Below are positions 1 through 64,000 of a DNA stretch of 64,000 nt, in pieces; the stretch's first letter is position 1; each line of letters starts with the position of its first letter. Source of the DNA: an uncultured Gammaproteobacteria bacterium (GTDB taxonomy: Bacteria > Patescibacteriota > Microgenomatia > JALYQM01). The notes under the pieces were generated by a model, which was not told where the DNA came from, searched no databases, and was given only the letters and a program-made list of their open reading frames with translations. Location: the NCBI GenBank assembly GCA_964535655.1, contig CAZHTP010000001.1, positions 98,573-162,572 on the forward strand. Direction: 5' to 3'. The translations under genes were made by a program, and so were the position numbers.

Positions 1-2
1 TT

Positions 3-1970
3 AATCTTGATGGGACTCCTGTTACCAATCTTCCCGTTACTCTTCAGGGAGTAGTGGGGTTTCAGCGCGAGCTTAGCGCTCCATTAACGCAATACGTAAA
101 CGGTAAGGTCTATGTATTTGATCGTTGGTCTGATGGTGGGATTGCGAAACATTTTATTACCATGAAGCAGAACGCAACTTCGTACACTGCGTATTATAAA
201 GAAATACCTCCATTTAAGGGTGAGTATTTTAATAATATGAACTTAAGTGGTACTCCAGCTAAAACACAAAATGATCCGATAATTAATTTTGATTGGCAAG
301 GCAATGCTCCTTTGAGTGGGGTTAATGCAGATAGGTTCTCCGTTCGTTGGACGCGAACACAGTACTTCCCGGAAGGTAAGTATACTTTTACTACGACGAC
401 TGATGATGGGGTTAGGTTGTTTATTGATGATAAGCCAGTGATTGATGCTTGGGTGGACATGGGTGCAACGGATATTTCAGGAAAGATTGATTTAACAGCA
501 GGCAATCATTTGGTACGAATGGAATACTACGATAATTTACTTGCAGCTGTTGCCAGGCTAAATTGGACATTTGAGCCGACCGGAATTCAGCCGACTCCAA
601 CGCCTACTGCCTCACCAACTCCAAGTGTTGCTCCATCCCCTTCTGGATCACCATCAGATAGTGGGTTTAGCGCGGCATATTATAACCTGCCTGGAACAGG
701 CGCTTCGCCTGTTTTACCAACTGGAACGCCTAACCTTACTCGACAAGATGCGACAGTCGACTTCAACTGGGGGTATGGGGCGCCGAGTGCTGCAATAAAT
801 GCAGATCACTTTGGTGTGAGATGGACAAAGACACAGACTTTTGCTGGGGGTAATTATATATTTAATACTGTTTCTGATGATGGCGTGCGGCTTTATATTG
901 ATAATCAGCTGGTTATTGACCAGTGGAATGATCATAGTGAAACAAAACATACGGCACAAAAAACATTAACAGCAGGCAGCCACGACATTAACGTTGAATT
1001 TTATGACAATACTGAGGATGCTATTATTTTGATGTGGTGGGATCCAATTAATCAGCCAACACCAACGGGGACTGTTGCGCCATCTCCAACAGTTGCACCA
1101 ACTGCGTCACCAACTCCTGTAGCTGGATACACCGGTGAATATTGGAGTGTTCTAGGAACAGGAAGTAAACCAGTAATTCCAAGCCGCACAGCCGATTTTA
1201 CGCGAAGTGATGCTAATGTTAACTTTGACTTTGGGCAAGGTGGTCCAGGGGGTACCATTCCAGTTGATCACTTTATTGCTCGGTGGACAAAGGTTGATAC
1301 ATTTAGTGCTGGGACATATAGATTTACAACTGACTCTGATGATGGAATACGGTTGTATCTTGATAACACATTGATTCTTGATCAATGGAATGATCATGCA
1401 ACCACTACATATACTGCAGATGTTGTTTTAAATGCGGGTACGCATACGATTCGTTATGAATATTATGAAAACACCGGTGCTGCAGTTGCTAAATTAGGGT
1501 GGACTGTAATTAACGGGACTCCGGCACCAACTGCTTCGCCAATACCAACTATTTCACCGACCCCTACACCTCCGGTGGGAGGATATACCGGTCAATACTG
1601 GAATACTATTGGTACCGGACGCTCGCCACAATTCCCAACCGGAACGCCAGCGCTAACACGCAATGATGAAGTGATCAATTTTGATTTTGGATCCGGCTCG
1701 CCTGATGCGACCATTGATAACGAGCATTTTGTGGTACGATGGACGCGTAAAGAAACATTTACTGGTGGGACATATAGATTTACTACTGAGAGTGATGATG
1801 GGGTACGGGTTTATGTGGACGGGCAAATGATAATTGATGATTGGGTAGACCATGCTGTAAAAACTAATACTGTCGACAAGGCAATTACTGTCGGTGATCA
1901 TGACATAAAAGTGGAGTATTATGAAGACGGTGGTGGCGCAATCGCTAAGTTTAACTGGCTAAAACTGTAA
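3..1970 (+). CDS. Surface/adhesin-like protein with four tandem PA14 domains joined by Pro/Thr/Ser linkers. The 5' end is truncated by the window edge, since the frame is open from nt 3.
   Basis: Four repeats of the PA14-type motif pattern (FS/FGVRWT..Y.F.T.SDDGVRL..D...ID.W.......G...L.AG.H.....Y.E..G.A...L.W) are separated by PTPTPT/SPSP linkers. There is no stop codon upstream of the first annotated Met at nt 54. Confidence 0.75.
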   Translation, partial: NLDGTPVTNLPVTLQGVVGFQRELSAPLTQYVNGKVYVFDRWSDGGIAKHFITMKQNATSYTAYYKEIPPFKGEYFNNMNLSGTPAKTQNDPIINFDWQGNAPLSGVNADRFSVRWTRTQYFPEGKYTFTTTTDDGVRLFIDDKPVIDAWVDMGATDISGKIDLTAGNHLVRMEYYDNLLAAVARLNWTFEPTGIQPTPTPTASPTPSVAPSPSGSPSDSGFSAAYYNLPGTGASPVLPTGTPNLTRQDATVDFNWGYGAPSAAINADHFGVRWTKTQTFAGGNYIFNTVSDDGVRLYIDNQLVIDQWNDHSETKHTAQKTLTAGSHDINVEFYDNTEDAIILMWWDPINQPTPTGTVAPSPTVAPTASPTPVAGYTGEYWSVLGTGSKPVIPSRTADFTRSDANVNFDFGQGGPGGTIPVDHFIARWTKVDTFSAGTYRFTTDSDDGIRLYLDNTLILDQWNDHATTTYTADVVLNAGTHTIRYEYYENTGAAVAKLGWTVINGTPAPTASPIPTISPTPTPPVGGYTGQYWNTIGTGRSPQFPTGTPALTRNDEVINFDFGSGSPDATIDNEHFVVRWTRKETFTGGTYRFTTESDDGVRVYVDGQMIIDDWVDHAVKTNTVDKAITVGDHDIKVEYYEDGGGAIAKFNWLKL

Positions 1971-1997
1971 CATACCATTCAGGGCTTATTTATTGGC

Positions 1998-2026
1998 TTG
2001 ACACGACCTAACCAGTATATTATCTT
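1998..2026 (+). promoter_or_regulatory. Putative sigma70-type promoter (TTGACA-N17-TATCTT) upstream of the histidine kinase gene.
   Basis: TTGACA lies at 1998-2003, followed by 17 nt and then TATCTT. The -10 hexamer is weak. Confidence 0.3.
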
Positions 2027-2059
2027 ATATATTGTATTATTGCTATAAGGTAATGTGGT

Positions 2060-3232
2060 ATGGATTATGTTACGCGTGAGCATTGGAATAGGATTTTTGC
2101 ACTTACTTCGGAAGCTATAATTTTTATAAATGATTCTGGGATAATTGAACTCATGAACCCGGCAGCTGAGAAGCTGACCGGATTCTCTGTGCAAGAAGCA
2201 CTTGGCAAATCAGTTCAAGAGGTGTTTGTTGTTGACGGACAAGCGGATTTACTTACTCATCCGGCACTTGGTGCGGCATCATACCGTGACGAACAAACAG
2301 AGCCTGAATATATTGAAGTTCTCCTTACTCGCCAGGATGGAGATTCAATTTGGGTGAGCTGTTCTTTTACGCGTATTGCAGCCGAAGAAGGAGGCGATAA
2401 GCTAGTAATTTTTGCTCGAAATATTAACGAAGCTAAAAAAGCCGAGCAGATGCGATCTGACTTTATTTCAATTGCTTCACATGAACTGCGGACTCCTCTT
2501 ACGGTTGTTGCGGGATATTTATCACTGCTTATTGCCGGTAAGGTGGGTAAATTGCAAGAGCAGCAAAGTAATTTTATTAAGCAGATTTATGATGATACAC
2601 AAAGTCTTTCGAGTTTAGTTGAAGATTTACTTGATGTATCACGATTGGATAGCGGGAAGTTTCGCTTACATAAAAGTGCCATGTCCCTATACGATATCTG
2701 CAAGAAAACTATTGATAGTTTGACGGATAAGGCGATAGAAAGAAATATTGGTATTGTGTATACTGCAGATAAGGTCATTCCGCCTTTTCATGGAGACAAG
2801 GCCAAAGTAAGACAAGTATTGACTAATGTTATTGATAATGCTATCAAATATACCAATCCAGGTGGAAAGATTCGGGTCGGATTGAAAGTTAGTGAGACTC
2901 AGTTTATTGTAACAGTTAGCGATAATGGCTATGGTATTGAAAAGAAAGATTTGCCACATATTTTTGAACGGTTTTATCGCAGTGAAAATAAGCTTTTGGA
3001 CCGTGTAACCGGTGCAGGACTTGGGCTTTATATAAGTAAAACGATTATAGAAATGCACGAAGGTAGTATACGTGTTGATAGTACCTTTGAAAAAGGTACG
3101 ACGTTTACGATATCATTACCGCGTGACTTAGCTTTTGAGCGGGGACAGACGATTCAACCTGTAGAGAAAGCACCAAACGCGTTTCAACAGTTTTTGGCTA
3201 ACTTTTTACACGGTAAACGTCGAAAGGAATAA
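2060..3232 (+). CDS. Cytoplasmic PAS-domain sensor histidine kinase with HisKA and HATPase_c domains.
   Basis: The N-terminal PAS-like region has no TM segment. It carries an H-box (SHELRTPLT), an N-box (DNAIKYT), and G1/G2 boxes (DNGYGI, GAGLGL). Confidence 0.85.
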   Translation: MDYVTREHWNRIFALTSEAIIFINDSGIIELMNPAAEKLTGFSVQEALGKSVQEVFVVDGQADLLTHPALGAASYRDEQTEPEYIEVLLTRQDGDSIWVSCSFTRIAAEEGGDKLVIFARNINEAKKAEQMRSDFISIASHELRTPLTVVAGYLSLLIAGKVGKLQEQQSNFIKQIYDDTQSLSSLVEDLLDVSRLDSGKFRLHKSAMSLYDICKKTIDSLTDKAIERNIGIVYTADKVIPPFHGDKAKVRQVLTNVIDNAIKYTNPGGKIRVGLKVSETQFIVTVSDNGYGIEKKDLPHIFERFYRSENKLLDRVTGAGLGLYISKTIIEMHEGSIRVDSTFEKGTTFTISLPRDLAFERGQTIQPVEKAPNAFQQFLANFLHGKRRKE

Positions 3233-3236
3233 TCTT

Positions 3237-3629
3237 ATGAGCGATGACAAAGTACGAGTATTACTGGTAGAAGATGACCCCCGCGTTAGACAGCTCTATG
3301 AGCTGGTGTTAACGATGGAAGAATATGAGGTTATTTGTGCGGTAAATGGAGAAGAAGGCTTACAGAAAGCTGAAGAGGATTCTCCAGATTTAATTTTCCT
3401 CGATTTGCGCATTCCTAAAATTAGTGGTTTGGATTTATTGCAGATGCTTCGGAATAATACCAAGACTGCGGACATTCCTGTCGTTATTCTTTCTAACTAC
3501 GACGATGAAGCAACAATTTCTAAGGGGTTAGAATTGGGTGCTAAAGAATATATTATAAAGTCACGCATTACACCAAAAGATCTTCCAACTAAAGTTGAAG
3601 AGTATGCTCCTGAACATAAAACAAAGTAA
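3237..3629 (+). CDS. Single-domain response regulator (CheY-like receiver, no output domain).
   Basis: VLLVEDD...DLIFLDLRIP...K with the conserved Asp pocket, 130 aa. It starts 5 nt after the kinase stop, suggesting an operon. Confidence 0.85.
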   Translation: MSDDKVRVLLVEDDPRVRQLYELVLTMEEYEVICAVNGEEGLQKAEEDSPDLIFLDLRIPKISGLDLLQMLRNNTKTADIPVVILSNYDDEATISKGLELGAKEYIIKSRITPKDLPTKVEEYAPEHKTK

Positions 3630-3698
3630 TTTGGGATTTTTGTGAAGAACATAGAGAGCAATTTTTAATTTCATTTTTTTTATTTTAGGCCAAGGCAA

Positions 3699-3742
3699 GG
3701 ACGAAGCGTACGCTTCGGCTCGTGCATGCGCACGCTTCGTCC
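3699..3742. terminator. GC-rich 11-bp-stem hairpin (GGACGAAGCGT...ACGCTTCGTCC) between convergent genes. It is a putative terminator without a classical U-tract.
   Basis: A perfect inverted repeat lies at 3699-3709 / 3732-3742, with an internal 14-bp palindrome GAAGCGTACGCTTC. A T-run lies on the + side upstream. Confidence 0.4.
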
Positions 3743-3771
3743 TGTTAGACGCGGGTGGGAATGATTAGTTC

Positions 3772-4704
3772 CTAGTCGCGCGGGTCGGAGTGATTGGAAC
3801 TATCATCTGTGCCTGGGCCAAGCTTGGTTTCGGCCTGATACGAAACGCTGATCGTGGGTGCGACCGAAAGCTGCGTTCCGTCATCTGCATAGAGTGTTGC
3901 CTCCATGACAATAGTGCGAGTTGCACTGTCGTCAGGCAAACCACTAACCTCATTGACTGGCATTCCTGGCCACTGCCAGTAAATGTTGAACCCAGTCGAT
4001 CCGGCTTGTATATTGAATGTGGTAGGCCCCTGGATAACCCGGCCGTTTTCTGTTACCTGCCAAGTAACGTATCCGGTGCCAGTGCTTAAACTGACGGTTC
4101 CTGGGGTGGATTGGGTCTCGACGCCGGTCGCGCTGGTGAGATAGCTGAAATAGCCTACGTTGTAGGTAAACGATCCCGAAGGTGCTGGTGGGATGACATT
4201 GGTTGTGGTAGGCGCAGGTGTAGCTGCGGATGCGGGGGCGCTATACTGCGTTCCGTTGGTCACCCAACCGCTACTGGTATGAAACCAGTTTGGTTGGATA
4301 CCACCGTTGGTCGCCTCGCAGTTCAGCTCAGTCGATGCGGCGAAACAGCGTCGGTCGTCGACAGAGTAGGCGCCCTCACCAATGGTGCCTCCGGTTGCGT
4401 CTCCGCCCGGACCGTAAAATGTTGCGGCGGATTGATTGCATGCAACATAAAAGGTCGCAAAGTCAGAGCTATTGCCAGTGAACGAGGGGCAAGTCGCGGT
4501 GGGCTCGGCCTTGGGGGCGGCGGTTGCCACAGGCACGGCTGGTGGTGCGTAGGTGGGCACGGGTCCTTTCGGGCCTGCGTCCTCTGGATCGGCCGGTTTT
4601 GCCCAGGTGGTAGAAACGAACGCGAACACAATCGCGATCGCGAGTAAAAGTGTGATCCGTTTCAAGGTAAGTCTCCTTATTCTTACAACGCGAATGCGTT
4701 GCAT
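3772..4704 (-). CDS. Secreted hypothetical protein encoded by a GC-rich, compositionally foreign gene. It has a signal peptide, a Pro/Ala-rich linker and two Cys-containing Thr/Gly/Ser-rich domains.
   Basis: The N-terminus MQRIRVVRIRRLTLKRITLLLAIAIVFAFVSTTWA|KPADP looks like a signal peptide. An alternative TTG start with an AAGGAG RBS lies at 4665. GC content is visibly higher than in flanking genes. Many overlapping antisense ORFs here are GC artefacts. Confidence 0.6.
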   Translation of the reverse strand: MQRIRVVRIRRLTLKRITLLLAIAIVFAFVSTTWAKPADPEDAGPKGPVPTYAPPAVPVATAAPKAEPTATCPSFTGNSSDFATFYVACNQSAATFYGPGGDATGGTIGEGAYSVDDRRCFAASTELNCEATNGGIQPNWFHTSSGWVTNGTQYSAPASAATPAPTTTNVIPPAPSGSFTYNVGYFSYLTSATGVETQSTPGTVSLSTGTGYVTWQVTENGRVIQGPTTFNIQAGSTGFNIYWQWPGMPVNEVSGLPDDSATRTIVMEATLYADDGTQLSVAPTISVSYQAETKLGPGTDDSSNHSDPRD

Positions 4705-5020
4705 TTTGATTAGTCCGACGCGTACGGCAGTTCCCTTGCGCTTGGCTATGTAGCCAATTGTTCCCCTTGGGGGGGATTGTATTCGCAAAGAAAAGTGGAG
4801 AGATGGGGCCAAAAATTAGCCTCATTTTTCCACTTTTCTTAGGAATAGCTTTACAAATGAAATTTTTATATATTGCTCTCTATGTTAAAGAACAAATTCG
4901 GCGACAAGTGTCGCTAAGTCTTATCAACCGTAAACTTCTAAAATGAAGTGAGGTCGATTTGACCGAGTTATTATACTATAGGATAGTTGTTTTTGTCAAC
5001 ACTATGGGATTTACTATTAG

Positions 5021-5323
5021 CTACGCAGGGAGTTTGAATTCCGGAAAGATTTCTTTAATCTTTGGCTCATTTTTGTCGCCAAGGCTTTCGAGTATCTCAA
5101 ATACAGTTCGTACTCCAGCTAAATTTAGCCCTTTTTTACGGGTAAGATATTGAATGAATCGCAAGCGATCAATGTCTGCTGGGCTATAGCGGCGGCGATT
5201 GGTTTTTGTGCGGTGAGGAATTACTAAATTTTCATTTTCGTATAGCATTAGTGTACGTTGATGTACACCAATAATCTCGGCGGCAATCGACAAAGTGAAT
5301 AAGGGTTTAGTATTTGTATTCAT
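5021..5323 (-). CDS. hspR: MerR-family transcriptional regulator resembling heat-shock repressor HspR.
   Basis: An HTH (LSIAAEIIGVHQRTLMLYE) is followed by RRYSPADIDRLRFIQYL..GLNLAGVRTVFEILE, which is typical of HspR proteins. The gene is divergent from the hrcA-dnaK operon. Confidence 0.65.
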   Translation of the reverse strand: MNTNTKPLFTLSIAAEIIGVHQRTLMLYENENLVIPHRTKTNRRRYSPADIDRLRFIQYLTRKKGLNLAGVRTVFEILESLGDKNEPKIKEIFPEFKLPA

Positions 5324-5435
5324 AATATTTATAATTCTTACAATATTACTAATATATATTAGTGAGAAACAAAATGTAAAGACTCACAAAATGTTATAGC
5401 ATTGTTTATTTTTAGTGTATAGTAACTTTTTTGTC

Positions 5436-5465
5436 TTGACAAGAGTTTAGCAGTCGATTTATACT
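5436..5465 (+). promoter_or_regulatory. Putative promoter of the hrcA-grpE-dnaK-dnaJ operon (TTGACA-N18-TATACT).
   Basis: TTGACA lies at 5436-5441 and TATACT at 5460-5465. The -10 overlaps the CIRCE-like element. Confidence 0.45.
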
Positions 5466-5473
5466 ATTGCTAG
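5447..5473 (+). promoter_or_regulatory. CIRCE-like HrcA operator (TTAGCAGTC-N9-TATTGCTAG).
   Basis: The left arm matches the CIRCE consensus TTAGCACTC at 8/9 positions and the right arm matches GAGTGCTAA at 6/9. Spacing is exactly 9 nt, and the element lies just upstream of hrcA. Confidence 0.5.
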
Positions 5474-5512
5474 ATTTTGAGTTGTATTTTTGATTAAATA
5501 TTGGAGAAACCT

Positions 5513-6244
5513 ATGCGTGATTTGTCCCCTCGGCAGTTGAAAATCCTACAGGCCATAGTAGAAGAACATGTAGCGACTGGAACTGCAGTGGGGTCGGAAA
5601 CTATCGAAAAGAAATATAAGCTTGGAGTTTCACCTGCGACAGTGCGTAATGAGATGGTGAAGCTTGTTGAAATGGGGTATTTAAAACAGCCGCATACATC
5701 GGCTGGACGTGTTCCGACAACTGTTGCGCTTCGACTGTATATTCAGGAAATTATGAAGGAAAAGCAGCTATCAGTGCGCGAAGAGGTGCAAATTAAGCAA
5801 CAATTGTGGGATCAGCGGTTTGACTACGAGCGGTTAATGCGCCATGCGACCTTGGTTCTTGCTGATAGTACTCGGCTTTTAGGGATTGCGATTACTGGTG
5901 ACGACGATATTTTTTATGCTGGTGCTGCCAATATTTTGGATATTCCGGAGTTTTTTGATATTGATGTAACTAAAACAGTACTGTCATTACTTGACCGGCA
6001 TGAATCTTTATTGGAGCTTATTAAAACACGAGTGACCGATGACCCCGTTAAGGTGCTTTTGGGGGAGGAGCTGGATATGCACTACCTTGAGCCGTGTGGA
6101 TTTGTGTTTACTGGATTTCGGGCGGGAAAATATGGTAGTGGGATGGTTGGTATTATTGGCCCTTCGCGGTTAAATTACCCTCATGTCGTACCAACGGTGC
6201 GATATTTTGGGAACTTGATTAGTGAAGTAGGACGGAACTGGTAA
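5513..6244 (+). CDS. hrcA: Heat-inducible transcription repressor HrcA.
   Basis: MRDLSPRQLKILQAIVEEHVATGTAVGSETI matches the HrcA N-terminal winged helix. The ATG at 5513 is preceded by GGAG. The ORF-track start at 5501 is a TTG lying within that RBS. Confidence 0.85.
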   Translation: MRDLSPRQLKILQAIVEEHVATGTAVGSETIEKKYKLGVSPATVRNEMVKLVEMGYLKQPHTSAGRVPTTVALRLYIQEIMKEKQLSVREEVQIKQQLWDQRFDYERLMRHATLVLADSTRLLGIAITGDDDIFYAGAANILDIPEFFDIDVTKTVLSLLDRHESLLELIKTRVTDDPVKVLLGEELDMHYLEPCGFVFTGFRAGKYGSGMVGIIGPSRLNYPHVVPTVRYFGNLISEVGRNW

Positions 6245-6293
6245 TTCATTTTATATTGATTATTTATTACATACTATTTAGTTAGGGGGAATT

Positions 6294-6824
6294 ATGGACG
6301 ACACACAGAATAAAAATGATGCTGTCCAAGATGATGTTATTGATACCGATGAAGGTACTACAGATTCTGGTGATGATGTGGTGCAAAAGCTCATGGCACA
6401 GAACGAAGATTTGACTAATAAATGGAAGCGAGCAGTTGCTGACTACCAAAATCTTGAGAAGCAGGTGCGTCGCGAGAAAAGCGAATTTATGCAGTTTGCG
6501 ACCATGAATGTTATTGTGCAGTTTTTGCCAATCTTGGATAATTTAGAGCAAGCATTGGGCGGAATGAAAGATGAGGAGAAAAAGAGCGGTTGGGCTGTGG
6601 GGGTGCTGATGACTGCTAAGCAGTTTAAAGATATGCTTAAAGAGGAAGGGCTAACTGAAATTAAAGCAGAAGGTGAGGAATTTGACGCTCATAAAATGGA
6701 GCCAGTAGATACAGTGGAAGGTGAGAAAAATAAAGTTATCACAGTTATTAAAAAAGGATATGAAGGGTTTGGAAAAGTGGTAAGACCAGCTCAGGTAATT
6801 ATTGGAAAAGGAATGAATAGTTAG
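6294..6824 (+). CDS. grpE: Nucleotide exchange factor GrpE.
   Basis: GrpE coiled-coil and C-terminal beta domain motifs are present (KRAVADYQNLEKQVRRE..., VIKKGYEGFGKVVRPAQVII). The RBS is GGGGGA. Confidence 0.9.
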   Translation: MDDTQNKNDAVQDDVIDTDEGTTDSGDDVVQKLMAQNEDLTNKWKRAVADYQNLEKQVRREKSEFMQFATMNVIVQFLPILDNLEQALGGMKDEEKKSGWAVGVLMTAKQFKDMLKEEGLTEIKAEGEEFDAHKMEPVDTVEGEKNKVITVIKKGYEGFGKVVRPAQVIIGKGMNS

Positions 6825-6870
6825 TCGGGGTTTATTGAAATAAAATTTTATTATTTAAAGGAGTTATTTT

Positions 6871-8769
6871 ATGTCAAGAATAATTGGTATTGACCTTGGA
6901 ACAACCAACTCCTGCGTAGCAGTGATGGAAGGTGGAAAGCCAAAGGTTATTCATAGCGCAGAAGGACGCAATGTTATTCCTTCTGTTGTTGAAGTGGTTA
7001 AACATATTGTAGGGGATGTTGCAAAACGTCAAATGATTGTTAACCCTGAAACAACAATTTTTTCAGTTAAGCGGTTAATGGGGCATAAGCTTCATGACGC
7101 TTCCGTTCAGAAAGATTTAAAGCAGTTACCTTATAAAGTTGTTGCTGGGCGTGATGATATGGCCGATGTAGAAGTACAAGGAAGAACCTATACTCCGCAA
7201 GAGGTTTCTGCGATGATTTTGCAAAAGATCAAGGCCGATGCGGAGGCATACCTTGGCGAAAAAGTAACTCAAGCGGTTATTACGGTTCCTGCTTATTTTG
7301 ACGACGCACAGCGCCAGGCTACTAAGCAGGCTGGAGAAATTGCAGGCTTAGAAGTAAAGCGTATTATTAACGAGCCGACGGCTGCAGCACTTGCATATGG
7401 TTTAGATAAGTCTAATGCGCATACTATTTTGGTGTATGACCTTGGTGGTGGAACGTTTGATGTTTCGGTTTTGGAATTGGGAGAAGGTGTCTATGAAGTT
7501 CGGTCAACATCAGGAGACACACATCTGGGTGGCGATGACTTTGATCAAAAAATTATTGATTGGTTGATTGCTGAATTTAAGAATGAGCAGGGCGTTGATC
7601 TTTCAAAAGACAAGCAGGCATTACAACGCTTAAAGGATGCGGCCGAAAAGGCAAAGATTGAACTGTCTTCGTCACAAGAAGCTGAGATTTCGCTGCCGTT
7701 TGTAACGGCTGATGCTTCGGGACCTAAGCATTTGCAGATGAAGCTATCTCGCGCTAAGCTTGAACAGCTTGTTGGTGATTTGGTTGATCGCACCTTTAAT
7801 GCTGTCAAAACTGCATTAAAAGATGCTGGACTTGAAACTTCTAAAATTGACGAAATAGTGTTGGTTGGTGGTATGACCCGTATGCCAGCGGTTCAGGAAG
7901 CGGTCAAGAAGTTTTTTGGAAAAGATACCCATAAAGGGATTAATCCTGATGAGGTTGTGGCGATTGGTGCGGCTATCCAAGGGGGAGTATTAGGTGGAGA
8001 AGTTAAAGATGTATTGTTACTTGATGTTACTCCGCTTTCACTTGGTATTGAAACTTTGGGTGGCGTTTCAACTAAATTAATAGAAAAGAACACGACTATT
8101 CCAACTTCTAAGTCGCAGGTGTTTTCAACCGCTGCTGATAACCAAACATCGGTTGAAGTGCATGTGCTGCAAGGTGAGCGCGAATTTGCTGCCGATAATA
8201 AGTCGCTGGGTCGCTTTATTCTTGATGGTATTCCACCCGCACCACGCGGCGTTCCTCAGGTTGAAGTTACGTTTGATATCGACGCAAACGGTATCTTAAA
8301 TGTTTCAGCCAAAGAGAAGCAGAGTGGCAAGGAACAGAAAATTACGATTACCGGTTCAACCGGATTGTCTAAAGATGAAGTTACTCGTATGCAGCAGGAA
8401 GCCGAGCAGCATGCAGAGGAAGACAAAAAGAAGAAGGAAGAAGTAGAAACTCGTAACCATGCCGATTCACTCGTCTTTACCGCCGAGAAAGCATTGAAAG
8501 ATGCTGAAGGAAAAATCCCTGATGATGTAAAAAAAGAGGTACAAAGTAAAATTGATGAGTTAAAACCAATTGTTCATACGGGTTCTGTAGAAGAAGTGAA
8601 AATGAAAACCGAAAGCTTATCTGCCACCATTCAAAAGATTGGTTCAGCGATGTATGCTACTCCAGGCGCGGGTGCCGCACCAGGTTCTGATCCGGGAGCT
8701 TCAGCTGGAGCAAGCGATGGAGCAGGAGATGATAAGAAAGATGCACAAGAAGGTGAAGTGGTAGGGTAA
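6871..8769 (+). CDS. dnaK: Molecular chaperone DnaK (Hsp70).
   Basis: [24 protein letters not shown] and [10 protein letters not shown] are Hsp70 signatures. The RBS is AAAGGAG. Confidence 0.97.
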
Positions 8770-8771
8770 AT

Positions 8772-9632
8772 ATGGCTGATTATTACGCAACACTTGGTGT
8801 TGCACGAACCGCTACTCCTGAAGAAATAAAGAAAGCCTATCGGGGATTGGTGCGCAAGCACCACCCCGATGTGGATAAATCCGCTGATGCCGAAAAAAAG
8901 TTCAAGGAGATTTCTAATGCGTATGAAGTGTTGTCTGATCCACAGAAACGTCAAACATATGATCAATTTGGCAGTGCCGCTTTTGAAGGAAACGCAGCAG
9001 GTGGTGCGAGTTATGGAGGAAATCCATTTGGAGGTGGTAATCCGTTTGGTGGAGCTGGAGGGTATCAGTATTCGTATTCATCAAGTGGTGACTTTGATCC
9101 TTTTGATGTTTTAAACTCTTTTTTTGGGGGAGGAAGCCCCTTTGGAGGTGGTGCTGGGGGTAAACGTGCCCAACGGACACCCACGTATCAAATTCAGATA
9201 AGTTTTGATGATGCAGTGCATGGAGTGGAGAAGGAAGTTTCGATTGAAGGGAAGTCGCGTAAGATTAAAATTCCGGCAGGGGTTGACGACGGAACGCGGA
9301 TTAAGTTTGATGATTTTTCGTTAATTGTTTCAGTTTTACCTTCAGAAATTTTTCAACGAGACGGCTTTGATGTAATCGTTGAAAAAGAGATCCCGTTTGT
9401 TTTGGCAACGCTTGGTGGATCAACTCTGGTACCAACAGTTGATGGCGATGTGGAGCTAAAAATTCAGCCTGGTACGCAACCTGGTACAGTGGTGAGACTT
9501 GGAGGGCGTGGAATAAAGTCAACACGAGGTAATGCGCGGGGAGATGAGTATGTTAAATTTATTGTGAAGGTACCAACAAAGCTTTCAAATAAAGCTAAAA
9601 AACTGGTAGAAGAGTTACAGAAAGAACTATAA
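8772..9632 (+). CDS. DnaJ-family co-chaperone (J-domain, Gly/Phe-rich region, C-terminal substrate-binding domains) lacking the Cys-rich zinc-finger. It is CbpA/type II-like.
   Basis: The J-domain carries the HPD motif (KHHPDVDK). The G/F region is GGNPFGGAGGY. No CxxCxGxG repeats are present. Confidence 0.85.
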   Translation: MADYYATLGVARTATPEEIKKAYRGLVRKHHPDVDKSADAEKKFKEISNAYEVLSDPQKRQTYDQFGSAAFEGNAAGGASYGGNPFGGGNPFGGAGGYQYSYSSSGDFDPFDVLNSFFGGGSPFGGGAGGKRAQRTPTYQIQISFDDAVHGVEKEVSIEGKSRKIKIPAGVDDGTRIKFDDFSLIVSVLPSEIFQRDGFDVIVEKEIPFVLATLGGSTLVPTVDGDVELKIQPGTQPGTVVRLGGRGIKSTRGNARGDEYVKFIVKVPTKLSNKAKKLVEELQKEL

Positions 9633-9634
9633 TT

Positions 9635-10462
9635 TTATTTTATTCTTCGCGGCCCACCACCTCTGACAACAGGAACAGGTAATTTTTCTTTTAGGATGTG
9701 ACGCGCTGTAAGCATTTCAGGGATATCATGTTGTGAAGCAAACAACAGTCTTCCAGCGGCCGTTCTGTGATTATCGTTTTTGAAAACTTCAAAATTTGGA
9801 CTTTTTAATTCATTATCACACCCTGATAGGACAAAAGTTTTTCGCTGTGATCTTTCCCGATTACTATTACCTGACCCAACTGTTATACAAAATGATCCTT
9901 CAGGTTTCAGGAAAGCAGCGAGTCGTGCAATCGCAGATCGTTTATCGGGATCGTCTTTCTGGGCAAATTGGCGAAATACTTCAGGATCCGCTCGATTGAT
10001 AACGATCGTATCAAAAGGAGTTCCATGATATGTATCAGTAAAGCCACGTATGCCGAGCTCGTAATGATGAAGTGTTGTGGGAGCAATAATTGGACTTAAG
10101 GACTTTATGAGATCTTCTATATCAGTTCGCGGATCGAATGATATTGCGGAGCCAACTTTAAAGCGAGCTGATTCCTCTATATTTCCTGGTACGTCTATCG
10201 TTATTTTTGCCATTAGCGTTTTAAATGCATCTGGACGATAGGCAACTCGTAGCCAATAATCTGAGGGTGGCTCTACATAAAATGCAGAAACTTCATCTAA
10301 TGCTAACCCAGCTCCTACAAATAACGCATTTCCACCTCTTTTTATCTTTCCCATGAGTTCAAGTGTTCTAAATGCGCGATAAAAGGTATGCATTCCAGGA
10401 AATCTTAGATAGGCTTCCGCTTCTTGATGGATTAGGCTGTACTTTCTGCGGCTGCTATCCAT
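9635..10462 (-). CDS. Hypothetical protein, possibly with a class I methyltransferase-like fold.
   Basis: The RBS GAGAAGG lies 5 nt upstream of the ATG. Motifs are weak (ALFVGAGLA, LKPEGSF). No confident family assignment is possible. Confidence 0.55.
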   Translation of the reverse strand: MDSSRRKYSLIHQEAEAYLRFPGMHTFYRAFRTLELMGKIKRGGNALFVGAGLALDEVSAFYVEPPSDYWLRVAYRPDAFKTLMAKITIDVPGNIEESARFKVGSAISFDPRTDIEDLIKSLSPIIAPTTLHHYELGIRGFTDTYHGTPFDTIVINRADPEVFRQFAQKDDPDKRSAIARLAAFLKPEGSFCITVGSGNSNRERSQRKTFVLSGCDNELKSPNFEVFKNDNHRTAAGRLLFASQHDIPEMLTARHILKEKLPVPVVRGGGPRRIK

Positions 10463-10650
10463 TGTGCCTTCTCTATGGGTAGCGGTGTAGCATCAGCTAT
10501 CGTTCGCAGTGATTGTACTTGATCGATAGGTATTGCTTTCTGGATTTCGGCCTGAATTACTAAATCATTTTCATGGCGAAATTTTTCTTTAGTGGCTCTT
10601 ACCTCAGTAGGGAGGTGCCGCATACTATTTCTTACAAATTCTGCACTCAT
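10432..10650 (-). CDS. Small hypothetical protein (72 aa). It overlaps the downstream gene by 31 nt and is probably leaderless.
   Basis: The ATG lies 6 nt downstream of a TTGAAT-N17-TATAAT promoter. No SD sequence is present. Confidence 0.4.
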   Translation of the reverse strand: MSAEFVRNSMRHLPTEVRATKEKFRHENDLVIQAEIQKAIPIDQVQSLRTIADATPLPIEKAQWIAAAESTA

Positions 10651-10656
10651 TTGCGA

Positions 10657-10685
10657 ATTATACTATAGGTCTTTATATAATTCAA
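10657..10685 (-). promoter_or_regulatory. Near-consensus promoter (TTGAAT-N17-TATAAT) ending 6 nt before the ATG at 10650. This implies a leaderless transcript.
   Basis: On the minus strand the sequence reads TTGAAT tatataaagacctatag TATAAT tcgcaa ATG. Confidence 0.4.
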
Positions 10686-10689
10686 TACT

Positions 10690-11298
10690 TTGTGTTATAC
10701 TTTTTGGGTGGAATTGGTTCAAAATATCCTTAAAAAAGAAGAAAAACGACAATTTGTGTATAGTTGGTTTGGCGATGACAATCGCGAGGACCAGCATGAA
10801 ATCGTGTTGGAAGGGGATAATAGTGAAGTGGATGTTTATGGTATATTCTACGGTCATGACGCTTCAACCTTTAAAAGTAACGTGCGAGTTGTTCATAAAG
10901 GGCTAAATACTCGGGCAAACGTGTTTGCCTGCGGGGTCGTTGTTGATCGTTCATTTTTGGATTTCTCGGGGATGCTGAGGGTTGAGCATGGAGCTAAAGG
11001 TACTCGGACATTTTTTAGAGCAAATTTGATGATTCTTTCGCCTAAGGCTGCTGCCAATACGTTTCCTGGGCTTGAGATTGAGGAGAATGATATTGCGCAC
11101 GGTGGACACGCAGCAACGGTAGGTAAGGTTAACGAAGAGCAGATGTTTTATTTAATGAGTAGAGGCTTAACTGAATCTGAGTCTAAAAAAATTGTAATCC
11201 AGGGGTTTTTTGAACCGGTATTGAGTAAAATTGAGGAAGATGAACAAGGTGCGTTGCGAAGTAAATTAAATTCGTTACTTGAAACGTACTATTTATGA
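10690..11298 (+). CDS. sufD: Short SufB/SufD-family Fe-S cluster assembly protein.
   Basis: SufBD C-terminal beta-helix motifs are present (GACGVVVDRSF..DFSGMLRVEHGAKGTRTFFRANLMILSPKAAANTFPGLEIEENDIAHGGHAATVG). The annotated start is a TTG, so the true start is uncertain. Confidence 0.65.
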   Translation: MCYTFWVELVQNILKKEEKRQFVYSWFGDDNREDQHEIVLEGDNSEVDVYGIFYGHDASTFKSNVRVVHKGLNTRANVFACGVVVDRSFLDFSGMLRVEHGAKGTRTFFRANLMILSPKAAANTFPGLEIEENDIAHGGHAATVGKVNEEQMFYLMSRGLTESESKKIVIQGFFEPVLSKIEEDEQGALRSKLNSLLETYYL

Positions 11299-12500
11299 GA
11301 AATTTTCGTGAAGACTTTCCATTGTTACAGAATAGAGAGGTTGTCTTTTTGGATTCAGCGGCGAGTGCACAAAAGCCGAAACCAGTAATTGAGGCGATGG
11401 TTGATGTAATGGAGAGGCATTATGCGAATGTTAATCGCGGCGTATATACCTTGTCTGAAGAGGTCACGGTGCTTGTTGAAGAATCACGAGCTACAGTGCA
11501 GAAATTTATTAATGCAACCCAACCAGAAGAAATCATATTTACCAGAAATACAACGGAATCAATTAATTTGATAATGTATACATGGGCGCGGAAAAATTTT
11601 GTTAAAGGCGATATTGTCGTGATTACGGAAATGGAACATCACTCGAATATTGTTCCCTGGCAAATGTTACGAGATGAAATTGGTGTTGAGCTTGTTTGGA
11701 TTCCTGTGAATGACGAAGGGTACTTGGCATGGGAAGAGTTTAAAACGCGAGATACTTCACGGATTAAGTTAATTTGTGTGACTCATGTTTCCAATGTTTT
11801 AGGCACTATAAATCCAATTAAAGAAATTGCCTCCTGGACTCATGCCATTGGTGCCAAAATTTTAGTTGATGGCGCCCAAGGGGTTACAAATATTCCTGTT
11901 GATGTGCAAGATCTTGATGTGGATTGGTATGCGTTTTCGGGGCACAAGTTATATGGACCGAGTGGGGTTGGCGTTCTCTATGGAAAGACTGACTTATTGG
12001 GTGAGATGCAGCCATTTTTAGGGGGCGGCGATATGATCTTAGAGGTCACAAAAGAAAAGACAACGTATAAGGAGCCACCGCATAAGTTTGAAGCAGGAAC
12101 TCCAGCAATTGTTGAAATTATAGGATTAGGTGCTGCAATTGATTATGTTTTGGCAATTGGGATGGATGTAATTCGTGAACATAATTTAGAATTGACGACA
12201 TATGCTATTGGGAAGTTGAACCACATTGAAGGCGTTAAATTGTATGGTCCTTCAAAAGTAGAACATAAGGGTGGAGTGATTGCATTTTCAATGGAAGGAA
12301 TTCATCCGCATGATATTGCAACTATTCTTAATGAAAACTCGATTGCGATTCGAAGTGGGCATCATTGTGCACAACCCTTATGTGACCGAATGGGACAGTC
12401 AGCACTAGCGCGAGTGAGCTTTGGAATCTATAACACTAAGGAAGAAATCGATTTGCTTATTACTGGATTACAACAGGTACGATCTGTATTTAAACTATAA
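11295..12500 (+). CDS. sufS: Cysteine desulfurase SufS (class V aminotransferase).
   Basis: The PLP-lysine motif FSGHKLYGPSGVGVLYG is present, together with a C-terminal catalytic Cys region (RSGHHCAQP). A 4-nt start/stop overlap with the upstream gene suggests coupling. Confidence 0.9.
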   Translation: MRNFREDFPLLQNREVVFLDSAASAQKPKPVIEAMVDVMERHYANVNRGVYTLSEEVTVLVEESRATVQKFINATQPEEIIFTRNTTESINLIMYTWARKNFVKGDIVVITEMEHHSNIVPWQMLRDEIGVELVWIPVNDEGYLAWEEFKTRDTSRIKLICVTHVSNVLGTINPIKEIASWTHAIGAKILVDGAQGVTNIPVDVQDLDVDWYAFSGHKLYGPSGVGVLYGKTDLLGEMQPFLGGGDMILEVTKEKTTYKEPPHKFEAGTPAIVEIIGLGAAIDYVLAIGMDVIREHNLELTTYAIGKLNHIEGVKLYGPSKVEHKGGVIAFSMEGIHPHDIATILNENSIAIRSGHHCAQPLCDRMGQSALARVSFGIYNTKEEIDLLITGLQQVRSVFKL

Positions 12501-12502
12501 AA

Positions 12503-12868
12503 ATGAATTTATACCAAGACGAAATTCTCGATCATTATAAACATCCTCATAATAAAAAGCGTCTTAGTGATGTTACCGATTCTGTTGAGGCGGTTAATCC
12601 GTTATGCGGTGATAAGCTTGGACTTGATGTTAAAATTCTTGACGGAGTGATTTGTGAGGCTGGGTATTGGGGAGAGGGGTGTGCAATTTCGCAAGCTTCG
12701 ATGTCGATGCTTAGTGATGAGCTAATCGGCATGAAAGTTGTTGATTTGGAGGGAATTACGCAAGAGACAATTTTAGAAATGTTGGGAGTTTCCGTTGGAC
12801 CGTCTCGGTTAAAATGTGCTTTACTTCCGCTTACTCTGGTTCAAAAGATTCTCAAGAATTTGCATTGA
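12503..12868 (+). CDS. sufU: SufU/IscU-like sulfur-transfer scaffold.
   Basis: NPLCGDKL...GCAISQASMSM...KCALLPL matches the conserved Cys/Asp ligands of SufU. Confidence 0.85.
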   Translation: MNLYQDEILDHYKHPHNKKRLSDVTDSVEAVNPLCGDKLGLDVKILDGVICEAGYWGEGCAISQASMSMLSDELIGMKVVDLEGITQETILEMLGVSVGPSRLKCALLPLTLVQKILKNLH

Positions 12869-12904
12869 TTAGGTATAGTATATTTGGTATAGTTATGGAG
12901 CTTT

Positions 12905-13168
12905 ATGGGAAAACTTGTTAAAAAAGTAAAAATTGATCAAAGTATGTGTATTGGTGCGGGAACGTGCGTTGTTCTCGACCCGAACGGTTTTTTGCTCGAT
13001 GCGGAAAATAAAGCAGTATATAAAGATCCGGAAAATCCCGGTGTAACTCTTGTTGAATATGAATTTCCTCAGCCGGTCGATAATTTTGACCTGGTTCAGG
13101 CAGCTGAAGGATGTCCGGTTCAATGTATATATTTATATGATGAAAACGGGGAACAAATTTTTCCTTAG
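12905..13168 (+). CDS. Small mono-cluster ferredoxin.
   Basis: CIGAGTC...CPVQCI matches the Cys spacing of single [3Fe-4S]/[4Fe-4S] ferredoxins. The gene lies directly downstream of sufU. Confidence 0.7.
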   Translation: MGKLVKKVKIDQSMCIGAGTCVVLDPNGFLLDAENKAVYKDPENPGVTLVEYEFPQPVDNFDLVQAAEGCPVQCIYLYDENGEQIFP

Positions 13169-13188
13169 TTTTAGAAAGGACTAATGCT

Positions 13189-14013
13189 GTGAGCGAACAT
13201 GATATTGATAAAAAGGATGCTGTAGTAGGCGCATCGGAGGAGCAGAAATCAACTCCTGTTATTCACCAGAATATAAATCGTGGTGGATTTTTAAATGGCG
13301 GGTGGCCAACGACATTACTATTCCTCATTGCTTTCTTTGTCGTTAGTTATTCCCTTGGGGTTGTAATTGAGCGGAATAATAAAATTACAACAGGTGGTGG
13401 AACTGGAACTCAGGCTGCAGGCAATAGAAATTTTACTATTACTGGCTTTAAGAAAGCTGCATCTGATTTGAAGCTGGATACTAAGAAGTTTAATGCCTGT
13501 CTTGATTCAGGAAAGTATGCGGCTGATGTTAAGAAAGATTCTGACGAAGGTATTTCACTTGGTATTAATGGAACTCCATCGTTTGTTATTAACGGGGTTG
13601 CACTTGTGGGCGCACAGCCTTTGACGGTATTTCAGCAGATTTTACAAGGATCGCCAATAGTTATGGATCCGGAGGCAACTACTTCGGCAGGAATGGCTGA
13701 CGGAAAGAAGGTGACAGGAACGATTGCAATGGATAATGTTCGAATGAGAGGAGATAAAAATGCCCCTATAACTATTGTTGAATATTCGGATTTTCAATGC
13801 CCTTACTGTGGTCGATTTTATCAGGATACTTATCGTAAGATTGATGAAGAATTTATAAAAACAGGTAAAGCTAAAATTGTATTTAAAGATTTTCCTCTTT
13901 CTATTCATCCTCAAGCTTCTAAAGCTGCGGAAGCAGCACGTTGCGCACAGGAACAGGGTAAGTTTTGGGAGATGCACGACAAATTATTTGAACTTCAGTT
14001 GAGTTCGACCTAA
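13189..14013 (+). CDS. Membrane-anchored DsbA/BdbD-like thiol:disulfide oxidoreductase with circularly permuted domain order. The C-terminal half precedes the CPYC-containing N-terminal half.
   Basis: The TM helix WPTTLLFLIAFFVVSYSLGVVI is followed by the DsbA C-terminal block (FNACLDSGKYAADVKKDSDEGISLGINGTPSFVINGV). Then comes the N-terminal block (NAPITIVEYSDFQCPYCGRF...FWEMHDKLFE), after which the ORF ends. Confidence 0.75.
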   Translation: MSEHDIDKKDAVVGASEEQKSTPVIHQNINRGGFLNGGWPTTLLFLIAFFVVSYSLGVVIERNNKITTGGGTGTQAAGNRNFTITGFKKAASDLKLDTKKFNACLDSGKYAADVKKDSDEGISLGINGTPSFVINGVALVGAQPLTVFQQILQGSPIVMDPEATTSAGMADGKKVTGTIAMDNVRMRGDKNAPITIVEYSDFQCPYCGRFYQDTYRKIDEEFIKTGKAKIVFKDFPLSIHPQASKAAEAARCAQEQGKFWEMHDKLFELQLSST

Positions 14014-14036
14014 ATTAAAGTTCAATGTGAATAATT

Positions 14037-14068
14037 AAGCCTGGATATTTTTATTCAGGCTTTTTTTG
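14037..14068 (+). terminator. Intrinsic terminator (AAGCCTG-loop-CAGGCTT followed by TTTTTTT).
   Basis: A 7-bp stem lies at 14037-14043 / 14056-14062, followed by a T-run. Confidence 0.7.
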
Positions 14069-14146
14069 AACTGTCCTTATTGCGATGGCTGTAAGTGTTT
14101 GGGTAAATAGTAGCAAATAAGGTATAATGAGAGCTGAGGTGCTATT

Positions 14147-15310
14147 ATGCGCATTTGTATCGACATCTCTCAGACTGTCTATGAAGGTAGCGGAAGTGGT
14201 CGCTATGTTGTGGAGTTGGTTAAAGAGCTTTTAGCTCAAGATCAGACAAACGAGTACGTCCTTTTTGGAAGCGCGATGCGTCGACGATCTCAGCTTGTTT
14301 CTTTTGTTGCATTGCTTAAAGAACAATTTCCCAAAAGTCATATTACGCCGAAACTATTTTATTTCCCGCCAAAATTTTTTGAAATAGTATGGAATCGTTT
14401 ACATATTCTTCCGCTTGAGTTTTTTACTGGGCGAGTTGATGTATACCATTCTTCAGATTGGGTGGAAGCTTTGAGTAAAGCAAAGCGTGTAACAACGGTT
14501 CATGATTTAATTCCCTTTTTGTATCCGGTATTTGTTCATCCGCGGATTCGAGAGGCGCATATACTGCGGTGGAAACGAATTCTTGCTGAGGAAGATTGTG
14601 TTATTGTCGATGCAGAAATTACTAAGAAAGATATTATTTCGCGATTTTCTTTTCCAGCAGAAAAAATCGCCGTAATACCCTTGGCTTGTGATGCCCGTTT
14701 TTTCGAGATAGGTGAAAAGCGAATTCAGGGTTTGTTGAAAACTGACGCTCAATTGATAGAAGTACTTACCAGCTATAACTTAAATTTTGATTCGTATATT
14801 TTGTGTGTTGGTACCCTAGAACCACGAAAAAATATTCAGCGATTAATTCAGGCGTATTCACAACTTGATGTGAATTTTCGAGAAAAATTTCCGCTTGTTG
14901 TCGTTGGTAAAAAGGGATGGAGTTCTGATTTTGACTCTCGCGATAACGTAAGCTTTACCGGGTATGTTGCCGATACTGACTTACCGTATCTGTATGGTGG
15001 CGCAAAATGTTTTGTGATGCCAAGTTATTATGAAGGGTTTGGGCTTCCTGTCCTTGAGGCGATGGCCAGTGGAGCTCCGGTCATTTGTTCAAATATTTCA
15101 TCACTTCCAGAAATTGGTGGGGAAGAGGTCCATTATATTGAAGATCCTGAAAGTATTGAATCGATCAGACTTATTTTATCTCATGTATTGGTAAGCCCTA
15201 TTGAAGAACTATCATTAGTAGCAAAAAGTGCTTATACTCGATCTAAGACCTTTTCTTGGCAGAAAACAGCTGAGAGAACGCGTGAGATTTATAATAATTT
15301 AGTTAATTAA
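14147..15310 (+). CDS. Family GT4 glycosyltransferase (GT-B fold).
   Basis: The C-terminal E-x7-E region is present ([27 protein letters not shown]). Confidence 0.85.
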
Positions 15311-15323
15311 ACGGATATTATAT

Positions 15324-16454
15324 ATGAAAATCGGAATTGATGGTAATGAAGCGAATATAGCCGATAGAGTAGGTAGTGGTATGTATGCATACCAAGTTTT
15401 GAAGCATCTTTATGAGCTTGATACCTGGAATGAATATACGATCTATCTTAAACATGCTCCTATACGAGACATGCCCAATGAACGTAAAAACTGGAAATAC
15501 GTGGTATTGGGCCCAGAAAAATTGTGGACTCAATTTGCACTTCCTTTAAGGTTATTTATTGACGGGCGTAAGCTTGATGTATTTTTTTCTCCAGGACATT
15601 ATGCTCCTCGTTTTTGTCCTTGTAAGACAGTTATCTCTGTTCTTGATACTGCATATCTGCGTTTCCCTGAGTACTTTAAGAAAAGTGATTTAATGCAACT
15701 AAAGTCTTGGTCGAAATATAGCATAAAGAAAGCTGCTCATGTTTTAACTATTTCAGAATCATCAAAACAAGATATTGTTAAATTTTATGGTACAGATCCA
15801 AACAAGGTTACTGTTACTTATCTTGGCTTTGACACTGAGACATTTAAACCTGTTGAGAACGAAGAAAAAATTAAAAAAATCCTTGATAAATATGGATTTA
15901 AGCGGCCGTATATATTGTATTTAGGGACACTACAACCGCGAAAAAACATCGTCCGATTAATTCAAGCTTTTAAGGATCTTATTACTCAGGAAAGTTACAC
16001 TCAGCTTGGCTTAAAGTTAGTAATCGTTGGGAAAAAAGGGTGGTTATATCAGGAGATTTTTGCGGAAGTAAAGAAATTGCAGTTAGAAGATGTTGTCGTG
16101 TTTACCGGGTATATTACTGATGATGAAAAACCGGCAATTCTTTCGGGAGCGCTACTATATACGCTCCCTTCGTTATATGAAGGATTTGGAATTCCTGTTT
16201 TGGAAGCGATGGCGTGTGGAACACCTGTTGTTGTTTCACGAATTTCATCCCTGCCTGAAGTAGTAGGTGAATATGGGGTTCTTGTTGATCCGTATAATGT
16301 AAAGAGTATTAGTGGTGGACTAAAATTGTTGGTAAAAGATGTTGATTTACGTGAACAATTGAAAAAAAATGGATTGCAGTGGGTTAAACAATTTGATTGG
16401 ATGCACACCGCTCGTACAACTCTTGCGGTATTAGAATCTTATAGAAAAGAGTAA
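15324..16454 (+). CDS. Family GT4 glycosyltransferase.
   Basis: The GT4 signature YTLPSLYEGFGIPVLEAMACGTPVVVS is present. Confidence 0.85.
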   Translation: MKIGIDGNEANIADRVGSGMYAYQVLKHLYELDTWNEYTIYLKHAPIRDMPNERKNWKYVVLGPEKLWTQFALPLRLFIDGRKLDVFFSPGHYAPRFCPCKTVISVLDTAYLRFPEYFKKSDLMQLKSWSKYSIKKAAHVLTISESSKQDIVKFYGTDPNKVTVTYLGFDTETFKPVENEEKIKKILDKYGFKRPYILYLGTLQPRKNIVRLIQAFKDLITQESYTQLGLKLVIVGKKGWLYQEIFAEVKKLQLEDVVVFTGYITDDEKPAILSGALLYTLPSLYEGFGIPVLEAMACGTPVVVSRISSLPEVVGEYGVLVDPYNVKSISGGLKLLVKDVDLREQLKKNGLQWVKQFDWMHTARTTLAVLESYRKE

Positions 16455-16464
16455 GTGAGGTACT

Positions 16465-17061
16465 ATGTTTACTGACAAAGATGGCAATCAATTATCTACT
16501 GATGTTGCTTTGAAGAAAATCATTCGCCGTTTTTATTCCTACGGGGAAGACTTTTCTCTCATGCTTTTGACGCTTATTGGTTATGTTCCTTCTCATTTTG
16601 TGCGTAAATTCTTTTATAGACTGGCAGGAATCGCGATTGGTCAAAAAAGCTTTATCCATATGGGAGCCCGTTTCTACGATACGACCCGTATCAGTATTGG
16701 AGATGGAACTATAATTGGGTATCGCTGTTTCTTAGATGGCCGAGATACGCTAACGATTGGAAATCATGTGGATATTGCAAGCGAGGTAATGATTTATAAT
16801 TCAGAGCATGATCACCATGCCTCAGACTTCCATGCAATCAATGCACCTGTTACTATAGAAGACTATGTGTTTATTGGGCCCCGTTCAATTATCTTACCTG
16901 GCGTTCGCATAGGTAGAGGGGTGATTGTAGCGGCAGGAGCGGTTGTAACAAAGGATGTACCGGCATTGTCGATCGTTGGTGGTGTACCAGCTAAACAGAT
17001 TGGGACACGAAATGTATCTGAGTTAGCATATAAATTAGGGCGTCCGAGGTTATTTCAATAA
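16465..17061 (+). CDS. Hexapeptide-repeat (LbH) sugar O-acetyltransferase.
   Basis: Repeated [LIV]G-x4 hexapeptides are present ([51 protein letters not shown]). Confidence 0.8.
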
Positions 17062-17062
17062 T

Positions 17063-18019
17063 ATGTTTGATGTATCGATACTAATCGTTAATTTTAATAC
17101 GCGTGAACTTACAATGAAGCTCCTTGAGAGTGTCTTTAAGTATACGCGTGGAGTTACCTATGAAGTTATTGTTATTGATAATGCTTCTGAAGATAAAAGT
17201 GTTGCAGAAATTAAGCGAAAATACCGTAATAAAGTTACCGTTATTAAAAATAAAGAGAACGTTGGATTTGGGGCTGCTAATAATCAAGGGATGGCGATTG
17301 CTCAAGGACGATATTTCTGTTTATTGAATTCAGACACCTTACTTATTGGAAATGTATTTGAGAAAATGATCGAGTGGTTCGATCAGAATACCTTTGTTCC
17401 TATTAAAAGCTCCCGTAAAATTAATCCCGAGGAATTTAATTTATCATCTCTTCCGCATGGCACCGTTAAGCGGTATCCGATTGGATTGATTGGTTGCAAA
17501 TTGCTTAATTCTGATCGTACCGAACAATATAGTATTAAGCGATTCCCGACACTCGCAACAATGTTTGGTAATTTATTTTTATCCCGGCTTATTCGTCCAA
17601 CTATGCCTGATAAGATTACCGAGGTAGATTATGTGATGGGGGCCTTTATGCTTTTAAAGCGTGAGGTGTATGAACGAGTAGGTGGGTTTGATGAGCGCAT
17701 TTTTATGTATGTAGAAGAGACTGATTGGTGCTATCGAATACGAAAACATGGCTTTAGTGTGGTATACTGGCCTGATGCGGCGATAATTCATTATGGTGGT
17801 AGTAGTGCTATTCGTGGCCGTCGGGATCAAGTGTTAAATGCCTTTAAAGGATATCGTTATTTTTATAAAAAACATTATAGCAAAGCGATGTATTCTTGGC
17901 TTATGGCACAATTGAGATTAAAGTCCTATGTATCGTATGTGTTTGGGCGATTAACGGGAAATAAATATCTGGTCAACACCTACCGTGAAGCGTTGAAAGA
18001 TTTACATGATGGAAAGTAA
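17063..18019 (+). CDS. Family GT2 glycosyltransferase (GT-A fold).
   Basis: SILIVNFNTRELT..VIVIDNASEDKS..LLNSDT matches the DXD-containing GT2 N-terminal domain. Confidence 0.85.
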   Translation: MFDVSILIVNFNTRELTMKLLESVFKYTRGVTYEVIVIDNASEDKSVAEIKRKYRNKVTVIKNKENVGFGAANNQGMAIAQGRYFCLLNSDTLLIGNVFEKMIEWFDQNTFVPIKSSRKINPEEFNLSSLPHGTVKRYPIGLIGCKLLNSDRTEQYSIKRFPTLATMFGNLFLSRLIRPTMPDKITEVDYVMGAFMLLKREVYERVGGFDERIFMYVEETDWCYRIRKHGFSVVYWPDAAIIHYGGSSAIRGRRDQVLNAFKGYRYFYKKHYSKAMYSWLMAQLRLKSYVSYVFGRLTGNKYLVNTYREALKDLHDGK

Positions 18020-19607
18020 AATAACGTCGAACTATAAACGAGTTCTTGAGTGGATTGTTCTTGGATTACTGGTTTTTATCCCTCTTTATCCTAAATTACC
18101 TTTATTTGATGTTGCTTTTACCTGGACGTATATCAGGCTTGAAGATGTTTTTGTTGCGATTTCGTATGTGGCACTTTTTATAGCACTTCTGACAAGGAAA
18201 ACCTCTGTTCGTAACTTTTTATTAAAACCAATTGTTTTATTCTGGATAATTGGTCTACTTTCTACCGTTGTAGCTTTACTAACTCTTGGTAGACAAGATA
18301 ATTGGGCTATTTTTAAACCTCATTTAATTGTATTGAATTATCTTCGTCGTTTTGAATATCTTGGTGTGTTGTTTCTTGCGGTTGCTGCTTTTTCAGATAG
18401 AAAAGGAGTAAAAAGAGCAGCGATTGCGTTACTTGTTGGTATGGTGGGAGTGATACTGTATGGATTTGGTCAAAAATACGCTGGTTTTTGTAGCTATCTT
18501 ACTATGAATGAGGAGTTTGCGAAAGGAACGTGCATTCCGCTTCAGCCAGGAACTCGTGTTTCGGCAACTTTTGGAGGCCATTATGATTTAGCTGGATATC
18601 TGGTTTTTGTCTTACCAATTGTTATTAGCATGGTTTTTGTAGTTAAATCGACATTCTGGAAACTCTTTTTAAGCACAGTAACCCTGTTTGGATTTTTCTT
18701 GCTTCTTTTGACTTCATCTCGAATTTCTTTTCCTGCTGTTATCGCCGCTTTAGGCATAGTACTCGCAATTAATGTCAAGAATAAGAAAAAATTATTTATA
18801 GGTTTCTGCGTGATTGCTGTTTTAACCTTGATTTTTGGAAGAACAACTATTGTTGATCGCCTGGGTAAAACGATTAGAGTTAAGCAAGTGACGGTTGATA
18901 TGTCGACTGGCAGAATATTAGAGCAGCCGACTACACACAAAGACTGGGCAGGACTTCCCGAAAGTGATCGGGCAATTATTTTGCCGTTTCTGAAAGGTGA
19001 AGCTACCCCGTCTGCTTTTATAGTTTCTAAGCATGAGAAGGGAAGCCAAGATGAAATTCCTGTTTCAACTGAATCTGGCGTAAAGCGGAATACTGTTGAA
19101 GTTCCTCAAGCAGGGACAATTGAGCAAATCGGGTCTGATAAAAAAGAGATTATTGAAGAAGTGCGGGAAGTAAGAGGCAGATACGAACTAAAATACGCGT
19201 TAGTGTTGGATATCTCTTTTACCACTCGCTTTGATGGAGAATGGCCTCATGCAATGACTGCATTTTTATCTCATCCTATACTCGGGCAAGGGTATTCAAC
19301 GGTTACTGCCGCTGTTGATAGCAGTTATATTCGGGCATTAGCAGAAGTAGGCCTTCTGGGATTTGTAAGTTTCTTTGCTATTTTATTGATCTTTCTCAAG
19401 CGTTCGTTTGATTATGTTTTGAGATCGAAGGATCTGTTTTATAGAATGTTTGTTACTGGAGTTGCCTCTGGTGTTATTGGCCTTCTCATAAATGGATTAC
19501 TTATCGATATTTTTGAGGCATCAAAAGTTGCCTTTATGTTGTGGTTGTGTATCGGAGTCTCTGTTTGGATAATGGAGAGAGGTGATTCTCACGCTGACTC
19601 TTTATGA
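18006..19607 (+). CDS. Polytopic membrane protein of the Wzy_C / O-antigen ligase (WaaL/PglL-like) family with a large extracytoplasmic loop.
   Basis: At least ten predicted TM helices are present. The conserved C-terminal region HAMTAFLSHPILGQGYS...YIRALAEVGLLGF is typical of Wzy_C-domain ligases/polymerases. Confidence 0.65.
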   Translation: MMESKITSNYKRVLEWIVLGLLVFIPLYPKLPLFDVAFTWTYIRLEDVFVAISYVALFIALLTRKTSVRNFLLKPIVLFWIIGLLSTVVALLTLGRQDNWAIFKPHLIVLNYLRRFEYLGVLFLAVAAFSDRKGVKRAAIALLVGMVGVILYGFGQKYAGFCSYLTMNEEFAKGTCIPLQPGTRVSATFGGHYDLAGYLVFVLPIVISMVFVVKSTFWKLFLSTVTLFGFFLLLLTSSRISFPAVIAALGIVLAINVKNKKKLFIGFCVIAVLTLIFGRTTIVDRLGKTIRVKQVTVDMSTGRILEQPTTHKDWAGLPESDRAIILPFLKGEATPSAFIVSKHEKGSQDEIPVSTESGVKRNTVEVPQAGTIEQIGSDKKEIIEEVREVRGRYELKYALVLDISFTTRFDGEWPHAMTAFLSHPILGQGYSTVTAAVDSSYIRALAEVGLLGFVSFFAILLIFLKRSFDYVLRSKDLFYRMFVTGVASGVIGLLINGLLIDIFEASKVAFMLWLCIGVSVWIMERGDSHADSL

Positions 19608-21034
19608 AAAAATACTTGCTTGCTTTAATTATTGGATTAATTCCGCTCGGCATTTTTCTTTTTGGTTCCACTTTAACCAATTATTTTGTTTCAGATGATT
19701 TTATCTGGTTACTGCATGCCAAGCGTGATACATTCTATGATTTCTCACGCTATCTTATTGATTCACAAGGATTTTTTTATCGTCCTTTTACTAAAATGTA
19801 TTTTTTCTGGATGTGGAGATGGTTTAGTGTCGATCCGTATCCATATCATGTTGCTAGTGTATTTTTACACGGAATTAATGCCATTTTAGTATACGTACTT
19901 TCATTTTCTATGCTGCGAATATTCTTCATGAGGACTAAAGATGATAAGAAAGCAATATTCTCCTTTGTGACCGCAATTCTTTTTTTTATTCATCCGATTC
20001 ATCAGGAAAATATACTTTGGATCAGTGCGGTGACTGAGTTGTTCCCTGCGTTGTTCTTGTTGCTTGCGCTTATTATTTTTACCATTACTCGCGATAAGGG
20101 ATTTACCTTATTTTCTGGATTTCTATTCTTTCTTTGTTTCTCACTCGGACTTATGAGTCATGAGTATGTTGTGATTTTTCCCCTCCTGGTTTTTATTACT
20201 CACTATTTTAGTGTTTTACAAAAGAGAGAGCTTGTTTCTTTAAAGCAGCTTATATGTATATTTAGCATGCATAAAAAATTGTACGTGGGGTTATTGATGA
20301 TAGATCTGGTATATCTTGCTTTGCGTGCTCAAGCTAATTCTCATTGGAGTGGTGGGGATTACAGTTATAACCTGGTTAAACTGCCGTTTAATTTTATCGG
20401 GAATTTGACTGGCTATATTGGGCTTGATATTGTTGGAGTGCCGTTTATTTATTTCTACCAGGGTGTTCGGGATATCATGAAGAACAATATGGTGCTTGCC
20501 GGTATTCTGCTTATAGTTTTCTGTTCTGGACTTGTGTATCTTTATTGGTTTGCAATGCGAAATAGAGATTATCAATCCGAGCTGCAGCTAGAGCGGTTTG
20601 TTTTATATATTTTCCTGTTTTTTGTAACTGCCTTACTGCCTTTTTTAGGGTTAGGTGGAATTGCAGAACGATATGTGTATTTGCCTTCTTTTGCAGTACT
20701 ACTTTTCTTGAGTTTATTTTTGTACTGGATTATTCGTTATTTTGAAGTCCCAACCACTAGTTATCTAAAATGGTATTGGTGTATTTTTATTCTCATTGCC
20801 GGGATATATATCTACGCAGCCAAATCTGATCAGTCGGATTGGAAAATAGCAAGTGATTTTGTTTATGGAAGACTTAGTGAATTTAGAACTTATTGTGGAA
20901 AATTTGAATCTAATCAATTGATTAGTAGAGTTTCTCCTCCTAATCGCGTGGGGCGTGCCTGGGTTTTTCAGGTTGGGTATGAACAAGGCGCTAATGTTCT
21001 TTGTGATAAAAATATTAAGATATTATTAAACTAA
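19604..21034 (+). CDS. Polytopic GT-C-fold membrane glycosyltransferase-like protein (PMT/ArnT/YfhO-like).
   Basis: Many TM helices are present, together with an N-terminal extracytoplasmic loop bearing acidic residues (VSDDFIWL). Family assignment is tentative. Confidence 0.5.
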   Translation: MKKYLLALIIGLIPLGIFLFGSTLTNYFVSDDFIWLLHAKRDTFYDFSRYLIDSQGFFYRPFTKMYFFWMWRWFSVDPYPYHVASVFLHGINAILVYVLSFSMLRIFFMRTKDDKKAIFSFVTAILFFIHPIHQENILWISAVTELFPALFLLLALIIFTITRDKGFTLFSGFLFFLCFSLGLMSHEYVVIFPLLVFITHYFSVLQKRELVSLKQLICIFSMHKKLYVGLLMIDLVYLALRAQANSHWSGGDYSYNLVKLPFNFIGNLTGYIGLDIVGVPFIYFYQGVRDIMKNNMVLAGILLIVFCSGLVYLYWFAMRNRDYQSELQLERFVLYIFLFFVTALLPFLGLGGIAERYVYLPSFAVLLFLSLFLYWIIRYFEVPTTSYLKWYWCIFILIAGIYIYAAKSDQSDWKIASDFVYGRLSEFRTYCGKFESNQLISRVSPPNRVGRAWVFQVGYEQGANVLCDKNIKILLN

Positions 21035-21049
21035 TGCTATACTTTTGCT

Positions 21050-22606
21050 ATGAACAAATATGTCCTCGGTGGAATTCTTTTACTTAGCCTTGTTGCCAGG
21101 TTGTATCATTTTAATAATCCAATGGCTGATTTACACTCTTGGCGTCAGTCGGATACGGCATCGGTTGCTCGAAACTTAGTGCGAAGCAATTTTGATGTAT
21201 TACATCCACAGATTGAAAGCGCTGTCAGTATTGATGGGATAGGTCGCGATAACACCACGCGCTATCATTTTGCTGAGTTTCCGATATATCAGGCAGCTGT
21301 TGCTGCAGTAAGTTATCCAGTTGCACAAATCCATCATGGCACTTTAACTCAAAATGTTGTTTTAGCTGGTCGAATTGTTTCTACTTTCTCTTCGCTTATT
21401 GCGATTATTGGGCTTTACTTACTCTGTACTCGATATTATTCAGATAAAGTGGCGTTACTTGCTGCGTTTGTATATGGACTGCTACCGTACAATATTTTTT
21501 GGTCGCGCGCAGTTTTACCGGATAGCATGATGGTGATGTTCTGTCTTTTTATGCTCTATTGGTTCGATGTATGGATTCGGGGTGAAGATGAGCATCATCA
21601 CCGATTGTTAACACTAAAAAGCTGGTCGTTTTGGCTCGCTTTGATTTGTTTTGCCCTGGCGCTACTCCTTAAGGCTTTTGTGCCATTTCTTTTGTTGCCA
21701 GTGGCCTATATTGTATGGAAGCGATTTGGGCTTGCTGCGGTAAAACAGCCAGCTTTATGGATCTTTGCAATACTGGCTGTAATGCCTTTTGTTGGATGGA
21801 GAATATGGATGCAAAATTGGCCATTTTCTATACCAGCTAGTGGATGGCTGTTTGATGGAAATAAAGTTCGGCTCCGCCCTGCTTGGTGGCATTGGATAGT
21901 ACAAGTTCGACTTGACCAATTCATGTTTAATGCAACGGGTCTGTTTTTGATAGGTTTAGGATTGTTCTTCTATAAAGAGATTACCGAAGTGCATTTTCAT
22001 ATCATCAGTAAGAAACGTAAGGACGCTGAAAAATACGTATGGTATTTACCGCTTTGTTTATTATCCTGTTTTATTTATTTAATAGTTTTCGCTACAGGAA
22101 ATACGCAGCATGAATACTACCAACTTCCCATAACTCCATTTGGTTCCATACTTGTTGCCGTGGGTTTTTGGTATTTGTGGAGAAAAATGGGGTCTTATTT
22201 GGAAATGGTAATGCGTAGATTGCTGGCGCTGGCTTTTATTGCAATTACTTTGATGCTTGGATGGTATTCAGTAAGAGATTGGTACATTATTGGCAATCCT
22301 GCTTTAGTAACCGTTGGTGAACGGGCAGACCAAATTCTTCCTAAGAATGCGCAAGTTATTGCCGATTATGGAGGAGATACAACGTTTCTCTATTATGTTA
22401 ATCGGAAGGGATGGAGTGTCCGGGATAAACAGTTGCAGGAAATCATTGATCGTGGTGCTACCGTATATGTTTCGATGCATCGGGACGATTATATAAATAA
22501 ATTGGCAAGGCTCTACAAAGTTATTGATGAAACCCCAGAGTATGTCATGATAGATTTATTGCATCGCAGGGGAGACTGGACAGGAATAAAAGATTACGAG
22601 CTCTAA
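21050..22606 (+). CDS. GT-C-fold membrane glycosyltransferase (ArnT/PMT family, GT39/GT83-like).
   Basis: The N-terminal LYHFNNP...HSWRQSDTASVARN loop motif typical of ArnT/PMT enzymes is present, with 10 or more TM helices. Confidence 0.65.
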   Translation: MNKYVLGGILLLSLVARLYHFNNPMADLHSWRQSDTASVARNLVRSNFDVLHPQIESAVSIDGIGRDNTTRYHFAEFPIYQAAVAAVSYPVAQIHHGTLTQNVVLAGRIVSTFSSLIAIIGLYLLCTRYYSDKVALLAAFVYGLLPYNIFWSRAVLPDSMMVMFCLFMLYWFDVWIRGEDEHHHRLLTLKSWSFWLALICFALALLLKAFVPFLLLPVAYIVWKRFGLAAVKQPALWIFAILAVMPFVGWRIWMQNWPFSIPASGWLFDGNKVRLRPAWWHWIVQVRLDQFMFNATGLFLIGLGLFFYKEITEVHFHIISKKRKDAEKYVWYLPLCLLSCFIYLIVFATGNTQHEYYQLPITPFGSILVAVGFWYLWRKMGSYLEMVMRRLLALAFIAITLMLGWYSVRDWYIIGNPALVTVGERADQILPKNAQVIADYGGDTTFLYYVNRKGWSVRDKQLQEIIDRGATVYVSMHRDDYINKLARLYKVIDETPEYVMIDLLHRRGDWTGIKDYEL

Positions 22607-22609
22607 AAT

Positions 22610-23863
22610 ATGAAGATATTACTTATTTTTCCTCTCTGTCCGTTGCCTCTTAACTCAGGTGGGCAAATTCGTGTATGGAATATTGCACGGGAACTTCGTA
22701 ATTTTCATATCATCGATCTTGTGTGTTTTATCCGTGATGATGCTGAAAAAAAATATGAAGCCGAATTGAAAACAGTATTCAATTCCGTCACATTTATTAA
22801 ACGGAAAAAGTTGTTTGATCGTTCGATGTTGGTTCAGGGTGGATTATCTGCAATAACTTTTTTTCAATCTAACTTAGAGTTATTATTCTCCGCACTATTT
22901 TCAGGCAGGCCTCTTCTTGGGCATTTATATGATTCTGAGGAAATGCGTGAATACATTCTGAAGGTCGATATCGAAACGAAATACGATCTATTTTATGCTG
23001 AAACTTTTTACGGTATTGCTTCATTAAAGATTATTTTATCTCAGATTAAAACTAAGATCCTCTTACTTGATCAAAATATTGAGTCAGTTGCCTACGAACG
23101 CCAATCGAAACAACAAAAAAATCTTATTGTTCGTATGCTCATGTATTTGGATGTACTAAAGATTAGACGAGAGGAAGAATTCTTTTGGAATTCAGTGGAA
23201 ATGGTTGGCGCATTATCTGATGTAGATAGGAGGTACATTGAGCAGAGAACAAGTAAAAAAGCATTGCTTGTTGAAAATGGTGTTGATAGTGCGTGGTTTT
23301 CTCAAAAAGTTACCGAAAGAGTTACTTCAGAGATCCTATTTGTGGGTACATTTTCCTATTTTCAAAATGTCGATTCCTTAAAATGGTTTCTTGATTCAAT
23401 ATGGCCCCGCATAGTTGTTAAGACTAACATGTCTTTATCGTTGCATATTGTTGGTCGTGGAGCGGATGCTGCCTTGAAAGAATATGTATCGGGATTGGGA
23501 TATACGATCGATGAGTCGGTTGATGATATTCGTTATGCGTTTCAGAGAGCAACGTTGCTTGCGGGACCGATACGGGCTGGAAGTGGAACTAAATATAAAG
23601 TGCTTGAAGCGATGGCCTCAGGGTTACCCGTTCTTACTACGCCTGTTGGTGCCGAAGGGCTTGGAATTACTCCTGGTACAGAAATGCTGGTCGCACAAGA
23701 AGAAGAGCAGTTCGCTGAACTTGCTATACAGCTTTTACAAAATGAAAAACTGCGGGAAACAATTGGCATGGCGGGGTATTTGTTTGTAAAAGAAGCCTAT
23801 GATTGGAAGACGATTGTAAAAAAGTTTGTTATGCAGCTTAATGGTAGTACTTCGTGTCAATAA
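22610..23863 (+). CDS. Family GT4 glycosyltransferase.
   Basis: [23 protein letters not shown] matches the GT4 C-terminal nucleotide-sugar binding motif. Confidence 0.8.
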   Translation: MKILLIFPLCPLPLNSGGQIRVWNIARELRNFHIIDLVCFIRDDAEKKYEAELKTVFNSVTFIKRKKLFDRSMLVQGGLSAITFFQSNLELLFSALFSGRPLLGHLYDSEEMREYILKVDIETKYDLFYAETFYGIASLKIILSQIKTKILLLDQNIESVAYERQSKQQKNLIVRMLMYLDVLKIRREEEFFWNSVEMVGALSDVDRRYIEQRTSKKALLVENGVDSAWFSQKVTERVTSEILFVGTFSYFQNVDSLKWFLDSIWPRIVVKTNMSLSLHIVGRGADAALKEYVSGLGYTIDESVDDIRYAFQRATLLAGPIRAGSGTKYKVLEAMASGLPVLTTPVGAEGLGITPGTEMLVAQEEEQFAELAIQLLQNEKLRETIGMAGYLFVKEAYDWKTIVKKFVMQLNGSTSCQ

Positions 23864-23896
23864 GCGGGTGTTTTAGTATAATGCTCCTAGCGATTT

Positions 23897-24823
23897 ATGA
23901 CAGATATCTCAATTATTATCTTAAACTACAATACTCGTGATTTGCTTGCGCAAACTCTTAATTCGATCAGTCGCGAGCTTTCGGCTGATATTGGTATTGA
24001 GATTATTGTAAGCGATAATGGGTCGACAGACGGATCAGTAGAGATGATCCGAACTAACTTTCCTTGGGTTGGACTCCTTGAGAATAACGCAAACCTGGGT
24101 TTCTCGGCAGGCAATAATCGGGGAGTGCCCATTTCTAAGGGACGATATGTGTTATTCCTTAATTCAGATGTTCAAGTTGTTGGTGATGCGATTCACTATG
24201 TATATACACAAATGGAGGCAGATGCCTCAATAGGAATTGGGACATGTTACGTTGAACTTTCGTCAGGAGGAATTGATCCTGCTTGTCATCGTGGATTTCC
24301 CACTCCATGGCGCGCTTTCTGTTATTATAGCTCATTAGAGAGATTTGCTTCAAAGCTTCCTACTTCGGGGACTGGTTTATTACTGAGAAAATGGCTAGGT
24401 GGATATCATTTACTTGAAAAGCCGCTTGACTGCGCTCATGAGATAGATTCATGTACCGGCGCTTTTTTGCTTGTTCGACGTGATGTAGGGGAGAGTATTA
24501 AGTGGTGGGATGAGGATTTCTTTATGTATGGTGAGGATTTAGATTTTTGTTATAAGGTGAAGGAATTAGGTAAAAAAGTGATGTTTTTCCCACAAGTAAA
24601 AATACTTCACTTTAAACACCAAAGTGGTCTTAAAAAGAACGATTCAGTAGTGAAGGTGGATGTTCGTGCGATTAAACGAAAAACGACGATTGCATTTTAT
24701 GATGCGATGAAGATTTTTTATACTAAGCATTACACCACTAAATATCCAGCCTGGTTAACAGGGTTAGTTTTACTGTTTATTTCCATTAAGAAACAACGAG
24801 CATTACAAAAAATACATTCGTGA
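23897..24823 (+). CDS. Family GT2 glycosyltransferase.
   Basis: ISIIILNYNTRDLL..IIVSDNGSTDGS..FLNSDV matches the GT2 signature. Confidence 0.85.
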   Translation: MTDISIIILNYNTRDLLAQTLNSISRELSADIGIEIIVSDNGSTDGSVEMIRTNFPWVGLLENNANLGFSAGNNRGVPISKGRYVLFLNSDVQVVGDAIHYVYTQMEADASIGIGTCYVELSSGGIDPACHRGFPTPWRAFCYYSSLERFASKLPTSGTGLLLRKWLGGYHLLEKPLDCAHEIDSCTGAFLLVRRDVGESIKWWDEDFFMYGEDLDFCYKVKELGKKVMFFPQVKILHFKHQSGLKKNDSVVKVDVRAIKRKTTIAFYDAMKIFYTKHYTTKYPAWLTGLVLLFISIKKQRALQKIHS

Positions 24824-24832
24824 AAGGACTGT

Positions 24833-25546
24833 ATGCATCCAATTTTTAAGCGAGTTTTGGTTAAGATGTCTGGGGAAGCATTTTCTGGAGAACAAGATTA
24901 TGGGGTCGATCCAAAATCTCTTGAATATTTTGCTCATGAGTTAAAAAGCATAGCTGACTTAGGGGTTCAAGTTGCTGTAGTAGTGGGTGGAGGGAATATT
25001 TGGCGTGGCGAAGGTAAGGGCAAAGAGCATATGGACCAGGCACAGAGTCATTTTATGGGAATGCTTGCTACAGTTATTAATACGTTGGCGCTGCAGGATG
25101 CGCTTGAACAACTTGAAGTTCCAACGCGAGCAATGACTGCATTGCAAATAGAATCGGTAGCCGAGCCATATATCAGGCGGAAAGCAATTCGTCATTTGGA
25201 AAAGGGTAGAGTAGTGGTGCTTGGCGGCGGAACAGGAAACCCATTTTTTACTACCGACAGTGCGGCAGCGCTTAGAGCTGCTGAGATTCATGCCGAAGTT
25301 CTGTTGATGTCAAAAAATGGAGTTGATGGCGTGTATACAGCAGACCCAAAAATTGATCCGGCTGCAACAAAATTGGATACCCTTGAGTATATGCAAGCAA
25401 TTAACTCTAACTTACGAGTAATGGATACTACTGCTTTGGCATTTGCCAAGGAACGAATGTTACCAATGGTGGTTTTTAATGGTAAAGAGCCAGGCCTTCT
25501 TAAGAAAATTATTATTGGTGAAAAAATTGGGAGTAGAATTAGTTAA
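24833..25546 (+). CDS. pyrH: UMP kinase PyrH.
   Basis: KRVLVKMSGEAF...VAVVVGGGNIWRG...GNPFFTTDSAAALRA match the conserved PyrH motifs. Confidence 0.9.
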   Translation: MHPIFKRVLVKMSGEAFSGEQDYGVDPKSLEYFAHELKSIADLGVQVAVVVGGGNIWRGEGKGKEHMDQAQSHFMGMLATVINTLALQDALEQLEVPTRAMTALQIESVAEPYIRRKAIRHLEKGRVVVLGGGTGNPFFTTDSAAALRAAEIHAEVLLMSKNGVDGVYTADPKIDPAATKLDTLEYMQAINSNLRVMDTTALAFAKERMLPMVVFNGKEPGLLKKIIIGEKIGSRIS

Positions 25547-25550
25547 TTGA

Positions 25551-26675
25551 TTGGCTATGAAAATTGGAATTGACGCGCGACTTTATATGGAATCGGGTAA
25601 TGGTAGATATTTAAGAAATTTGCTTATACAGTTACGTCTCAACGATCATAAAAATTCGTACGTTGTATTTTGTCTTAAGAAGGATTTTGAAACAATTCGG
25701 AATGTACTCTCGGGTGACAACTGGAAAATTGTGGTTGCTGATTATCGGTGGTATTCTTTTAGCGAACAGTTACTATTCCCTTTTATTTTGTATCGTGAGT
25801 GGGTAGACTTATTGCATTTTCCGCACTTTAACATGCCAGTTTTATATGTAAAACCGTTTGTGGTTACTATTCACGATCTTACTCATTTTGCCTTCGCAAT
25901 GAAACGCGCTTCCACCCATTCTTTTGTTACTTACTATATTAAGCATCAGGCGTACAGTTTTGTTTTCTGGTACGCAATAACATGGAGTAAGAAGATCTTC
26001 ACGGTATCTAGCTATGTGAAGGACGATATTTTGCGTAAGTTTAATTGTGATAAAAATAAGATTATTGTAACGTATGAGTCTGCAGAGAAACCGTTACTTG
26101 TTGCTCAGGATGAAATGAAAGAAGTAGTAAAACGATTAAAAATAAAAGAGCCTTTTTTCCTGTATGTGGGAAATGCGCATCCACATAAGAACATTGAATT
26201 TCTCTTACAATCATTTTCTGAACTACAGAAGTCGGTTTCTCCCGTGCATCTTGTCCTGGCTGGAAAAGAAAATTACTTCTGGACTAAATTACTCGAGTGG
26301 GGAAAAGAGTATAAAATGATATCAAATGTTTCGTATTTGGGTTTTGTACCTGATACTGATTTAGCTGTTCTATATAGTAAAGCAATTGGGTTTGTTTTTC
26401 CTTCGCTTTCAGAAGGATTTGGGTTGCCGGTACTTGAAGCAATGTCGTATGGATGCCCGGTAATTTGTTCTGAATTGACCAGTATTCCTGAGGTTGCGGG
26501 AGATGCGGCGGTTTACATTGATCCAAAAAATATTGATTCTTTAGTTCGCGCAATGCACATGCTGTATTCTTCTTCAGATATTCGTCTTGAGTGTAAACAG
26601 TTAGGTTTTTCTCAAGTTAAAAAATTCAGTTGGGAAGAGATGGGAAAATCTACATTATCCAATTACTTAGGTTGA
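25551..26675 (+). CDS. Family GT4 glycosyltransferase.
   Basis: [27 protein letters not shown] matches the GT4 signature. Confidence 0.85.
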   Translation: MAMKIGIDARLYMESGNGRYLRNLLIQLRLNDHKNSYVVFCLKKDFETIRNVLSGDNWKIVVADYRWYSFSEQLLFPFILYREWVDLLHFPHFNMPVLYVKPFVVTIHDLTHFAFAMKRASTHSFVTYYIKHQAYSFVFWYAITWSKKIFTVSSYVKDDILRKFNCDKNKIIVTYESAEKPLLVAQDEMKEVVKRLKIKEPFFLYVGNAHPHKNIEFLLQSFSELQKSVSPVHLVLAGKENYFWTKLLEWGKEYKMISNVSYLGFVPDTDLAVLYSKAIGFVFPSLSEGFGLPVLEAMSYGCPVICSELTSIPEVAGDAAVYIDPKNIDSLVRAMHMLYSSSDIRLECKQLGFSQVKKFSWEEMGKSTLSNYLG

Positions 26676-27370
26676 TTTGGATCTGAACCATTAACATACT
26701 GATCGTAGGGTGTGGTATATCCTTGTCCCTGTTGTTGTCCACCGTTTGATTGTGCCCATCCGGATGTATCTGCTGCTGGTGTGTTGCTGAAGTTGTCTGG
26801 CTGGTATGGAGGGTATGTTGGATTACTTGGTGGTGCTGGCATGGTGTAGTTTGTGCTTTGTTTCTGTCGGCTTAATATAACCCAAACAATTCCAATTATG
26901 AGCAAGATTGTTCCAACCACTGCGCCGATTATTAGTCCGATATTAGAAGCTCCTTTTGTTGCTGGTTTTGGTGTTGGAGATAAAGTGGGGGTTGTTTGAC
27001 CAGGAATATCTATGTCAAATGTTGGTGCAGGTGTTTCAGTTTCTTGCGCTACGGTTGTTGCGGTTACGGTGGGAAACGGTGTGAAAGTTGCTTGTGTTGT
27101 AACTGTTGGAAATGGTGTTGCGGTGGCAATTGGCGTACCGGTTCCATTATCATCTTCGAGTGGCTCGTCGGGTGGCTCTGTAGCGTTAGGATTGGTGGTA
27201 CCAATCACTTCGTCGGAGGGATCAACCGCTCCTGCGAATGCGTTGTCCTTTTTTTGTAGGTTTGCCGCTATTCGAGGAGATTGGCTAATAATTGTACATA
27301 CAAGAAAAATCCCTATTATTGTTAGGGCAATTAAGAGGGTTTTATAGGATTGATCTTCACGTCTGCTCAT
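26663..27370 (-). CDS. Bitopic membrane protein with a roughly 130-aa Thr/Pro-rich mucin-like extracytoplasmic segment and a Gln/Gly/Tyr/Pro-rich cytoplasmic tail.
   Basis: The first TM is LLIALTIIGIFLVCTIIS. It is followed by the TATPFPTVTTQATFTPFPTVTATTV...TPTLSPTPKP region. The second TM is IGLIIGAVVGTILLIIGIVWVIL. The tail reads PPSNPTYPPYQP...GGQQQGQGYTTPY. The gene is convergent with the last GT4 gene. Confidence 0.65.
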   Translation of the reverse strand: MSRREDQSYKTLLIALTIIGIFLVCTIISQSPRIAANLQKKDNAFAGAVDPSDEVIGTTNPNATEPPDEPLEDDNGTGTPIATATPFPTVTTQATFTPFPTVTATTVAQETETPAPTFDIDIPGQTTPTLSPTPKPATKGASNIGLIIGAVVGTILLIIGIVWVILSRQKQSTNYTMPAPPSNPTYPPYQPDNFSNTPAADTSGWAQSNGGQQQGQGYTTPYDQYVNGSDPNQPK

Positions 27371-27530
27371 CTGGATTCTATCGTAACACTATCTTTTTCT
27401 GGGAGTCAACTATAGTATTTATGCTTCATTGACGAATGCAAATTCTCTGCGTTACGAGTAGCTCAATTCGCATTCAGTTAGCGACTTTACATATATTATA
27501 TACTAGAAGTATACGAATACTGGAGGAGTT

Positions 27531-28475
27531 ATGATTCACAATGTTATTGTTATTGGTTCGGGGCCGGCAGGTTTGACGGCGGCTCTATATCTTTCACGGG
27601 CAGAATTAAAGCCGTTTGTAATTGCAGGTGGTACTCCTGGTGGTCAGTTAATGATTACGACTGAAGTAGATAATTATCCTGGATTTCCTGAAGGGATTAG
27701 TGGTCCTGAGTTGATGCAACGAATGACTGATCAAGCGAAGCGCTTTGGTGCTGAGTTTATAAATGAAGATGCAACGAAGGTGGATTTTTCGCGTAAAGAT
27801 TCGGATATTTTGAAGGTTTGGGTGGGGGAAACGCTGCATGAATCACGTGCTGTAGTTATTGCTACTGGCGCCAGCGCGATGTGGCTTGGCCTTCCGAATG
27901 AAGCGCGTTTGCAAGGGCACGGTGTGTCTGCGTGTGCAACTTGTGATGGATTTTTCTTTAAGGGAAAAGATATTGCGGTTGTTGGAGGTGGAGATACAGC
28001 AATGGAGGAAGCAACGTTTTTAACTCGTTTTGCTAATTCAGTGACAGTTATTCATCGACGAAGTGAACTTCGTGCCAGTAGAATTATGCAGGAGCGGGCA
28101 AAAAACGATCCAAAAATAAGGTTTATGTTTGATACGGTTGTTGAAGATGTGTTGGGTCAGGATAAGGTAGAGGGGCTAAAACTTAAAAATGTTAAGAGCG
28201 GTGAAACTAGTGATGTGGTTTTCAAAGGACTATTTTTAGCGATTGGCCATAAACCCAATACGGAGATCTTTAGAGAATCGGGTCTTGAATTTGATGGTAC
28301 TGGGTATTTGGTAGGTGAACGTGAGACATGGACGAAACTTGAAGGAGTGTTTCTGGCGGGGGACGTGACTGATCATATTTATCGTCAGGCAGTGACTGCT
28401 GCGGGGAGTGGATGTAAGGCGGCGATTGATGTGGAGCGTTGGTTGGGGGAGGTTAAAACAGAGAGGAATTGGTAG
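27531..28475 (+). CDS. trxB: Thioredoxin-disulfide reductase TrxB.
   Basis: GSGPAGLTAALY (FAD binding), the redox-active site CATCDGFFF, and GGGDTAMEEA (NADPH binding) are present. Confidence 0.92.
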   Translation: MIHNVIVIGSGPAGLTAALYLSRAELKPFVIAGGTPGGQLMITTEVDNYPGFPEGISGPELMQRMTDQAKRFGAEFINEDATKVDFSRKDSDILKVWVGETLHESRAVVIATGASAMWLGLPNEARLQGHGVSACATCDGFFFKGKDIAVVGGGDTAMEEATFLTRFANSVTVIHRRSELRASRIMQERAKNDPKIRFMFDTVVEDVLGQDKVEGLKLKNVKSGETSDVVFKGLFLAIGHKPNTEIFRESGLEFDGTGYLVGERETWTKLEGVFLAGDVTDHIYRQAVTAAGSGCKAAIDVERWLGEVKTERNW

Positions 28476-28505
28476 GTCTCTCCCTTTCTCGCTGAATACT
28501 ACGCC

Positions 28506-28580
28506 GACACGCTTAATGCCTCGTCTTCGCTCGGCATTTAGAAGCTCTGCTCTGCCGTCAGTAGTTTGGCAGAGAAGGTC
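28506..28580 (+). repeat. Copy A of a roughly 75-nt intergenic two-hairpin element. It may be a structured RNA, a REP-like repeat or a 3'-UTR motif.
   Basis: It is about 85% identical to 44784-44856. Hairpin 1 pairs AATGCC (28515-28520) with GGCATT (28533-28538). Hairpin 2 pairs CTCTGCC (28550-28556) with GGCAGAG (28568-28574). The element starts 30 nt after the trxB stop. Confidence 0.5.
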
Positions 28581-28640
28581 GGCTTTAGTATTTCAGTCTC
28601 GAAAGCATTCATAAACAATTATCAATTTTTTATATTAAAA

Positions 28641-28669
28641 AACCTCTCTAAAAGAGAGGTTTGTTTTTT
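28641..28669. terminator. Bidirectional intrinsic terminator (AACCTCTCT-aaa-AGAGAGGTT, with A-run upstream and T-run downstream).
   Basis: A perfect 9-bp inverted repeat is flanked by ATTAAAA and TGTTTTTT. It lies between the convergent trxB gene and the small minus-strand gene. Confidence 0.7.
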
Positions 28670-28690
28670 GTTCAATGAAAAACAGAAATT

Positions 28691-28885
28691 CTATTCTTCT
28701 GGAACAGTTAATTTATCGTATACGTCTTTACCGACAAATTTTGTTAAGTTTGTTCCATTTACATTAGCGCGAACTGCGTAACGTACCTGATCACCTTTCG
28801 CTGTTTTGCGAACATACTTTGTCTTCTTGATTTGATCGTCTGGGACGTCAACTTTTGATCGAGTTTTAACATTATAGAATTGCAT
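28691..28885 (-). CDS. Small basic hypothetical protein (64 aa).
   Basis: An ATG preceded by AAAGGTGGTGA (RBS) gives MQFYNVKTRSKVDVPDDQIKKTKYVRKTAKGDQVRYAVRA... No family was recognised. Confidence 0.5.
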   Translation of the reverse strand: MQFYNVKTRSKVDVPDDQIKKTKYVRKTAKGDQVRYAVRANVNGTNLTKFVGKDVYDKLTVPEE

Positions 28886-29050
28886 TGATAGTGTCACCAC
28901 CTTTCAAATATTGTTGAGTGTAATTGTGCTCAATGAGAGTACTATACTGGGGAATTTTTTGTAATGCAATAGGGAAGTGAGCTACTTTAACTCAAAGTTA
29001 TAGTACGATATACTTTTGATATATTTATTTCTGTTTATATTGAGGCGTTT

Positions 29051-30115
29051 ATGGATGACGAGAAATTTTTTATTAGTACATACAAAGAAGCAGGCTTGTT
29101 GGTAATTGAAGAGGTAAAAAAATACACTTCATTTTTTGCACCAACAATAAAAGAAAGTGACGCAATGCGCAAAGAGATTACGCGGTTTATTTTAGCTGGT
29201 GGAAAACGATTCCGTCCTTCGCTTTCTTATTTAGTTGCGAAATTTTATGGTGTCGATATGATGTTTCCGCATCTTGCGCTGGAAACGTTTCATAAGTATT
29301 TATTAACGCATGATGACATTATGGATCGTGATGATATACGCTACAGTGCGCCAACGGTGCATAAAAAATTGGAGGAGATTATTCATCCCTATACAAACGA
29401 CGCTGGAGAAAGACGACATTTTGGGAATGGGTTAGCAATTGTGGCTGGTGACATGATGGAAGCGGCTACCAATAAGATTATTTTGCAATCAGATTTAGAT
29501 GCTGATGTAAAAGTTCAATTGGTAGGGTTAGTGGCACAAGCGGCTGAAGAAGCGGCGTATGGATGGTATGACCAATTAATTATGGATTATATCCAACTTG
29601 ATTCTAAAGAGCTTTCTTATGAGCGAATTGAAACTTCTATAATTTGGGTGACTGGAAAATATACTATGAAATTTCCGTTACATTTTGGAATTGCTGTTGC
29701 CGGTGTTGGTGTACCAGAAGGGATTGATCACCTGGCTGATGATCTTGGTGTCTTATTTCAAACAGGTGATGATTTGATTGGTTTATTCGGCGATCCTGAA
29801 GCAACAGGGAAATCTAATTTTGGCGATATTGTACAAGGCAAAAAAACATTGCCGATGTGGTTTACCTTTGAACTCGCTAATGCGGGTGATCGGGAAGTGT
29901 TAAAACAACTCGTTGGTAAACAGAATTTAAGCCATGATGAAGCGGAAGTGGTGCGTGGAATTTGTAAAAATTCCGGTGCTTTTGATCGCGCTAAAGGGTT
30001 AATGCGCGAATATCGTGACGCCTGCCTTGGGCAGATTGATGGACTCGATATCCCAGCGGACATGAAAAAGTTTTTGCGCGGATTTGCGATATTTCTTGAG
30101 AAGCGGGATAGATAA
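29051..30115 (+). CDS. Polyprenyl (trans-isoprenyl) diphosphate synthase.
   Basis: The first Asp-rich motif LTHDDIMDRDD and the second FQTGDDLIG are present, with the overall FPP/GGPP synthase architecture. Confidence 0.85.
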   Translation: MDDEKFFISTYKEAGLLVIEEVKKYTSFFAPTIKESDAMRKEITRFILAGGKRFRPSLSYLVAKFYGVDMMFPHLALETFHKYLLTHDDIMDRDDIRYSAPTVHKKLEEIIHPYTNDAGERRHFGNGLAIVAGDMMEAATNKIILQSDLDADVKVQLVGLVAQAAEEAAYGWYDQLIMDYIQLDSKELSYERIETSIIWVTGKYTMKFPLHFGIAVAGVGVPEGIDHLADDLGVLFQTGDDLIGLFGDPEATGKSNFGDIVQGKKTLPMWFTFELANAGDREVLKQLVGKQNLSHDEAEVVRGICKNSGAFDRAKGLMREYRDACLGQIDGLDIPADMKKFLRGFAIFLEKRDR

Positions 30116-30161
30116 TTCATTTCCTCTTTCCAAATCATTGCAGCAATGCTACTTTAATCTT

Positions 30162-31970
30162 ATGGATCGAATTGTCAATAAATTTACGTGGAAGATGGGT
30201 GGAGAAGCCGGGTTCGGGGTAAACTCTTCTGGTTTATTATTCACTCGTTTCTGTATGCGGTATGGGCTCTCTGCCTTTGAATACTCTGAGTATCCTTCAC
30301 TCGTTCGCGGTGGTCATCAAACTTCGCAAGTGAGTGTTGATGAGGCTTTAGTTACGTCTGAACATTTTAATGTGGATTTACTCGTTGCTTTAAATAAGCA
30401 ATCTATTGATTTGCACAAAGAAGAACTATCGAGTGGTTCTGCAGTCATATATGATAGCGCACAGTTTTCTTTGTCTTCACCGGAAGATTTCCTTGGTCGT
30501 AAAGCGTCACAAGTAGTACTGCTTGGTGTGCCGCTAACAGAAATTGCAATCGAATATGCAAACCTAAATCTATTACGAAATACGGTAGCCTTGGGTGCCA
30601 GTTTGGCACTGCTTGGTGCTGATGTTACATTGCTATTCAATCTCGTTGAAGAAGAATTTGCCCGTAAAGAACCGGAAGTAGCCCAGATGAATAGAGAGGC
30701 GATTCAAAAAGGGTATGATTATGTGATGCAGCATTATGCTGGACTAGTGGAATCCTATCCGTTTAAGATGGAGCGAATTACTGCTCAAGACAAGCGAATA
30801 ACGGTTTCAGGAAATGAAGCGATTGGTTTGGGTGCGATACAAGGCGGCATTGAATTTTATGGTGGCTATCCTATGACACCATCGTCAACGATTCTAGCCT
30901 TTATGGCTGCAAATCAATATGATTTTGGTTATGTGGTTAAGCATGCAGAAGATGAAATTGCCGTTGTGAATATGACTGTTGGTGCATCATTTGCCGGAGC
31001 ACGCGCCATGTGTGTGACAAGCGGTGGTGGTTTTGCGTTAATGGAAGAAGGTATTGGATTGGCTGCGATTACTGAGACACCGCTTGTTGTTGTTGATGTG
31101 CAGCGACCTGGCCCTGCAACTGGTTTGCCAACCTGGACTGATCAGGGAGATTTACGATTCGTGTTACATGCCGCACAGGGCGAAGCGTTCCGTGTTGTGA
31201 TTGCGCCAGGTGACATGGATGAATGTTATCGTGGAATACAAATGGCGCTGAATCTCGCTGAAAAATACCAAATCCCCGCAATTGTGTTATCGGATAAATG
31301 GTTAGGCGAGTCGCATGCGGTTGTTTTGAGCTTTGATCCGAAGGCAATCCCTATTGAACGGGGAAAGTTAATTTTAGAAGATTCGCAATTAAGTAAGTAC
31401 AATACTATTAACTCAGATAAAGGAGTGTATGGTCGTTATCTGCCAACCAACGATGGAGTGAGTCCGCGTACTGTTCCTGGTGTAAAAGATGGCGTATACC
31501 TTGCTAATAGTGATGAGCACGAAGAGCATGGGTATACCAGCGAAGAAGCTGATGTTCGTATTGAGCAGGTAGATAAGCGGATGTTTAAATTGCCGCATGT
31601 GCTAAAGGAATTACCCGGCCCAGAAATTTATGGCAATGAATTTTCAAGTATTTTGTTGGTTGGATGGGGGTCTACTAAGGGCCCAATTCTTGAAGCATTA
31701 AAAATGGTCCGAGAGGAGCTTGATACATCAGTTGCGTTTATGCATATGATGTACCTGTGGCCGTTTCATACTGAGATGGTAAAAACAGCATTAATGCGTT
31801 ACCGACGCATTATTATCGTAGAAAATAATTCAACAGCGCAATTTGCCGGGCTGATTGCGGAGATGACAGGTGCTTTGTTAACTGAGCGATGGCTTAAATA
31901 TGATGGTCGTCCATTTTGGCCCGAGGAACTTGCTGCGAAAATAAAGAATGTTATTCAGATGAAAGGGTAG
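30162..31970 (+). CDS. korA: 2-oxoacid:ferredoxin oxidoreductase alpha subunit (KorA/PorA type, gamma-alpha fused).
   Basis: The N-terminus FTWKMGGEAGFGV...LVRGGHQTSQV is present, and the central GGYPMTPSS...NMTVGASFAGARAM is typical of OFOR alpha subunits. The start is chosen at the Met after the upstream stop. Confidence 0.85.
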   Translation: MDRIVNKFTWKMGGEAGFGVNSSGLLFTRFCMRYGLSAFEYSEYPSLVRGGHQTSQVSVDEALVTSEHFNVDLLVALNKQSIDLHKEELSSGSAVIYDSAQFSLSSPEDFLGRKASQVVLLGVPLTEIAIEYANLNLLRNTVALGASLALLGADVTLLFNLVEEEFARKEPEVAQMNREAIQKGYDYVMQHYAGLVESYPFKMERITAQDKRITVSGNEAIGLGAIQGGIEFYGGYPMTPSSTILAFMAANQYDFGYVVKHAEDEIAVVNMTVGASFAGARAMCVTSGGGFALMEEGIGLAAITETPLVVVDVQRPGPATGLPTWTDQGDLRFVLHAAQGEAFRVVIAPGDMDECYRGIQMALNLAEKYQIPAIVLSDKWLGESHAVVLSFDPKAIPIERGKLILEDSQLSKYNTINSDKGVYGRYLPTNDGVSPRTVPGVKDGVYLANSDEHEEHGYTSEEADVRIEQVDKRMFKLPHVLKELPGPEIYGNEFSSILLVGWGSTKGPILEALKMVREELDTSVAFMHMMYLWPFHTEMVKTALMRYRRIIIVENNSTAQFAGLIAEMTGALLTERWLKYDGRPFWPEELAAKIKNVIQMKG

Positions 31971-31975
31971 TTATT

Positions 31976-32839
31976 ATGGATGTGCATGCTGCAAAAAAAT
32001 TTAATACTCGACATAAACCTACCTGGTGTCCGGGGTGTGGTGACTATAGTATTTGGCATGCTCTTAAAATGACGATTGCTGAAAATGGGTGGGAACCACA
32101 TCAGTTTTGTATCGTGTACGACATTGGTTGCAGTGGAAATATGTGTTCATTTGTAAATGCGTATGGTTTTCATGGCCTGCACGGTCGTTCACTTCCCGTT
32201 GCCGCGGGAATAAAAATTTCTAATCATGATTTACCCATAATTGTTGTTGGTGGTGATGGTGGTTTGTATGGCGAAGGGATGGGGCATTTTATTCATTTCA
32301 TGCGGGCTAATCATGACATAACGATGCTTGTACATGATAACCAGATTTACGGATTAACAACCGGGCAGACATCGCCAACTACCGAAAAAGGGCAGAAAAC
32401 AAAATCTAATCCTCTTGGTGGTATTGAAATTCCAATCAATCCCTTGGTGATGGCAATTGCATCGGGTGCTACGTTTGTTGCTCGTGGCTTTGCAGGGGAC
32501 ACAGAAGGCACTGCAGCACTTATTAAGAAGGCGATAGATCATAAAGGCTTTTCACTTGTTGATGTCTTCCAGCCCTGTGTAACATTTAATAAGCACAATA
32601 CGTATGAATGGTTTAAAGAACGGATTTATGATTTATCTGCCACTGACTATGTTCCGAATGATCGCAATGGAGCGTTTGCTAAAGCGAATGAATTTGACAA
32701 GCTTCCAATTGGTGTTGTTTATGAAGATACCTCTCGTTTAACATACGAAGAAGAGTTGCCACAACTTAAGGAGCAGACTCTTATTAAGCATGATACTGTT
32801 AATCGTGATATAACAAATTTGTTACAAACCTATATGTAG
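31976..32839 (+). CDS. korB: 2-oxoacid:ferredoxin oxidoreductase beta subunit (TPP-binding).
   Basis: PTWCPGCGDYSI...GCSGNM...GGDGGLYGEGMGH match the TPP-binding motifs. The start lies 6 nt after the korA stop. Confidence 0.85.
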   Translation: MDVHAAKKFNTRHKPTWCPGCGDYSIWHALKMTIAENGWEPHQFCIVYDIGCSGNMCSFVNAYGFHGLHGRSLPVAAGIKISNHDLPIIVVGGDGGLYGEGMGHFIHFMRANHDITMLVHDNQIYGLTTGQTSPTTEKGQKTKSNPLGGIEIPINPLVMAIASGATFVARGFAGDTEGTAALIKKAIDHKGFSLVDVFQPCVTFNKHNTYEWFKERIYDLSATDYVPNDRNGAFAKANEFDKLPIGVVYEDTSRLTYEEELPQLKEQTLIKHDTVNRDITNLLQTYM

Positions 32840-32851
32840 GGGGTGATCTGT

Positions 32852-33019
32852 TTGATTCGCACTACTCTTGAATTAACTGTTGAAGAAATTGAGCTCATCT
32901 TAGATAGCCTTGGTGTTGAAGAGCCAAGTGAGCATCATGTGAAGATCGAGTTGCGCCGTAAACTGCATGAAATGTTACTTGCCCTTCGTGAACGTCATTC
33001 TAAAGCTGGGATGGCGTAA
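32852..33019 (+). CDS. Possible small ORF (55 aa, helical, acidic) at the end of the kor operon.
   Basis: The GGGGG RBS lies 8 nt before a TTG start. The ORF ends exactly at the strong terminator. It is absent from the 60-aa ORF track and no homology was recognised. Confidence 0.3.
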   Translation: MIRTTLELTVEEIELILDSLGVEEPSEHHVKIELRRKLHEMLLALRERHSKAGMA

Positions 33020-33046
33020 AAATCTGCGCCATTGAGGCGCAGATTT
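33020..33046. terminator. Strong bidirectional terminator hairpin (AAATCTGCGCC-attga-GGCGCAGATTT).
   Basis: A perfect 11-bp stem lies between the + strand kor operon and the convergent minus-strand zinc-ribbon gene. A T-run follows on the minus side. Confidence 0.7.
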
Positions 33047-33073
33047 ACAATAAATTTAAAGTTGGGTGGCTGT

Positions 33074-33322
33074 TTAGATACTTGCAACAATTTCTAATTG
33101 TTTCTGGTGAATACGTGCGAGGCGTTGTTGACGTGCGACTTCTTTTCGTTCGCGCTCTTTTGTTTTTTGAAGTAGCATGTCATCTACTTTTTCCTGGCAT
33201 TCTTTATCGGGGCATGCAGTTTTTGATTTGCGTGTTTTTGTTCCGTTCGCTTCTTCTTCCTCCCATTCTTCTACGGTTATGCGTTGTTGTCCGCAACGTA
33301 TGCACAAGTTAAATATAGTCAT
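33074..33322 (-). CDS. Small zinc-ribbon protein with a Lys/Arg/Glu-rich helical tail.
   Basis: CIRCGQ...CPDKEC provides four Cys as C-x2-C...C-x4-C. The product is 82 aa. Confidence 0.5.
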   Translation of the reverse strand: MTIFNLCIRCGQQRITVEEWEEEEANGTKTRKSKTACPDKECQEKVDDMLLQKTKERERKEVARQQRLARIHQKQLEIVASI

Positions 33323-33609
33323 AGGGGCAGCTCCTTCTGACGCTTCATGCGTCGCAGCTATGGTACTAATAAATTATTACTATTATTTTTTATTAAGCAA
33401 TTGAAGATAGAAAGTTTGTGTGGGAGAAAAAAATTCGTATCTATGTCTATAGGGCAGTTACTCATATCTAAAGGTATGTATACTATATACCAAATATATC
33501 ATTTTTCAAGTGAGCGTAATGATATAAAGTTTTCTTTGCGTAATGTGAGCTTGATAAAATTAATATTTAAAAAACTTATATTAAATAAACGTTTAGTACT
33601 AGAATAACG

Positions 33610-33813
33610 TTGGAAGAGATTTCTTTAGATACCGCCTCTAAAATTTGGAATGTGACTTTGGGTATTCATGGAGAAACTGATAATCCGGTTTATTTGGCTC
33701 AAGGATTAAAAGAGACTTTACAATATAAGTCTTTCAAAATTGATGCTAAGACTGGCGAAGTAATATCTATGGATATAAAATTGATTAATTGTCCAAATTT
33801 GAAGAATGATTAA
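33610..33813 (+). CDS. Hypothetical small protein that may be the antitoxin partner of the downstream PIN remnant.
   Basis: It overlaps the PIN ORF start by 8 nt, a typical toxin-antitoxin (TA) layout. It has a TTG start and no recognisable family. Confidence 0.25.
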   Translation: MEEISLDTASKIWNVTLGIHGETDNPVYLAQGLKETLQYKSFKIDAKTGEVISMDIKLINCPNLKND

Positions 33814-34163
33814 ACTTATTCTTGATACGAATATTCTTCTTGTCTATTTAATAGGATGCTACCGTCCAGAGCTAACATCTCGAAATTCTAGAACTTCAAG
33901 TTATGATAAAGAGGATTTCTACTCTATAGAAAAATATATTGAAGGCAAATGCTTAGTTATAACTCCTTATATTCTAGCTGAAATTTCAAATTTATCGTTA
34001 TATATTAAGGAACCTGGACTTACTGAGTATTAATCAACCTCGACTACTTTCAACCTTTGGATTTACAGACTTATCTATAGTTGCACTGTTAAAAGATAAA
34101 ACGATATCTCTTTTATCTGATGATTCTTCTTTTGTTTGCGCTGGTTTAAGAACTAATTGTTGA
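33806..34163 (+). pseudogene. Frameshifted PIN-domain (VapC-like) toxin gene.
   Basis: Frame A gives MIKLILDTNILLVYL...ITPYILAEISNL, with the PIN Asp and Glu motifs, and stops at 34033. Frame B from 34035 continues as ...FTDLSIVALLKDKTISLLSDDSSF, the conserved PIN D-D segment, to a stop at 34163. Confidence 0.5.
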
Positions 34164-34263
34164 CAATCTTGACTTATCCACCAACATATATATAATAAAT
34201 AGTGTAATTGAAGTTTATCGAAGCGGGTTCCTTGGGGCCTGCTTTTTTTATAGGAGAAAATGT

Positions 34264-35286
34264 ATGGATTTATCACAAGCACGAACAGAGTTTGCTTCGG
34301 CGTTGCGCCAGGTCTGTGCTGAGCGTGGAATTGAGGTTGAAGCAGTACTTGAGACGATCAAAGCCGCTATTTTGGCTGCATATCGTAAGGAAGCTAATCT
34401 TGAAACAACCGACGACTTGAATGTTGAAGTTGACGCTGAAACAGGGGAGCTTGGTATATTTCAGGACGGTAAGAATATTACTCCAGCTGGATTTGGTCGT
34501 ATTGCTTCACAAACCGCTAAACAGGTTATTTTACAGAGAATTCGCGAAGCAGAAAAAGCAGCCCTTGTTAAAGAATATGAGGCTAAGATTGGTACCATTC
34601 AGAATGGTATGATTCAGCGTTTTGATCAGGGCAACTGCATAGTTGACCTTGGTAGGGCTGAAGCAATTATGCCTCGTGAAGAGCAGGTACAACGTGAGAG
34701 ATATCGCATTAACCAAAGATTAACCTTCTATATTGCGGAAATTCGTCAGACAGAGCGGGGAGCACAAATTATTGTATCCCGTTCCCGCCCAGAATTGGTT
34801 GAAGAGATCTTCCGCCGTGAAGTTCCGGAAATCGCTTCTGGTGCTGTAGAAGTTAAAGGCATAGCTCGCGAGGGTGGCTCACGTACTAAGATCGCTGTTT
34901 ATAGCAAACAGACTGGTGTTGACCCTGTAGGGTCATGCGTTGGTCAAAAAGGCGTACGTGTTCAGGCTGTTATTTCGGAAATTGGCGAAGAGCGAATTGA
35001 CGTTATCCAATTCAGCGACGATACTGCTAAATTTATTGCGGCCTCACTTGCACCAGCAAAGGGAGTGCTTGTAGACCTTAACAAAGAAGAGCATTCGGCT
35101 TTGGTAACATGTCCAACCGATCAATTGTCGCTTGCTATTGGTAAAGATGGGCAGAATGTTCGCTTAGCTGTGAAATTAACTGGGTGGAAAATAGATATTA
35201 AAGGACCAAAGGGAAGTGAAACAGAGCAGCCAGCTGATATTACTGCCGAAACAGCAAAACCAGAGGAAGTAGCAACCGAAGCTTAA
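34264..35286 (+). CDS. nusA: Transcription termination/antitermination factor NusA (N-terminal, S1 and two KH domains; no C-terminal acidic repeats).
   Basis: The typical NusA N-terminal domain LETIKAAILAAYRK is followed by S1 and KH motifs (GVDPVGSCVGQKGVRVQAV). Confidence 0.9.
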   Translation: MDLSQARTEFASALRQVCAERGIEVEAVLETIKAAILAAYRKEANLETTDDLNVEVDAETGELGIFQDGKNITPAGFGRIASQTAKQVILQRIREAEKAALVKEYEAKIGTIQNGMIQRFDQGNCIVDLGRAEAIMPREEQVQRERYRINQRLTFYIAEIRQTERGAQIIVSRSRPELVEEIFRREVPEIASGAVEVKGIAREGGSRTKIAVYSKQTGVDPVGSCVGQKGVRVQAVISEIGEERIDVIQFSDDTAKFIAASLAPAKGVLVDLNKEEHSALVTCPTDQLSLAIGKDGQNVRLAVKLTGWKIDIKGPKGSETEQPADITAETAKPEEVATEA

Positions 35287-35304
35287 AAACTATATAATAG
35301 ATGT

Positions 35305-35535
35305 ATGGCGAAGAAACAGAAACCTTCGCGAACGTGTGTTGGATGTCATACCGTGCGTCCCAAGAATGAACTCGTGCGCTTTGTACGAACATCCAAAGGA
35401 ACAGTTGTTGAAGATCCTACCTCACGATTGCGAGGTAGAGGAGCATATGTATGTTCCGAAACAAAAGAGCGTTGCTTGGTTTTAGCAATTAAAAAACGCG
35501 CTTTTGATCGAGCTTTGCCCGGAAAGGTTATTTGA
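35305..35535 (+). CDS. ylxR: YlxR/DUF448 RNA-binding protein.
   Basis: RTCVGCHTVRPKNELVRFV...GRGAYVC matches the YlxR signature. The gene lies between nusA and infB as in many Gram-positive bacteria. Confidence 0.8.
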   Translation: MAKKQKPSRTCVGCHTVRPKNELVRFVRTSKGTVVEDPTSRLRGRGAYVCSETKERCLVLAIKKRAFDRALPGKVI

Positions 35536-35536
35536 A

Positions 35537-37018
35537 ATGTTAGAAGATACTACTACCGTTCGACCACCAATTGTTGCCGTAATGGGACATGTTGACCATG
35601 GGAAAACAACCCTTTTGGATTATATTCGAAAGGCAAATGTTGCAGCTTCCGAGCATGGCGGTATCACTCAGCATTTAGGTGCGTATCAGGTAGTAACCGA
35701 TCAAGGGAAAGCTATAACTTTTTTGGATACTCCAGGACACGCTGCGTTTGAAGGAATTCGTAAGCGCGGAGGGGAAGTTGCGGATATTGTTATCTTGGTG
35801 GTGGCTGCGGATGACGGTGTGATGCCACAAACTAAAGAAGCAATTCGCCATATTAAAAATGCTGGTAGTGTTATGATTGTGGCTTTTAATAAGGTAGATC
35901 TTCCTGATGCCAATATCGATCATGTTAAGCAACAACTTGCTGAAAACGATGTCTTAGTTGAAAGCTATGGGGGAGATGTGGTTTCTGTTGAAATAAGCGC
36001 AAAAAGCGGCCAAGGAGTTGATCAGCTTCTTGAAATGATTTCACTTGTCTCTGATTTACTTGAACTTAAAGCCGACCCAAAGGCACCGGTTGTTGCGTTT
36101 ACTCTTGAATCCCGAATGGACAAAGCAGGACCTTTAGCGAGTTTACTTGTTAAGCGGGGAACTCTCAAAACAGGAATGGATATTGAGATAGATGGCTCAC
36201 TTGGCCGTATTCGTGCCATGAAGAATGATAAAGGGCAGATTGTTAAAGAAGTTTCACCTTCACAGGCTGCTGAAATTACTGGTTTTTCGAAATTACCTGA
36301 AGCAGGAACAATCTTTATTGAAGAAAACAGTAAACTGTCGACTAGCGAAAGCGTTGGCGCCTTAACAGTACGCCACGTAGCTTTGCAGAACGAAAATGTA
36401 TCAGATTTATTCTCGTCACTTAAAACTGACCGGTATCCGGTGATTCTTAAAGCTGACGTGGCAGGTTCACTTGAAGCGCTAGTTGCGAATATTCCACGAT
36501 TAAATGAAGTTCAGGTTATTGACCAGGGAATTGGTGATGTAGGTGAGTCTGATGTAATGAAAGCTCGTGGTACCAGTGCACGTATTTATTCCTTTAATGT
36601 AGGGATGAATGGCACAACGCGTAAACTCGCTCGGGATGAGAAGGTAGAGGTTAAAGAATATAAAATTATCTATAAGCTATTTGAAGACATGGAAAAAGAT
36701 ATTGTCGATTACTTCACCAAAGCTCCAACAGAGACAATTTCTGGCAAGGCGTTGGTACAAAAGGTATTCGCAGCCTCGACTGGTGGAAAAATTGCTGGTG
36801 TTAAAGTTACTGAAGGGGTGATGCAGGTTGGTGCTACCGTACGTGTAATGCGAGGCGAAACAGAAGTAGGTCGCGGTAAGATTGTCACGGTTAAGAAGTT
36901 GAAAGAGGATGTTCCTCGTATTTCTGCCGGGCAAGAGGGTGGATTAACTTTTGATACCCCAATCGAATTCGCTGAATCTGATATAGTAGAATACTACAAG
37001 CCTATTACAAAAGCCTAA
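35537..37018 (+). CDS. infB: Translation initiation factor IF-2, short form lacking N-terminal domains.
   Basis: The G-domain carries AVMGHVDHGKTTLLD, DTPGH and NKVD. The C-terminal beta-barrel domains are present. The ATG at 35537 follows the ylxR stop. Confidence 0.9.
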   Translation: MLEDTTTVRPPIVAVMGHVDHGKTTLLDYIRKANVAASEHGGITQHLGAYQVVTDQGKAITFLDTPGHAAFEGIRKRGGEVADIVILVVAADDGVMPQTKEAIRHIKNAGSVMIVAFNKVDLPDANIDHVKQQLAENDVLVESYGGDVVSVEISAKSGQGVDQLLEMISLVSDLLELKADPKAPVVAFTLESRMDKAGPLASLLVKRGTLKTGMDIEIDGSLGRIRAMKNDKGQIVKEVSPSQAAEITGFSKLPEAGTIFIEENSKLSTSESVGALTVRHVALQNENVSDLFSSLKTDRYPVILKADVAGSLEALVANIPRLNEVQVIDQGIGDVGESDVMKARGTSARIYSFNVGMNGTTRKLARDEKVEVKEYKIIYKLFEDMEKDIVDYFTKAPTETISGKALVQKVFAASTGGKIAGVKVTEGVMQVGATVRVMRGETEVGRGKIVTVKKLKEDVPRISAGQEGGLTFDTPIEFAESDIVEYYKPITKA

Positions 37019-37060
37019 TCTGTGGTATAATCCGCCTACTATTTATTAGAGATTTTACCT

Positions 37061-38440
37061 ATGGACCCGCAAAATAACCTTAAACAATTGCAGGATTTAT
37101 TTAATCAGGCTAAGGATATTCTTGTAATTACTAAAGAGAACCCAACTATTGATGGATTGTGCGCCTGTTTGGCTCTGAAAGCTGCTTTTTCTCAGAAAAT
37201 GGACATGCAAGGCAAGAAGAAGAATGTTACCCTGGCTGTTTCTAAACGTAATGGATCTCAGTATTCGCTATTGCCTGGCTTTGATCAGATTGTTTCTGAG
37301 CTTGGTCTACGTGATTTGGTGATTGGGGTTAATGGGTTTGTTGAAGGATCAATTGAAAATGTTAACTGGTATGTTGATAAAGGGCGATTAAACGTTGTTT
37401 TTAAGTCAAATCCGGCTGTTCCAATGCAATTTGATCTCAAAAACCTTGATCCATTTTATGCGGGCGCTAATTTTGATGTTGTAATTGTCGTTGATGCCAA
37501 TAGTCCTCAGGATTTAGGTAATGCGTATAAGCAGGATCCGGGAATGTATTCCGAGTTACCAGTAATTAATATCTCTAATAGTCAGCCTAACACTCGCTTT
37601 GGTCGAATCAATATTGTGGATTCCAGCGTCCCTTCAGTTTGTGAGTTAGCCTTTCAATTAGCTCAAATCGCTCAGCTAAATGTAATGGGCGATGTTGCTA
37701 CGTTATTTTTAAACGGGATAATGGAAGCCACGGATAATTTGTCTCGCAAAGGACAACAAACTGAAACAATTGTGAACCAATTAGTCGCCTTTGGTGGTCG
37801 CCAATTGGATATTAATGCTATCCGTAATCAGGCTAGTTTGCCGACACTGCCAGTTCATAAGAATCCTCCGCCTGTAACTCCTCCTGCCCCTGCGGTGGGT
37901 CAAATGCCTCCAGGAATGTACGGACAATATCCTCCAGGAATGCCGTATCCACCATATATGCCTCCACAAGGCCAATATGGACAGTATCCAATGCCACCAA
38001 TTGGGTATTATCCTGGTCAGTATCCGATGCCTCCACAAGTATATCCCCAGTATCCTCAGGTTCCACCACAGTATGTTCCACAACCCGATCCAAATATGCC
38101 AGTTCAACAGGAATGGAACAGCCAACAAACTCAGGAACCAATGGAAGAATATGATGCTGAAGTGCCTTCAATTGAGCACGATTTAACACAAAGTCAAACG
38201 TATATTCCAACTGTTGAACCGACATCATACGCCCATGTTGAGCCATCTATTTATATGCCTGGAATTTCCCAGCAGCCTGATGCGTATCAACCTGGCACTG
38301 ATTACGAATGGAATGATCAATCCCAGCAGTATGCTCCGCAACAGCAAGATATCCCGCTTGAAGAGCAAAAAGAGCAGCAAAAGGCACCCGATTTTAATGC
38401 TCCTCCTACAGGATTTGTGCCTGGTGAACGAAAATCGTAA
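37061..38440 (+). CDS. DHH/DHHA1-family NrnA-like protein with degenerate catalytic motifs, fused to a roughly 200-aa Pro/Gln/Tyr-rich low-complexity C-terminal region.
   Basis: An NrnA-like N-terminus is present (ILVITKENPTIDGLCACLALKA; VIVVDANSP where DHH is expected). GGRQ replaces the DHHA1 GGGH motif. The tail reads PPGMYGQYPPGMPYPPYMPPQGQYGQYPMPP... Confidence 0.65.
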   Translation: MDPQNNLKQLQDLFNQAKDILVITKENPTIDGLCACLALKAAFSQKMDMQGKKKNVTLAVSKRNGSQYSLLPGFDQIVSELGLRDLVIGVNGFVEGSIENVNWYVDKGRLNVVFKSNPAVPMQFDLKNLDPFYAGANFDVVIVVDANSPQDLGNAYKQDPGMYSELPVINISNSQPNTRFGRINIVDSSVPSVCELAFQLAQIAQLNVMGDVATLFLNGIMEATDNLSRKGQQTETIVNQLVAFGGRQLDINAIRNQASLPTLPVHKNPPPVTPPAPAVGQMPPGMYGQYPPGMPYPPYMPPQGQYGQYPMPPIGYYPGQYPMPPQVYPQYPQVPPQYVPQPDPNMPVQQEWNSQQTQEPMEEYDAEVPSIEHDLTQSQTYIPTVEPTSYAHVEPSIYMPGISQQPDAYQPGTDYEWNDQSQQYAPQQQDIPLEEQKEQQKAPDFNAPPTGFVPGERKS

Positions 38441-38559
38441 GGGATTCTTTTCAAGATTGACTTAGTCGTGTATAATGCTTTAATCATTATTTTAGATAGG
38501 TCGAAGATGGTGGTTTAAATGTGGAGTTCCACTTTTGTTACTACTGCTTACGAAAACAT

Positions 38560-38829
38560 ATGGCTTTAGCTAACGACGCTAAAAAGACTATTATTTCTAC
38601 AAACCAGATCCATCAAGGTGATACTGGGTCTCCTGAAGTTCAGGTAGCTATTCTCTCAGAGCGAATCACTCGTCTTACAGAGCATTTGAAGCTTCACAAA
38701 GGTGATAATCACTCTCGACGTGGTCTTTTGCAGATGGTAAATAAGCGCCGAAGACTCCTTATGTATCTTATGAAGAAAGATCCAGAGCGATATAAGTCCG
38801 TTGTTGCTAAAGTTGGCTTGTCCAAGTAA
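38560..38829 (+). CDS. rpsO: 30S ribosomal protein S15.
   Basis: [40 protein letters not shown]...KRRRLL is the S15 signature. Confidence 0.9.
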
Positions 38830-38865
38830 CACTCTTAATGAGAGTATTTTCTAAACCCTCCTTGA

Positions 38866-38962
38866 TGTCATTACGGTGGCACGCATAATTCCTCGCAAAG
38901 CTCGGAATTTAATGCTCAGCTTTTTTGCTAGTGGTATGAAAAAGAAGGCCACTGTGAATGAC
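38866..38962 (+). promoter_or_regulatory. Structured RNA region in the rpsO-pnp intergenic space. A long-range stem encloses nested hairpins, and it may be a processing or terminator element.
   Basis: TGTCATTACGGTGGC (38866-38880) pairs with GCCACTGTGAATGAC (38948-38962) at 13 of 15 positions. An inner hairpin pairs AATTCC with GGAATT (38887-38909). A small hairpin ACTCT-taatg-AGAGT lies immediately after the rpsO stop. Confidence 0.3.
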
Positions 38963-38974
38963 TTCTTCGGAGGT

Positions 38975-39001
38975 TTAGAGATTTATCATAATAGGGTATA
39001 A
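38975..39001 (+). promoter_or_regulatory. Putative pnp promoter (TTTAGA-N17-TATAAT).
   Basis: A consensus -10 TATAAT lies at 38996-39001, with an approximate -35 spaced 17 nt upstream. The pnp ATG follows about 147 nt downstream. Confidence 0.35.
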
Positions 39002-39148
39002 TGTCTATATTATTGTTTTCCCTTACCTTGGGAATCTTGGCATGATTTTGGATCCTGAATTAAACAGAAAAACTCTTTTTTCTGCTTGATCGAGGAATCT
39101 GAAAACTGTCGTGATGTGTCTTTTAGGTTAAGGAGAAGGAGTTATTTT

Positions 39149-41371
39149 ATGGCGAATATTATTTCGCAGAGTATTAAAATCGGAGATTCCGAGTTACTAC
39201 TTGAACATGGTCGTTTTGCAGCCCAAGCAAGCGGCGCAGTGATTGGTAGAATGGGCGAGACTATGGTTCTTGCAACGGTTGTTGCAAGCAAAAAAGAGTC
39301 TTCTTTAGACTATTTTCCTTTATCTGTTGAGTTTCTTGAGCGGCTTTATGCTGGTGGAAGAATTTCTTCTTCTCGCTTTATTAAACGTGAAGGTCGCCCT
39401 TCAGAAAATTCAATTTTAACTGCACGTCTTATTGATCGTTCAGTTCGTCCACTTTTTCCCGATGGATTTAAGAATGAAGTTCAGATTGTTGTTACCGTTC
39501 TTTCTGTTGACCTTGAACATGATCCAGATGTACTTGGCGTTATCACGGCAAGTGCTGCACTTGCAGTATCTGATATTCCTTGGAATGGTCCACTCGCTGC
39601 AACTCGCTTAGGCTGGAAAGATGAGACGTATTTGGTTAATCCAGTTGCTGAGGTAATGAGGGTTTCTCAGATGGATTTAATTGTTTCTGGAACAAAGAAT
39701 GAAGTTGTAATGGTTGAAGCTGGGATGCAAGAAATGCCAGAAGAGACTGTTGTTAATGGTCTTGAAGAAGCGCAGAAATATAACAAAATTGTTGTTGAAG
39801 GTATTGAAGAACTCGTTAAGAAAGTTGGAAAAGAGAAGTTTCATTTTGAAAAAGCTGAGATCTCTCAAGAAGATAAAGATGCTGTTACTCAGGTGGCACT
39901 CCCCCTTATTAATGAGATGGTTGAGCTTGCTGCTCAAAAGAAACTTAATAAAGAAGACGCTCTTGGTGAATTAAAGAAGCAAGTTGAAGAAAAACTTGCT
40001 GCTGTTGCAACAGAAGAAAGGCCAGTTCCATCAAAAGCTGTTATTGGCGAACTTTCGGAAAAATTGTTTAAGAAATCTATTCGCACTAATACACTTACTA
40101 CTGGAAAGCGTGCTGATGGACGATCATACGATCAGGTCCGTGAATTGGAAATTGAAGTCGGAGTAATTCCTCGTACGCATGGTTCAGCAATGTTTCAGCG
40201 TGGAATGACTCAAACTTTAACAACGGTAACTTTAGGATCTCCGTCACTTGAACAACTAATTGAAGGCCCGGGTGGCGAAGAAACTAAGCGCTACATGCAC
40301 CATTATAATTTCCCTCCTTATTCGGTGGGAGAAGCAAGGCGAATGGGTTCGCCAGGTCGTCGCGAAATAGGACACGGAGCACTTGCTGAGAGAGCCTTAG
40401 TTCCAGTTATTCCTCCACAAGAGCAGTTTCCCTATGCTATTCGTGTTGTTAATGAAATTATGTCTTCTAACGGGTCTTCTTCAATGGCTTCAGTCTGTGG
40501 GTCTTCACTTGCACTAATGGACGCAGGTGTTCCCGTTAAAGCGGCTGTTGCCGGTGTTGCGATGGGACTGATGACCAATGAAGAAGGTACGAAGTATGCC
40601 GTGTTAACCGATATTCAAGGTCTTGAAGATGCAACTGGTGATATGGACTTTAAAGTTGCTGGTACAGCAAAAGGTATTACTGCTTTGCAGATGGATATTA
40701 AACTCTCTGGTTTAAAACACGAATGGCTTAAGGATGCTGTTATGCAGGCCAAAGCAGGAAGAATGTTTATTCTTAATGCCATGCTTGAGAAGATCTCCCA
40801 GGCACGTCCTACACTTTCTAAATATGCACCTCGTGTTGTGATGATGAAGATTGATCCAGAGACCATTGGTTTAGTAATTGGTGGTGGTGGAAAAACTATC
40901 AATCAGATTATTAATCAGTGTGGTGTCGCGATTGATATTGAGGATGACGGCACCGTGCTTATAAGCGGAACTGAAGATGACGGTATTGCTAAGGCGCAGG
41001 CTTGGATTCTTTCTTTAACCAAAGAAATTAAAGTTGGTGAAGTATATGAAGGTGTTGTAAAACGAATTCTTGCTTTTGGCGCATTTGTTGAAATTCTACC
41101 TGGTAAGGAAGGTATGGTTCATATTTCGAAGCTTGCTCCAAATCGTGTTGAACGTGTAGAAGATGTCGTTCAGGTTGGTGATACCGTAACTGTTCGTGTT
41201 GATGAAATCGATTCCGAACGCCGTATTAACCTCACTATGGATGTTGCTGGTACATGGGTAAAAGAAGATCGCGGAGATGATACTAGCCATGGTGGAGGTC
41301 GTGAAGGAAGATTCGAGCGACGAGATCGTAATGGTGGCGGACGCAGTGACCGAGGTGGAAGACGTTGGTAG
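39149..41371 (+). CDS. pnp: Polynucleotide phosphorylase (PNPase) with an Arg/Gly-rich C-terminal tail.
   Basis: The RBS is AAGGAGAAGGAG. Two RNase PH domains, a KH domain and an S1 domain are present (GEVYEGVVKRILAFGAFVEI). The C-terminus reads GGGREGRFERRDRNGGGRSDRGGRRW. Confidence 0.93.
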   Translation: MANIISQSIKIGDSELLLEHGRFAAQASGAVIGRMGETMVLATVVASKKESSLDYFPLSVEFLERLYAGGRISSSRFIKREGRPSENSILTARLIDRSVRPLFPDGFKNEVQIVVTVLSVDLEHDPDVLGVITASAALAVSDIPWNGPLAATRLGWKDETYLVNPVAEVMRVSQMDLIVSGTKNEVVMVEAGMQEMPEETVVNGLEEAQKYNKIVVEGIEELVKKVGKEKFHFEKAEISQEDKDAVTQVALPLINEMVELAAQKKLNKEDALGELKKQVEEKLAAVATEERPVPSKAVIGELSEKLFKKSIRTNTLTTGKRADGRSYDQVRELEIEVGVIPRTHGSAMFQRGMTQTLTTVTLGSPSLEQLIEGPGGEETKRYMHHYNFPPYSVGEARRMGSPGRREIGHGALAERALVPVIPPQEQFPYAIRVVNEIMSSNGSSSMASVCGSSLALMDAGVPVKAAVAGVAMGLMTNEEGTKYAVLTDIQGLEDATGDMDFKVAGTAKGITALQMDIKLSGLKHEWLKDAVMQAKAGRMFILNAMLEKISQARPTLSKYAPRVVMMKIDPETIGLVIGGGGKTINQIINQCGVAIDIEDDGTVLISGTEDDGIAKAQAWILSLTKEIKVGEVYEGVVKRILAFGAFVEILPGKEGMVHISKLAPNRVERVEDVVQVGDTVTVRVDEIDSERRINLTMDVAGTWVKEDRGDDTSHGGGREGRFERRDRNGGGRSDRGGRRW

Positions 41372-41378
41372 ATTAGTT

Positions 41379-41400
41379 CCTCTATTTGTGATTAAATAGA
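41379..41400 (+). terminator. Hairpin after pnp (CTCTATTT-gtgat-TAAATAGAG), a putative terminator.
   Basis: An 8-bp AT-rich inverted repeat lies immediately after the pnp stop. The U-tract is weak. Confidence 0.4.
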
Positions 41401-41424
41401 GTTACTAGTCGTTACGTTCTTATT

Positions 41425-42501
41425 ATGGCTGACGGACAAAATAGCGATATTTTACAACAACAGACAGATGAACTGCGAGCTCGAGTAGAAGGCGCGAACG
41501 TTCCGGATGGTATTCGAGAAAAATGCCTTGGAATGATTGAGCGTATCGCACGAATGGCGAAGTTTGGTACGTATTCAATTGAATATGAAAATACTTCCCG
41601 ATATATTGATGTTGTGCTGTCAATTCCGTGGGGTGTACTTTCGGAAGATGTTTTGAATCCAACTGTTGCACGAGAAGCGTTAGATAAACATCAATATGGG
41701 CTCGAGCCAGTTAAAGAACGTGTTTTGGAGTACTTAGCTGTTTTACAATTACACCAATATCGTAAACAGCAATTGGGACAAGACGATACGTTTCGCGCTC
41801 CAGTTATCATGTTGGTAGGCCTTGCTGGTACTGGTAAGACATCGTTTGCTTATGCTGTTGCTGACGCAATGAATCGTAAAGTAGCTCGTATTCCGTTTGG
41901 CGGAATGGGGGATGCACTTACGCTTCGTGGACAGTCGCGCGCATTCGCAGATGCTGAGCCAGGTGCGGTTATTAAAGCACTTCTGCAAGCAGGAACACGC
42001 AACCCGGTCATGCTTTTGGACGAAATAGATCGTGTGTCCGATGAAGCACGGGCAAGTGTGATGGGTGTGTTACTTGAGCTTCTTGATCCGCAGCAAAATG
42101 TAGCGTTTCGTGATCACTATTTGGATTATCCGGTTGATTTGTCTGAATGTCTCTTTATCGCGACTGGAAACAACACGACAAATATATCTACGGCGGTATT
42201 GGATCGTTTGGAGGTTATCCAAATGCCATCGTATACAGATGAGGAAAAAATTACTATTGCAGCGAAGTATGTTTTCCCCAAAGCACTACAGGAATCGGGT
42301 TTACCTGAAAATGCAATTATTATTGACCCTTCGGTTTGGCCACAAGTGGTCAGACCACTCGGATTTGATTCCGGCATTCGTACCCTTGAGCGTACGATTC
42401 GCGGAATGTGCCGCAAGGTAGCTCGTATGATTGTTGGTGGAAGTGTTCAGCAAGTGCATGTTACCTCGGAAAATGTAAAGGAATTTTTGCCTACCTGGTA
42501 G
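41425..42501 (+). CDS. Lon-like AAA+ ATPase module lacking both the N-terminal LON substrate-binding domain and the C-terminal S16 protease domain.
   Basis: The pre-AAA region matches Lon (IPWGVLSEDVLNPTVAREALDKHQYGLEPVKERVLEYLAV). Walker A is GLAGTGKTS, Walker B is VMLLDEID, and sensor residues are present. The ORF ends after the helical lid and contains no Ser-Lys dyad region. Confidence 0.75.
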   Translation: MADGQNSDILQQQTDELRARVEGANVPDGIREKCLGMIERIARMAKFGTYSIEYENTSRYIDVVLSIPWGVLSEDVLNPTVAREALDKHQYGLEPVKERVLEYLAVLQLHQYRKQQLGQDDTFRAPVIMLVGLAGTGKTSFAYAVADAMNRKVARIPFGGMGDALTLRGQSRAFADAEPGAVIKALLQAGTRNPVMLLDEIDRVSDEARASVMGVLLELLDPQQNVAFRDHYLDYPVDLSECLFIATGNNTTNISTAVLDRLEVIQMPSYTDEEKITIAAKYVFPKALQESGLPENAIIIDPSVWPQVVRPLGFDSGIRTLERTIRGMCRKVARMIVGGSVQQVHVTSENVKEFLPTW

Positions 42502-42577
42502 GCTCGAAAGAGAGTTTCGTCTCTCGACTTCACTCGAGATGATTTTAGATAGATAAGTTAAATTAAGGAAAAATCAC

Positions 42578-44749
42578 ATGTCAAATGATACTAATGAAAA
42601 TAACAAAAATGATGGAGTAACTGATTTCTCAGCACTTGTTCCTCAAAAAAATAGATATAATCCTGCGAAGGATTCCGTACAGGTAGCACTTGGTGAATTG
42701 CGAGAGAATATCGCGCAAAAAAATCGCCCTCCCTTTCAGAAAAGAAATGATGGGACACGTCCAGTGCCACGAAATGATGCTCCACGTATCGATGGATCCC
42801 GCACTGATGGTCCACGTCGGCCGGCTCGAGCACCTGCTCCTAATCGTCGACCGCAAGGTGATGGCTATGGAGACCAGATACGCCCTGCTGGTAATCGTCG
42901 CAGTGGTTCGTATGAACCTCGTCGCCGCGATTCACGAGGACCAAGTCAGAACCGCTATCCACAATCACCTCGCCCTATGAGTTCATCAATGGCACGAGGT
43001 GCAACAATTCAAAATACTAACTTATCTCAGCAATGGTATGCCGAAACGGTACCGGTGTTACGGAAAGATCCTAACGTAGTTGAAACTGCAAAACTGCGCA
43101 TTCTTCCTATTGGAGGAATTAATGATGTTCAAAAGAATATGTATGTCTATGAAACCGAAAAAGACATAATAATTATCGACTGCGGGATGGGTTTTGCAGA
43201 CGAAGATATGCCGGGTGTTGATTATTTAATTCCTGATATTTCATATCTTAATGACAAAAAAGATAAGATTCGCGCAATTCTTATTACTCACGGGCATGAT
43301 GACCATATCGGAGCGTTATCGCTAATTTGGCCACAATTAAGGTGTCCTATTTATGCTTCGCATATTACAACTGGTTTTATAAAAACCAAAATGACTGAGC
43401 ATAATTTGCCGGTTGAAGATATTAAAGAGATTGATCCAGACGCATCATATGAATTTGGTGTGTTTAGATTTCAATTCTTTAGATTAAGTCATTCCATTCC
43501 TGATACGTTGGGGTTTGTAATGGATACTCCTGTTGGTAGAATTATTCATAGTGCAGATTTTAAATTTGATTATACTCCGGTAATAGGATTACCAACTGAT
43601 GTTCAGCGTATTGCACGATTTGGCGCAGAAGGTGTTTTGTTATTGCTTTCAGATAGTCTTGGCGCTGAAAAGCCAGGCTATACATTATCTGAAACTGTAG
43701 TTGAAGGACAATTTGATGTTGTTACTGCAAAAACTGTAGGTAAAGTAATTGTCACTACAACTAGCTCAAATATTTCTCGTATTCAGCTTGCTATGAATAT
43801 TGCAGCCAAGTACAATCGCAAAGTTGCTGTGTCTGGGCGTTCAATGGAACAGAATATTGGTGTTGCTCGTAATCTCGGATACTTGAAGTATTCTGATGAT
43901 ATGTTTATTGAGCTTGAGGATATTGGGAAGTATGAGGACCATGAATTGTTCTTAATTGTAGCGGGATCACAGGGGCAAATGGAATCAGCTCTTGGTCGTG
44001 TGTCCCGCGATGAACATAAACAGATTCGCCTTCGCCAGGGTGATTCAGTGGTGTTTTCAACGGATCCAATTCCCGGTAATGAAAACCAGACTAATAAATT
44101 AATTGACGCGCTTATCTCGCATGGTGCTGAAGTGTATTATTCAAATATTTTTAGTAACCTGCATGTTTCAGGTCACGCTGCTCAAGAAGAGCTTAAACTA
44201 ATGATTAGCCTCGTTCGCCCACAATACCTCTTACCTATTGGTGGAACAGCACGAAGTACTAAGAAGTATCGTGATATTGCTATGAATATGGGCTTCAATC
44301 AAGAGTCGGTGTTACTTCCTCAAGAAGGTGAGGTAATTGAATTTAATGTTAAAGACGGAGTTTCTACGCCTTCGATTAACGGTCGCTTTGAAGCAAAGGA
44401 TGTGATGGTTGATGGTCTTGGGGTGGGAGACTTATCTGACATTGTGATTCGCGATCGTCAAGTAATGGCTGAAGAGGGTATGTTGGTAGTTATTGTTCCG
44501 GTTGATCATAAAACGGGGCATACGGAAAGTGGGGTCGAGATTGTTTCGCGTGGATTTGTATACATGAAAGAATCGACTCAGTTGATTGATGACATTACTA
44601 AACTGGTTGAGGATATTCTTGAAGAGCAGCATGGTAAGCCAATGGATTGGACGCTTCTTCGAAAGAAGATTGAAGATCGAGTAAGTAAGTTTATCTTTAA
44701 AGAGATTAAACGTAAACCTATGGTTTTGCCGGTGGTGTTTGAGGTTTAA
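42578..44749 (+). CDS. rnj: Ribonuclease J (metallo-beta-lactamase/beta-CASP) with a roughly 170-aa Arg/Pro/Gly-rich N-terminal extension.
   Basis: ILITHGHDDHIGAL (HxHxDH) and beta-CASP motifs are present, together with the RNase J C-terminal domain. The N-terminus reads RNDGTRPVPRNDAPRIDGSRTDGPRRPARAPAPNRRPQGDGYG... Confidence 0.88.
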   Translation: MSNDTNENNKNDGVTDFSALVPQKNRYNPAKDSVQVALGELRENIAQKNRPPFQKRNDGTRPVPRNDAPRIDGSRTDGPRRPARAPAPNRRPQGDGYGDQIRPAGNRRSGSYEPRRRDSRGPSQNRYPQSPRPMSSSMARGATIQNTNLSQQWYAETVPVLRKDPNVVETAKLRILPIGGINDVQKNMYVYETEKDIIIIDCGMGFADEDMPGVDYLIPDISYLNDKKDKIRAILITHGHDDHIGALSLIWPQLRCPIYASHITTGFIKTKMTEHNLPVEDIKEIDPDASYEFGVFRFQFFRLSHSIPDTLGFVMDTPVGRIIHSADFKFDYTPVIGLPTDVQRIARFGAEGVLLLLSDSLGAEKPGYTLSETVVEGQFDVVTAKTVGKVIVTTTSSNISRIQLAMNIAAKYNRKVAVSGRSMEQNIGVARNLGYLKYSDDMFIELEDIGKYEDHELFLIVAGSQGQMESALGRVSRDEHKQIRLRQGDSVVFSTDPIPGNENQTNKLIDALISHGAEVYYSNIFSNLHVSGHAAQEELKLMISLVRPQYLLPIGGTARSTKKYRDIAMNMGFNQESVLLPQEGEVIEFNVKDGVSTPSINGRFEAKDVMVDGLGVGDLSDIVIRDRQVMAEEGMLVVIVPVDHKTGHTESGVEIVSRGFVYMKESTQLIDDITKLVEDILEEQHGKPMDWTLLRKKIEDRVSKFIFKEIKRKPMVLPVVFEV

Positions 44750-44783
44750 ATTGGTAGTAGCTTTCTTGTCGAGCTTTGATGGT

Positions 44784-44856
44784 GACACGCTTAACGCTTC
44801 GTATTCGCTTGCGTTTAAAGCTCTACTCTGCCTTTAGTTGTTTGGCAGAGAAGGTC
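44784..44856 (+). repeat. Copy B of the roughly 75-nt two-hairpin intergenic element.
   Basis: GACACGCTTAACGCTTCGTATTCGCTTGCGTTTAAAGCTCTACTCTGCCTTTAGTTGTTTGGCAGAGAAGGTC. Hairpin 1 pairs AACGC (44793-44797) with GCGTT (44811-44815). Hairpin 2 pairs CTCTGCC (44826-44832) with GGCAGAG (44844-44850). The element starts 35 nt after the rnj stop. Confidence 0.5.
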
Positions 44857-45011
44857 ACCACAAAGCTCTCCTTCAAAAGCTTATCTTCTCGTGGCTCACC
44901 AGCGGAATTTCTATCTTCAAAACTCTCAACGCGGAAGTTGTAATAGCATCACTGAGATTTTATTTCAAGTTCGTGACAAATGGGCTTGGTGCTGCTATAG
45001 TAGTTTTTGAA

Positions 45012-47195
45012 ATGTCAAAATCTGCCAAGAAACCCGCCAAAAAAACATCATCGTCGCGTCGAGCAAAGCGAGGTGGTTTAAGTCCTGCAGTGTTACGCTC
45101 TTCTTTTGCCATTTTGTTGTATGTTGGCGCGCTTCTCGTAATTCTTTCGTTTGTTTTGAAGAGCGATATCTTTTTATCAATTCGCGAAAATTTATTTCAT
45201 TATTTTGGGTTAGGAATGTTTTTTCTTCCCTTGATACTTATCAGTTTTGGAATTTTCGTACAAGGCTTCAAGTTAAAATTAGGTCAGCCACATATATTAG
45301 TGGGAGTACCTCTGTGTGTGCTTTCGTTGTTAGCCTTAATTTCTCCCTTTTCATTTGATTATTCTGGAGTAGTAGGGAATAGAGTATGGGGGAGTTTAAA
45401 TGAGTTTTTGCCGATGCCGATAACCAGCTTGTTGTTGGTTATTATTTTGGTTATTGGCTTGGCGGTGCTTTTTGATACGTCGCTTGATTTGTTTTTTGAA
45501 AAAATATTTCAGGGAATTGGTGGTTTCTTTAATTTAATATTCAGTCGCTTTGTTTGGCATAAATCTGCCATAGAAGTGTCTCGCAGTACGGTTAGTACTC
45601 TTTCGGCTGTCTCGACGGCGGCTCCATCGGGTGGATTACGTGAAGGTTTACGGATTTTTGGAAAGAAAGAGAAGAAAATAGTTGATCCGGCTATGGATGA
45701 TGGTGTAAAGCCTGAGCCGCCAAAGAAAATGTCGGAAGAGGAATCTATAAGCATTCGAATGGGAAATCCATCATTATCTGGACAAGTTTGGAATTATCCT
45801 CCTCTTTCAATTTTTTCTAACGCTCCAGGTAAGCCTGCGGATCGTGGAGATGTAAAGAACAATTCTAATATTATCGAAAAAACGCTGGAGAGTTTTGGCA
45901 TTATTGCTAAAGTAGTCGAAATTGATCAAGGGCCGGCTGTGACTCGTTATGCCCTTGATTTAGCACAGGGAACTAAAATTGCAAAAATAACTTCATTGCA
46001 GTCTGATTTAGCGATGGCGCTTGCAGCTCATACCGGTGAGGTTCGTATTGAGGCTCCAATCCCAGGTAAAGCCTTGGTTGGTATCGAAATTCCAAATAGA
46101 ACCCTCGAGATTGTTCCCATCCGATCTATTTTGGGCAACGAAGATGTTAAGAATCATAAATCTAAGTTACTTGTTCCCCTTGGATTTGATGCGGCTTGTC
46201 GCCCCCTTATTGCTGATATTACTCGCATGCCGCACTTATTGGTTGCTGGTACTACTAACTCGGGTAAATCGGTGATGCTTAATGGCATTATCGTATCTTT
46301 GTTGTTTAGAGCAAGCCCAGACGAGGTTAAATTAATTTTAGTTGATCCAAAGCGCGTGGAAATGGGCGGCTATAATGGTTTACCTCATTTGCTTACTCCA
46401 GTTATTCATGATGCTGATAAGATTGTGTCTGCTTTGAAATGGGCTGTTGCAGAAATGCAGCGTCGTTACCAGATGTTCTCTGAAGTTGGGGCTCGAAATA
46501 TCAGCAGTTACAATGAGATGAGTGGGTTTCAGGCGGTACCTTATATTGTCATTATTATTGACGAGTTGGCTGATTTGATGATGTTCGCGCCATCTGAAGT
46601 AGAAGAAGCGATCTGTCGTTTAGCGCAGATGGCTCGAGCGGTTGGAATTCATTTGATTATTGCTACACAACGTCCTTCAGTTGATGTTTTGACCGGTTTA
46701 ATTAAGGCTAACATCCCTGCTCGCATGGCATTTAACGTTTCTTCGCAAGTTGATTCACGCGTTATTTTGGATACTCAGGGGGCAGAAAAGCTTTTGGGTA
46801 GGGGAGATATGCTATATCTTGCTTCTGATGCAGCCAAGCCAACGCGAATTCAGTCGCCTTTTGTTCGAGACGAAGAAATTAATGCGTTGGTAAACTTTAT
46901 TAAAGCATCAGGTATTGCTCCGGTTTATACTGAGGAAGTTGTTACGCAACCTATTAACTCAGTGCGAGGTGGAAATGGATCAATGGGTAGCGATGATGAA
47001 CATGATCCCCAGTATGATGAAGCAATGCGGATTGTTATAGATTCTGGTAATGCTTCAGCATCTTTCTTGCAACGTAAAATGAAGGTAGGCTATGCACGTG
47101 CTGCTCGATTGTTGGATCAGTTGGAAGCTTCGGGGGTTGTAGGGCCAGCTAATGGCTCGAAGCCGCGAGAGATATTGCGAAGGGACGTGCAGTAG
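45012..47195 (+). CDS. ftsK: DNA translocase FtsK/SpoIIIE (N-terminal 4-TM anchor, motor domain, gamma winged-helix domain).
   Basis: Walker A is LVAGTTNSGKS and Walker B is IIIDELADLMM. The gamma domain reads DPQYDEAMRIVIDSGNASASFLQRKMKVGYARAARLLDQLE. The start is chosen at the Met before the first TM. Confidence 0.88.
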   Translation: MSKSAKKPAKKTSSSRRAKRGGLSPAVLRSSFAILLYVGALLVILSFVLKSDIFLSIRENLFHYFGLGMFFLPLILISFGIFVQGFKLKLGQPHILVGVPLCVLSLLALISPFSFDYSGVVGNRVWGSLNEFLPMPITSLLLVIILVIGLAVLFDTSLDLFFEKIFQGIGGFFNLIFSRFVWHKSAIEVSRSTVSTLSAVSTAAPSGGLREGLRIFGKKEKKIVDPAMDDGVKPEPPKKMSEEESISIRMGNPSLSGQVWNYPPLSIFSNAPGKPADRGDVKNNSNIIEKTLESFGIIAKVVEIDQGPAVTRYALDLAQGTKIAKITSLQSDLAMALAAHTGEVRIEAPIPGKALVGIEIPNRTLEIVPIRSILGNEDVKNHKSKLLVPLGFDAACRPLIADITRMPHLLVAGTTNSGKSVMLNGIIVSLLFRASPDEVKLILVDPKRVEMGGYNGLPHLLTPVIHDADKIVSALKWAVAEMQRRYQMFSEVGARNISSYNEMSGFQAVPYIVIIIDELADLMMFAPSEVEEAICRLAQMARAVGIHLIIATQRPSVDVLTGLIKANIPARMAFNVSSQVDSRVILDTQGAEKLLGRGDMLYLASDAAKPTRIQSPFVRDEEINALVNFIKASGIAPVYTEEVVTQPINSVRGGNGSMGSDDEHDPQYDEAMRIVIDSGNASASFLQRKMKVGYARAARLLDQLEASGVVGPANGSKPREILRRDVQ

Positions 47196-47355
47196 CTTTT
47201 CCTGAGCTATATTCTTACATGCTGTTTTTCCAGGACGGATGCAATTTTCTTGCGCTACAAATCTCTCAACCAGTTAATTATCAATTAATAGTCTAGTCGA
47301 ATTATTTTAAGTAGTACGTTATAATAACTTTACAGTTGGTATTTCCCATATAACT

Positions 47356-48003
47356 ATGAAAACTTTAGGACAGATTTTGCGCGAGCAAAGAGAAAAAAAG
47401 AATATAACCTTTGAGCAAGCGGAAGAGGCTACTAAGATTCGAAAAAGCTATTTGCGTGACCTTGAAGATGGAAACTATGCAAATTTGCCTGCATCAACGT
47501 ATATAAAAGGATTTCTTAAGATTTATGCCGAATATCTAGGACTTCCTGAAAATGATGTTCTAGCATTTTTTCGTCGAGAATTTGATGAAACTAAGGATGG
47601 CAAAATAACTCCTAAATCTTCGCTTAAGCCAGTACGAGATCCCTGGATCCGATTTAGCCCACAAGTTTTCTTTACCGTAGTCTTTGTTTCTGCTGTAGCT
47701 ATACTTTTTGCGTACATCTGGGTGCAGTATCAATCGTTTGCTGGTGCTCCGCAGCTGGAAATCTTTTCCCCTAAAGATGGTATCGTTGTACAGAAGCCAG
47801 ATATAGATATTGAGGGGAAAACATCTGCAAATAGTACGCTCACCCTTAACGGTCAAAATATTGGGTTGTCGGGAGATGGGTACTTTAAGACTTCGGTACA
47901 AATGAGTGAGGGAGTAAATGTCTTAACGTTTGTTGCAGTGAATGAAGTAGGTAAAACGACCACAGAAAAGCGAAATGTTCGATTTGATGTGGTTAAGAAG
48001 TAG
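47356..48003 (+). CDS. rodZ: RodZ-like cytoskeleton protein (XRE-type HTH, TM helix, C-terminal beta domain).
   Basis: MKTLGQILREQREKKNITFEQAEEATKIRKSYLRDLEDGNY is a RodZ-type HTH. The TM helix is VFFTVVFVSAVAILFAYIWV. Confidence 0.6.
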   Translation: MKTLGQILREQREKKNITFEQAEEATKIRKSYLRDLEDGNYANLPASTYIKGFLKIYAEYLGLPENDVLAFFRREFDETKDGKITPKSSLKPVRDPWIRFSPQVFFTVVFVSAVAILFAYIWVQYQSFAGAPQLEIFSPKDGIVVQKPDIDIEGKTSANSTLTLNGQNIGLSGDGYFKTSVQMSEGVNVLTFVAVNEVGKTTTEKRNVRFDVVKK

Positions 48004-48041
48004 ATTGACTATCTCCTGTTCCTTCTGCTTTAATTACATAT

Positions 48042-48311
48042 ATGGATATTTTGCAAGTTATTTTAGTAACATCTTTGGTACTTCTAACTACCTTACTCGT
48101 TTTCTTGGGAATTCAAGTTTATTATATTTTTCAGGAAGTTCGCAAAACACTACAATTGTTACAAAGAACTCTGGATAATGCTGCTGAAATTTCTGAAATG
48201 GCTAAGAACCCAATATTTGCTCTTACTCAAATTAAAGGGTGGGGAAGTGTTGTTAGTGGCTTACGCGAGGGAATCAGATTATATAAGTCGTTTCGTAAAC
48301 GAGAAGAATAA
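48042..48311 (+). CDS. Small membrane protein, hypothetical.
   Basis: One N-terminal TM helix is predicted. Its stop overlaps the start of the downstream gene (TAATG). Confidence 0.4.
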   Translation: MDILQVILVTSLVLLTTLLVFLGIQVYYIFQEVRKTLQLLQRTLDNAAEISEMAKNPIFALTQIKGWGSVVSGLREGIRLYKSFRKREE

Positions 48312-48793
48312 TGTTTACTTCATCTAAAAATACAAAATCATCGGGATCTGCGATATTCCCTATTGCTGCTTTTGTTGCACTTATTGGTGGAATTGGTGCG
48401 GCCGTGATTACGCATCCGAAACAAAAGAAAGTACGCGATGATTTAAGTGCTGTGGCGGATGACTTAATCGACTCTTTAGAGCGGGTTTTGGATAAAGTTG
48501 ATACAGGTGTACAAAAGAATGCTTCACAGGGATTTAGCGAAATTTCACAGCTTATTATGGGTGCATATGATGAGATTAAGTCTCTTAATGATGCGGCCCA
48601 CGATGAACCCAAAGGGCTAGCGAAAGTGACTCAGACTATTACGCATACTGTTCAGCGTGTGGAAGAAAAGGCGATAGAAGAAGTTCATGCCGTTGAAGAT
48701 TTAGCTCATACTGTTGATGACGATATATCTGAAAAAATAGCCTGGCTACAGCGCAAAGGCCGCAATTTGGCTCGAAAAGGAATCTCTAAGTAA
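48311..48793 (+). CDS. YtxH/DUF948-like membrane-associated protein.
   Basis: GSAIFPIAAFVALIGGIGAAVITHPKQKKVRDDL resembles the YtxH N-terminal motif and is followed by a helical region. Confidence 0.5.
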   Translation: MFTSSKNTKSSGSAIFPIAAFVALIGGIGAAVITHPKQKKVRDDLSAVADDLIDSLERVLDKVDTGVQKNASQGFSEISQLIMGAYDEIKSLNDAAHDEPKGLAKVTQTITHTVQRVEEKAIEEVHAVEDLAHTVDDDISEKIAWLQRKGRNLARKGISK

Positions 48794-48844
48794 ATTTCCC
48801 TATATTTTGATATAATGGCTTGATTAGTATATTTTCTACTGATT

Positions 48845-49921
48845 ATGGCAAAAATACTTAAACAAGATAAAACAGCCCACGAGGAAGTTATTTTTGAGGC
48901 TGTTAGGGTATTGAAAAACGGCGGTATTATTATTTATCCTACTGAGACACTGTACGGTATAGGTGTTGATGCGACCAACCAAGCGGCTGTAGATAAATTA
49001 CTTCAATATAAAACTCGACGAGAAGGGAAGCCTTTGTCGATTGCCGTATCTGACACTGAGATGGCAGAAAAGTATGTTGAGGTTAATGATATTGCTCGAA
49101 ATCTATACCGCAATTTTCTTCCTGGGCCTGTTACTGTTGTTTCAAAGAGTAAAGGTGCTGTTGCCAAAGGTGTCGAAGCAGAAATTGGGACATTGGGAAT
49201 TCGTATTCCTGATTATACTTTGATAAGAGAAATAGTTGCTGCATTTGGTAAGCCTATCACGGCCTCATCGGCAAATGCTTCAAATCAAAAAAGACCATAT
49301 GCAGTTTCTGATGTTCTTGAAAATATTTCGGAAAAACAAGAAAGTCTCATTGATTTAATTATTGATGCGGGTACTTTACCTAAGCGAGAGCCATCGACTG
49401 TTGTAGATACTACACTTAATCAAGAGGTGGTCTTGCGACAGGGAAGCATAAAGCTTAGTACTGTACTGGAGCAAAAAACGCAGTCTGCAAAAGAGACACA
49501 AGAAGTAGGTTTTAAGTTAATGAAAAAGTATTTACATCATCTTGGATATAAGTCGGTAATCTTTGCTTTACACGGAGAACTTGGTGCAGGCAAAACACAA
49601 TTGTCTAAGGGTATTGCACGAGCACTTGGAATTACTGAGGTGGTAACGTCGCCGACTTTTATCATTGAACGTGATTACACATTGCCTGCTGGTCATTTAT
49701 TTCATATCGACACCTGGCGACTGTTTGATAAACAAGAATTATTGGATTTAGGTTTTATGAAAAAAATAGAAGAAGGTAATGTCTTTGCTATTGAGTGGGC
49801 TGATCGGTTTAGTGAGCTTATTGATCAGGTGGCAAATGATGCGATGATAATTTGGGTTGGACTGCAATATGGTTCAAGTGAGACTGAACGTATTATTAAA
49901 GTGAGTGATTATACAGTATGA
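48845..49921 (+). CDS. tsaC-tsaE: Fusion of TsaC/YrdC/Sua5-type threonylcarbamoyl-AMP synthase (N-terminal) with TsaE/YjeE ATPase (C-terminal).
   Basis: The N-terminal half is a YrdC fold (IIIYPTETLYGIGVDATNQAAVDKLLQYKTRREGKPLSIAV). The C-terminal half carries the TsaE motifs GELGAGKT, SPTFIIERDY and HIDTWRL. Confidence 0.8.
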   Translation: MAKILKQDKTAHEEVIFEAVRVLKNGGIIIYPTETLYGIGVDATNQAAVDKLLQYKTRREGKPLSIAVSDTEMAEKYVEVNDIARNLYRNFLPGPVTVVSKSKGAVAKGVEAEIGTLGIRIPDYTLIREIVAAFGKPITASSANASNQKRPYAVSDVLENISEKQESLIDLIIDAGTLPKREPSTVVDTTLNQEVVLRQGSIKLSTVLEQKTQSAKETQEVGFKLMKKYLHHLGYKSVIFALHGELGAGKTQLSKGIARALGITEVVTSPTFIIERDYTLPAGHLFHIDTWRLFDKQELLDLGFMKKIEEGNVFAIEWADRFSELIDQVANDAMIIWVGLQYGSSETERIIKVSDYTV

Positions 49922-50973
49922 AAATCTTAGCAATAGATACATCATGTGACGAAACATCGGTTGCTATAACCGAAAATGATTGGATTCTGGCGAATAAAAT
50001 CTCTTCGCAAATTGAGTTACATAAAAAATGGGGTGGAGTAGTTCCGGGGATTGCCCGTAGAATGCATGAAGAAAATATTGATTTGGTTTTAAAGGATGCA
50101 CTGAAACAAACTAAATTGCACCTTAAGGACATTGATGTATTTGCTGTTACTCATGGCCCAGGGCTTGCTATCGCGCTTGGTGTCGGTATTGAGAAGGCTA
50201 AAAGCTTAGCCGTGGAATATGATAAACCCTTGGTCGGTGTTAATCATATGGAGGGGCATATTTATTCCGCTTTGGCACATAATTCTAACGGTAATCCAGA
50301 AATAGAGTATTCGTTTCCCTTACTTGCGTTGCTTATCTCTGGAGGTCATACCGAACTTGTGTTAATGCGTGATCACGGGAAATATGAAATTATTGGAAAG
50401 ACTCTTGATGATGCTGTTGGTGAGGCTTTTGATAAAGTTGCTCGTATGCTTGAAATTGGGTATCCTGGTGGGCCAATTTTGGAAGAGTTAGCCAAAGAAG
50501 GTAATCCTAATCGCTTTACTTTCCCAATCCCTATGAGCAAAACTGCTAGCGCGGATTTTAGTTATTCTGGCTTAAAAACTTCAGCGCTCTATTTAACAAA
50601 TCGTGAGCTTAAGGAAAAACGGGATTTGGTGTCTGTGTCTGAATATAAACAAATGATTTGTGATGTAGCATGTTCGTTTCAAGTTGCTGCCGTAGAGTCT
50701 TTGTTGCAGAAAACTTCCTTTGCATTAAGGTCACTTTCATTGGAAAATACTATTCAGGACTTAATTGTTGCCGGTGGTGTTTCGGCAAATATGTATGTTC
50801 GCAGTAAATTTCGCTTTAAATTTGGTAAGAATATGCGAATACATTTTCCAACAGATAAAAAATTATATGGCGATAACGCAGGAATGATTGGAATCGCTGC
50901 GTATTATAATGCAAAGCGTGATAACTTTGCTGATCCTCACACTTTGGATCGTATTCCTAATCTAAGTTTATAA
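49918..50973 (+). CDS. tsaD: tRNA N6-adenosine threonylcarbamoyltransferase TsaD (Kae1/Gcp family).
   Basis: ILAIDTSCDETSVAI and the metal-binding GVNHMEGH motif are present. A 4-nt overlap with the upstream fusion gene suggests coupling. Confidence 0.85.
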   Translation: MKILAIDTSCDETSVAITENDWILANKISSQIELHKKWGGVVPGIARRMHEENIDLVLKDALKQTKLHLKDIDVFAVTHGPGLAIALGVGIEKAKSLAVEYDKPLVGVNHMEGHIYSALAHNSNGNPEIEYSFPLLALLISGGHTELVLMRDHGKYEIIGKTLDDAVGEAFDKVARMLEIGYPGGPILEELAKEGNPNRFTFPIPMSKTASADFSYSGLKTSALYLTNRELKEKRDLVSVSEYKQMICDVACSFQVAAVESLLQKTSFALRSLSLENTIQDLIVAGGVSANMYVRSKFRFKFGKNMRIHFPTDKKLYGDNAGMIGIAAYYNAKRDNFADPHTLDRIPNLSL

Positions 50974-50985
50974 TCATATATTTCA

Positions 50986-51348
50986 TTGTTGACAGGGTTA
51001 TTATATTTCCTCTACGCTATTTTCATGAACAGTTTCGATTGGTTCTTATATATATTTCAGTGGCTGAATATTTTATCGATTCTCGTTTGTTTGATTTTTC
51101 TCCTTTTTACTACTCGCAAATATACTGGTGTTATCGGCACGGCATTAACCTATTTAGCCGTAGGAATTATTTTAAATGCTTTTATACAAGTAGTGGATTT
51201 ACTTAGTCGAACAATTGATTTTATTAGTTTTCAACGCATTGGTGGATTCACCTATCAGGATGCAGTGAGAAGCGGCTTCGCTACTTTTGGCTTTATTATG
51301 CTTGCAGTTGGGTTTTATAAACTTTCCAAAATTTACAAGAGATTTTAA
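50986..51348 (+). CDS. Hypothetical small membrane protein (3-4 TM).
   Basis: Hydrophobic helices are predicted. The start is a TTG with no strong RBS. Confidence 0.4.
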   Translation: MLTGLLYFLYAIFMNSFDWFLYIFQWLNILSILVCLIFLLFTTRKYTGVIGTALTYLAVGIILNAFIQVVDLLSRTIDFISFQRIGGFTYQDAVRSGFATFGFIMLAVGFYKLSKIYKRF

Positions 51349-51466
51349 CTGCTTTTAATTCTTCCTTACTAATCGGATTATTCTCCTGCGTCTTTAAATA
51401 ATATTTTCTCTACGCCATATACATCGTATTGACTGCCACTACCAGTTGATTCTATATTGATAAGGC

Positions 51467-51484
51467 ATTCGATATATTGTGTTT
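51467..51484 (+). promoter_or_regulatory. Candidate NrdR-box-like palindromic half-site (tcGATATATTGTGT) upstream of nrdR-nrdJ.
   Basis: It resembles the 3' half of the NrdR box consensus (..ATATwGTGT). Only one convincing half-site was found. Confidence 0.2.
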
Positions 51485-51523
51485 TTAAATAAATTCCAAA
51501 GTTAATACGAAAAAGAAATTGCT

Positions 51524-51991
51524 ATGAGATGTCCGTATTGTAATCACGATGAAACAAGAGTTTTAGATAAGCGTGACGATGACAATCTAGGTATAACACG
51601 AAGGCGTCGAGAATGCGAGAAGTGCTTAAAACGATTTACTAGTTTTGAACGTCCTGAGTTGCTGGACTTAGTTGTATTAAAAAAGGCTGGGCAAAAAGAA
51701 CCCTTTGATAGGCGAAAGATTATTTATGGTCTTAAGCAAGCTACCTGGAAGCGAGGCGTTTCTGACCAAATGATTGATCGAATTGTCAATGAAATAGAAG
51801 GTACGTTGCGTCAGAAAGATACCGTAGAGATTGCGAGTATTGAGATTGGAAATTTAGTAATGGATAAACTTAAATTAATTGATAACGTAGCATATATTCG
51901 TTTTGCTTCTATTTATCGAGCATTTGCTGATGTTGAAGATTTTCAAAAGGAGGTTCGAAAGCTTGTTACCGCAAAGACTACAGATAAATGA
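51524..51991 (+). CDS. nrdR: Transcriptional repressor NrdR (zinc ribbon plus ATP-cone).
   Basis: MRCPYCNHDETRVLDKR...RRRECEKCLKRFTSFE is the NrdR zinc-ribbon signature. The ATP-cone follows. Confidence 0.9.
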   Translation: MRCPYCNHDETRVLDKRDDDNLGITRRRRECEKCLKRFTSFERPELLDLVVLKKAGQKEPFDRRKIIYGLKQATWKRGVSDQMIDRIVNEIEGTLRQKDTVEIASIEIGNLVMDKLKLIDNVAYIRFASIYRAFADVEDFQKEVRKLVTAKTTDK

Positions 51992-52038
51992 TTTTTAGAT
52001 AAAATTACTATTATTAACGAAAAATTAGGAGATAGTTT

Positions 52039-54627
52039 ATGGTTTCAGATAATTCAATTATTTCTGAATCGTCAGAATCAAAAAAGAAACACCCTCTTAC
52101 CAAAGTCATTGGAGGTAATCAAAGTGAAGTGAAAAAAACGGTAAGCAAGTATGGTAAGTCGGGATCAGCTGAGCGAAGCGTTTTTGACGGGATGTTTAAA
52201 GAAGGCTTTACTCCCAGCCATGAAATGTTAAAGAGAATTTACGAAAGTATTGCAGATAATGAAGCATTTTTGGAGAGCCTTAATGTTGAAGGCCGTACAA
52301 AATATACGGGTACTAAATATACCGAGTTGGAAGGTGTTCGTAAGAAAGTATTACTTGACCGTTATTCCCTTAAAGACGAAAAAGGCGAGGCGGTAGAACA
52401 TTCTCCTGAAGAGATTTGGGCTCGTGTTGCCTGGGGGCTTGCTCAAATTGAAAAAACACCTGAACAACGAAAAATATGGGAAAAGAAATTTTATGAAATA
52501 ATGGAAGATTTTCATTTTGTTCCGGCCGGGCGTATTTTGTCTGGTGCTGGTACGGGGTATGCGGTTACGTATTATAACTGCTATGTTATTCCGTCTCCTG
52601 ATGATTCTCGCGGTGGAATTATTGATAGTCTTAAAGATATGGTAGAAATTATGGCTCGTGCCGGTGGAGTAGGGATGAACCTTTCTTCGCTTCGACCAAA
52701 GGGTTCGTATATTAAGACAGTTAACGGTCACTCCTCCGGACCGATGGCTTGGGCACAGTTGTATTCCGTTGCAACTGGTGATGTTATTAGCCAAGGTGGA
52801 TCGCGACGCGGTGCGTTAATGTTGATGATGGATGACGATCACCCTGATATTGAAGAATTTATAACTTGCAAGCAGACACCACACTGGATTGAGCATGCTA
52901 ATTTGTCTATTGCTGCTTCGGACGGGTTTATGCAAGCAATCAAAAATGACACTGATTGGGATTTGAAGTGGAAAGGTGAAGTGATGAAAACGGTGAAAGC
53001 TCGCCATTTGTGGGATCTTATTACTACTGCTGCATGGAAAAGTGCCGAACCAGGGTTTGTGTTTATGGAACGCTATAATAAATGGTCAAATACCTGGTAT
53101 TACGAAGATATTCGTTGTACCAACCCCTGTGGAGAACAAGGTTTAGGTCCATGGAGTGTTTGTAATTTAGGTTCTCTTAATTTAGCAAATTATGTTGTTG
53201 ATGGAGAAATGGATTGGAAAAAACTGGCAGAGCATGCTCGTGTTGGTATTCGCATGCTTGATAATGTAATTGACTCTAACTTATACTTTTTTGAAGAAAA
53301 TAAAATTGCGCAACTTGGCACGCGTCGTGTTGGGCTTGGAACAATGGGACTTGCCGATGCATTAATTAAAATGAAAATTCGTTACGGCTCTGATGAATCA
53401 ATGCCGATTATTGAGAAGATCTTTCAGACTGTTCGCGATAATGCATATGACGAATCGGCAAACATTGCGGCAGAAAAGGGAGCTTTTCCATTCTTTGACC
53501 GCGAAAAGTATCTGCAGGGGCATTTTATTCAGCAGCTTCCTCAAGAAATTCAGGATAAGATTGCTGAAAATGGCATTCGCAATGCAGTGTTGCTTTCTCA
53601 ACAGCCAACAGGAACAACATCATTATTTGCTGGTGCATCCTCGGGCATAGAGCCTGTTTATGATTTTGCTACCGTACGCCGTGATCGTACTGGAGAACAT
53701 GTTATTTATCATCCGTTATACCAGGAGTGGAAGGACGCAAATCCAAATGAAGAAGCAGTGCCAGATTACTTTGTCTCTACAGTAGATTTGTTACCAGAAG
53801 ATCATGTTAGAGTTCAGGCTATGGCTCAGAAATATACTGATGCGTCGATCTCTAAAACAGTTAATGCTCCGGCTGACTATACGGTTGAACAGGTTAAAGA
53901 GCTCTATATGAAAGCGTACGATCTAGGTTGTAAAGGTATAACCTTCTACCGCGATGGATCACGTGATGCGGTGTTGACTCGTGAATCTGATGAAAAGAAA
54001 ACTCCCGATCAGGCCGCACAAGTTGCAGCAGCGGTAAGTACACCAGCATCTCCAACATTAATTCAACCACTGTACCATACACTTCGTGAACGTCCGGAGC
54101 GGTTAACCGGTAGTACTTATAAGGTAAAAACCCCATTTGGTGCTGGGTATGTAACTATTAACGAAGACGAAATGGGTGAAATGTTTGAGGTATTTGTATC
54201 CCTTGGAAAAGGTGGTACTGATATTTTGGCTGATGCTGAAGCAATTGGTCGGTTAATTTCCTTAGCACTGCGTATACCAACTACGGTGTCTAAAGCCGCT
54301 GTTGTTGAATCTATCGTTGACCAGTTGTCTGGTATTGGTGGTGCTTCAACTGCCGGATTTGGTAGCAATAGGGTACGTTCTCTTGCTGATGCTGTGGCAA
54401 AAGCAATTAATGAACACGTTGCGTTGCGGGGTACACAAGTTATGGCTAACCCTGTAGCTCAAGCTCAGTTACCACTTGGCACTGCTCTAGATTCGTCTGC
54501 TTCGAATCAAGTGCGCAATGCAAAATTATCCGCACGACGCGATATGTGTCCTTCGTGTGGCCAGGCATCGCTAATGCTCGTTGAAGGTTGTGCTAAGTGC
54601 GATAATTGTGGGTATAGTAAGTGTTAA
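52039..54627 (+). CDS. nrdJ: Class II (adenosylcobalamin-dependent) ribonucleotide reductase NrdJ with a C-terminal Cys-rich zinc ribbon.
   Basis: It is a long single-chain RNR. The catalytic region is NPCGEQGL, a B12-binding-type insertion is present, and the C-terminus reads CPSCGQ...CAKCDNCGYSKC. Confidence 0.88.
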   Translation: MVSDNSIISESSESKKKHPLTKVIGGNQSEVKKTVSKYGKSGSAERSVFDGMFKEGFTPSHEMLKRIYESIADNEAFLESLNVEGRTKYTGTKYTELEGVRKKVLLDRYSLKDEKGEAVEHSPEEIWARVAWGLAQIEKTPEQRKIWEKKFYEIMEDFHFVPAGRILSGAGTGYAVTYYNCYVIPSPDDSRGGIIDSLKDMVEIMARAGGVGMNLSSLRPKGSYIKTVNGHSSGPMAWAQLYSVATGDVISQGGSRRGALMLMMDDDHPDIEEFITCKQTPHWIEHANLSIAASDGFMQAIKNDTDWDLKWKGEVMKTVKARHLWDLITTAAWKSAEPGFVFMERYNKWSNTWYYEDIRCTNPCGEQGLGPWSVCNLGSLNLANYVVDGEMDWKKLAEHARVGIRMLDNVIDSNLYFFEENKIAQLGTRRVGLGTMGLADALIKMKIRYGSDESMPIIEKIFQTVRDNAYDESANIAAEKGAFPFFDREKYLQGHFIQQLPQEIQDKIAENGIRNAVLLSQQPTGTTSLFAGASSGIEPVYDFATVRRDRTGEHVIYHPLYQEWKDANPNEEAVPDYFVSTVDLLPEDHVRVQAMAQKYTDASISKTVNAPADYTVEQVKELYMKAYDLGCKGITFYRDGSRDAVLTRESDEKKTPDQAAQVAAAVSTPASPTLIQPLYHTLRERPERLTGSTYKVKTPFGAGYVTINEDEMGEMFEVFVSLGKGGTDILADAEAIGRLISLALRIPTTVSKAAVVESIVDQLSGIGGASTAGFGSNRVRSLADAVAKAINEHVALRGTQVMANPVAQAQLPLGTALDSSASNQVRNAKLSARRDMCPSCGQASLMLVEGCAKCDNCGYSKC

Positions 54628-54649
54628 TAGCTGTTACTGTATAGTGGAG

Positions 54650-54688
54650 CCCCGGGGGGGTTAGCTATCTCCGGGGTTTATTTTCTTT
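54650..54688 (+). terminator. GC palindrome (CCCCGG...CCGGGG) followed by a T-rich run. It is a putative terminator after nrdJ.
   Basis: The inverted repeat lies at 54650-54655 / 54671-54676 and is followed by TTTATTTTCTTT. Confidence 0.35.
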
Positions 54689-55228
54689 ATGACAAGTGTT
54701 CATAAAACAGGTTTAGTTATTGTTTATACAGGCAACGGTAAAGGAAAAACAACTGCTTCGGTAGGCCTTGCGGTACGTGCTGCTGGATATAAACGAAAGG
54801 TTCTTTTCCTCCAGTTTATTAAGGAATGGTTTACTGGCGAGAAGGAAACGTTTAAATTGCTTGAGCCCTATATTACATTTGTGCAAATGGGACAGGGATT
54901 TGTGGGAATTTGGGGGGACCGGAAAGATCGCGCAGTGCACGATACAGCTGCCGCTGAAGCATTTGGTTTTGCAAAAGAAAAAGTTAACTCTAAAGAATAT
55001 GATGTAATTATCTTGGATGAAATTAACGTTGCGATAAAAGAAGGGTTAATTAAAATTGAAGATGTATTGGAGATGGTTAAAGGACGGCCAGAAGAGTTGG
55101 ATATTGTTTTAACTGGGCGTGGTGCTGATGAAAAATTAATTGGAATCGCAGATCTAGTAACAGAGATGAAAGAGATAAAGCATCCGTTTCAAAAGGGCAT
55201 ACTGGCAAAACGAAGCATTGATTTTTAA
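54689..55228 (+). CDS. cobO: ATP:cob(I)alamin adenosyltransferase (CobO/BtuR-type).
   Basis: GLVIVYTGNGKGKTTASVGLAVRAAGYKRKVLFLQFIK matches the CobA/CobO P-loop family. Confidence 0.85.
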   Translation: MTSVHKTGLVIVYTGNGKGKTTASVGLAVRAAGYKRKVLFLQFIKEWFTGEKETFKLLEPYITFVQMGQGFVGIWGDRKDRAVHDTAAAEAFGFAKEKVNSKEYDVIILDEINVAIKEGLIKIEDVLEMVKGRPEELDIVLTGRGADEKLIGIADLVTEMKEIKHPFQKGILAKRSIDF

Positions 55229-55271
55229 TTTTCTGGTTGAGTTATTTATCCAATTGTTTCATAATGCTTGT

Positions 55272-55742
55272 ATGATGGTTCTTCATAAAGCACACAAGGC
55301 TGGAGTAAGACATTGGCATGTATATATGTTTGGGATCTCACTTATTGTTATAGCGAGTGCTGCTGCCGTGCGTGATTTGCGGATTCGAGAAAAGTTAACG
55401 CTTGAGCATTTGCGGGAAGTGGAAGTGGCTTATTCCCAAATAGCTCCTTCGGCTTCACAGGTACTTGGTGCTCATTTGGATAATAATTCGTTAACTTCGA
55501 TTCGTCAGATTGGGCATAAAGGAGTATCTGTTTTGGCTCGATTACAAGAAAATCATGTTGTAATAGTAGAGTACACGGAAGATGGCACACTCGTGAAATC
55601 TATTGATGGAGCAGGAAATACTGAAGATGCGCGTCGAACTTTTGCGCATTGGAATTATTCAATAAATGGTAAAGAAGCGACCATATCGGCTGATCGTTTT
55701 GTGCCGAAAGATGGAGATGTTATACTCTGGGAGTATAAATAA
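55272..55742 (+). CDS. Membrane-anchored DUF4430-like protein (transcobalamin-like beta domain), a putative cobalamin-binding protein.
   Basis: After a TM anchor (MFGISLIVIASAAAV), the C-terminal block VIVEYTEDGTLVKSIDGAGNTED...WNYSINGKEATISADRFVPKDGDVILWEY fits the DUF4430 pattern. The gene is adjacent to cobO and nrdJ. The start codon is uncertain. Confidence 0.55.
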   Translation: MMVLHKAHKAGVRHWHVYMFGISLIVIASAAAVRDLRIREKLTLEHLREVEVAYSQIAPSASQVLGAHLDNNSLTSIRQIGHKGVSVLARLQENHVVIVEYTEDGTLVKSIDGAGNTEDARRTFAHWNYSINGKEATISADRFVPKDGDVILWEYK

Positions 55743-55754
55743 GTTGCATTAACG

Positions 55755-56735
55755 ATGAACTGGGTTGACCTGTGTATTTTTCTCATTCTCTTTTATTTTG
55801 CATATCGTGGTTTCGCGATAGGCTTTGTAGGTTCGCTGCTTAATTTAATTTCCTCGATACTCGCGGTTTTAACCGCTGTTCGTTTTTATCCCCAAGTTGG
55901 TGCCTTCTTTGTTGATTCACTTGGCGCCAATAAATTTGTTGGCCCGGTTCTTGGTTTTTTTGCCATCTTAATTGTGGCTGAATTCGCTATTTCGTTCGTC
56001 TTTTCGTACTTATATCGTTTTGTAATGAAGCTTTTCTTATGGTTAAAGCCACTGTATTGGGTGGATAAAATTGCAGGAATATTCCCGCAGCTTGCAATGG
56101 GAATTGTGTTGCTGACTACAGCGGTTATTGTGATGTTACGTCTCCCATTCAATACTGATCTAAAAAATGCGGTACTTGCTTCATATTGGGGAAAAAATGT
56201 AGTTCCGCAGGCTGCTATTCTTGAGCCGCAAATGAGACAACTACTTGGTGCTATTCCTCAAGAAACCTTACTTTATCTCATTCCAAAAACCCCCACATCT
56301 GAAGAATCGATAAAAATGAGTTTTCCGGATATTAATTCGATGGAGCTAAAAGAAGATCCTGATTCAGAACAGGAATTGTTTAAACTGGTAAATCAAGAGC
56401 GAATGGCCGTCGGACTTAAAGTATTAGTATGGGATCCAAACATAGTTCCTGTTGCTCATGCTCAAAGTATGGATATGTTTAAACGATCATATTTTTCGCA
56501 TATTAATCCCGACGGCAAATCGCCGTTTGACCGAATGACTGAAGGAGGAGTAAAGTATACGATCGCGGGCGAGAATTTGGCGTATGCACCTACGGTAGAA
56601 ATTGCTCACAAAGGATTGATGAATTCACCGGGACATCGGGCTAATATTTTGCGTCCAGAATTTGGCCGCATTGGAATTGGTGTGATTGATGGTGGAATTT
56701 ATGGGAAAATGTTTACGCAAAACTTTGCAGACTAG
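55755..56735 (+). CDS. CvpA-family membrane protein fused to a C-terminal CAP/SCP/PR-1-like extracellular domain.
   Basis: The N-terminal 4-TM region is CvpA-like (MNWVDLCIFLILFYFAYRGFAIGFVGS). The C-terminus GENLAYAPTVEIAHKGLMNSPGHRANILRPEFGRIGIGV matches the CAP-domain signature. Confidence 0.7.
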   Translation: MNWVDLCIFLILFYFAYRGFAIGFVGSLLNLISSILAVLTAVRFYPQVGAFFVDSLGANKFVGPVLGFFAILIVAEFAISFVFSYLYRFVMKLFLWLKPLYWVDKIAGIFPQLAMGIVLLTTAVIVMLRLPFNTDLKNAVLASYWGKNVVPQAAILEPQMRQLLGAIPQETLLYLIPKTPTSEESIKMSFPDINSMELKEDPDSEQELFKLVNQERMAVGLKVLVWDPNIVPVAHAQSMDMFKRSYFSHINPDGKSPFDRMTEGGVKYTIAGENLAYAPTVEIAHKGLMNSPGHRANILRPEFGRIGIGVIDGGIYGKMFTQNFAD

Positions 56736-56817
56736 CCTATAGTCTTTTAATTTTCAAATTATTGTGATATACTTACCGGATTGTAAAAGGTGACGCTTAC
56801 TTCTGAATTTTTCTCCC

Positions 56818-56846
56818 TTGATATTAGTAGCATCATCGTGTATTAT
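56818..56846 (+). promoter_or_regulatory. Putative lon promoter (TTGATA-N17-TATTAT).
   Basis: TTGATA lies at 56818-56823 and TATTAT at 56841-56846. It is immediately followed by and overlapping the CIRCE-like element. Confidence 0.4.
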
Positions 56847-56869
56847 CACTATACCCCGTTGAGTGCTAA
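56843..56869 (+). promoter_or_regulatory. CIRCE-like HrcA operator upstream of lon (TTATCACTA-N9-GAGTGCTAA).
   Basis: The right arm is identical to the CIRCE consensus GAGTGCTAA. The left arm matches TTAGCACTC at 7/9. The spacer is exactly 9 nt, and the position relative to the -10 is the same as at hrcA. Confidence 0.5.
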
Positions 56870-56943
56870 CTGAGATATTACCCCTTGTGTTTATTTCGGT
56901 TACGTGGTTTGTTAGTTATAAGTTAGTAGAGAGGAGAGGAAGC

Positions 56944-59382
56944 ATGTCTTCAACAATCTATTTAGATGGGAAGCCGGTGAAGTTGCGGGAAGAACTGCCT
57001 TTAGTTTCTTTGAGGGAAAAAGTAGTATTTCCTTCTTCATGGGAAAGTTTCTCAATTAATAGGGATAAATCCAAACTCGCGTTGGATGCATCCACAACGA
57101 CAAATGGACTTGTCGTTTTTGTTTGTCAAAAAAATCCACAAACTGTTAACCCTGATTCCAGCGATATGTACGATGTTGGCACCATTGCCCGCATTCGTCG
57201 TTTCTGGAAAGTTAATGGCGATTATAATCTTACCGTTGAAGGGTTAACCCGAGTCTATATTAAAGAATATGTTCAAGATGAACCGTATTTTGTAGTTCGC
57301 TGTGAGGAGATTCCTGAATTGACTACACATAATGATGAAATCGAGGCATTAGTTGCGAATATTACTGCGCAAATGAATCACTACCGGGAGGTAGGTGGAC
57401 ATTTGTCGTTAGAGTCTTCAATTGCGATCTTTTCTGCAGAAGACCCTAATCAATTGTGTAATGCTATTACTGCCGGTGTGGATTTTAAGCCATTTGATAA
57501 ACAGCAAATTCTTGAGATGGTAGACACTCGGGATCGCTTACAAAAGGTAAGTGAACTTCTTGCACACGAAATTCGTGTCCTTGAAATTGGTCAAAAAATT
57601 GCGAACCAAACACAGGAACGTGTTAAGCGAGTTACCAAAGAGGCAATTTTGCGCGAGCAGATGAGTGCAATTAAAAAAGAGCTTGGTGAAGATGAAACAG
57701 AGGATGAAAGTGCAAATGAAGTAAGTGGCCTTAAGAAAGCAGTTAAGAATGCTAAAATGCCTAAAGAAGTACAAGAGAAAGTTGAAAAAGAAATTAAGCG
57801 ACTTTCTAAAATGCCAGCTATGAGCCCTGAAGTTTCATACCTGCGTACATATATCGATACCGTTCTTGAACTTCCCTGGGGAGTTAAGACTGAGGCAAAA
57901 GTTAATGTGTCGGATGCTGAGAAAATTCTTGATGAAGAACATTACGGTTTAAATAAAGCTAAAGAACGTATCTTGGAGTTTTTAGCTGTGCAAAAACTTG
58001 CCGGTAAAATGAAAGGTCCAATTCTTTGCTTTTCGGGTCCTCCAGGAGTAGGAAAGACTTCAATTGGAAAGTCTATTGCTAAGGCATTGGGACGTAAATT
58101 TGTAAAAGTATCTTTAGGCGGAATTCGTGATGAAGCAGAAATCCGCGGACATCGCCGCACGTATGTTGGTGCCTTGCCGGGAAGAATTATTCAGGGTATT
58201 AAACAGTCCGGTTCTTCAAACCCCGTGTTTATGCTTGATGAAATAGATAAAATTGGTAATGATTACCGGGGTGATCCTTCGGCAGCTTTACTTGAAGCGC
58301 TTGATCCTGAGCAGAACAATAACTTCTCAGATCACTACTTGGAAGTTCCGTTCGATCTTTCGGATGTGATGTTTATTGCTACGGCAAACGTTTTGGAAAC
58401 AATACCGCATGCGCTTCGCGATCGCTTGGAGATAATTGAATTCCCAGGCTATACGGAGCATGAAAAATTCCAAATTGCTGAAACGTATCTGGTGCCAAAA
58501 CAGGTTGAGAATCACGGTTTGAAGGAGAATCAATTTACTCTTACCAGTGATGCTTTAAAGAAAATTATTAATTCGTATACACGAGAGGCAGGTGTGCGAA
58601 GTTTGGAGCGAGAAGTTTCTGCTGTAATTCGTAAGGTGGCGAGAAAAGTAGCGGAAGACAAGGGAACTGAATTCACTATTGATTTGAAAGACGTACCTGA
58701 ATACTTGGGTCCAGCAAAGTTTAGCCCTGAGATTGCTGAAAAGGAAAACGAAATTGGTATGTCAACCGGGTTATTCTGGACTGAAGTGGGAGGAGGAATT
58801 CTCTTTATTGAAGTAAGTGTTGTTCCTGGCAAGGGACAGCTCACCTTAACTGGCTCACTTGGTGATGTAATGAAAGAATCGTGTATGGCTGCTATCAGCT
58901 ATGTACGTTCACGTGCATCGGCTTTAGGATTGGATGAGAAGTTCAACCAAAAGGTAGATATTCATGTCCACGTTCCATCAGGCGCTGTACCCAAAGATGG
59001 TCCATCGGCAGGTGCGGCTATAACAACTGCGTTAGTGTCAGCCTTAACACGAATTCCAACTCGCAAAGATGTTGCGATGACTGGTGAAATTACTCTGCGC
59101 GGTAGAGTAACTGAAATTGGTGGCTTAAAGGAAAAAATTATTGGTGCACACCGTGCTGGAATTAAAACCGTAATCATTCCTAAAGAGAATGAGAAAGATA
59201 TTGTTGAAATTCCTGATATGGTTAAAAATGATTTGAACTTCTATTTTGTAGACCATATGGATCAGGTTTTACCAATAGTTTTGACTGAAAAGATTAATGC
59301 GTCAAAGCCTCAAAAATTAGGAATTCGTAAGAATCCTGAAAAAAAGGCTAAGGATGAAGATTTTAAAGTTGCGGTTGGATAA
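56944..59382 (+). CDS. lon: ATP-dependent Lon protease, full length (LON N-domain, AAA+, S16 protease).
   Basis: The RBS is GAGGAGAGGA. The N-terminal motif is LPLVSLREKVVFP, Walker A is GPPGVGKTS, and the protease active site is PKDGPSAGAAITTALVSAL with Ser and a downstream Lys. Confidence 0.92.
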   Translation: MSSTIYLDGKPVKLREELPLVSLREKVVFPSSWESFSINRDKSKLALDASTTTNGLVVFVCQKNPQTVNPDSSDMYDVGTIARIRRFWKVNGDYNLTVEGLTRVYIKEYVQDEPYFVVRCEEIPELTTHNDEIEALVANITAQMNHYREVGGHLSLESSIAIFSAEDPNQLCNAITAGVDFKPFDKQQILEMVDTRDRLQKVSELLAHEIRVLEIGQKIANQTQERVKRVTKEAILREQMSAIKKELGEDETEDESANEVSGLKKAVKNAKMPKEVQEKVEKEIKRLSKMPAMSPEVSYLRTYIDTVLELPWGVKTEAKVNVSDAEKILDEEHYGLNKAKERILEFLAVQKLAGKMKGPILCFSGPPGVGKTSIGKSIAKALGRKFVKVSLGGIRDEAEIRGHRRTYVGALPGRIIQGIKQSGSSNPVFMLDEIDKIGNDYRGDPSAALLEALDPEQNNNFSDHYLEVPFDLSDVMFIATANVLETIPHALRDRLEIIEFPGYTEHEKFQIAETYLVPKQVENHGLKENQFTLTSDALKKIINSYTREAGVRSLEREVSAVIRKVARKVAEDKGTEFTIDLKDVPEYLGPAKFSPEIAEKENEIGMSTGLFWTEVGGGILFIEVSVVPGKGQLTLTGSLGDVMKESCMAAISYVRSRASALGLDEKFNQKVDIHVHVPSGAVPKDGPSAGAAITTALVSALTRIPTRKDVAMTGEITLRGRVTEIGGLKEKIIGAHRAGIKTVIIPKENEKDIVEIPDMVKNDLNFYFVDHMDQVLPIVLTEKINASKPQKLGIRKNPEKKAKDEDFKVAVG

Positions 59383-59406
59383 TGCTTCAATTGTTATCAA
59401 GATCGG

Positions 59407-59437
59407 AGAGCGAATCGAAAGATTCGCTCTTTTTTTA
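59407..59437 (+). terminator. Intrinsic terminator after lon (AGAGCGAATC-gaaa-GATTCGCTCT followed by TTTTTTT).
   Basis: A perfect 10-bp stem is followed by a 7-T run. Confidence 0.75.
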
Positions 59438-60265
59438 TTTTAAAGCTATTTTGATGTAAGAACGATCGTCAAATGAAATGTTTCCTGTTTGTAATCCTTT
59501 AGTAGTTTTGTATCGCTTGTAGCACAATGGGTCATCAACTAATACCATTTTCAAAAACCTTTCCGATTTTTCTAGAGTATCGAAAATCTCTGGATATCCA
59601 TCTGAGGCCAGAACAATTTCTTCTAAATCGGGAGCAATATCTATAATTTGAATGCCTTGTGGGTTCTTAAAAAAACCATCAATTACGTAAAAATTAAAAT
59701 CGCTTGGTTCGTCGGAATTTTGGAACATTACCTGTTTTATTAGTAGTGGTTTAATGTATTCTCGACCAGTGTCATTTTTTTTAAGTTCCTCTTCAGTTAC
59801 TCCGCGGCGAAGTTCAGACTGAATAAAGAATGATCTAACTTGGGAACAAATGTCTTCAAGCAATAAAGGGCTGTTAATATATTCGTTTCCGATTATTGCA
59901 AGGCCACTTCCTAATATCCATATCTGATTTTTCGCTTTACTATATACTATCATTGAAGCACCACAGCGTTGGTTAATATGATGGTTCATTTCAATGGTTA
60001 TCTTATTTTTGTTGTACCATTTGGTTATTGATTTATTGCATTCAAAAAAAAACTTTTCTGCATTTGACTGGGGATTAATTGAAGGAATACATTCAGTTAT
60101 GCATTGGACTGCTATTTGGCCTGAAGTTAAATTATTCCATTTCTTATCAATTTTACTTGTTATTCCATCGATTATGGCAATGAAATTACCATCTATATAA
60201 ATAGCATCTTCGCATGTTTCCATGCGGCCGGTTTTGGACTGAATAAATTGTTCAATAACCTTCAT
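59435..60265 (-). CDS. PP2C-family Ser/Thr phosphatase-like protein.
   Basis: PP2C motif-like elements are present (ETCEDAIYIDGNFIAIIDGITS, LASDGYPE, ISFDDRSYI). The lack of a GG after DG suggests a divergent member. Confidence 0.5.
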   Translation of the reverse strand: MKVIEQFIQSKTGRMETCEDAIYIDGNFIAIIDGITSKIDKKWNNLTSGQIAVQCITECIPSINPQSNAEKFFFECNKSITKWYNKNKITIEMNHHINQRCGASMIVYSKAKNQIWILGSGLAIIGNEYINSPLLLEDICSQVRSFFIQSELRRGVTEEELKKNDTGREYIKPLLIKQVMFQNSDEPSDFNFYVIDGFFKNPQGIQIIDIAPDLEEIVLASDGYPEIFDTLEKSERFLKMVLVDDPLCYKRYKTTKGLQTGNISFDDRSYIKIALK

Positions 60266-60284
60266 AGTTTTTGGCTAAACTATG

Positions 60285-60608
60285 CTATTTTACTACACTT
60301 ACAGTAATTTGACCATCTGGCTGGTTTTTATTGACGTCTGAGTGCGTTTCATGAATAATTCCGCCATATTTATTCCAAACATAGGTGCCTTCAATATGAA
60401 CGGTATCGCCAACTTTAAGATTTAGTGGTGGATTACGGTCGATATTGTAGACGATCAGTAGTGAGTGGCGATTAGGGGTCAGTATAAGGAAGCGTTGATG
60501 CTTAACTCCGGTTTCATCGTTAGGAAGAAGCTCGGAGACCACTCCATTGGCAACAATATAGATATCGCGGAGATGTTGCTCAAACGCTTGTTCGGGAGTT
60601 ATTAACAT
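60285..60608 (-). CDS. DUF3465-like small protein.
   Basis: KHQRFLILTPNRHSLLIVYNIDRNPPLNLKVGDTVHIEGTYVWNKYGGIIHETH matches the DUF3465 conserved pattern. Confidence 0.5.
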   Translation of the reverse strand: MLITPEQAFEQHLRDIYIVANGVVSELLPNDETGVKHQRFLILTPNRHSLLIVYNIDRNPPLNLKVGDTVHIEGTYVWNKYGGIIHETHSDVNKNQPDGQITVSVVK

Positions 60609-60663
60609 GAGTTACAGCTTATATTGAATAGAGGATAGCGTCAAGAACTGGTATAATGGACGT

Positions 60664-61377
60664 ATGAAAGCTATTTTTATTGAGAAAGTGCAGGTTACGC
60701 CTACAGATTGGTCTTTTCGATTTAATAAACCTGAGGGTTTTGTATATAAGGCGGGCCAATATTCAGTTATTCGAGTTCCTCCTATTAATGAAGACTATCG
60801 TAATAATGTTCGTACCTGTTCTACCTCTTCTTCTCCCACCGAACCATACGTTCAGTTTACTTTTACTATCAGGCATACGGGATTTAAGGATACTTTAATG
60901 GATATGGATCCTGGCTTTGAGGTAGAGATGTATCCTGCGGTAGGGAAAATGACTCTGGAGGATGTTCCTGCTAAGAAACTGGTGATGATAGCTGGCGGAA
61001 TTGGTGTAGCACCGTATCGAGGCATGATCAAGTATGCGTATGATACAAAGATGTCTGGCACAAAAATAACCCTTTTATATTCAGATAAAACGTTGAGTGA
61101 AATTGCATTTCGTGATGAATTTGACGCTATTGCTGCTGATTTCCCTTCCTTTACTCCGGTCTACACACTTACTAGACATGTTCCTGTCGACGGTGATTGG
61201 AATGGCCCACAAGGACGAATTGATTCCGGGTTTATTAAAAAGTATGTGGAAGATTTTGAGGCGACAAAATTTATGGTTTGTGGCCCGGAACAGATGGTTC
61301 GTTCAGGATTATCCTATTTGTGGGAATTAGGCGTTCCTCAAGAAAGCATTGCGGCTGAATTGTTTACAGGATTTTAG
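60664..61377 (+). CDS. Ferredoxin-NADP(+) reductase-family FAD/NAD(P)-binding oxidoreductase.
   Basis: The FAD-binding motif is RVPPINEDYR..R.CSTSSSP (an RxYS-like motif). The NAD-binding motif is MIAGGIGVAPYRGMI. The C-terminus reads KFMVCGPEQMV. Confidence 0.75.
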   Translation: MKAIFIEKVQVTPTDWSFRFNKPEGFVYKAGQYSVIRVPPINEDYRNNVRTCSTSSSPTEPYVQFTFTIRHTGFKDTLMDMDPGFEVEMYPAVGKMTLEDVPAKKLVMIAGGIGVAPYRGMIKYAYDTKMSGTKITLLYSDKTLSEIAFRDEFDAIAADFPSFTPVYTLTRHVPVDGDWNGPQGRIDSGFIKKYVEDFEATKFMVCGPEQMVRSGLSYLWELGVPQESIAAELFTGF

Positions 61378-62525
61378 CTTTTTATAATGTACGTTTTAAC
61401 AAGCGATTCCAGTGACGAAGAGGCCCAGCCTGGGTATCCGGCGATCTTTCCTAAATTAAATCCGACTGTTGCTAAGTAATAGCCAATACTTCCGATGACT
61501 ATCAATAAAGGTAGACTGAGCATTGTGTATAAGAGAATCTTTCCAATAAGGGGTAAGATGTTAAGCGACATAATCGTCGTAACTACCGTGTTCTTAAATA
61601 CATGAGGTGTACCTTCTGGTAGCGCATCTTGTTTTTTAATTAGAAGTTTTGGAAGCAGTTCCTGTTTATCTACTTTTACATTAACGTTTTTAGTATTGCT
61701 CATAGCTGAAGATTTTGGGGTATCATTTTTTAAAGCACTCACTTTCTTTTCGAGTGCAGCAATTGCATCAAATTTTGAATTGGATGAATGTATTGGAGGC
61801 ATCTTGGGCTTTTCTGGCAAGGGATTTACTGGGAGGTTTATTTCTTCTGCCTGCTTGGTTAGTAAAACTGGTGCTTTGGGAATAGCGACAGGTATGGATT
61901 CCTGTTTAGGAAGTTCTGATCGGACGTTTGAGGTTCTTGAGTCATACGCGGTAAACTCAGCAAAAGTATCATTCATGTTATTTTCTGGTATTTCAAGTGG
62001 GGGCGCAGGGCGCTTGTCTTCGGGATTTTCAAATTTATTTATCTTATGAAGAATATTTACTACATCGGGAAATGCCTGTTGAAATGGAGAAGAAAGTGGA
62101 GCACCAGTTTCTATGGAATTTCTAAATGTTTTAAGATTATCCGTTGAGGGAACACTATATGTTTTGATGTGGTATTTATTTACCTCTTCCTGTGTTTTTT
62201 CGGAATAGACATTAACTTGAACTTCAGCGATTCGTTTTGATTTTTTTCCAGTTAATTTTTCGACGTCGATATTGGGGAGAAATAATACAACAAAGAGAGT
62301 ATATATCCGAATAAAGGGATTGAATATTGAAAATTTTCTTTTCTGGGTTGGTGGTAATGGGATTGGGGCAATTTCATGCGAAGCCTGAATTAATTCTTTA
62401 GGTTGAATTAACATTGAAATTACGTACACAATATATGCGGCAACGGCATCAAAATTTAAAAGGACTACTCCCGCAGCGGCACACAAAAATATTAGTGGCA
62501 GAAATTGAACTATAAATTGGAGCAT
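61374..62525 (-). CDS. Hypothetical membrane protein (TM helices at both termini, large soluble middle region).
   Basis: The N-terminal helix is FLPLIFLCAAAGVVLLNF and the C-terminal helices are LLYTMLSLPLLIVIGSIGYYLATV. No family was recognised. Confidence 0.5.
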   Translation of the reverse strand: MLQFIVQFLPLIFLCAAAGVVLLNFDAVAAYIVYVISMLIQPKELIQASHEIAPIPLPPTQKRKFSIFNPFIRIYTLFVVLFLPNIDVEKLTGKKSKRIAEVQVNVYSEKTQEEVNKYHIKTYSVPSTDNLKTFRNSIETGAPLSSPFQQAFPDVVNILHKINKFENPEDKRPAPPLEIPENNMNDTFAEFTAYDSRTSNVRSELPKQESIPVAIPKAPVLLTKQAEEINLPVNPLPEKPKMPPIHSSNSKFDAIAALEKKVSALKNDTPKSSAMSNTKNVNVKVDKQELLPKLLIKKQDALPEGTPHVFKNTVVTTIMSLNILPLIGKILLYTMLSLPLLIVIGSIGYYLATVGFNLGKIAGYPGWASSSLESLVKTYIIKS

Positions 62526-62595
62526 ATACTCTGAAGTAAAGTATAGCAGTATAAAAGGTCAAGTCAAAGATTCTAAAAACGCTTTAATAGAGGTG

Positions 62596-63081
62596 TTATC
62601 TAGTGAGAGTTGTGTGAGAATATTTGATGTCATTGAATTCCTTTTTATCCTCACTTACAACTGTCTTAAATTCTTTATATTCAGGAAAAAAAGTATCGCA
62701 TTCGAATGATTCCTGAATGATAGTAAGCATCAATTTATCAGTGAAAGGGAGAGCATCCTTATACATTTGAGCACCACCTATAATGAATATTTCTTCTTTT
62801 TCAATTTCACGAGCTTTCTCGATTGCTTCTTTAATAGTATGTACTACGATGCAATTAGATGGGGTGTATTCGGGATTTCGTGTAACTATAATGTTAATTC
62901 TGTTGGGTAAAGCATTACCTACTGAATCGTAGGTTTTTCGCCCCATTATAACTACATGGCCCGTAGTTGTTTCCCGAAAGAATTTCATGTCCTCAGGAAT
63001 TCTCCATGGAATGTGGCCTTCTTTTCCAATGCCTCGGTCTTTATCTATTGCAGCTATTGCGGTAACGGGTATTGTATTCAT
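62596..63081 (-). CDS. folA: Dihydrofolate reductase.
   Basis: AIAAIDKDRGIGKEGHIPWRIPEDMKFFRETTTGHVVIMGRKTYDS matches the DHFR signature. Confidence 0.88.
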   Translation of the reverse strand: MNTIPVTAIAAIDKDRGIGKEGHIPWRIPEDMKFFRETTTGHVVIMGRKTYDSVGNALPNRINIIVTRNPEYTPSNCIVVHTIKEAIEKAREIEKEEIFIIGGAQMYKDALPFTDKLMLTIIQESFECDTFFPEYKEFKTVVSEDKKEFNDIKYSHTTLTR

Positions 63082-63575
63082 GATTTTGTGCTCCTTAAGC
63101 TATTGTATTTTAGTTCTTTTCGAATTAGTTGAAGCGCATCAGCTATTGCTTGTTTAGTGTTAGGAAGCAAGTGATGGTTATCGAGTTTACTAATGAGAAT
63201 CCATTCGGGGATTGTGTCGAATTGTTCGATCAAATCTCCTTCTACCTTTATTGTAACAAATGTTTGCATTGCTGTCTTCTTTATTACGCTGTCTTTTTTT
63301 TCTCGATCTGCAATATATAATTTATCGGGATCATGGATAAGATTTTCTTGTTCCACTTTTAAACCGGTTTGTTCAGAAAGTGTTTTTTGTGCAGTAACGA
63401 TTGGGTCTTCAATTGAGTTTGATTTTGAAAAAGGTAAGGAGTAAATATATTTTATTTTTTCTTCTTCGGTTTCATCAACTTTTTTCATTAAAAGAACGCG
63501 ATCACCTCTCAAACATACTACACCGATAAGTAGTGTAGTTTCCTGTTCAATTTCGGGTGAGAGTAGTTCAGACAT
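63078..63575 (-). CDS. Hypothetical protein with a degenerate Nudix-like motif.
   Basis: LIGVVCLRGDRVLLMKK...EDPIVTAQKTLSEQTGL loosely resembles a Nudix box. The gene lies between thyA and folA and overlaps folA by 4 nt. Confidence 0.35.
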   Translation of the reverse strand: MSELLSPEIEQETTLLIGVVCLRGDRVLLMKKVDETEEEKIKYIYSLPFSKSNSIEDPIVTAQKTLSEQTGLKVEQENLIHDPDKLYIADREKKDSVIKKTAMQTFVTIKVEGDLIEQFDTIPEWILISKLDNHHLLPNTKQAIADALQLIRKELKYNSLRSTKS

Positions 63576-63594
63576 ATGTTATTATATGCTTTAT

Positions 63595-64000
63595 TTATTT
63601 TTTATCCTTTTTATTGTATGTACCAAATCCACCAGTTACGCTCAGTTCGGCTTTTAACGCCGGGTGTGATTTGTAATTCACCAGTTCGACTAGTTCCGGC
63701 TTGAAATCTTCGAGGGTTTTTACGTTAGGATCAAGTTTAATTGTTGGTAATTCCATCGGCTCTCGTGAAAGTTGCTCTTTTGCTTGTTCGAGATGCGCTT
63801 CATAAATATGGACGTCGCCAAAAGTGTGTATAAATTCACCCGGTTCATATCCTGTAATTTGGGCTAAAATAATGGTAAGTAAAGCGTATGAGGCAATATT
63901 AAATGGAACTCCAAGGAATATATCTGCGCTTCGCTGGTAAAGTTGTAACGAAAGTTTTCCATCGATCTGGTTTATTTGATACATATTATGACAAATAGGG
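63595..64000 (-). CDS. thyA: Thymidylate synthase ThyA, C-terminal part. The N-terminus lies beyond the window edge.
   Basis: [49 protein letters not shown] is the ThyA C-terminal signature. The ORF is open to nt 64000. Confidence 0.88.

Follow-up and report, generated by a model that had tools for sequence, protein, structure and literature searches.

Here, we describe the intergenic region between a merR gene and a response-regulator gene in a 64-kb stretch of DNA from an uncultured bacterium (the window, i.e., the whole stretch that was analyzed). We suggest, with somewhat more confidence than doubt, that this region is a self-contained accessory cassette that was inserted once and provides a stabilized, high-output mRNA for a secreted protein. 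The gene differs in base composition from all other ORFs of the window, its product begins with a secretion signal, the site is occupied in some relatives and empty or differently filled in others, and the architecture of the region is conserved and includes flanking repeats whose arms co-vary. We infer an RNA-level role of these repeats and high expression of the gene, and in the best reading of the locus an abundant surface or secreted protein is made from a stabilized mRNA that the cassette itself specifies.

Base composition and codon usage of the gene

The coding sequence (3772–4665) has a G+C content of 0.570, compared with 0.404 for the window. With the locus excluded, sliding windows of 894 nt have a mean of 0.401 (sd 0.029, maximum 0.468), and the coding sequence, at z ∼5.8, gives the top value within the 64 kb. 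The tract of high G+C extends from ∼3700 to ∼4800, thereby taking in the 3′ hairpin and ∼135 nt of the leader. GC3 is 0.586 in the gene and 0.317 ± 0.030 (maximum 0.417) in the 48 other ORFs, while a CAI-like index is 0.543 for the gene and 0.722 ± 0.028 (minimum 0.657) for the others. Sliding-window G+C, GC3 and the CAI-like index thus all confirm the G+C excess over the surroundings that a preliminary description of this DNA had noticed. The burst of long antisense ORFs mentioned in the same place is also real (six ORFs of at least 60 aa in other frames overlap the gene) and is an expected by-product of having few AT-rich stop codons.

Amino-acid composition accounts for about half of the G+C excess (expected G+C 0.48, expected GC3 0.318), and the GC2 of 0.58 is attributed to it. 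Minus-strand genes in general have a higher C3, matching the local strand skew. Translational selection for C-ending codons was rejected because these genes share much of the C3 excess and because DnaK is unbiased. The G+C richness may be a donor signature with incomplete amelioration rather than a selected property; however, the conserved 5′ half of the leader, which travels with the gene, has 30–37% G+C, and this speaks against a uniformly G+C-rich donor.

A Sec-exported protein of an orphan family

The coding features are as follows.

Positions 3772 to 4665, minus strand: CDS with a TTG start, 297 aa, dN/dS ∼0.2 versus L002, GC3 0.586
Positions 4673 to 4678, minus strand: Shine-Dalgarno sequence AAGGAG, 7 nt upstream of the TTG start
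Residues 1 to 22: signal peptide
Residues ∼35 to 55: Pro/Ala linker
Residues ∼56 to 145: N-domain with four Cys
Between the N-domain and the C-terminal domain: Pro/Thr/Ala linker
Residues ∼160 to 280: C-terminal beta-sandwich
C-terminal end of the protein: conserved tail SNHSDPRD

The dN/dS of ∼0.2 versus L002 identifies the CDS as protein-coding. The start had been placed at an ATG at 4704; we correct it to the TTG at 4665 based on the AAGGAG located 7 nt upstream, the starts of the homologues, which have an equivalent Shine-Dalgarno sequence and start, and a public gene call of 297 aa. Read directly off the sequence, the N-terminus has the layout M-KR-ITLLLAIAIVFAFVS-TWA followed by K, i.e., a basic n-region, a hydrophobic core and a small-x-small site, with cleavage between MKRITLLLAIAIVFAFVSTTWA and KP leaving a mature protein of 275 aa. 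An equivalent N-terminus is present in all six of six homologues. The signal peptide bears out the earlier view of the product as a secreted protein, and the Pro/Ala linker, the four Cys and the two domains were all found as well.

The family remains unrecognized, as had been reported, with no match in Pfam, NCBIfam, PHROGs or PDB sequences; the UpsA pilin did score 19.5 bits, but with a cut-off of 130 this is noise. Nor did Pfam or NCBIfam return an S-layer or cell-wall anchoring domain. A structure model was of moderate quality (pLDDT 60.7) and its fold search gave generic Ig-like sandwiches only, at E >0.001, and an assignment of function from structure was rejected for these reasons. The product, exported by Sec and made up of two all-beta domains, belongs to an orphan family, and it is likely a surface-exposed or secreted factor with a function at the surface.

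The gene has a dN of 0.44–0.57, whereas its flanking genes have 0.02–0.09, and its dN/dS is ∼0.2. The protein sequence evolves 5–25 times faster than those of its neighbors, under purifying selection, as expected of a surface-exposed or secreted factor. We considered a target of a diversity-generating retroelement and rejected it: no repeat of at least 30 nt in the 64 kb involves the gene and could serve as template repeat, no reverse transcriptase turned up beside the locus or in the ORFs that were scanned, and divergence among the homologues is spread across the whole protein instead of being localized.

Public data hold only six members of the family, three of which turned up when 5.8 billion proteins were searched by word index; an exhaustive profile search over 1.84 billion cluster representatives added the other three. 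Plasmid, phage and viral-contig collections contained no homologue, and an origin from plasmids, phages or viruses was rejected on these grounds.

Insertion polymorphism at the merR/response-regulator site

The cassette is present at the merR/response-regulator site in the window and in the relatives L001, L002 and L017, whose MerR proteins are 96–99% identical among themselves. The HspR-like MerR is 80–89% identical in relatives in which the site is empty or holds another G+C-rich gene. The site is empty in L006 and also in L026 and L024/L025, where a hairpin that looks like a bidirectional terminator lies between the convergent genes. L005 carries an unrelated sequence of 309 bp at the site, and L022/L023 an unrelated 212-aa gene with a GC3 of 0.60 and its own promoter, TTGACT-17-TATAAT. 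Two homologues occupy other sites. In L018, it sits between the comEC Competence gene and the MBL gene, a pair with a 4-nt overlap in L020 and L021. In L019, it belongs to a G+C-rich block of three genes that separates argS from an M16 peptidase gene; in L021, 48 nt lie between these two. That the L018 cassette splits a comEC reading frame was rejected, since the closest homologues are naturally two genes.

The idea that the gene was acquired from elsewhere is upheld in that it is inserted accessory DNA, with the site empty in L026, L006 and L024/L025 and homologues in two other sites. That this acquisition was recent is not. The gene has the same place in four lineages, the synonymous sites of the flanking genes in L001, L002 and L017 are saturated relative to the window (pS 0.68–0.79), and every cassette copy is still G+C-rich, with a GC3 between 0.48 and 0.75 across copies. 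Conservation in place in all relatives, named earlier as an outcome that would speak against acquisition, holds only within the four-lineage clade defined by MerR identities of 96–99%; outside this clade, the gene is absent from the site.

No target-site duplication could be seen at the borders of the cassette. Scans of the neighbors and of 15 ORFs turned up neither a recombinase nor a transposase, and the window has no tRNA or other Rfam match. Allelic replacement, which would leave conserved flanks around a diverged gene, was rejected because the dS of the flanks is saturated too and faster protein evolution suffices. One sample yielded both L002 and L017, and the two contigs end on identical bases. 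Allele swapping within one population was nevertheless rejected, as their merR genes differ by 10–25% of nucleotides (per 60-column block), placing them in different organisms.

Promoter, leader and 3′ end

The following elements surround the coding sequence.

Positions 4970 to 4999, minus strand: promoter TTGACA-18 nt-TATAAT, a 12/12 match to the sigma-70 consensus
Positions 4666 to 4963, minus strand: structured 5′ leader of ∼300 nt, MFE −95.5 kcal/mol, z −6.5
Positions 4788 to 4840, minus strand: large leader hairpin with an A-tract on its 5′ side and a U-tract on its 3′ side, −28.1 kcal/mol, z −6.1
Positions 4742 to 4757, minus strand: local leader hairpin TTGGCUA/UAGCCAA, its 3′ half overlapped by the 5′ arm of helix A
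Positions 3750 to 3795, minus strand: short direct duplication of the last codons (3779–3795, NHSDPR), which recur in degenerate form within the 3′ UTR (3750–3766)
Positions 3698 to 3743, minus strand: G+C-rich 3′ hairpin with 16-nt arms (3698–3713 and 3728–3743), −31.3 kcal/mol, z −5.0

The perfect sigma-70 consensus has no second match in the 64 kb. A CCYATAGT motif adjoins both promoter hexamers, and the −35 region together with the CCYATAG motif is common to L002, L017, L004, L018 and L019. Transcription would start ∼7 nt past the −10 hexamer. The leader of five loci gave 53 pairs in RNAalifold, of which 14 have compensatory double changes. A profile search with the leader retrieved the cognate loci only; Rfam gave no match to leader or UTR at gathering thresholds, and at E up to 10 only hairpin-shaped chance matches. 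In the large leader hairpin, several pairs have compensatory changes (alignment columns 152–206), and the local hairpin has a G-C to A-U change in L001. The large hairpin may be an attenuator or a terminator of the upstream merR transcript. With its U-tract, it could end most transcripts upstream of the CDS, which counts against the expression model. In one MAG, the leader has been hit by an unrelated IS-like element with terminal repeats of roughly 26 bp, indicating that transposition is active in the lineage.

At the 3′ end, the imperfect repetition of the last coding nucleotides just downstream of the gene is corroborated at 15/17 nt (3795–3779 versus 3766–3750), which none of 5000 shuffles equaled; the duplication is seen in L017 and L002 as well. 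The hairpin described earlier as a G+C-rich terminator is real as a hairpin (−31.3 kcal/mol, z −5.0), but the label of terminator finds no support as it stands. Its stem is followed by UUGCCUUGGCCUAAAAUAAAAAAAA, an A-rich run without a U-tract, so that it is not a canonical intrinsic terminator, and it was not picked up by a scan for terminators. L001, L002 and L017 share the stem without a change; in L018 and L019, the same place is taken by G+C hairpins that are just as stable (−33 and −37 kcal/mol) but unrelated in sequence. These 3′ hairpins are kept as structure, not as sequence. An attC site of an integron cassette was rejected, because the GTCTAAC before the hairpin has no complementary GTTAGAC after it. 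The copies also show some mosaicism: the 3′ tail and UTR of the window are closest to those of L017 and its CDS is closest to that of L002.

Flanking inverted repeats and predicted pairing of the UTRs

Inverted repeats flank the gene, and a third pair of arms (helix A) is nested inside them.

Positions 4855 to 4886, minus strand: IR-L, the 5′ arms of helices C (AACAUAGAGAGCAAU) and B (AAUUUCAUUU)
Positions 3648 to 3676, minus strand: IR-R, the 3′ arms of helices B and C
Positions 4734 to 4746, minus strand: 5′ arm of helix A (GCCAAGCGCAAGG)
Positions 3689 to 3700, minus strand: 3′ arm of helix A (CCUUGCCUUGGC)

Each repeat is composed of a 15-bp and a 10-bp part, and the pair encloses the gene but leaves the promoter outside. 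Between IR-R and the stop codon of the convergent response-regulator gene there are 18 nt. Within the window, the repeat 15-mer occurs at the two arms only. As an exact pattern, the repeat had no match in 185,579 reference genomes and six in JGI metagenomes, all of them due to chance. BLAST similarity to L018 continues ∼10 nt beyond IR-R, to 3638. In L019, the CDS is flanked by a different, perfect inverted repeat of 13 nt.

IR-L is invariant in L001, L002 and L017, and the repeat arms co-vary in L018. In our reading of the arm alignments, the window type and the L018 type differ in helix B by three double compensatory changes, and L018 has in helix C a U-G pair, which forms on the sense strand only. 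This co-variation is drawn essentially from one contrast, that of the window-type clade versus L018, with L001 added for helix A, and would also be expected if the repeats acted at the DNA level and were bound by one protein.

Through the inverted repeats, the two UTRs are predicted to base-pair with each other. Because RNAduplex-type scoring allows giant loops and was uninformative, cofolding was used in its place. It gave 34–38 base pairs between leader and 3′ UTR with a ddG of −27.0 kcal/mol for the window, −30.8 for L001 and −18.5 for L018, compared with −5.5 to −9.5 for shuffles, none of which (0/100) was equally good. With the full leader, helices C and B are predicted in the window, L001 and L018. 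The predicted helices lie 55–220 nt upstream of the Shine-Dalgarno sequence, which in the window is unpaired with the 3′ UTR. No terminator follows IR-R, which weighs against the pairing model, in which the 3′ arm would be transcribed together with the gene.

Discussion

In the model that we favor, the cassette spans ∼3630–5010 (1.38 kb), that is, the entire merR/response-regulator intergenic region, and would have entered by a single insertion before a small clade of uncultured, probably CPR/Microgenomates-like bacteria diversified, at a site that seems to take foreign G+C-rich cargo repeatedly. Transcription would start from the consensus sigma-70 promoter and yield an mRNA suited to high output and a long life, with the hairpin-rich leader of ∼300 nt, the strong Shine-Dalgarno sequence and the very stable G+C hairpin at the 3′ end as the candidate contributors. 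Three nested helices between leader and 3′ UTR would shut this mRNA into a panhandle, which may protect both ends from RNase J and PNPase or else make a processing site for RNase III. Genes for RNase J and PNPase are encoded within the window. A bolder version, which we regard as unlikely, is that the locus represents an undescribed class of cassettes composed of promoter, leader, G+C-rich ORF for a secreted protein, 3′ hairpin and closing helices, which lack a recombinase of their own and settle in intergenic hotspots, and in which the G+C-rich CDS and the panhandle are selected for a long-lived mRNA and are not donor leftovers.

The atypical composition could have another origin. A recent acquisition from a G+C-rich donor, with amelioration still to come, agrees with the extreme GC3 and codon usage, with the several relatives that lack the gene and with the finding that no relative has an A+T-rich version. 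However, the cassette is orthologous in four lineages in which the flanking genes have saturated synonymous sites, and the MerR identities put these lineages in one clade, making the insertion older than their split. No donor-like homologue was present in any of the collections searched, and the conserved 5′ half of the leader is poor in G+C. We consider a recent transfer quite unlikely. A native gene that was never transferred, and that owes its G+C content to a Thr/Ala/Gly/Pro-rich protein and to selection on high expression, would fit the GC2 of 0.58, the part of the C3 excess that follows the local strand skew, the consensus promoter and the codon bias that accompanies high expression in S-layer genes (PMC3666127). 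This explanation is highly improbable given that close relatives have empty sites or different cargo, that homologues are found at other insertion sites, and that DnaK and others lack such a codon shift, GC3 being ≤0.42 in every other ORF.

The inverted repeats raise the question of whether they act in DNA. As recombinase sites, they would let a 1.2-kb segment flip relative to a fixed outside promoter, giving phase variation, and the composite 15 + 10 bp repeats around a gene with its promoter outside, the co-varying arms and a fast-evolving, surface-type cargo are what such a switch would look like. Six of six assemblies, however, have the same orientation; no recombinase was found beside the locus or among the window ORFs scanned; helix A as a third nested pair and the further complementarity between leader and 3′ UTR are unexpected for recombination sites; and the arm mismatch in L018 is a G-U pair on the sense RNA. 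An invertible switch is very unlikely in our view. Alternatively, the repeats could be the ends of a cargo-carrying, MITE-like, non-autonomous transposon moved in trans by a transposase encoded elsewhere, in line with a gene flanked by inverted repeats, a family at three different insertion sites, and the transposition in the lineage that the IS-like element in one leader attests. Yet the similarity between the window and L018 passes both arms, taking in the promoter region ∼110 nt upstream of IR-L and ∼10 nt past IR-R, and the repeats are thus not terminal. The lack of a visible target-site duplication and the single-copy state of the repeat in the window, together with its absence as an exact pattern from the reference genomes, also speak against this proposal, to which we assign as little probability as to the native gene.

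Contact with other cells is essential to bacteria of this kind. Surface and secreted proteins, most of which are orphans, are likely tools of this contact-dependent lifestyle, and the locus illustrates in compact and clearly delimited form the gain of such a factor, at one intergenic hotspot at which sister lineages have different G+C-rich cargo. The conserved leader and the predicted 5′-3′ pairing of the UTRs suggest a possible route for expressing such a factor. In addition, the persistence of a high GC3 across saturated synonymous divergence bears on the use of composition as a clock for horizontal transfer.

The favored cassette model has parallels in several known systems. Like genomic islets, the locus combines atypical composition with presence, absence or replacement at one site, homologues elsewhere and a secreted or surface cargo. 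Mobile DNA is usually A+T-richer than its host, whereas the cargo here is more G+C-rich. The cassette also differs from islets in having no integrase, tRNA gene or direct repeats, and in bringing its own conserved promoter, leader and 3′ structures. In hok mRNA, in which folding back is inhibitory, and in rRNA precursors, in which the stems are cut by RNase III, flanking sequences pair over a long range and close the transcript. Pairing around the functional part is predicted to close the cassette transcript in the same way, except that its cargo is a secreted protein of 297 aa and that no antisense RNA partner was identified. Invertons share the short inverted repeats around a surface-protein determinant; in contrast to them, the cassette was seen in one orientation in the six assemblies, no invertase was found beside the locus or in the ORFs scanned, and the repeats are embedded in a larger nested complementarity.

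Long, stabilizing 5′ UTRs and biased codon usage are found among S-layer genes (PMC3666127). The cassette resembles slpA of Lactobacillus (PMC3666127), the 5′ UTR of which is known to stabilize its mRNA, in its very strong promoter, long structured 5′ UTR, genome-atypical codons and rapidly diverging secreted protein, but differs in that no S-layer anchoring or lattice domain was detected and the mature protein is small (275 aa); moreover, the 5′-3′ pairing predicted here has not been described for slpA. Such base pairing between 5′ and 3′ UTRs occurs in the icaR mRNA of Staphylococcus aureus, in which the 3′ UTR masks the Shine-Dalgarno sequence and keeps translation repressed (PMC3868564). 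The cassette mRNA likewise has significant complementarity between its UTRs; however, its helices lie well upstream of the Shine-Dalgarno sequence, which is left free in the window, and this points to a stabilizing or processing role in place of repression. Should the panhandle indeed stabilize its mRNA, this would be one of the rare examples from bacteria in which control that depends on the 3′ UTR acts positively.

Results

The locus is a genomic islet whose single gene encodes a secreted orphan protein. This foreign-looking unit has its own promoter; at one site it is found in some relatives and is missing or replaced in others, and it also occurs at other sites. It comprises the following parts.

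3772-4665, minus strand: G+C-rich gene for a protein of 297 aa
4999-4970, minus strand: promoter TTGACA-N18-TATAAT, the sole perfect match in the window
4855-4886 and 3648-3676: composite inverted repeat around the gene, 15 + 10 nt
Protein, N-terminus: typical signal peptide, MKRITLLLAIAIVFAFVSTTWA followed by KP
Protein, after the signal peptide: Pro/Ala linker
Protein, N-domain: four Cys and the motifs DRRCF, PNWF and GWV
Protein, beyond the N-domain: second linker, then the C-terminal domain
Protein, C-terminal end: short conserved tail SNHSDPRD

On the minus strand, 3772-4812 is one long ORF. Translation starts at TTG 4665, with AAGGAG 7 nt upstream; homologues start at the equivalent position behind GGAGG or AAGGAG, and an identical public protein is annotated at 297 aa. 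The start at ATG 4704 proposed in the preliminary description is not conserved and is replaced by this TTG. By contrast, the high G+C content reported there is borne out: the gene has a G+C of 0.570 vs 0.404 for the window, the top value in the 64 kb (z ~5.8), a GC3 of 0.586 vs 0.317±0.030 in the 48 other ORFs, and a CAI-like index of 0.543 vs 0.722±0.028. About half of the G+C excess is explained by amino-acid composition. Because of the strong strand skew in the window, the C3 excess is partly common to all minus-strand genes; still, the gene lies far outside this group. The burst of antisense ORFs over the gene is also present and arises because AT-rich stop codons are lacking. GC skew is positive on the plus strand throughout 1-64000, this strand carries 49 of the 61 window ORFs (about four-fifths), and C3 is about twice as high in minus-strand as in plus-strand genes.

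The signal peptide, the Pro/Ala linker and the two domains with four Cys were all found as first described, and the statement that no family was recognized holds: searches of Pfam, NCBIfam, PHROGs and PDB sequences gave zero matches. Among 5.8 billion proteins, a word-indexed search returned three relatives. Three further members (P0004-P0006) emerged when 1.84 billion cluster representatives were searched exhaustively with an HMMER profile; two more profile matches were repetitive sequences that matched by chance. Plasmid, phage and viral collections contained no relative. AlphaFold2, run on the six-sequence alignment, predicted two all-beta domains with moderate confidence (pLDDT 60.7 overall, 70-80 in the domain cores), for which Foldseek against the PDB returned only generic Ig-like sandwiches at E >0.001. 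With a dN/dS of ~0.2 against the homologue in locus L002, the ORF encodes a protein under selection. As judged from its sequence and signal peptide, the product is exported and fast-diverging; its function is not readable from sequence or fold.

All relatives are metagenomic contigs. Four homologues, L003 (identical), L002 (49%), L001 (39%) and the more distant L017, occupy the same location, in which a 100-aa HspR-like MerR gene lies upstream and a response-regulator/PAS-kinase pair converges from the other side. Across these loci, flanking proteins are 88-99% identical and synonymous sites of the flanking genes are saturated (pS 0.68-0.79). The loci, therefore, belong to different species, and at replacement sites the gene itself simply changes 5-25 times faster. 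The MerR proteins of the window, L001, L002 and L017 form one group with 96-99% mutual identity. Beyond this group, the site differs. In L026 (MerR 89% identical to that of the window), L006 (86%) and L024/L025 (80%), merR and the regulator gene are only 60-130 nt apart, and in L026 and L024/L025 the gap between the convergent genes holds only a bidirectional-terminator-like hairpin. In L005 (MerR 92%), the site is filled by 309 bp of unrelated sequence (L005:6304-6612), and in L022 and L023 (MerR 88%) by an unrelated 212-aa gene (L022:441-1149, L023:560-1148) with its own promoter, TTGACT-17-TATAAT, and a GC3 of 0.60 vs an overall G+C of 0.39 for merR. Thus, the site collects differing G+C-rich cargo. 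In the 212-aa product, the N-part is cytoplasmic and membrane helices follow at the C-terminus; Pfam has no family on record for it. The sequence in L005 has one open frame for a hydrophobic peptide of ~70 aa (…LLFIPGALFLYCAWQLL…ILATIMGIVLILAGLEVCFLF…), which could represent a remnant or a further small cargo. The intergenic stretch from which hrcA and merR diverge includes a block (TAACATTTTGTGAGTCTTTACATTTTGTG; window 5324-5400, L002:1-75, L017:1-75) with near-identity across three species, probably a heat-shock operator and promoter region.

Other genomic sites hold family members too. The L018 cassette separates the two comEC genes (Competence and metallo-beta-lactamase), which in L020 and L021 have a 4-nt overlap. 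The L019 homologue belongs to a G+C-rich block of three genes; argS and an M16 peptidase gene flank this block and are separated by 48 nt in L021. Every family copy has a higher G+C than its surroundings (0.52-0.61 vs 0.38-0.46). The L019 block (L019:1167-3777; GC3 0.58-0.65 vs 0.40-0.45 in neighbors) encodes a 146-aa membrane protein, P0006 and a 158-aa secreted protein, and the promoter of its third gene, TTGACA...CCCATAGTATAAT, resembles that of the window.

The imperfect duplication described for the end of the coding sequence is confirmed: 15 of 17 nt match, which none of 5000 shuffles equaled. Over its final eight codons and its 3' UTR (window 3772-3800 and 3745-3771), the cassette shares 82-95% identity with L017:1575-1640, even though the C-terminal domains of both proteins can hardly be aligned; the body of the window CDS is nearest to L002. 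The resulting mosaic of an L017-like tail on an L002-like body is a hint of earlier recombination within the cassette.

The leader, the 3' hairpin and the complementarity between both ends are under selection. The ~300-nt leader forms a far more stable fold than shuffles do (z −6.5), and RNAalifold on an alignment of five loci gave 53 pairs, 14 of which stay paired despite two-sided changes. The leader has no Rfam family match, no tRNA gene or other Rfam match was found at gathering thresholds across the 64 kb, and a leader profile search matched only cognate loci. The hairpin at 3698-3743, previously described as a GC-rich terminator, is real and very stable; however, its stem leads into an A-rich run, not into Us, and a terminator scan did not call it. 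Within the clade, the stem does not vary; L018 and L019 have other G+C hairpins in its place, unlike it in sequence but just as stable.

The 15-mer of the inverted repeat is absent elsewhere in the window, and the exact pattern gave zero matches in reference genomes; matches in a JGI metagenome pattern scan were due to chance. L018 retains the first part of the repeat with a T/C difference that gives a G-U pair in the sense RNA only. Its second part is altered on both arms, from AAUUUCAUUU/AAAUGAAAUU to AACCAUU/AAUGGUU, which we read as three double compensatory changes; co-variation in the long-range helices rests mainly on this one deep contrast, and only five or six sequences have this architecture. 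A third nested pair joins the proximal leader to the sequence right after the 3' hairpin (GCCAAGCGCAAGG with CCUUGCCUUGGC in the window, GCAGAAGGC with GCCUUUUGC in L001). L019 has a different perfect inverted repeat of 13 nt around its CDS. Cofolding of leader and 3' UTR predicted 34-38 inter-UTR pairs with a gain of −18.5 to −30.8 kcal/mol vs −5.5 to −9.5 for shuffled UTRs (0 of 100 shuffles as good). With the full leader, the helices formed by the first and second parts of the repeat (C and B) were predicted in three of three loci, and the Shine-Dalgarno (SD) sequence of the window was free.

On the minus strand, CCYATAGTRT occurs three times in the window (4973-4982, 4999-5008, 10660-10669) vs 0.26 expected. 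Two copies adjoin the cassette promoter at its −35 and −10 hexamers, a further one precedes a 275-aa ORF (9635-10462), and the motif could serve as a promoter element specific to this lineage or as an operator. In GCA_030855825.1 (L004:6330-6476 and L001:1-135; contigs JALYQM010000006 and JALYQM010000008), an element bounded by imperfect ~26-bp terminal inverted repeats (TGAATTCAAAGCGGAAATGCACCACTT / AAGTGGTGCATTTCGTTTTAGAACTCA) disrupts the cassette leader a few bases past the promoter, and the assembly breaks within this element. This looks like an IS insertion parting the gene from its promoter.

Discussion

The preliminary description proposed a recent horizontal acquisition. Empty or replaced sites together with family members elsewhere identify the gene as accessory DNA inserted at a hotspot, in keeping with that proposal, and the empty sites in relatives contradict a purely native gene. 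By contrast, "recent" does not stand: the saturated synonymous sites in the flanks contradict a recent transfer, and the insertion was in place before at least four lineages diverged. The high GC3 may be what incomplete amelioration has left of a very G+C-rich donor, or selection may keep it; that the conserved leader, which travels with the gene, has an A+T-rich 5' half speaks against a uniformly G+C-rich donor.

The flanking repeats could be the recombination arms of a DNA inversion switch or the terminal repeats of a transposon. However, all assemblies have a single orientation, no recombinase was found among locus neighbors and the window ORFs scanned, and the complementarity is nested and reaches past simple arms. 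A transposon is difficult to reconcile with the similarity between window and L018 continuing outside both arms, the lack of a target duplication, and the repeat being single-copy in the window. We favor a function in the RNA, in which the unit would be strongly transcribed and the mRNA ends would pair to form a panhandle that, with the terminal hairpins, may shield the mRNA from two exonucleases encoded in the window, RNase J (acting from the 5' end) and PNPase (from the 3' end). Alternatively, the paired ends might be an RNase III processing stem. Two known cases are relevant here. In S-layer genes, long 5' UTRs are stabilizing and codon usage deviates (PMC3666127). In icaR mRNA, 5'-3' UTR pairing covers the SD and is repressive (PMC3868564), whereas the cofold of the window cassette leaves the SD free. 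The RNA architecture of the islet is unusual and testable, and its G+C anomaly is persistent.

The ORF at 54-1970 (extending past the window start; L003:3487-7173) covers the C-terminal part of a ~1230-aa secreted protein in which Pro/Thr/Ser linkers connect GSDH, PKD and four PA14 repeats; these domain repeats account for the internal 121-nt direct repeats at 834-954, 1296-1416 and 1752-1872.

Follow-up and report, generated by a model that had tools for sequence, protein, structure and literature searches.

The permuted gene and its locus

The window, by which we mean the whole 64-kb stretch of DNA that was analysed, carries on its plus strand at 13189..14013 an open reading frame for a protein of 274 aa, with a GTG start and a TAA stop, which we describe here as a circularly permuted, membrane-anchored DsbA-like protein. 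Inspection of the sequence revealed a Shine-Dalgarno-like element, AGAAAGGA, at 13173..13180 (plus strand), 8 nt 5' of the GTG. The frame starts 20 nt past the stop of a small ferredoxin gene (12905-13168); no terminator-like site was found on the plus strand between the two, and from this arrangement they are probably co-transcribed. As a direct read of the sequence shows, the frame is closed by TAA at 14011..14013 (plus strand), 4 residues past the H3-equivalent helix, and 24 nt beyond the stop lies an intrinsic-terminator-like element (14037..14069, plus strand), a hairpin of 11 pairs (14037-14062) with a T run. A hairpin of this kind is also kept at the ortholog locus L083 (89% identical). 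Both the stop just past a helix and the terminator behind it had been pointed out in a preliminary description of the gene, and both hold. Scans of the 64-kb window for tRNAs and Rfam families gave no matches.

All parts of the protein are encoded on the plus strand. The N-terminal tail (aa 1-37; 13189..13299) is variable: it is poorly conserved in an alignment of the 15 permuted orthologs (A1), has a pLDDT of 46-58 in the AF2 model described below, and is presumed to be cytoplasmic. It is followed by the transmembrane anchor (aa 38-60; 13300..13368), with the motif GGFLNGGWPTTLLFLIAFFVVSYSLG. This is a single hydrophobic helix, conserved and of putative membrane orientation; AF2 predicts a helix at 38-68, and the anchor is common to the unpermuted positional orthologs. 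A flexible tether (aa 61-80; 13369..13428) connects the anchor with the point at which the domain now starts. It is variable in A1, with a pLDDT of 54-56 per 10-residue block and values below 50 at residues 69-75.

The DsbA domain itself begins with what is ordinarily its C-half (aa 81-165; 13429..13683), which comprises three helices of the insert (H4-H6), the cis-Pro loop, two beta strands and, at its end, the final helix. This half contains the codon of Cys104 (13498..13500), which belongs to a non-catalytic pair and lies in the H5-equivalent helix, and Gly128-Thr129-Pro130 (13570..13578), the cis-Pro loop of thioredoxin-fold oxidoreductases. A linker (aa 166-183; 13684..13737) connects the old C-terminus to the old N-terminus. 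The N-half (aa 184-270; 13738..13998) then supplies beta1, beta2, the CPYC helix, beta3 and H2-H3. The catalytic Cys204-Pro-Tyr-Cys207 (13798..13809) stands at the start of a predicted helix (205-223), and the codon of Cys252 (13942..13944), in the H2-equivalent helix, encodes the partner of Cys104 as judged from A1 and from co-occurrence counts. C204, P205, C207, G128-T129-P130, C104 and C252 are invariant in A1; in a larger alignment of 107 sequences (A2), C204, P205 and Pro130 are invariant.

Order of the two halves and predicted fold

The order of the halves is seen in a Pfam scan. Residues 87-153 matched the C-terminal end of the 191-position DSBA profile (positions 125-191), and the match of residues 185-268 was to the N-terminal part of the 165-position Thioredoxin_4 profile (positions 6-88). 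The scores were 109.5 bits for Thioredoxin_4 (PF13462) against a gathering threshold of 23.2, and 68.6 bits for DSBA (PF01323) against 25.6; each half scanned by itself gave the same partial match. When the halves were rejoined, N then C, a single collinear Thioredoxin_4 match was obtained over positions 6-163 of 165 (E 3.7e-34) and the DSBA match became complete, 1-191 of 191. The de-permuted sequence also aligned with Corynebacterium DsbA/TsdA (4pwp, 4pwo, 7unn) over 163 residues without a gap (E ~2e-25), running through the artificial junction uninterrupted, and with BdbD (3eu3) at E 1.7e-19. The gap-free alignment across the junction indicates that the cut hardly removed or added any sequence. 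The collinear order of the family (beta-alpha-beta with CXXC, helical insert, beta-beta-alpha) is thus not followed by the frame. Collinearity is the one DsbA-family criterion in which it fails; in sequence, motifs and predicted fold it conforms. Two other assignments were rejected. NCBIfam NF041057 (Rcas_1661 family thioredoxin-like (seleno)lipoprotein) scored 135.5 bits in two stretches, below its curated cut-off of 190, and membership of the tandem multi-domain DsbAs fails since the frame holds one C-half and one N-half, with none hidden in other frames or flanks.

The same C-N order was found in 15 of the best 120 database homologs, proteins of 266-296 aa that are 52-100% identical, and all 15 stop 0-4 residues past the N-half. 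Several sit on long contigs of up to 1.57 Mb. Compared with the 89%-identical ortholog L083, dN/dS was 0.053 overall, 0.054 for the C-half and 0.063 for the N-half, revealing strong purifying selection on both halves. The preliminary description had argued for a natural circular permutation rather than a truncated gene, and had named as checks a profile search, which should return two partial matches in swapped order, and a look for the arrangement in orthologs. The two partial matches and the shared arrangement were both observed, and together with the collinear match of the de-permuted sequence and the selection on both halves they support its reading. We regard a natural circular permutation of DsbA as well supported.

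A single-sequence AF2 run reached a pLDDT of only 36, and a run with a 107-sequence alignment a mean of 86.6. That alignment consisted of the 15 permuted orthologs and of tandem DsbA proteins, whose C1-linker-N2 stretch is collinear with the query; the C- and N-halves of these tandem proteins come from different domains, and since they make up most of the alignment the model may lean on learned family knowledge. Over aa 81-270 the pLDDT was 90-98 per 10-residue block, with one linker block at 81 (the two linker blocks of aa 161-180 had means of 81 and 94). The predicted elements of the C-half are helices at 84-93, 98-107 and 111-123, strands at 131-134 and 137-140, and a helix at 145-152; those of the N-half are strands at 185-188 and 194-200, a helix at 205-223, a strand at 228-234, and helices at 243-254 and 259-273. 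Together they form, in the model, a complete thioredoxin fold with an alpha-helical insertion domain, and this alignment-based prediction places the new termini in the helical insertion, as had been anticipated.

A Foldseek search with the predicted model gave its longest alignment (203 columns) and its top target-normalised TM-score (0.66) with 1un2, an engineered permutant of E. coli DsbA, whereas natural DsbAs aligned over 85-95 columns with TMt of 0.30-0.44. The model can thus be aligned sequentially over nearly the whole domain with the permutant and not with DsbAs of wild-type order. As the aligners are sequential, this suggests that the window protein and the engineered permutant have a common chain topology. 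The window protein ends with '...FWEMHDKLFELQLSST' and its domain starts with 'NFTITGFKKAASDL...', at the H3/H4 loop. The termini of the engineered protein cpDsbA_Q100T99, T99/Q100, lie in what we take to be the corresponding loop between insert helices 3 and 4 of E. coli DsbA. Hennecke, Sebbel and Glockshuber reportedly carried out the random circular permutation of E. coli DsbA in 1999.

Unpermuted orthologs and the origin of the arrangement

Seven homologs were found to combine the unusual anchor of the permuted clade with the ordinary order of anchor, N-half and C-half. The anchor motif RGGFMxGG...FLxAFFxVSYSLG occurs only in the 15 C-N proteins and in five of these N-C proteins, and in none of the tandem proteins. 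Moreover, both forms occupy the same genomic slot, with the gene order SufBD, SufS, NifU-like, small ferredoxin, [DsbA], (YggT-like), GT4, GT4, hexapeptide transferase, GT2. The permuted form fills this slot in the window, L002, L083 and the P0011 contig, and the ordinary form in L084/L085, L086, L087, L088 and L089. Pairwise BLAST of the ordinary against the permuted form gave three blocks: the anchor (1-70 to 1-67), the pre-N linker with the N-half (~88-193 to ~165-270) and the C-half (191-268 to 75-152). As judged from the sequences, these blocks account for everything, as an exchange of A-B-C for A-C-B. Gene lengths are alike (271-286 aa for the ordinary and 266-296 aa for the permuted form), as are the downstream spacers. 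Furthermore, the linker between the permuted halves is homologous to the pre-N stretch of the unpermuted orthologs (G-L/M-x-D-G-x-K-V...; 'G-L-Q-D-G-x-K-V...R-x-K-G-D-K-N-A').

The DnaK encoded in the window places the organism in the Microgenomates group of the Patescibacteria/CPR; among named matches, the nearest are those of Candidatus Daviesbacteria (72-77% identity). DnaK identity to the window was 92% for the genome with a permuted gene on a 1.57-Mb contig (P0006), 91% for that with a 173-kb contig (P0007), and 86% for those with a 373-kb contig (P0011) and a 52.7-kb contig (P0022), these four pairings of DnaK and genome being indirect. The genomes with the ordinary form followed at 85% (L089), 83% (L087), 82% (L088) and 79% (L086). 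On these identities the putative permutation event is bracketed between the permuted and the ordinary genomes. A neighbour-joining (NJ) tree of de-permuted domains (174 sequences, 167 columns, 200 bootstrap replicates) joined the 15 permuted proteins in a clade with 82% support, and these with the seven ordinary proteins of the same anchor with 89%. Taken together, the common slot, the tree and the DnaK identities indicate that the permutation arose in place, within a shallow clade.

The block exchange would therefore have started from an anchor-N-C gene. Its most likely route is an internal duplication to anchor-N-C-linker-N-C, after which the leading N-half and the trailing C-half would have been lost; this fits the homology of the linker to the pre-N stretch and the fact that tandems are the commonest form in the wider family. 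Neither the 386 retrieved proteins nor the reading frames of the loci included a tandem or C-N-C intermediate with the clade anchor, and for this reason the route is unproven. In the unpermuted ortholog P0043, the linker behind the anchor has a stretch ('LVNGTALAGQ' against 'VINGTALVGA') that might have been left over from a C-half; this was rejected, as the C-half HMM gave E ~0.07-0.09 and in one of seven sequences only.

Three other accounts of the gene itself have to be weighed against this. It is extremely improbable that an assembly error or a frameshift in neighbouring or tandem DsbA genes produced the arrangement, and nothing was found in favour of this. L001, a Logan assembly made independently, matches the window without a difference over 3179 bp, and the same architecture recurs in many samples and assemblies, on contigs as long as those mentioned above. 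Searching the whole 64-kb window in any frame by tblastn with diverse N- and C-halves revealed no other DsbA half, which answers the possibility of two tandem DsbA genes raised earlier and agrees with the earlier statement that nothing is missing downstream. For the window as well as ten other C-N loci, tblastn detected one C-half and then one N-half in a single frame, with no extra halves in the flanks except for a weak N-type match downstream in L009. It might still be argued that the gene is a decaying, non-functional remnant of a tandem two-domain DsbA gene, since N-C-N-C tandems make up 93 of the best 120 homologs and the query is collinear with their C1-linker-N2 stretch at ~67% query coverage. 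We strongly disfavour this account. A dN/dS of about 0.05 in both halves is not that of a decaying gene, 15 orthologs, the most distant of them 52% identical, have retained the swapped order together with every catalytic residue, the flanks hold no leftover half-domain DNA by tblastn, and in the conserved syntenic slot close relatives have a single ordinary DsbA of the same length. Finally, the halves could complete each other between chains, as a domain-swapped dimer or oligomer. The monomeric AF2 prediction is compatible with such a swap, the family is rich in tandem multi-DsbA proteins, and the PDB matches include DsbA-like proteins that are trimers or dimers (ScsC, alpha-DsbA2, DsbG). However, with 18-45 residues in all orthologs (A1) the linker is easily long enough for a single chain to close on itself, AF2 packs the halves intrachain with pLDDT above 90, and the engineered cpDsbA of the same topology was crystallised with its global fold preserved, according to the title of entry 1un2. 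We consider the swap improbable.

We therefore hold it very likely that the gene encodes a working natural permuted DsbA, which would fold within one chain, arose in place and has been kept by purifying selection. On this reading the chain would run from the anchor through H4-H6, the cis-Pro loop and the beta-beta-alpha unit, then the linker, beta1-beta2, the CPYC helix, beta3 and H2-H3. Both halves would pack into one DsbA domain of the usual kind, its new ends lying in the H3/H4 loop and well away from the active site, and strong purifying selection would have acted ever since the block exchange.

Second cysteine pair, recurrence and relation to known systems

The positions of Cys104 and Cys252 were compared in 764 N-C domain pairs. 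Both cysteines were present in 269, neither in 490 and only one in 5 (Fisher p ~1e-203 for their co-occurrence); the pair thus has a background frequency of 35%, in a sample skewed towards the query. In the C-N proteins, both were present in 24 of 24. The AF2 model puts C252 in the H2-equivalent and C104 in the H5-equivalent helix, so that a bond between them would clamp the halves across the H3/H4 break. In M. tuberculosis DsbA Rv2969c, a non-catalytic disulfide, Cys140-Cys192, joins H2 and H5 of the insert (PMC3792642); the likeness to C104/C252 is one at the level of helices, drawn from the AF2 helix order and that description. A fragment search of solved DsbAs for counterparts of C104/C252 returned matches that all lack the pair. 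We suggest that C104-C252 is probably a structural disulfide stapling the halves over the chain break, and we hypothesise that such a staple, already present beforehand, is what makes the H3/H4 site permissive.

Swapped order was also found outside the clade of the window. Among the matches listed in a scan of GTDB species representatives, where the window clade itself is absent, at least seven further C-N genes were found: L004 (Saccharibacteria), L006, L009 (Levyibacteriota), L015 (Kerfeldbacteria), L072, L023 (Chloroflexi) and L031 (Anaerolineaceae). All seven stop shortly past an FWxxHDxLF helix without a C-half downstream, and none of the seven loci shares the window's gene neighbourhood or anchor. 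An HMM census of a representative library of 1.84 billion proteins showed the window clade in just two clusters at 50% identity (P0011, P0023); this census is dominated by multi-repeat DsbAs, as their scores add up.

A single ancient permutation behind all C-N proteins, spread by descent or transfer, would explain why all of them carry the same cut, stopping shortly past that helix, and the second cysteine pair, and support for the deep nodes of the NJ tree is poor. Nevertheless, we consider a single origin unlikely. The clade of the 15 permuted and seven unpermuted same-anchor proteins (89%) excludes the other C-N proteins, and monophyly of all C-N proteins was recovered in 0 of 200 bootstrap replicates. 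Each distant C-N group is closer to unpermuted domains than to any other C-N group, in agreement with the differing neighbourhoods and anchors; the N-half of L004, for example, shares 77% identity with an ordinary protein and no more than 61% with other C-N proteins. L023 with L031 (100%) and L015 with L072 (94%) form separate pairs in the bootstrapped NJ tree. Under a single origin, moreover, the unpermuted positional orthologs would still need a second, reverse permutation. These sequence relationships require at least two permutation events and loosely suggest about five, a number to be held lightly since the deep nodes are weak and the NJ tree was built on short sequences. Repeated permutation at the H3/H4 loop, in no fewer than two lineages and perhaps about five (the Microgenomates clade of the window, Saccharibacteria, Levyibacteriota, a Kerfeldbacteria-like group and Anaerolineae), at a site made permissive by a pre-existing H2-H5 disulfide, is a reading that we put forward tentatively, with slightly less than even confidence. 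If true, nature has hit the very site of a permutant that was built and crystallised in the laboratory, and the family displays all stages of the duplication-deletion model: single, tandem and permuted.

In function, we propose that the protein would be a thiol:disulfide oxidoreductase of the DsbA family, tethered by its N-terminal transmembrane helix to the outer face of the cytoplasmic membrane. There it would pass the CPYC disulfide to secreted or membrane proteins and be re-oxidised by a membrane partner, in a role that, by homology, should resemble that of BdbD, MdbA or Corynebacterium DsbA. CP[YF]C motifs are found in isomerases and reductases as well. A crude screen of the 64-kb window for DsbB/VKOR candidates (at least three hydrophobic segments and a CxxC) returned none. 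In the model, the tether is shifted from beta1 to the insert helix H4, at the domain end that is remote from the active site. The shift may be neutral or may re-orient the domain relative to the membrane, and it could affect how the domain faces its membrane partner in CPR bacteria. To our knowledge, the oxidative-folding machinery of the CPR is essentially unstudied.

The interest of the system lies mainly in protein evolution and folding, as it offers orthologous pairs from before and after the event and a structural twin made in the laboratory. Natural permutations are usually inferred between distant families whose route is no longer visible; this one provides a tractable natural system in which to study how permutations arise and why some sites tolerate cuts, with the crystallised cpDsbA_Q100T99 as a ready benchmark. 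Collinear profile searches and sequential structure aligners detect only half of such a protein. The database names, 'DsbA family protein', 'thioredoxin domain-containing protein' and 'protein-disulfide isomerase', do not mention the rearrangement. The openly searchable literature yielded no natural permuted DsbA, only engineered permutants (Hennecke et al. 1999, 1un2), and a 2021 structural-bioinformatic survey of DsbAs makes no mention of permuted or tandem forms.

Once the halves are re-ordered, the closest solved relatives by sequence are B. subtilis BdbD (3eu3) and Corynebacterium DsbA/TsdA (4pwo, 4pwp, 7unn), oxidoreductases of monoderm bacteria that are membrane-anchored or lipoproteins. 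Like the window protein, they have a CPxC motif, a cis-Pro loop and a helical insert; they are also tethered outside the cytoplasm, which is putative in our case. However, their order is the ordinary N-then-C, the window protein in its native order matches them across just one half, and in alignment Corynebacterium DsbA/TsdA lacks the second cysteine pair. M. tuberculosis DsbA Rv2969c and Wolbachia alpha-DsbA1 (3f4r; C97A/C146A mutant 3f4t) also have a conserved non-catalytic cysteine pair; their disulfide lies within one continuous segment, whereas that of the window protein would span the chain break. The tandem DsbAs of Chloroflexi, Myxococcota and others (N-C repeated from two to about seven times) are collinear with the window protein in their C1-linker-N2 stretch, over the coverage given above and at 40-50% identity, and represent the type of intermediate expected under duplication and deletion. 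Unlike the window protein, they consist of complete domains, and none has the clade anchor motif. Natural circular permutation is known for the DsbB/VKOR pair (PMC4555120) and, in general terms, within the thioredoxin-like fold class (PMC3091736). The phenomenon is the same, and duplication with deletion is its usual explanation; but those cases link distant families, whereas here the permuted and unpermuted proteins are positional orthologs in genomes whose DnaK is ~85% identical. The nearest counterpart in chain topology is cpDsbA_Q100T99 (1un2), which likewise has its termini in the helical insert. It is a laboratory construct of a soluble periplasmic enzyme, with 13-16% identity to the window protein, whereas the latter is natural, membrane-anchored and Thioredoxin_4/BdbD-like, with a long natural linker and a second cysteine pair.

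Gene neighbourhood of the permuted DsbA

The DsbA gene (13189-14013, + strand) lies between a small ferredoxin ORF (12905-13168) and the first of two GT4 ORFs (14147-15310 and 15324-16454), within a long, conserved same-strand gene string (5501-16454) that is common to the permuted ortholog locus L002 and to the orthologous loci of ordinary order L086-L089. Upstream, on the same strand as all of these, are HrcA-like (5501-6244), GrpE-like (6294-6824), DnaK-like (6871-8769) and DnaJ-like (8772-9632) ORFs, followed by SufBD-like (10690-11298), SufS-like (11295-12500) and NifU/SufU-like (12503-12868) ORFs. The HrcA-, GrpE-, DnaJ- and SufBD-like identities were assumed from position in the orthologous loci. 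Only 20 nt separate the ferredoxin stop from the DsbA start, and no terminator was found between these two genes; because of this, the disulfide oxidoreductase may be co-transcribed with the Fe-S cluster assembly genes.

On the 3' side of DsbA, most orthologous loci, whether permuted or unpermuted, carry a gene for a 128-aa YggT-like membrane protein (permuted L083, 1431-1817, and L002, 6943-7329; unpermuted L084, 2577-2963). This gene is missing after DsbA in the window (14014-14146) and in the independent assembly L001, and tblastn detected no copy elsewhere in the whole 64 kb.

Across the window (1-64000; GC content 40.4%), the + strand carries nearly all of the large ORFs. ARAGORN found no tRNA genes in it, and no Rfam family reached the gathering threshold.

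Half-domain-like stretches in other loci

In the distant C-N locus L009 (Levyibacteriota), a weak N-half-like tblastn match (5903-6010; about 36 aa, E 8e-4) was observed approximately 200 nt downstream of the C-N gene (4773-5705), in a different frame. The match may be a relic or part of a further gene with a thioredoxin fold; it does not represent a C-half. In P0043, an unpermuted ortholog, residues 71-82 of the post-anchor linker (LVNGTALAGQQQ; L084 about 1844-1879) resemble the final beta strand in the C-half (VINGVALVGAQP). This stretch was not taken as evidence for a C-half relic, as the match was not significant (E about 0.07-0.09), and it was not found in the other six unpermuted proteins tested.

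Relatives and poly-DsbA proteins

The DsbA proteins of L006, L020, L040, L047 and L072, GTDB MAGs labelled "uncultured Gammaproteobacteria bacterium", are closest, within the data set, to those of CPR and archaeal MAGs, and those of L006 and L072 are of the permuted form. These labels may be unreliable.

We further observed "poly-DsbA" proteins, which are not known to have been characterised, with 4 to about 7 complete DsbA domains in succession. They occur mostly in Myxococcota and Chloroflexi MAGs; examples are P0121 (1163 aa), P0127 (1196 aa) and those at loci L008, L021, L024, L027, L029, L039 and L052. Such proteins made up the bulk of the top matches in the profile search.

Follow-up and report, generated by a model that had tools for sequence, protein, structure and literature searches.

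The operon at positions 14147-26675 of the window (the whole 64-kb stretch of DNA analysed) probably serves to build a glycan for the cell surface, carried on polyprenyl diphosphate, with a polysaccharide as a likelier acceptor than a protein. The first-pass annotation had called the locus a general protein O-glycosylation system, and this call is partly supported at most. A glycoconjugate locus with an enzyme of the WaaL/Wzy_C superfamily and two GT-C glycosyltransferases was indeed found; however, the catalytic His is replaced by Asp, the PglL_A family was unmatched, and the neighbouring Thr/Pro-rich protein is lineage-restricted.

Organization of the operon

Twelve consecutive ORFs on the + strand span positions 14147-26675 (Table 1), and they either overlap or are separated by gaps of 1-33 nt. 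The upstream gene is separated from the first GT4 gene by 133 nt, within which a terminator-like hairpin is located. The tight spacing and the upstream terminator identify the region as an operon. It contains four GT4, two GT2, one hexapeptide acetyltransferase, three polytopic membrane enzymes and pyrH; all eleven glycan genes were given family assignments using Pfam and NCBIfam.

Table 1. Features of the operon and its flanks (positions counted from the first letter of the window).
Feature	Position	Strand	Evidence and remarks
Terminator-like hairpin	14037..14062	+	11-bp stem, then T run; 3' of upstream dsbA-like gene; 5' boundary of operon
GT4 glycosyltransferase (a)	14147..15310	+	Glycos_transf_1 E 4.8e-31, Glyco_transf_4 E 1.9e-13; 36% identity to collinear L010 gene
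GT4 glycosyltransferase (b)	15324..16454	+	Glycos_transf_1 E 1.3e-40; identity 88% L001/L002, 47% L010
Hexapeptide-repeat (WcaF-like) sugar O-acetyltransferase	16465..17061	+	Hexapep E 1.2e-15; L010 orthologue 57% identity
GT2 glycosyltransferase (a)	17063..18019	+	Glycos_transf_2 E 7e-22; L010 orthologue 39% identity
WaaL-fold, Wzy_C-superfamily membrane enzyme, CPR-specific clade	18006..19607	+	Predicted fold; Asp438 at catalytic-His position
GT-C fold glycosyltransferase, TMTC/DUF1736-like, without TPR	19604..21034	+	Predicted fold, hhalign profile comparison
GT-C glycosyltransferase, PMT_2/PMT type	21050..22606	+	PMT_2 31.3 bits (cut-off 26.1), PMT 26.4 bits (cut-off 22.7)
GT4-type glycosyltransferase (c), stp1-like	22610..23863	+	Glyco_trans_1_4 E 1.8e-22
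GT2 glycosyltransferase (b)	23897..24823	+	Glycos_transf_2 E 5.7e-20; collinear L010 gene 42% identity
UMP kinase PyrH, inside operon	24833..25546	+	TIGR02075 301.5 bits, cut-off 243.9
GT4 glycosyltransferase (d), last operon gene	25551..26675	+	Glycos_transf_1 E 3.4e-32; collinear L010 gene 37% identity
Membrane protein, Thr/Pro-rich ectodomain, Pro/Tyr/Gln-rich cytoplasmic tail	26663..27370	-	Translation, 235 aa; no Pfam family above threshold

The coordinates and strands given in the first-pass annotation were correct, as were its two GT2 genes, the hexapeptide acetyltransferase and the three polytopic membrane proteins. The gene content has to be revised, since five GT4 genes had been counted and only four were found. 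The ORF 24833-25546 was rejected as a fifth GT4, because it matched the PyrH model above the cut-off and encodes no glycosyltransferase; the total of GT2 and GT4 enzymes is thus six, not seven. The pyrH gene occupies the equivalent position in three related loci (L001, L002 and L006) and on the P0015 contig, and it is absent from the gene lists of the distant clusters L007-L010.

Some of the cytoplasmic-type enzymes could be compared with more specific families. The best NCBIfam match of the acetyltransferase was the WcaF family (89.6 bits, under the cut-off), and the GT4-type enzyme 22610-23863 aligned full-length to TIGR03087 (155 bits, also under the cut-off). The first GT2 (17063-18019) gave generic GT-A matches only against the PDB. 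Neither GT2 showed specific likeness to a polyprenyl-phosphate sugar synthase in the NCBIfam and PDB comparisons; the GT-C enzymes therefore have no evident donor source among the window genes, a point against the proposed pathway.

Homologous clusters in related genomes

Nine operon genes are collinear with the L010 cluster, sharing 31-57% identity, and the core order is also kept in L007/L008 and L009, although, going by its gene list, L009 lacks a GT2 separating the acetyltransferase from the fusion gene. The first-pass annotation supposed a reduced genome; a close relative sits on a 1.57-Mb contig. Homologues of the WaaL-like enzyme carry Patescibacteria names. Judging from gene order and identity, the cluster is conserved across Microgenomates-type CPR (Patescibacteria) genomes, including distant ones. 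The recurrence of collinear clusters in several other genomes shows that the genes are not grouped by accident.

The L007-L010 clusters include ManC, a Bac_transf priming transferase and DUF4012, the last of which lies at the cluster end; a Polysacc_synt gene (Wzx-type flippase) was present only in L010 among these four. DUF4012 also occurs in EPS loci (PMC6744442). The L010 Wzx, ManC, Bac_transf and DUF4012 were used as queries on the 64-kb window and found no counterparts. Neither a priming transferase nor a flippase was found in the window, and the same holds for a chain-length regulator (no Wzz/PCP domain), an LCP ligase and ManC; the cis complement of the pathway is therefore incomplete, which counts against the proposed pathway. 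Partner genes for the Wzy_C-type protein, which had been named as a mark of ordinary wall polysaccharide synthesis, are thus present in distant relatives (the flippase in one) but not in the window. Each cluster has one Wzy_C-type gene alongside six to nine glycosyltransferases, which would also fit the transfer of a single large oligosaccharide to protein.

The WaaL-fold membrane enzyme

The predicted structure of 18006-19607 has a multi-helix WaaL-like membrane fold. WaaL was the closest solved structure in a PDB comparison that included no Wzy or PglL structure. An additional stretch of ~110 aa (residues ~290-401) is inserted as a beta-rich ectodomain. The claimed Wzy_C signature is less secure than the fold: the match to Pfam Wzy_C (PF04932) scored 26.6 bits, under the gathering score of 31.7, and many homologues bear the precomputed PF04932 label. 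HMMER searches against the PDB detected no sequence similarity to WaaL. The polymerase, ligase and oligosaccharyltransferase roles of this enzyme cannot be distinguished by sequence or fold; its predicted WaaL/PglL-superfamily fold is consistent with protein O-glycosylation as well.

The active-site residues argue against a typical WaaL/PglL-type transferase, as which the protein had been annotated. A catalytic His is needed in WaaL, PglL (H349 in NmPglL) and PglS (H324A inactive) (PMC3643930; PMC12800693). The H[NSQ]X9GXX[GTY] motif of these enzymes corresponds to D438-S-X9-G449-X-X-G452 here, and Asp occupies the position of the His in 81/81 family members. D438 pairs with H338 of EcWaaL by motif and by hhalign, the latter with low probability. 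R239 aligns with EcWaaL R215 and is kept in 75/81 family sequences; R408, invariant in all 81, lies in an SxxxR motif that resembles EcWaaL S284-R288 by inspection only. These equivalences come from a low-probability hhalign alignment, motif matching and inspection, and not from a printed structural superposition. The two diphosphate-binding Arg residues of WaaL appear to be retained as R239 and R408, and Asp438 probably serves as a base replacing the catalytic His. Moreover, the PglL_A motif (PF15864), which is used as a PglL criterion (PMC3643930), gave no match to 18006-19607 in the Pfam scan (E <= 0.01).

The GT-C glycosyltransferases

Two GT-C proteins had been proposed and both were confirmed, 21050-22606 by its Pfam PMT/PMT_2 membership and 19604-21034 by predicted fold and profile comparison only. 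The model of 19604-21034 (476 aa) has the membrane fold of GT-C enzymes and terminates in a small alpha/beta domain; the first extracytoplasmic loop carries an acidic DD motif. Its transmembrane domain aligned to the profile of a TMTC-type family, whose members are labelled PF08409, PF13231 and TPR, over 382 columns (hhalign 99.95%, E 7e-38). The protein itself had no TPR, DUF1736 or other Pfam match. The PMT_2 protein 21050-22606 gave no PMT_4TMC match (Pfam), no PDB sequence match at E <= 1 and no NCBIfam match. Its gene is found directly 3' of the Wzy_C or fusion gene in L006, L007/L008, L009 and L010, and two genes downstream of it on the P0015 contig.

The ORFs 18006-19607 and 19604-21034 overlap by ATGA, through which they are predicted to be translationally coupled. 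Wzy_C-GT-C fusions are frequent in relatives: a GT-C domain is carried by 24 of the best 120 Wzy_C-family matches, and by 39/137 representatives at 50% identity. Given the fusion in many relatives and the coupling here, the WaaL-like and TMTC-like enzymes very likely catalyse successive reactions on a common substrate. No description of a WaaL-like enzyme partnered or fused with a TMTC-like GT-C was found in the literature searched. The nearest characterised families of the two GT-C enzymes (PMT and TMTC) include protein O-mannosyltransferases, which is compatible with a protein acceptor; the eukaryotic TMTC1-4 and POMTs are described in PMC11292533 as initiating protein O-mannosylation.

The Thr/Pro-rich neighbour

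The gene 26663-27370 is convergent with the last operon ORF, and their 3' ends overlap by 13 nt. The existence and the convergence of this Thr/Pro-rich neighbour had been described correctly; however, its ectodomain is not almost pure Thr/Pro/Ala and measures ~113 aa rather than ~130 aa (T 21%, P 16%, A 12%). A core of 63 aa reaches T 33% and P 19%, and enrichment that high occurs only there. Two hydrophobic segments (~aa 11-30 and 144-166) were recognised by sequence inspection, so for the protein to be bitopic, as had been stated, the first would have to be cleaved off as a signal.

Orthologues with 69% identity are present in L001/L002, and L006 has a positional analogue. Only five homologue clusters were found among 5.8 billion proteins, and no obvious counterpart was seen in the syntenic loci of more distant relatives (composition scan for L007; gene lists for L009 and L010). 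On this distribution the protein is restricted to a narrow lineage, which counts against the protein O-glycosylation reading. In the close relatives, the synteny around it extends to housekeeping genes, namely SUF, dsbA, pyrH and trxB, and its adjacency to the operon is therefore uninformative on function. The PA14 protein (54-1970) and the secreted protein 3772-4812(-) have Pro/Thr/Ser linkers too, as had been noted. Such Pro/Thr segments in the neighbour and the PA14 protein could be glycan acceptors; however, secreted bacterial proteins often have Pro/Thr linkers, both with and without glycosylation.

Proposed pathway and alternatives

The steps of the pathway are suggested by family membership. 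A priming phosphoglycosyltransferase, of the Bac_transf type in relatives and encoded outside the window, would start the chain on polyprenyl phosphate. The four GT4 and two GT2 enzymes would lengthen it at the cytoplasmic face, the WcaF-like enzyme would O-acetylate it, and a Wzx-type flippase (in cis in one relative and absent from this window) would export it. On the outer side, the diphosphate-linked glycan may then be the donor of the WaaL-fold enzyme, with R239/R408 contacting the diphosphate and Asp438 acting as base; the TMTC-like and PMT_2 GT-C enzymes may attach further sugars, for which polyprenyl monophosphates would be the donor carriers. Compared with en bloc transfer to protein, it is more likely that a surface or wall polysaccharide is polymerised or attached, with the GT-C enzymes adding side-chain decoration.

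Protein O-glycosylation would require 18006-19607 to be a PglL-like oligosaccharyltransferase, transferring the glycan en bloc to Ser/Thr of Pro/Thr-rich surface proteins including the neighbour, and the GT-C enzymes to be PMT-like protein O-mannosyltransferases. The superfamily fold, the GT-C families and the lone Wzy_C-type gene are compatible with this reading, but the invariant Asp, the unmatched PglL_A and the narrow distribution of the neighbour make it unlikely.

A two-step O-glycosylation of protein or wall, peculiar to CPR bacteria, is very improbable. The TMTC-like GT-C would prime Ser/Thr of Pro/Thr-rich surface proteins with a single hexose, onto which the coupled WaaL-like enzyme would move the complete polyprenyl-PP-linked oligosaccharide en bloc, with Asp438 in place of His as base. 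Such a scheme would account for how widespread the Wzy_C-GT-C fusion is, for the missing PglL/WaaL His and for the occurrence of just one Wzy_C-type gene in each cluster; if true, the transfer onto a priming sugar would parallel the ligation by WaaL onto a core sugar.

WaaL ligates glycans onto lipid A-core, and sugars are added outside the cell in actinobacterial lipomannan and in lipoteichoic acid glycosylation. A comparable lipoglycan or glycolipid pathway, in which the WaaL-like enzyme ligates the glycan to a membrane glycolipid anchor and the GT-C enzymes extend or decorate it outside, is very improbable here: WaaL is the closest solved structure and GT4 genes weakly match glycolipid-anchor enzymes (NCBIfam, all far under cut-off), but no glycolipid-anchor synthase exceeded the threshold, the WaaL catalytic His is missing, and no sign of a lipid acceptor was seen in the window or related loci.

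Comparison with known systems

The preferred polysaccharide pathway is comparable to the Wzx/Wzy-dependent surface-polysaccharide clusters (e.g. O-antigen, colanic acid), of which the teichuronic acid tua operon of Bacillus subtilis is a monoderm example; the NCBIfam TuaC/TuaG matches were weak. The operon shares with them a run of GT4/GT2 genes, a WcaF-like acetyltransferase and one Wzy_C-superfamily enzyme, and the CPR homologues add Bac_transf, a nucleotide-sugar enzyme and, in one of them, a Wzx-type flippase. In contrast to these clusters, two GT-C genes stand beside the Wzy_C-type gene, one of them fused to it in relatives; there is no recognisable Wzz/PCP or LCP ligase, DUF4012 being at the cluster end in relatives; and the window has no priming enzyme or flippase in cis, with pyrH inserted in the operon.

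WaaL (Cupriavidus metallidurans PDB 7TPG/7TPJ; E. coli WaaL) differs from 18006-19607 at the His338 position, in lacking the ectodomain insertion, and in sequence, where HMMER detected no similarity; neither the window nor the related loci showed any LPS genes. PglL/PglS/PilO, whose donor is a polyprenyl-PP-glycan, are members of the Wzy_C/WaaL superfamily as well, and their target proteins have flexible Ser/Thr-rich segments (PMC3643930). The operon enzyme departs from them in the Asp at the essential His and in PglL_A, and has no adjacent pilin-like target. The TMTC-type GT-Cs (DUF1736; eukaryotic TMTC1-4; bacterial TPR-containing homologues) have a homologous transmembrane domain and DD motif, whereas 19604-21034 is without the TPR domain and the Pfam DUF1736 match and is partnered or fused with a WaaL-like enzyme.

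The GT-Cs of polysaccharide loci such as GtrABC, CsbB/YfhO and GacI/GacL add outer-face side-chain sugars from polyprenyl-phosphate-sugar donors. The two GT-C enzymes likewise lie inside a polysaccharide-type locus; however, no GtrB/GacI-type synthase or GtrA-type flippase was recognised among the window genes. The features that set the operon apart are the WaaL-like family with an invariant Asp for the catalytic His, and its coupling or fusion to a TMTC-like GT-C.

Organization of the operon

The region 14147-26675 contains twelve consecutive + strand ORFs, which overlap or are separated by only 1-33 nt. Genes were assigned with Pfam and NCBIfam (see the table). A strong terminator-like hairpin lies 3' of the upstream dsbA-like gene, and the last ORF overlaps by 13 nt, at the 3' ends, with a convergent gene for a Thr/Pro-rich protein. 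The first-pass annotation had given a nearly correct gene inventory with seven GT2/GT4 enzymes; however, its fifth GT4 is the UMP kinase PyrH, and the total is therefore six. Promoter scanning returned no more matches than the shuffled expectation, and neither an Rfam RNA family nor a tRNA gene was found within the 64-kb window.

The pyrH gene lies between a GT2 gene and the last GT4 gene, with gaps of 9 and 4 nt. This position is kept in the closely related loci L001, L002 and L006 and on the P0015 contig (the neighbourhood of a homologous Wzy_C-type protein), but pyrH is absent from the distant clusters L007-L010. It might tie the supply of UDP/UTP to the use of nucleotide sugars, or its presence might be incidental. 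The two GT2 genes were also considered as GtrB/DPM1-type polyprenyl-phosphate sugar synthases serving the two GT-C enzymes, which was not supported; they gave generic GT-A N-terminal matches only, and the top NCBIfam models were of the rhamnosyltransferase, MftF and EpsD types.

Features of the operon and of other parts of the window
Feature	Position	Strand	Basis
PA14 protein, 638 aa	54-1970		four PA14 domains, E 2.8e-71
Predicted secreted protein, 346 aa	3772-4812	-	no Pfam match
Terminator-like hairpin	14037-14062		
GT4	14147-15310	+	Pfam/NCBIfam
GT4	15324-16454	+	Pfam/NCBIfam
WcaF-like hexapeptide acetyltransferase	16465-17061	+	Pfam/NCBIfam
GT2	17063-18019	+	Pfam/NCBIfam
Wzy_C-type (WaaL-like) polytopic protein, 533 aa	18006-19607	+	sub-threshold Wzy_C match, 26.6 bits (cut-off 31.7)
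Polytopic protein, 476 aa (TMTC-like GT-C)	19604-21034	+	no match in Pfam or NCBIfam
PMT_2/PMT GT-C protein	21050-22606	+	above threshold
GT4	22610-23863	+	Pfam/NCBIfam
GT2	23897-24823	+	Pfam/NCBIfam
UMP kinase PyrH	24833-25546	+	TIGR02075, 301.5 bits (cut-off 243.9)
GT4	25551-26675	+	Pfam/NCBIfam
Thr/Pro-rich protein, 235 aa	26663-27370	-	no Pfam family above threshold
Polyprenyl synthase, then two 2-oxoacid:ferredoxin oxidoreductase subunits	29051-32839		
DHH-family protein, 459 aa	37061-38440		DHH match spread across residues 20-220
AAA+/Lon-lid protein, 358 aa	41425-42501		
Lon protease, full-length	56863-59382		

The WaaL-like protein

The Wzy_C-type protein belongs to a large family, whose names are almost only those of Patescibacteria (Gottesman-, Levy- and Shapirobacteria, the Microgenomates group, and Saccharimonadales). 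The exact look-up of the 533-aa ORF gave no record; a 532-aa version starting at the second Met is on record. The AlphaFold2 model, built on 81 homologues (pLDDT 84, pTM 0.87), has a beta-rich ectodomain inserted at about residues 290-401. The PDB fold search with this model gave no PglL or Wzy structure among the matches, so ligase and polymerase are inseparable by fold alone; PDB sequence searches with the Wzy_C profile and with the insertion-deleted sequence yielded nothing useful.

The key residues are common to WaaL and PglL: R215, R288 and H338 of E. coli WaaL correspond to R224, R298 and H349 of PglL (PMC3643930). The corresponding His mutant of PglS, H324A, is inactive, and the Arg residues were proposed to coordinate the diphosphate (PMC12800693). 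E. coli K-12 WaaL has the motif H338-N-X9-G-X-X-G; in the protein studied here, the equivalent helix opens with D438-S-X9-G-X-X-G. The hhalign alignments with E. coli WaaL paired D438 with H338, S439 with N339, G449 with G349, and R239 with R215; these equivalences are provisional because the local alignments are of low probability. By inspection, S404-x-x-x-R408 also resembles S284-x-x-x-R288 of WaaL. Both D438 and R408 are invariant (81 of 81 homologues), and R239 is found in 75 of the 81. No family member in two independent samples had His at the motif position (Asp:His, 43 to 0 and 29 to 0). Judged by sequence, the family is a distinct WaaL-fold clade in which the catalytic His is replaced by Asp; the probable diphosphate-binding Arg residues appear to be kept.

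The GT-C proteins and their coupling with the WaaL-like protein

The 476-aa protein (model pLDDT 90.9) matched bacterial TPR-containing DUF1736 (TMTC)/PMT_2-labelled proteins in profile comparison (99.95% probability, E 7e-38, 382 columns), and itself has no TPR domain. All sequences that extend over its first outer loop keep the DD pair located there. A profile search of 1.84 billion representatives revealed 109,797 relatives at E <= 0.001, and the protein is a TPR-less member of this very large GT-C family. The earlier description of two GT-C mannosyltransferase-like proteins in the operon thus holds at the level of fold and family. The exact look-up found the 476-aa gene only on a 4.9-kb Logan contig, and PDB sequence searches with the GT-C profile and the PMT_2 protein gave nothing useful.

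The genes of the WaaL-like protein and the TMTC-like GT-C are joined by an ATGA overlap in the window. According to the called-gene coordinates, this overlap is also found in the related loci L004 and L006; about 60 nt separate both genes on the P0015 contig. In other CPR genomes, the two are a single protein of 900-1070 aa. Among the homologous Wzy_C-type proteins, P0029 matches the 476-aa protein at E 3e-15 and P0046 at E 5e-19. The GT-C profile also matches the C-terminal half of the protein in L007 and in L009 (E 1e-43 to 1e-52). The GT-C domain is present in 24 of the 120 best Wzy_C-family matches. Conversely, the Wzy_C-family profile matches 39 of the 137 GT-C-nearest representatives (50% identity clusters), with E down to 1e-176. 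Since the two are fused in CPR relatives and overlap by ATGA in the window, the comparative evidence strongly suggests that they act together. Literature searches on O-antigen ligases, Wzy or glycosylation in CPR/Patescibacteria gave no account of the cluster or of the Wzy_C-GT-C fusion.

Conservation of the cluster

The loci L001, L002, L004 and L006 and the P0015 contig have 33-90% protein identity to the window. The whole arrangement is kept in all of them, including pyrH and the - strand gene before trxB. The flanking SUF, dsbA and trxB genes are kept as well, and the conservation among close relatives is therefore general synteny. The homologous clusters of the distant CPR genomes (L007/L008, L009 and L010) are located in a different genomic context. 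The core order in L007/L008 and L010 is GT4, acetyltransferase, GT2, Wzy_C (with or without GT-C), PMT_2 and GT4; in L009, no GT2 is listed between the acetyltransferase and the fusion gene. The PMT_2 gene is directly 3' of the Wzy_C or fusion gene in L006, L007/L008, L009 and L010, and two genes downstream on the P0015 contig. Nine window genes are collinear with their L010 counterparts (31-57% identity).

Downstream in the distant clusters are more GT4/GT2 genes, followed by ManC (NTP_transferase), a Bac_transf priming transferase, DUF4012 and recO; L010 also has, upstream, a Polysacc_synt (Wzx-type) flippase and another GT-C. An enrichment of the DUF4012 family in CPR has been noted, and a capsule/EPS locus of Bifidobacterium has the family too (PMC6744442). 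The Wzx, ManC, Bac_transf and DUF4012 genes of L010 have no counterpart anywhere in the window, and no priming phosphoglycosyltransferase, Wzx, Wzz, ABC exporter or LCP gene was found within its 64 kb.

Several local differences were also observed. An extra gene for a 182-208-aa hydrolase, Nudix-like by eye, is located in the acetyltransferase/GT2 interval of L001 (8372-8998) and L002 (8504-9052). Its interpretation as an ancestral cluster member lost from the window was rejected; there is no homologue or remnant in the window, and none in L007, L009 and L010. Two lineage-specific insertions occur inside the L001 cluster: a 370-aa charged, repeat-containing protein on the opposite strand (7316-8428, -), and a 498-aa secreted protein (15828-17324, +) with an SPTPTPSPTQ linker and a C-terminal region that looks metallophosphatase-type by eye. 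In the fused-type clusters of L007 (6807-7346) and L009 (7481-8059), a separate 179-192-aa ORF with only an N-terminal Glyco_transf_4 match lies 5' of a full GT4 gene; this ORF is perhaps a copy of the first GT4 that was split or has degenerated.

The L001 contig (CAYOFQ010000001.1) carries the title 'uncultured Gammaproteobacteria bacterium' and, at 1.57 Mb, is large by the standard of CPR genomes. The proteins of the region are nearest to Patescibacteria/Microgenomates names, and the label looks wrong. From the names of its homologues, the window organism is probably a CPR lineage allied to Microgenomates, which is at odds with the L001 title.

The Thr/Pro-rich neighbour and other genes

The Thr/Pro-rich protein has a short basic N-terminus, a hydrophobic segment, an ectodomain, a second hydrophobic segment, and a Pro/Tyr/Gln-rich cytoplasmic tail. 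The ectodomain of about 113 aa contains 21% T, 16% P and 12% A, and its 63-aa core contains 33% T and 19% P. It is a real gene, with 69% identity in L001 and L002 and a positional analogue of the same layout in L006. Only five homologue clusters were found among 5.8 billion proteins, and the exact ORF is not on record. No obvious counterpart adjoins the distant clusters, by composition scan in L007 and by gene lists in L009 and L010; in the L007 scan, no ORF exceeded 28% S+T+P per 60-aa window, except for the fusion protein's own loop. The adjacency of the gene to the operon was rejected as a functional link, because the housekeeping genes of the neighbourhood are syntenic in the same genomes. 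As a glycosylation substrate, the protein is a candidate by composition alone.

The Pro/Thr linkers noted earlier in two further proteins are indeed present; such linkers are common in secreted bacterial proteins. The PA14 protein has Pro/Thr/Ser/Ala linkers between its domains, such as PTPTPTASPTPSVAPSPSGSPS; its ORF begins at the window edge, and the N-terminus may be truncated. The 346-aa predicted secreted protein has Ala/Pro/Thr-rich stretches, and its gene lies where the GC content of the window is highest (0.454 at 4001-6000, versus about 0.40 overall).

The remaining window is housekeeping: the dnaK operon, SUF/IscS, trxB, polyprenyl synthase, PFOR, nusA-infB, pnp, RNase J, ftsK, nrd and lon. 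The AAA+/Lon-lid protein stands alone, without a protease or substrate-binding domain, and the full-length Lon is encoded 14 kb downstream. The DHH-family protein has a Pro-rich low-complexity stretch near residue 260 (VTPPAPAVGQMPPGMYGQYPPGMPYPP). In L006 (19499-21425), unlike in the window, two lycopene-cyclase-domain genes and one gene of the amine-oxidase/phytoene-desaturase type come after the polyprenyl synthase gene 3' of trxB; these carotenoid genes are unexpected in a CPR-like genome.

Proposed pathway and comparison with known systems

The operon is tightly organised and conserved among CPR genomes. Besides an acetyltransferase, it encodes six glycosyltransferases of the cytoplasmic type; to these it adds a WaaL-fold enzyme and two GT-Cs, one of which is physically coupled to the WaaL-like enzyme. 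In relatives, a priming transferase and a GDP-mannose-type nucleotidyltransferase belong to the same cluster, and one relative has a Wzx-type flippase there as well. The pathway would build a glycan on polyprenyl diphosphate, acetylated and probably containing mannose, and flip it outward. On the outer face, the WaaL-like enzyme (likely base, Asp438) would process the glycan together with both GT-C enzymes, which would use polyprenyl-phosphate sugars. On balance, the product would be a polysaccharide of the surface or wall; the WaaL-like enzyme would polymerise or attach it, and the GT-Cs would decorate it.

En bloc protein O-glycosylation, which had been proposed in the first-pass annotation, seems rather unlikely. 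That proposal is partly supported: the families to which the GT-Cs are related, and the presence of only one Wzy_C-type gene in each cluster, leave room for a protein acceptor. Against a PglL-type enzyme are the loss of the ligase/OTase His and the Bac_transf, Wzx and DUF4012 partners in the homologous clusters. Two other schemes are improbable: a glycolipid or lipoglycan pathway, and a two-step hybrid, with priming of the acceptor by a GT-C and ligation onto the added sugar by the WaaL-like enzyme.

The CPR/Patescibacteria are ultra-small and mostly uncultivated; many are believed to live on host cells, and little is known of their surface chemistry. Its conservation and collinearity across the Microgenomates-type genomes examined make the cluster a prime candidate for producing a major surface glycan of these cells. 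The invariant Asp in place of the catalytic His and the recurrent fusion to a TMTC-like GT-C provide experimental handles; they also bear on ligase/polymerase switching of the WaaL/Wzy/SEDS fold and on the roles of bacterial TMTC-like enzymes. A protein acceptor, if shown, would make the system a new type of bacterial O-glycosylation.

The operon is the same kind of system as Wzx/Wzy_C-type carrier-lipid glycan assembly. Its three unusual conserved features are the putative His-to-Asp WaaL-fold clade with an added ectodomain, the fusion or coupling of the WaaL-like enzyme to a TPR-less TMTC-like GT-C, and the embedded pyrH.
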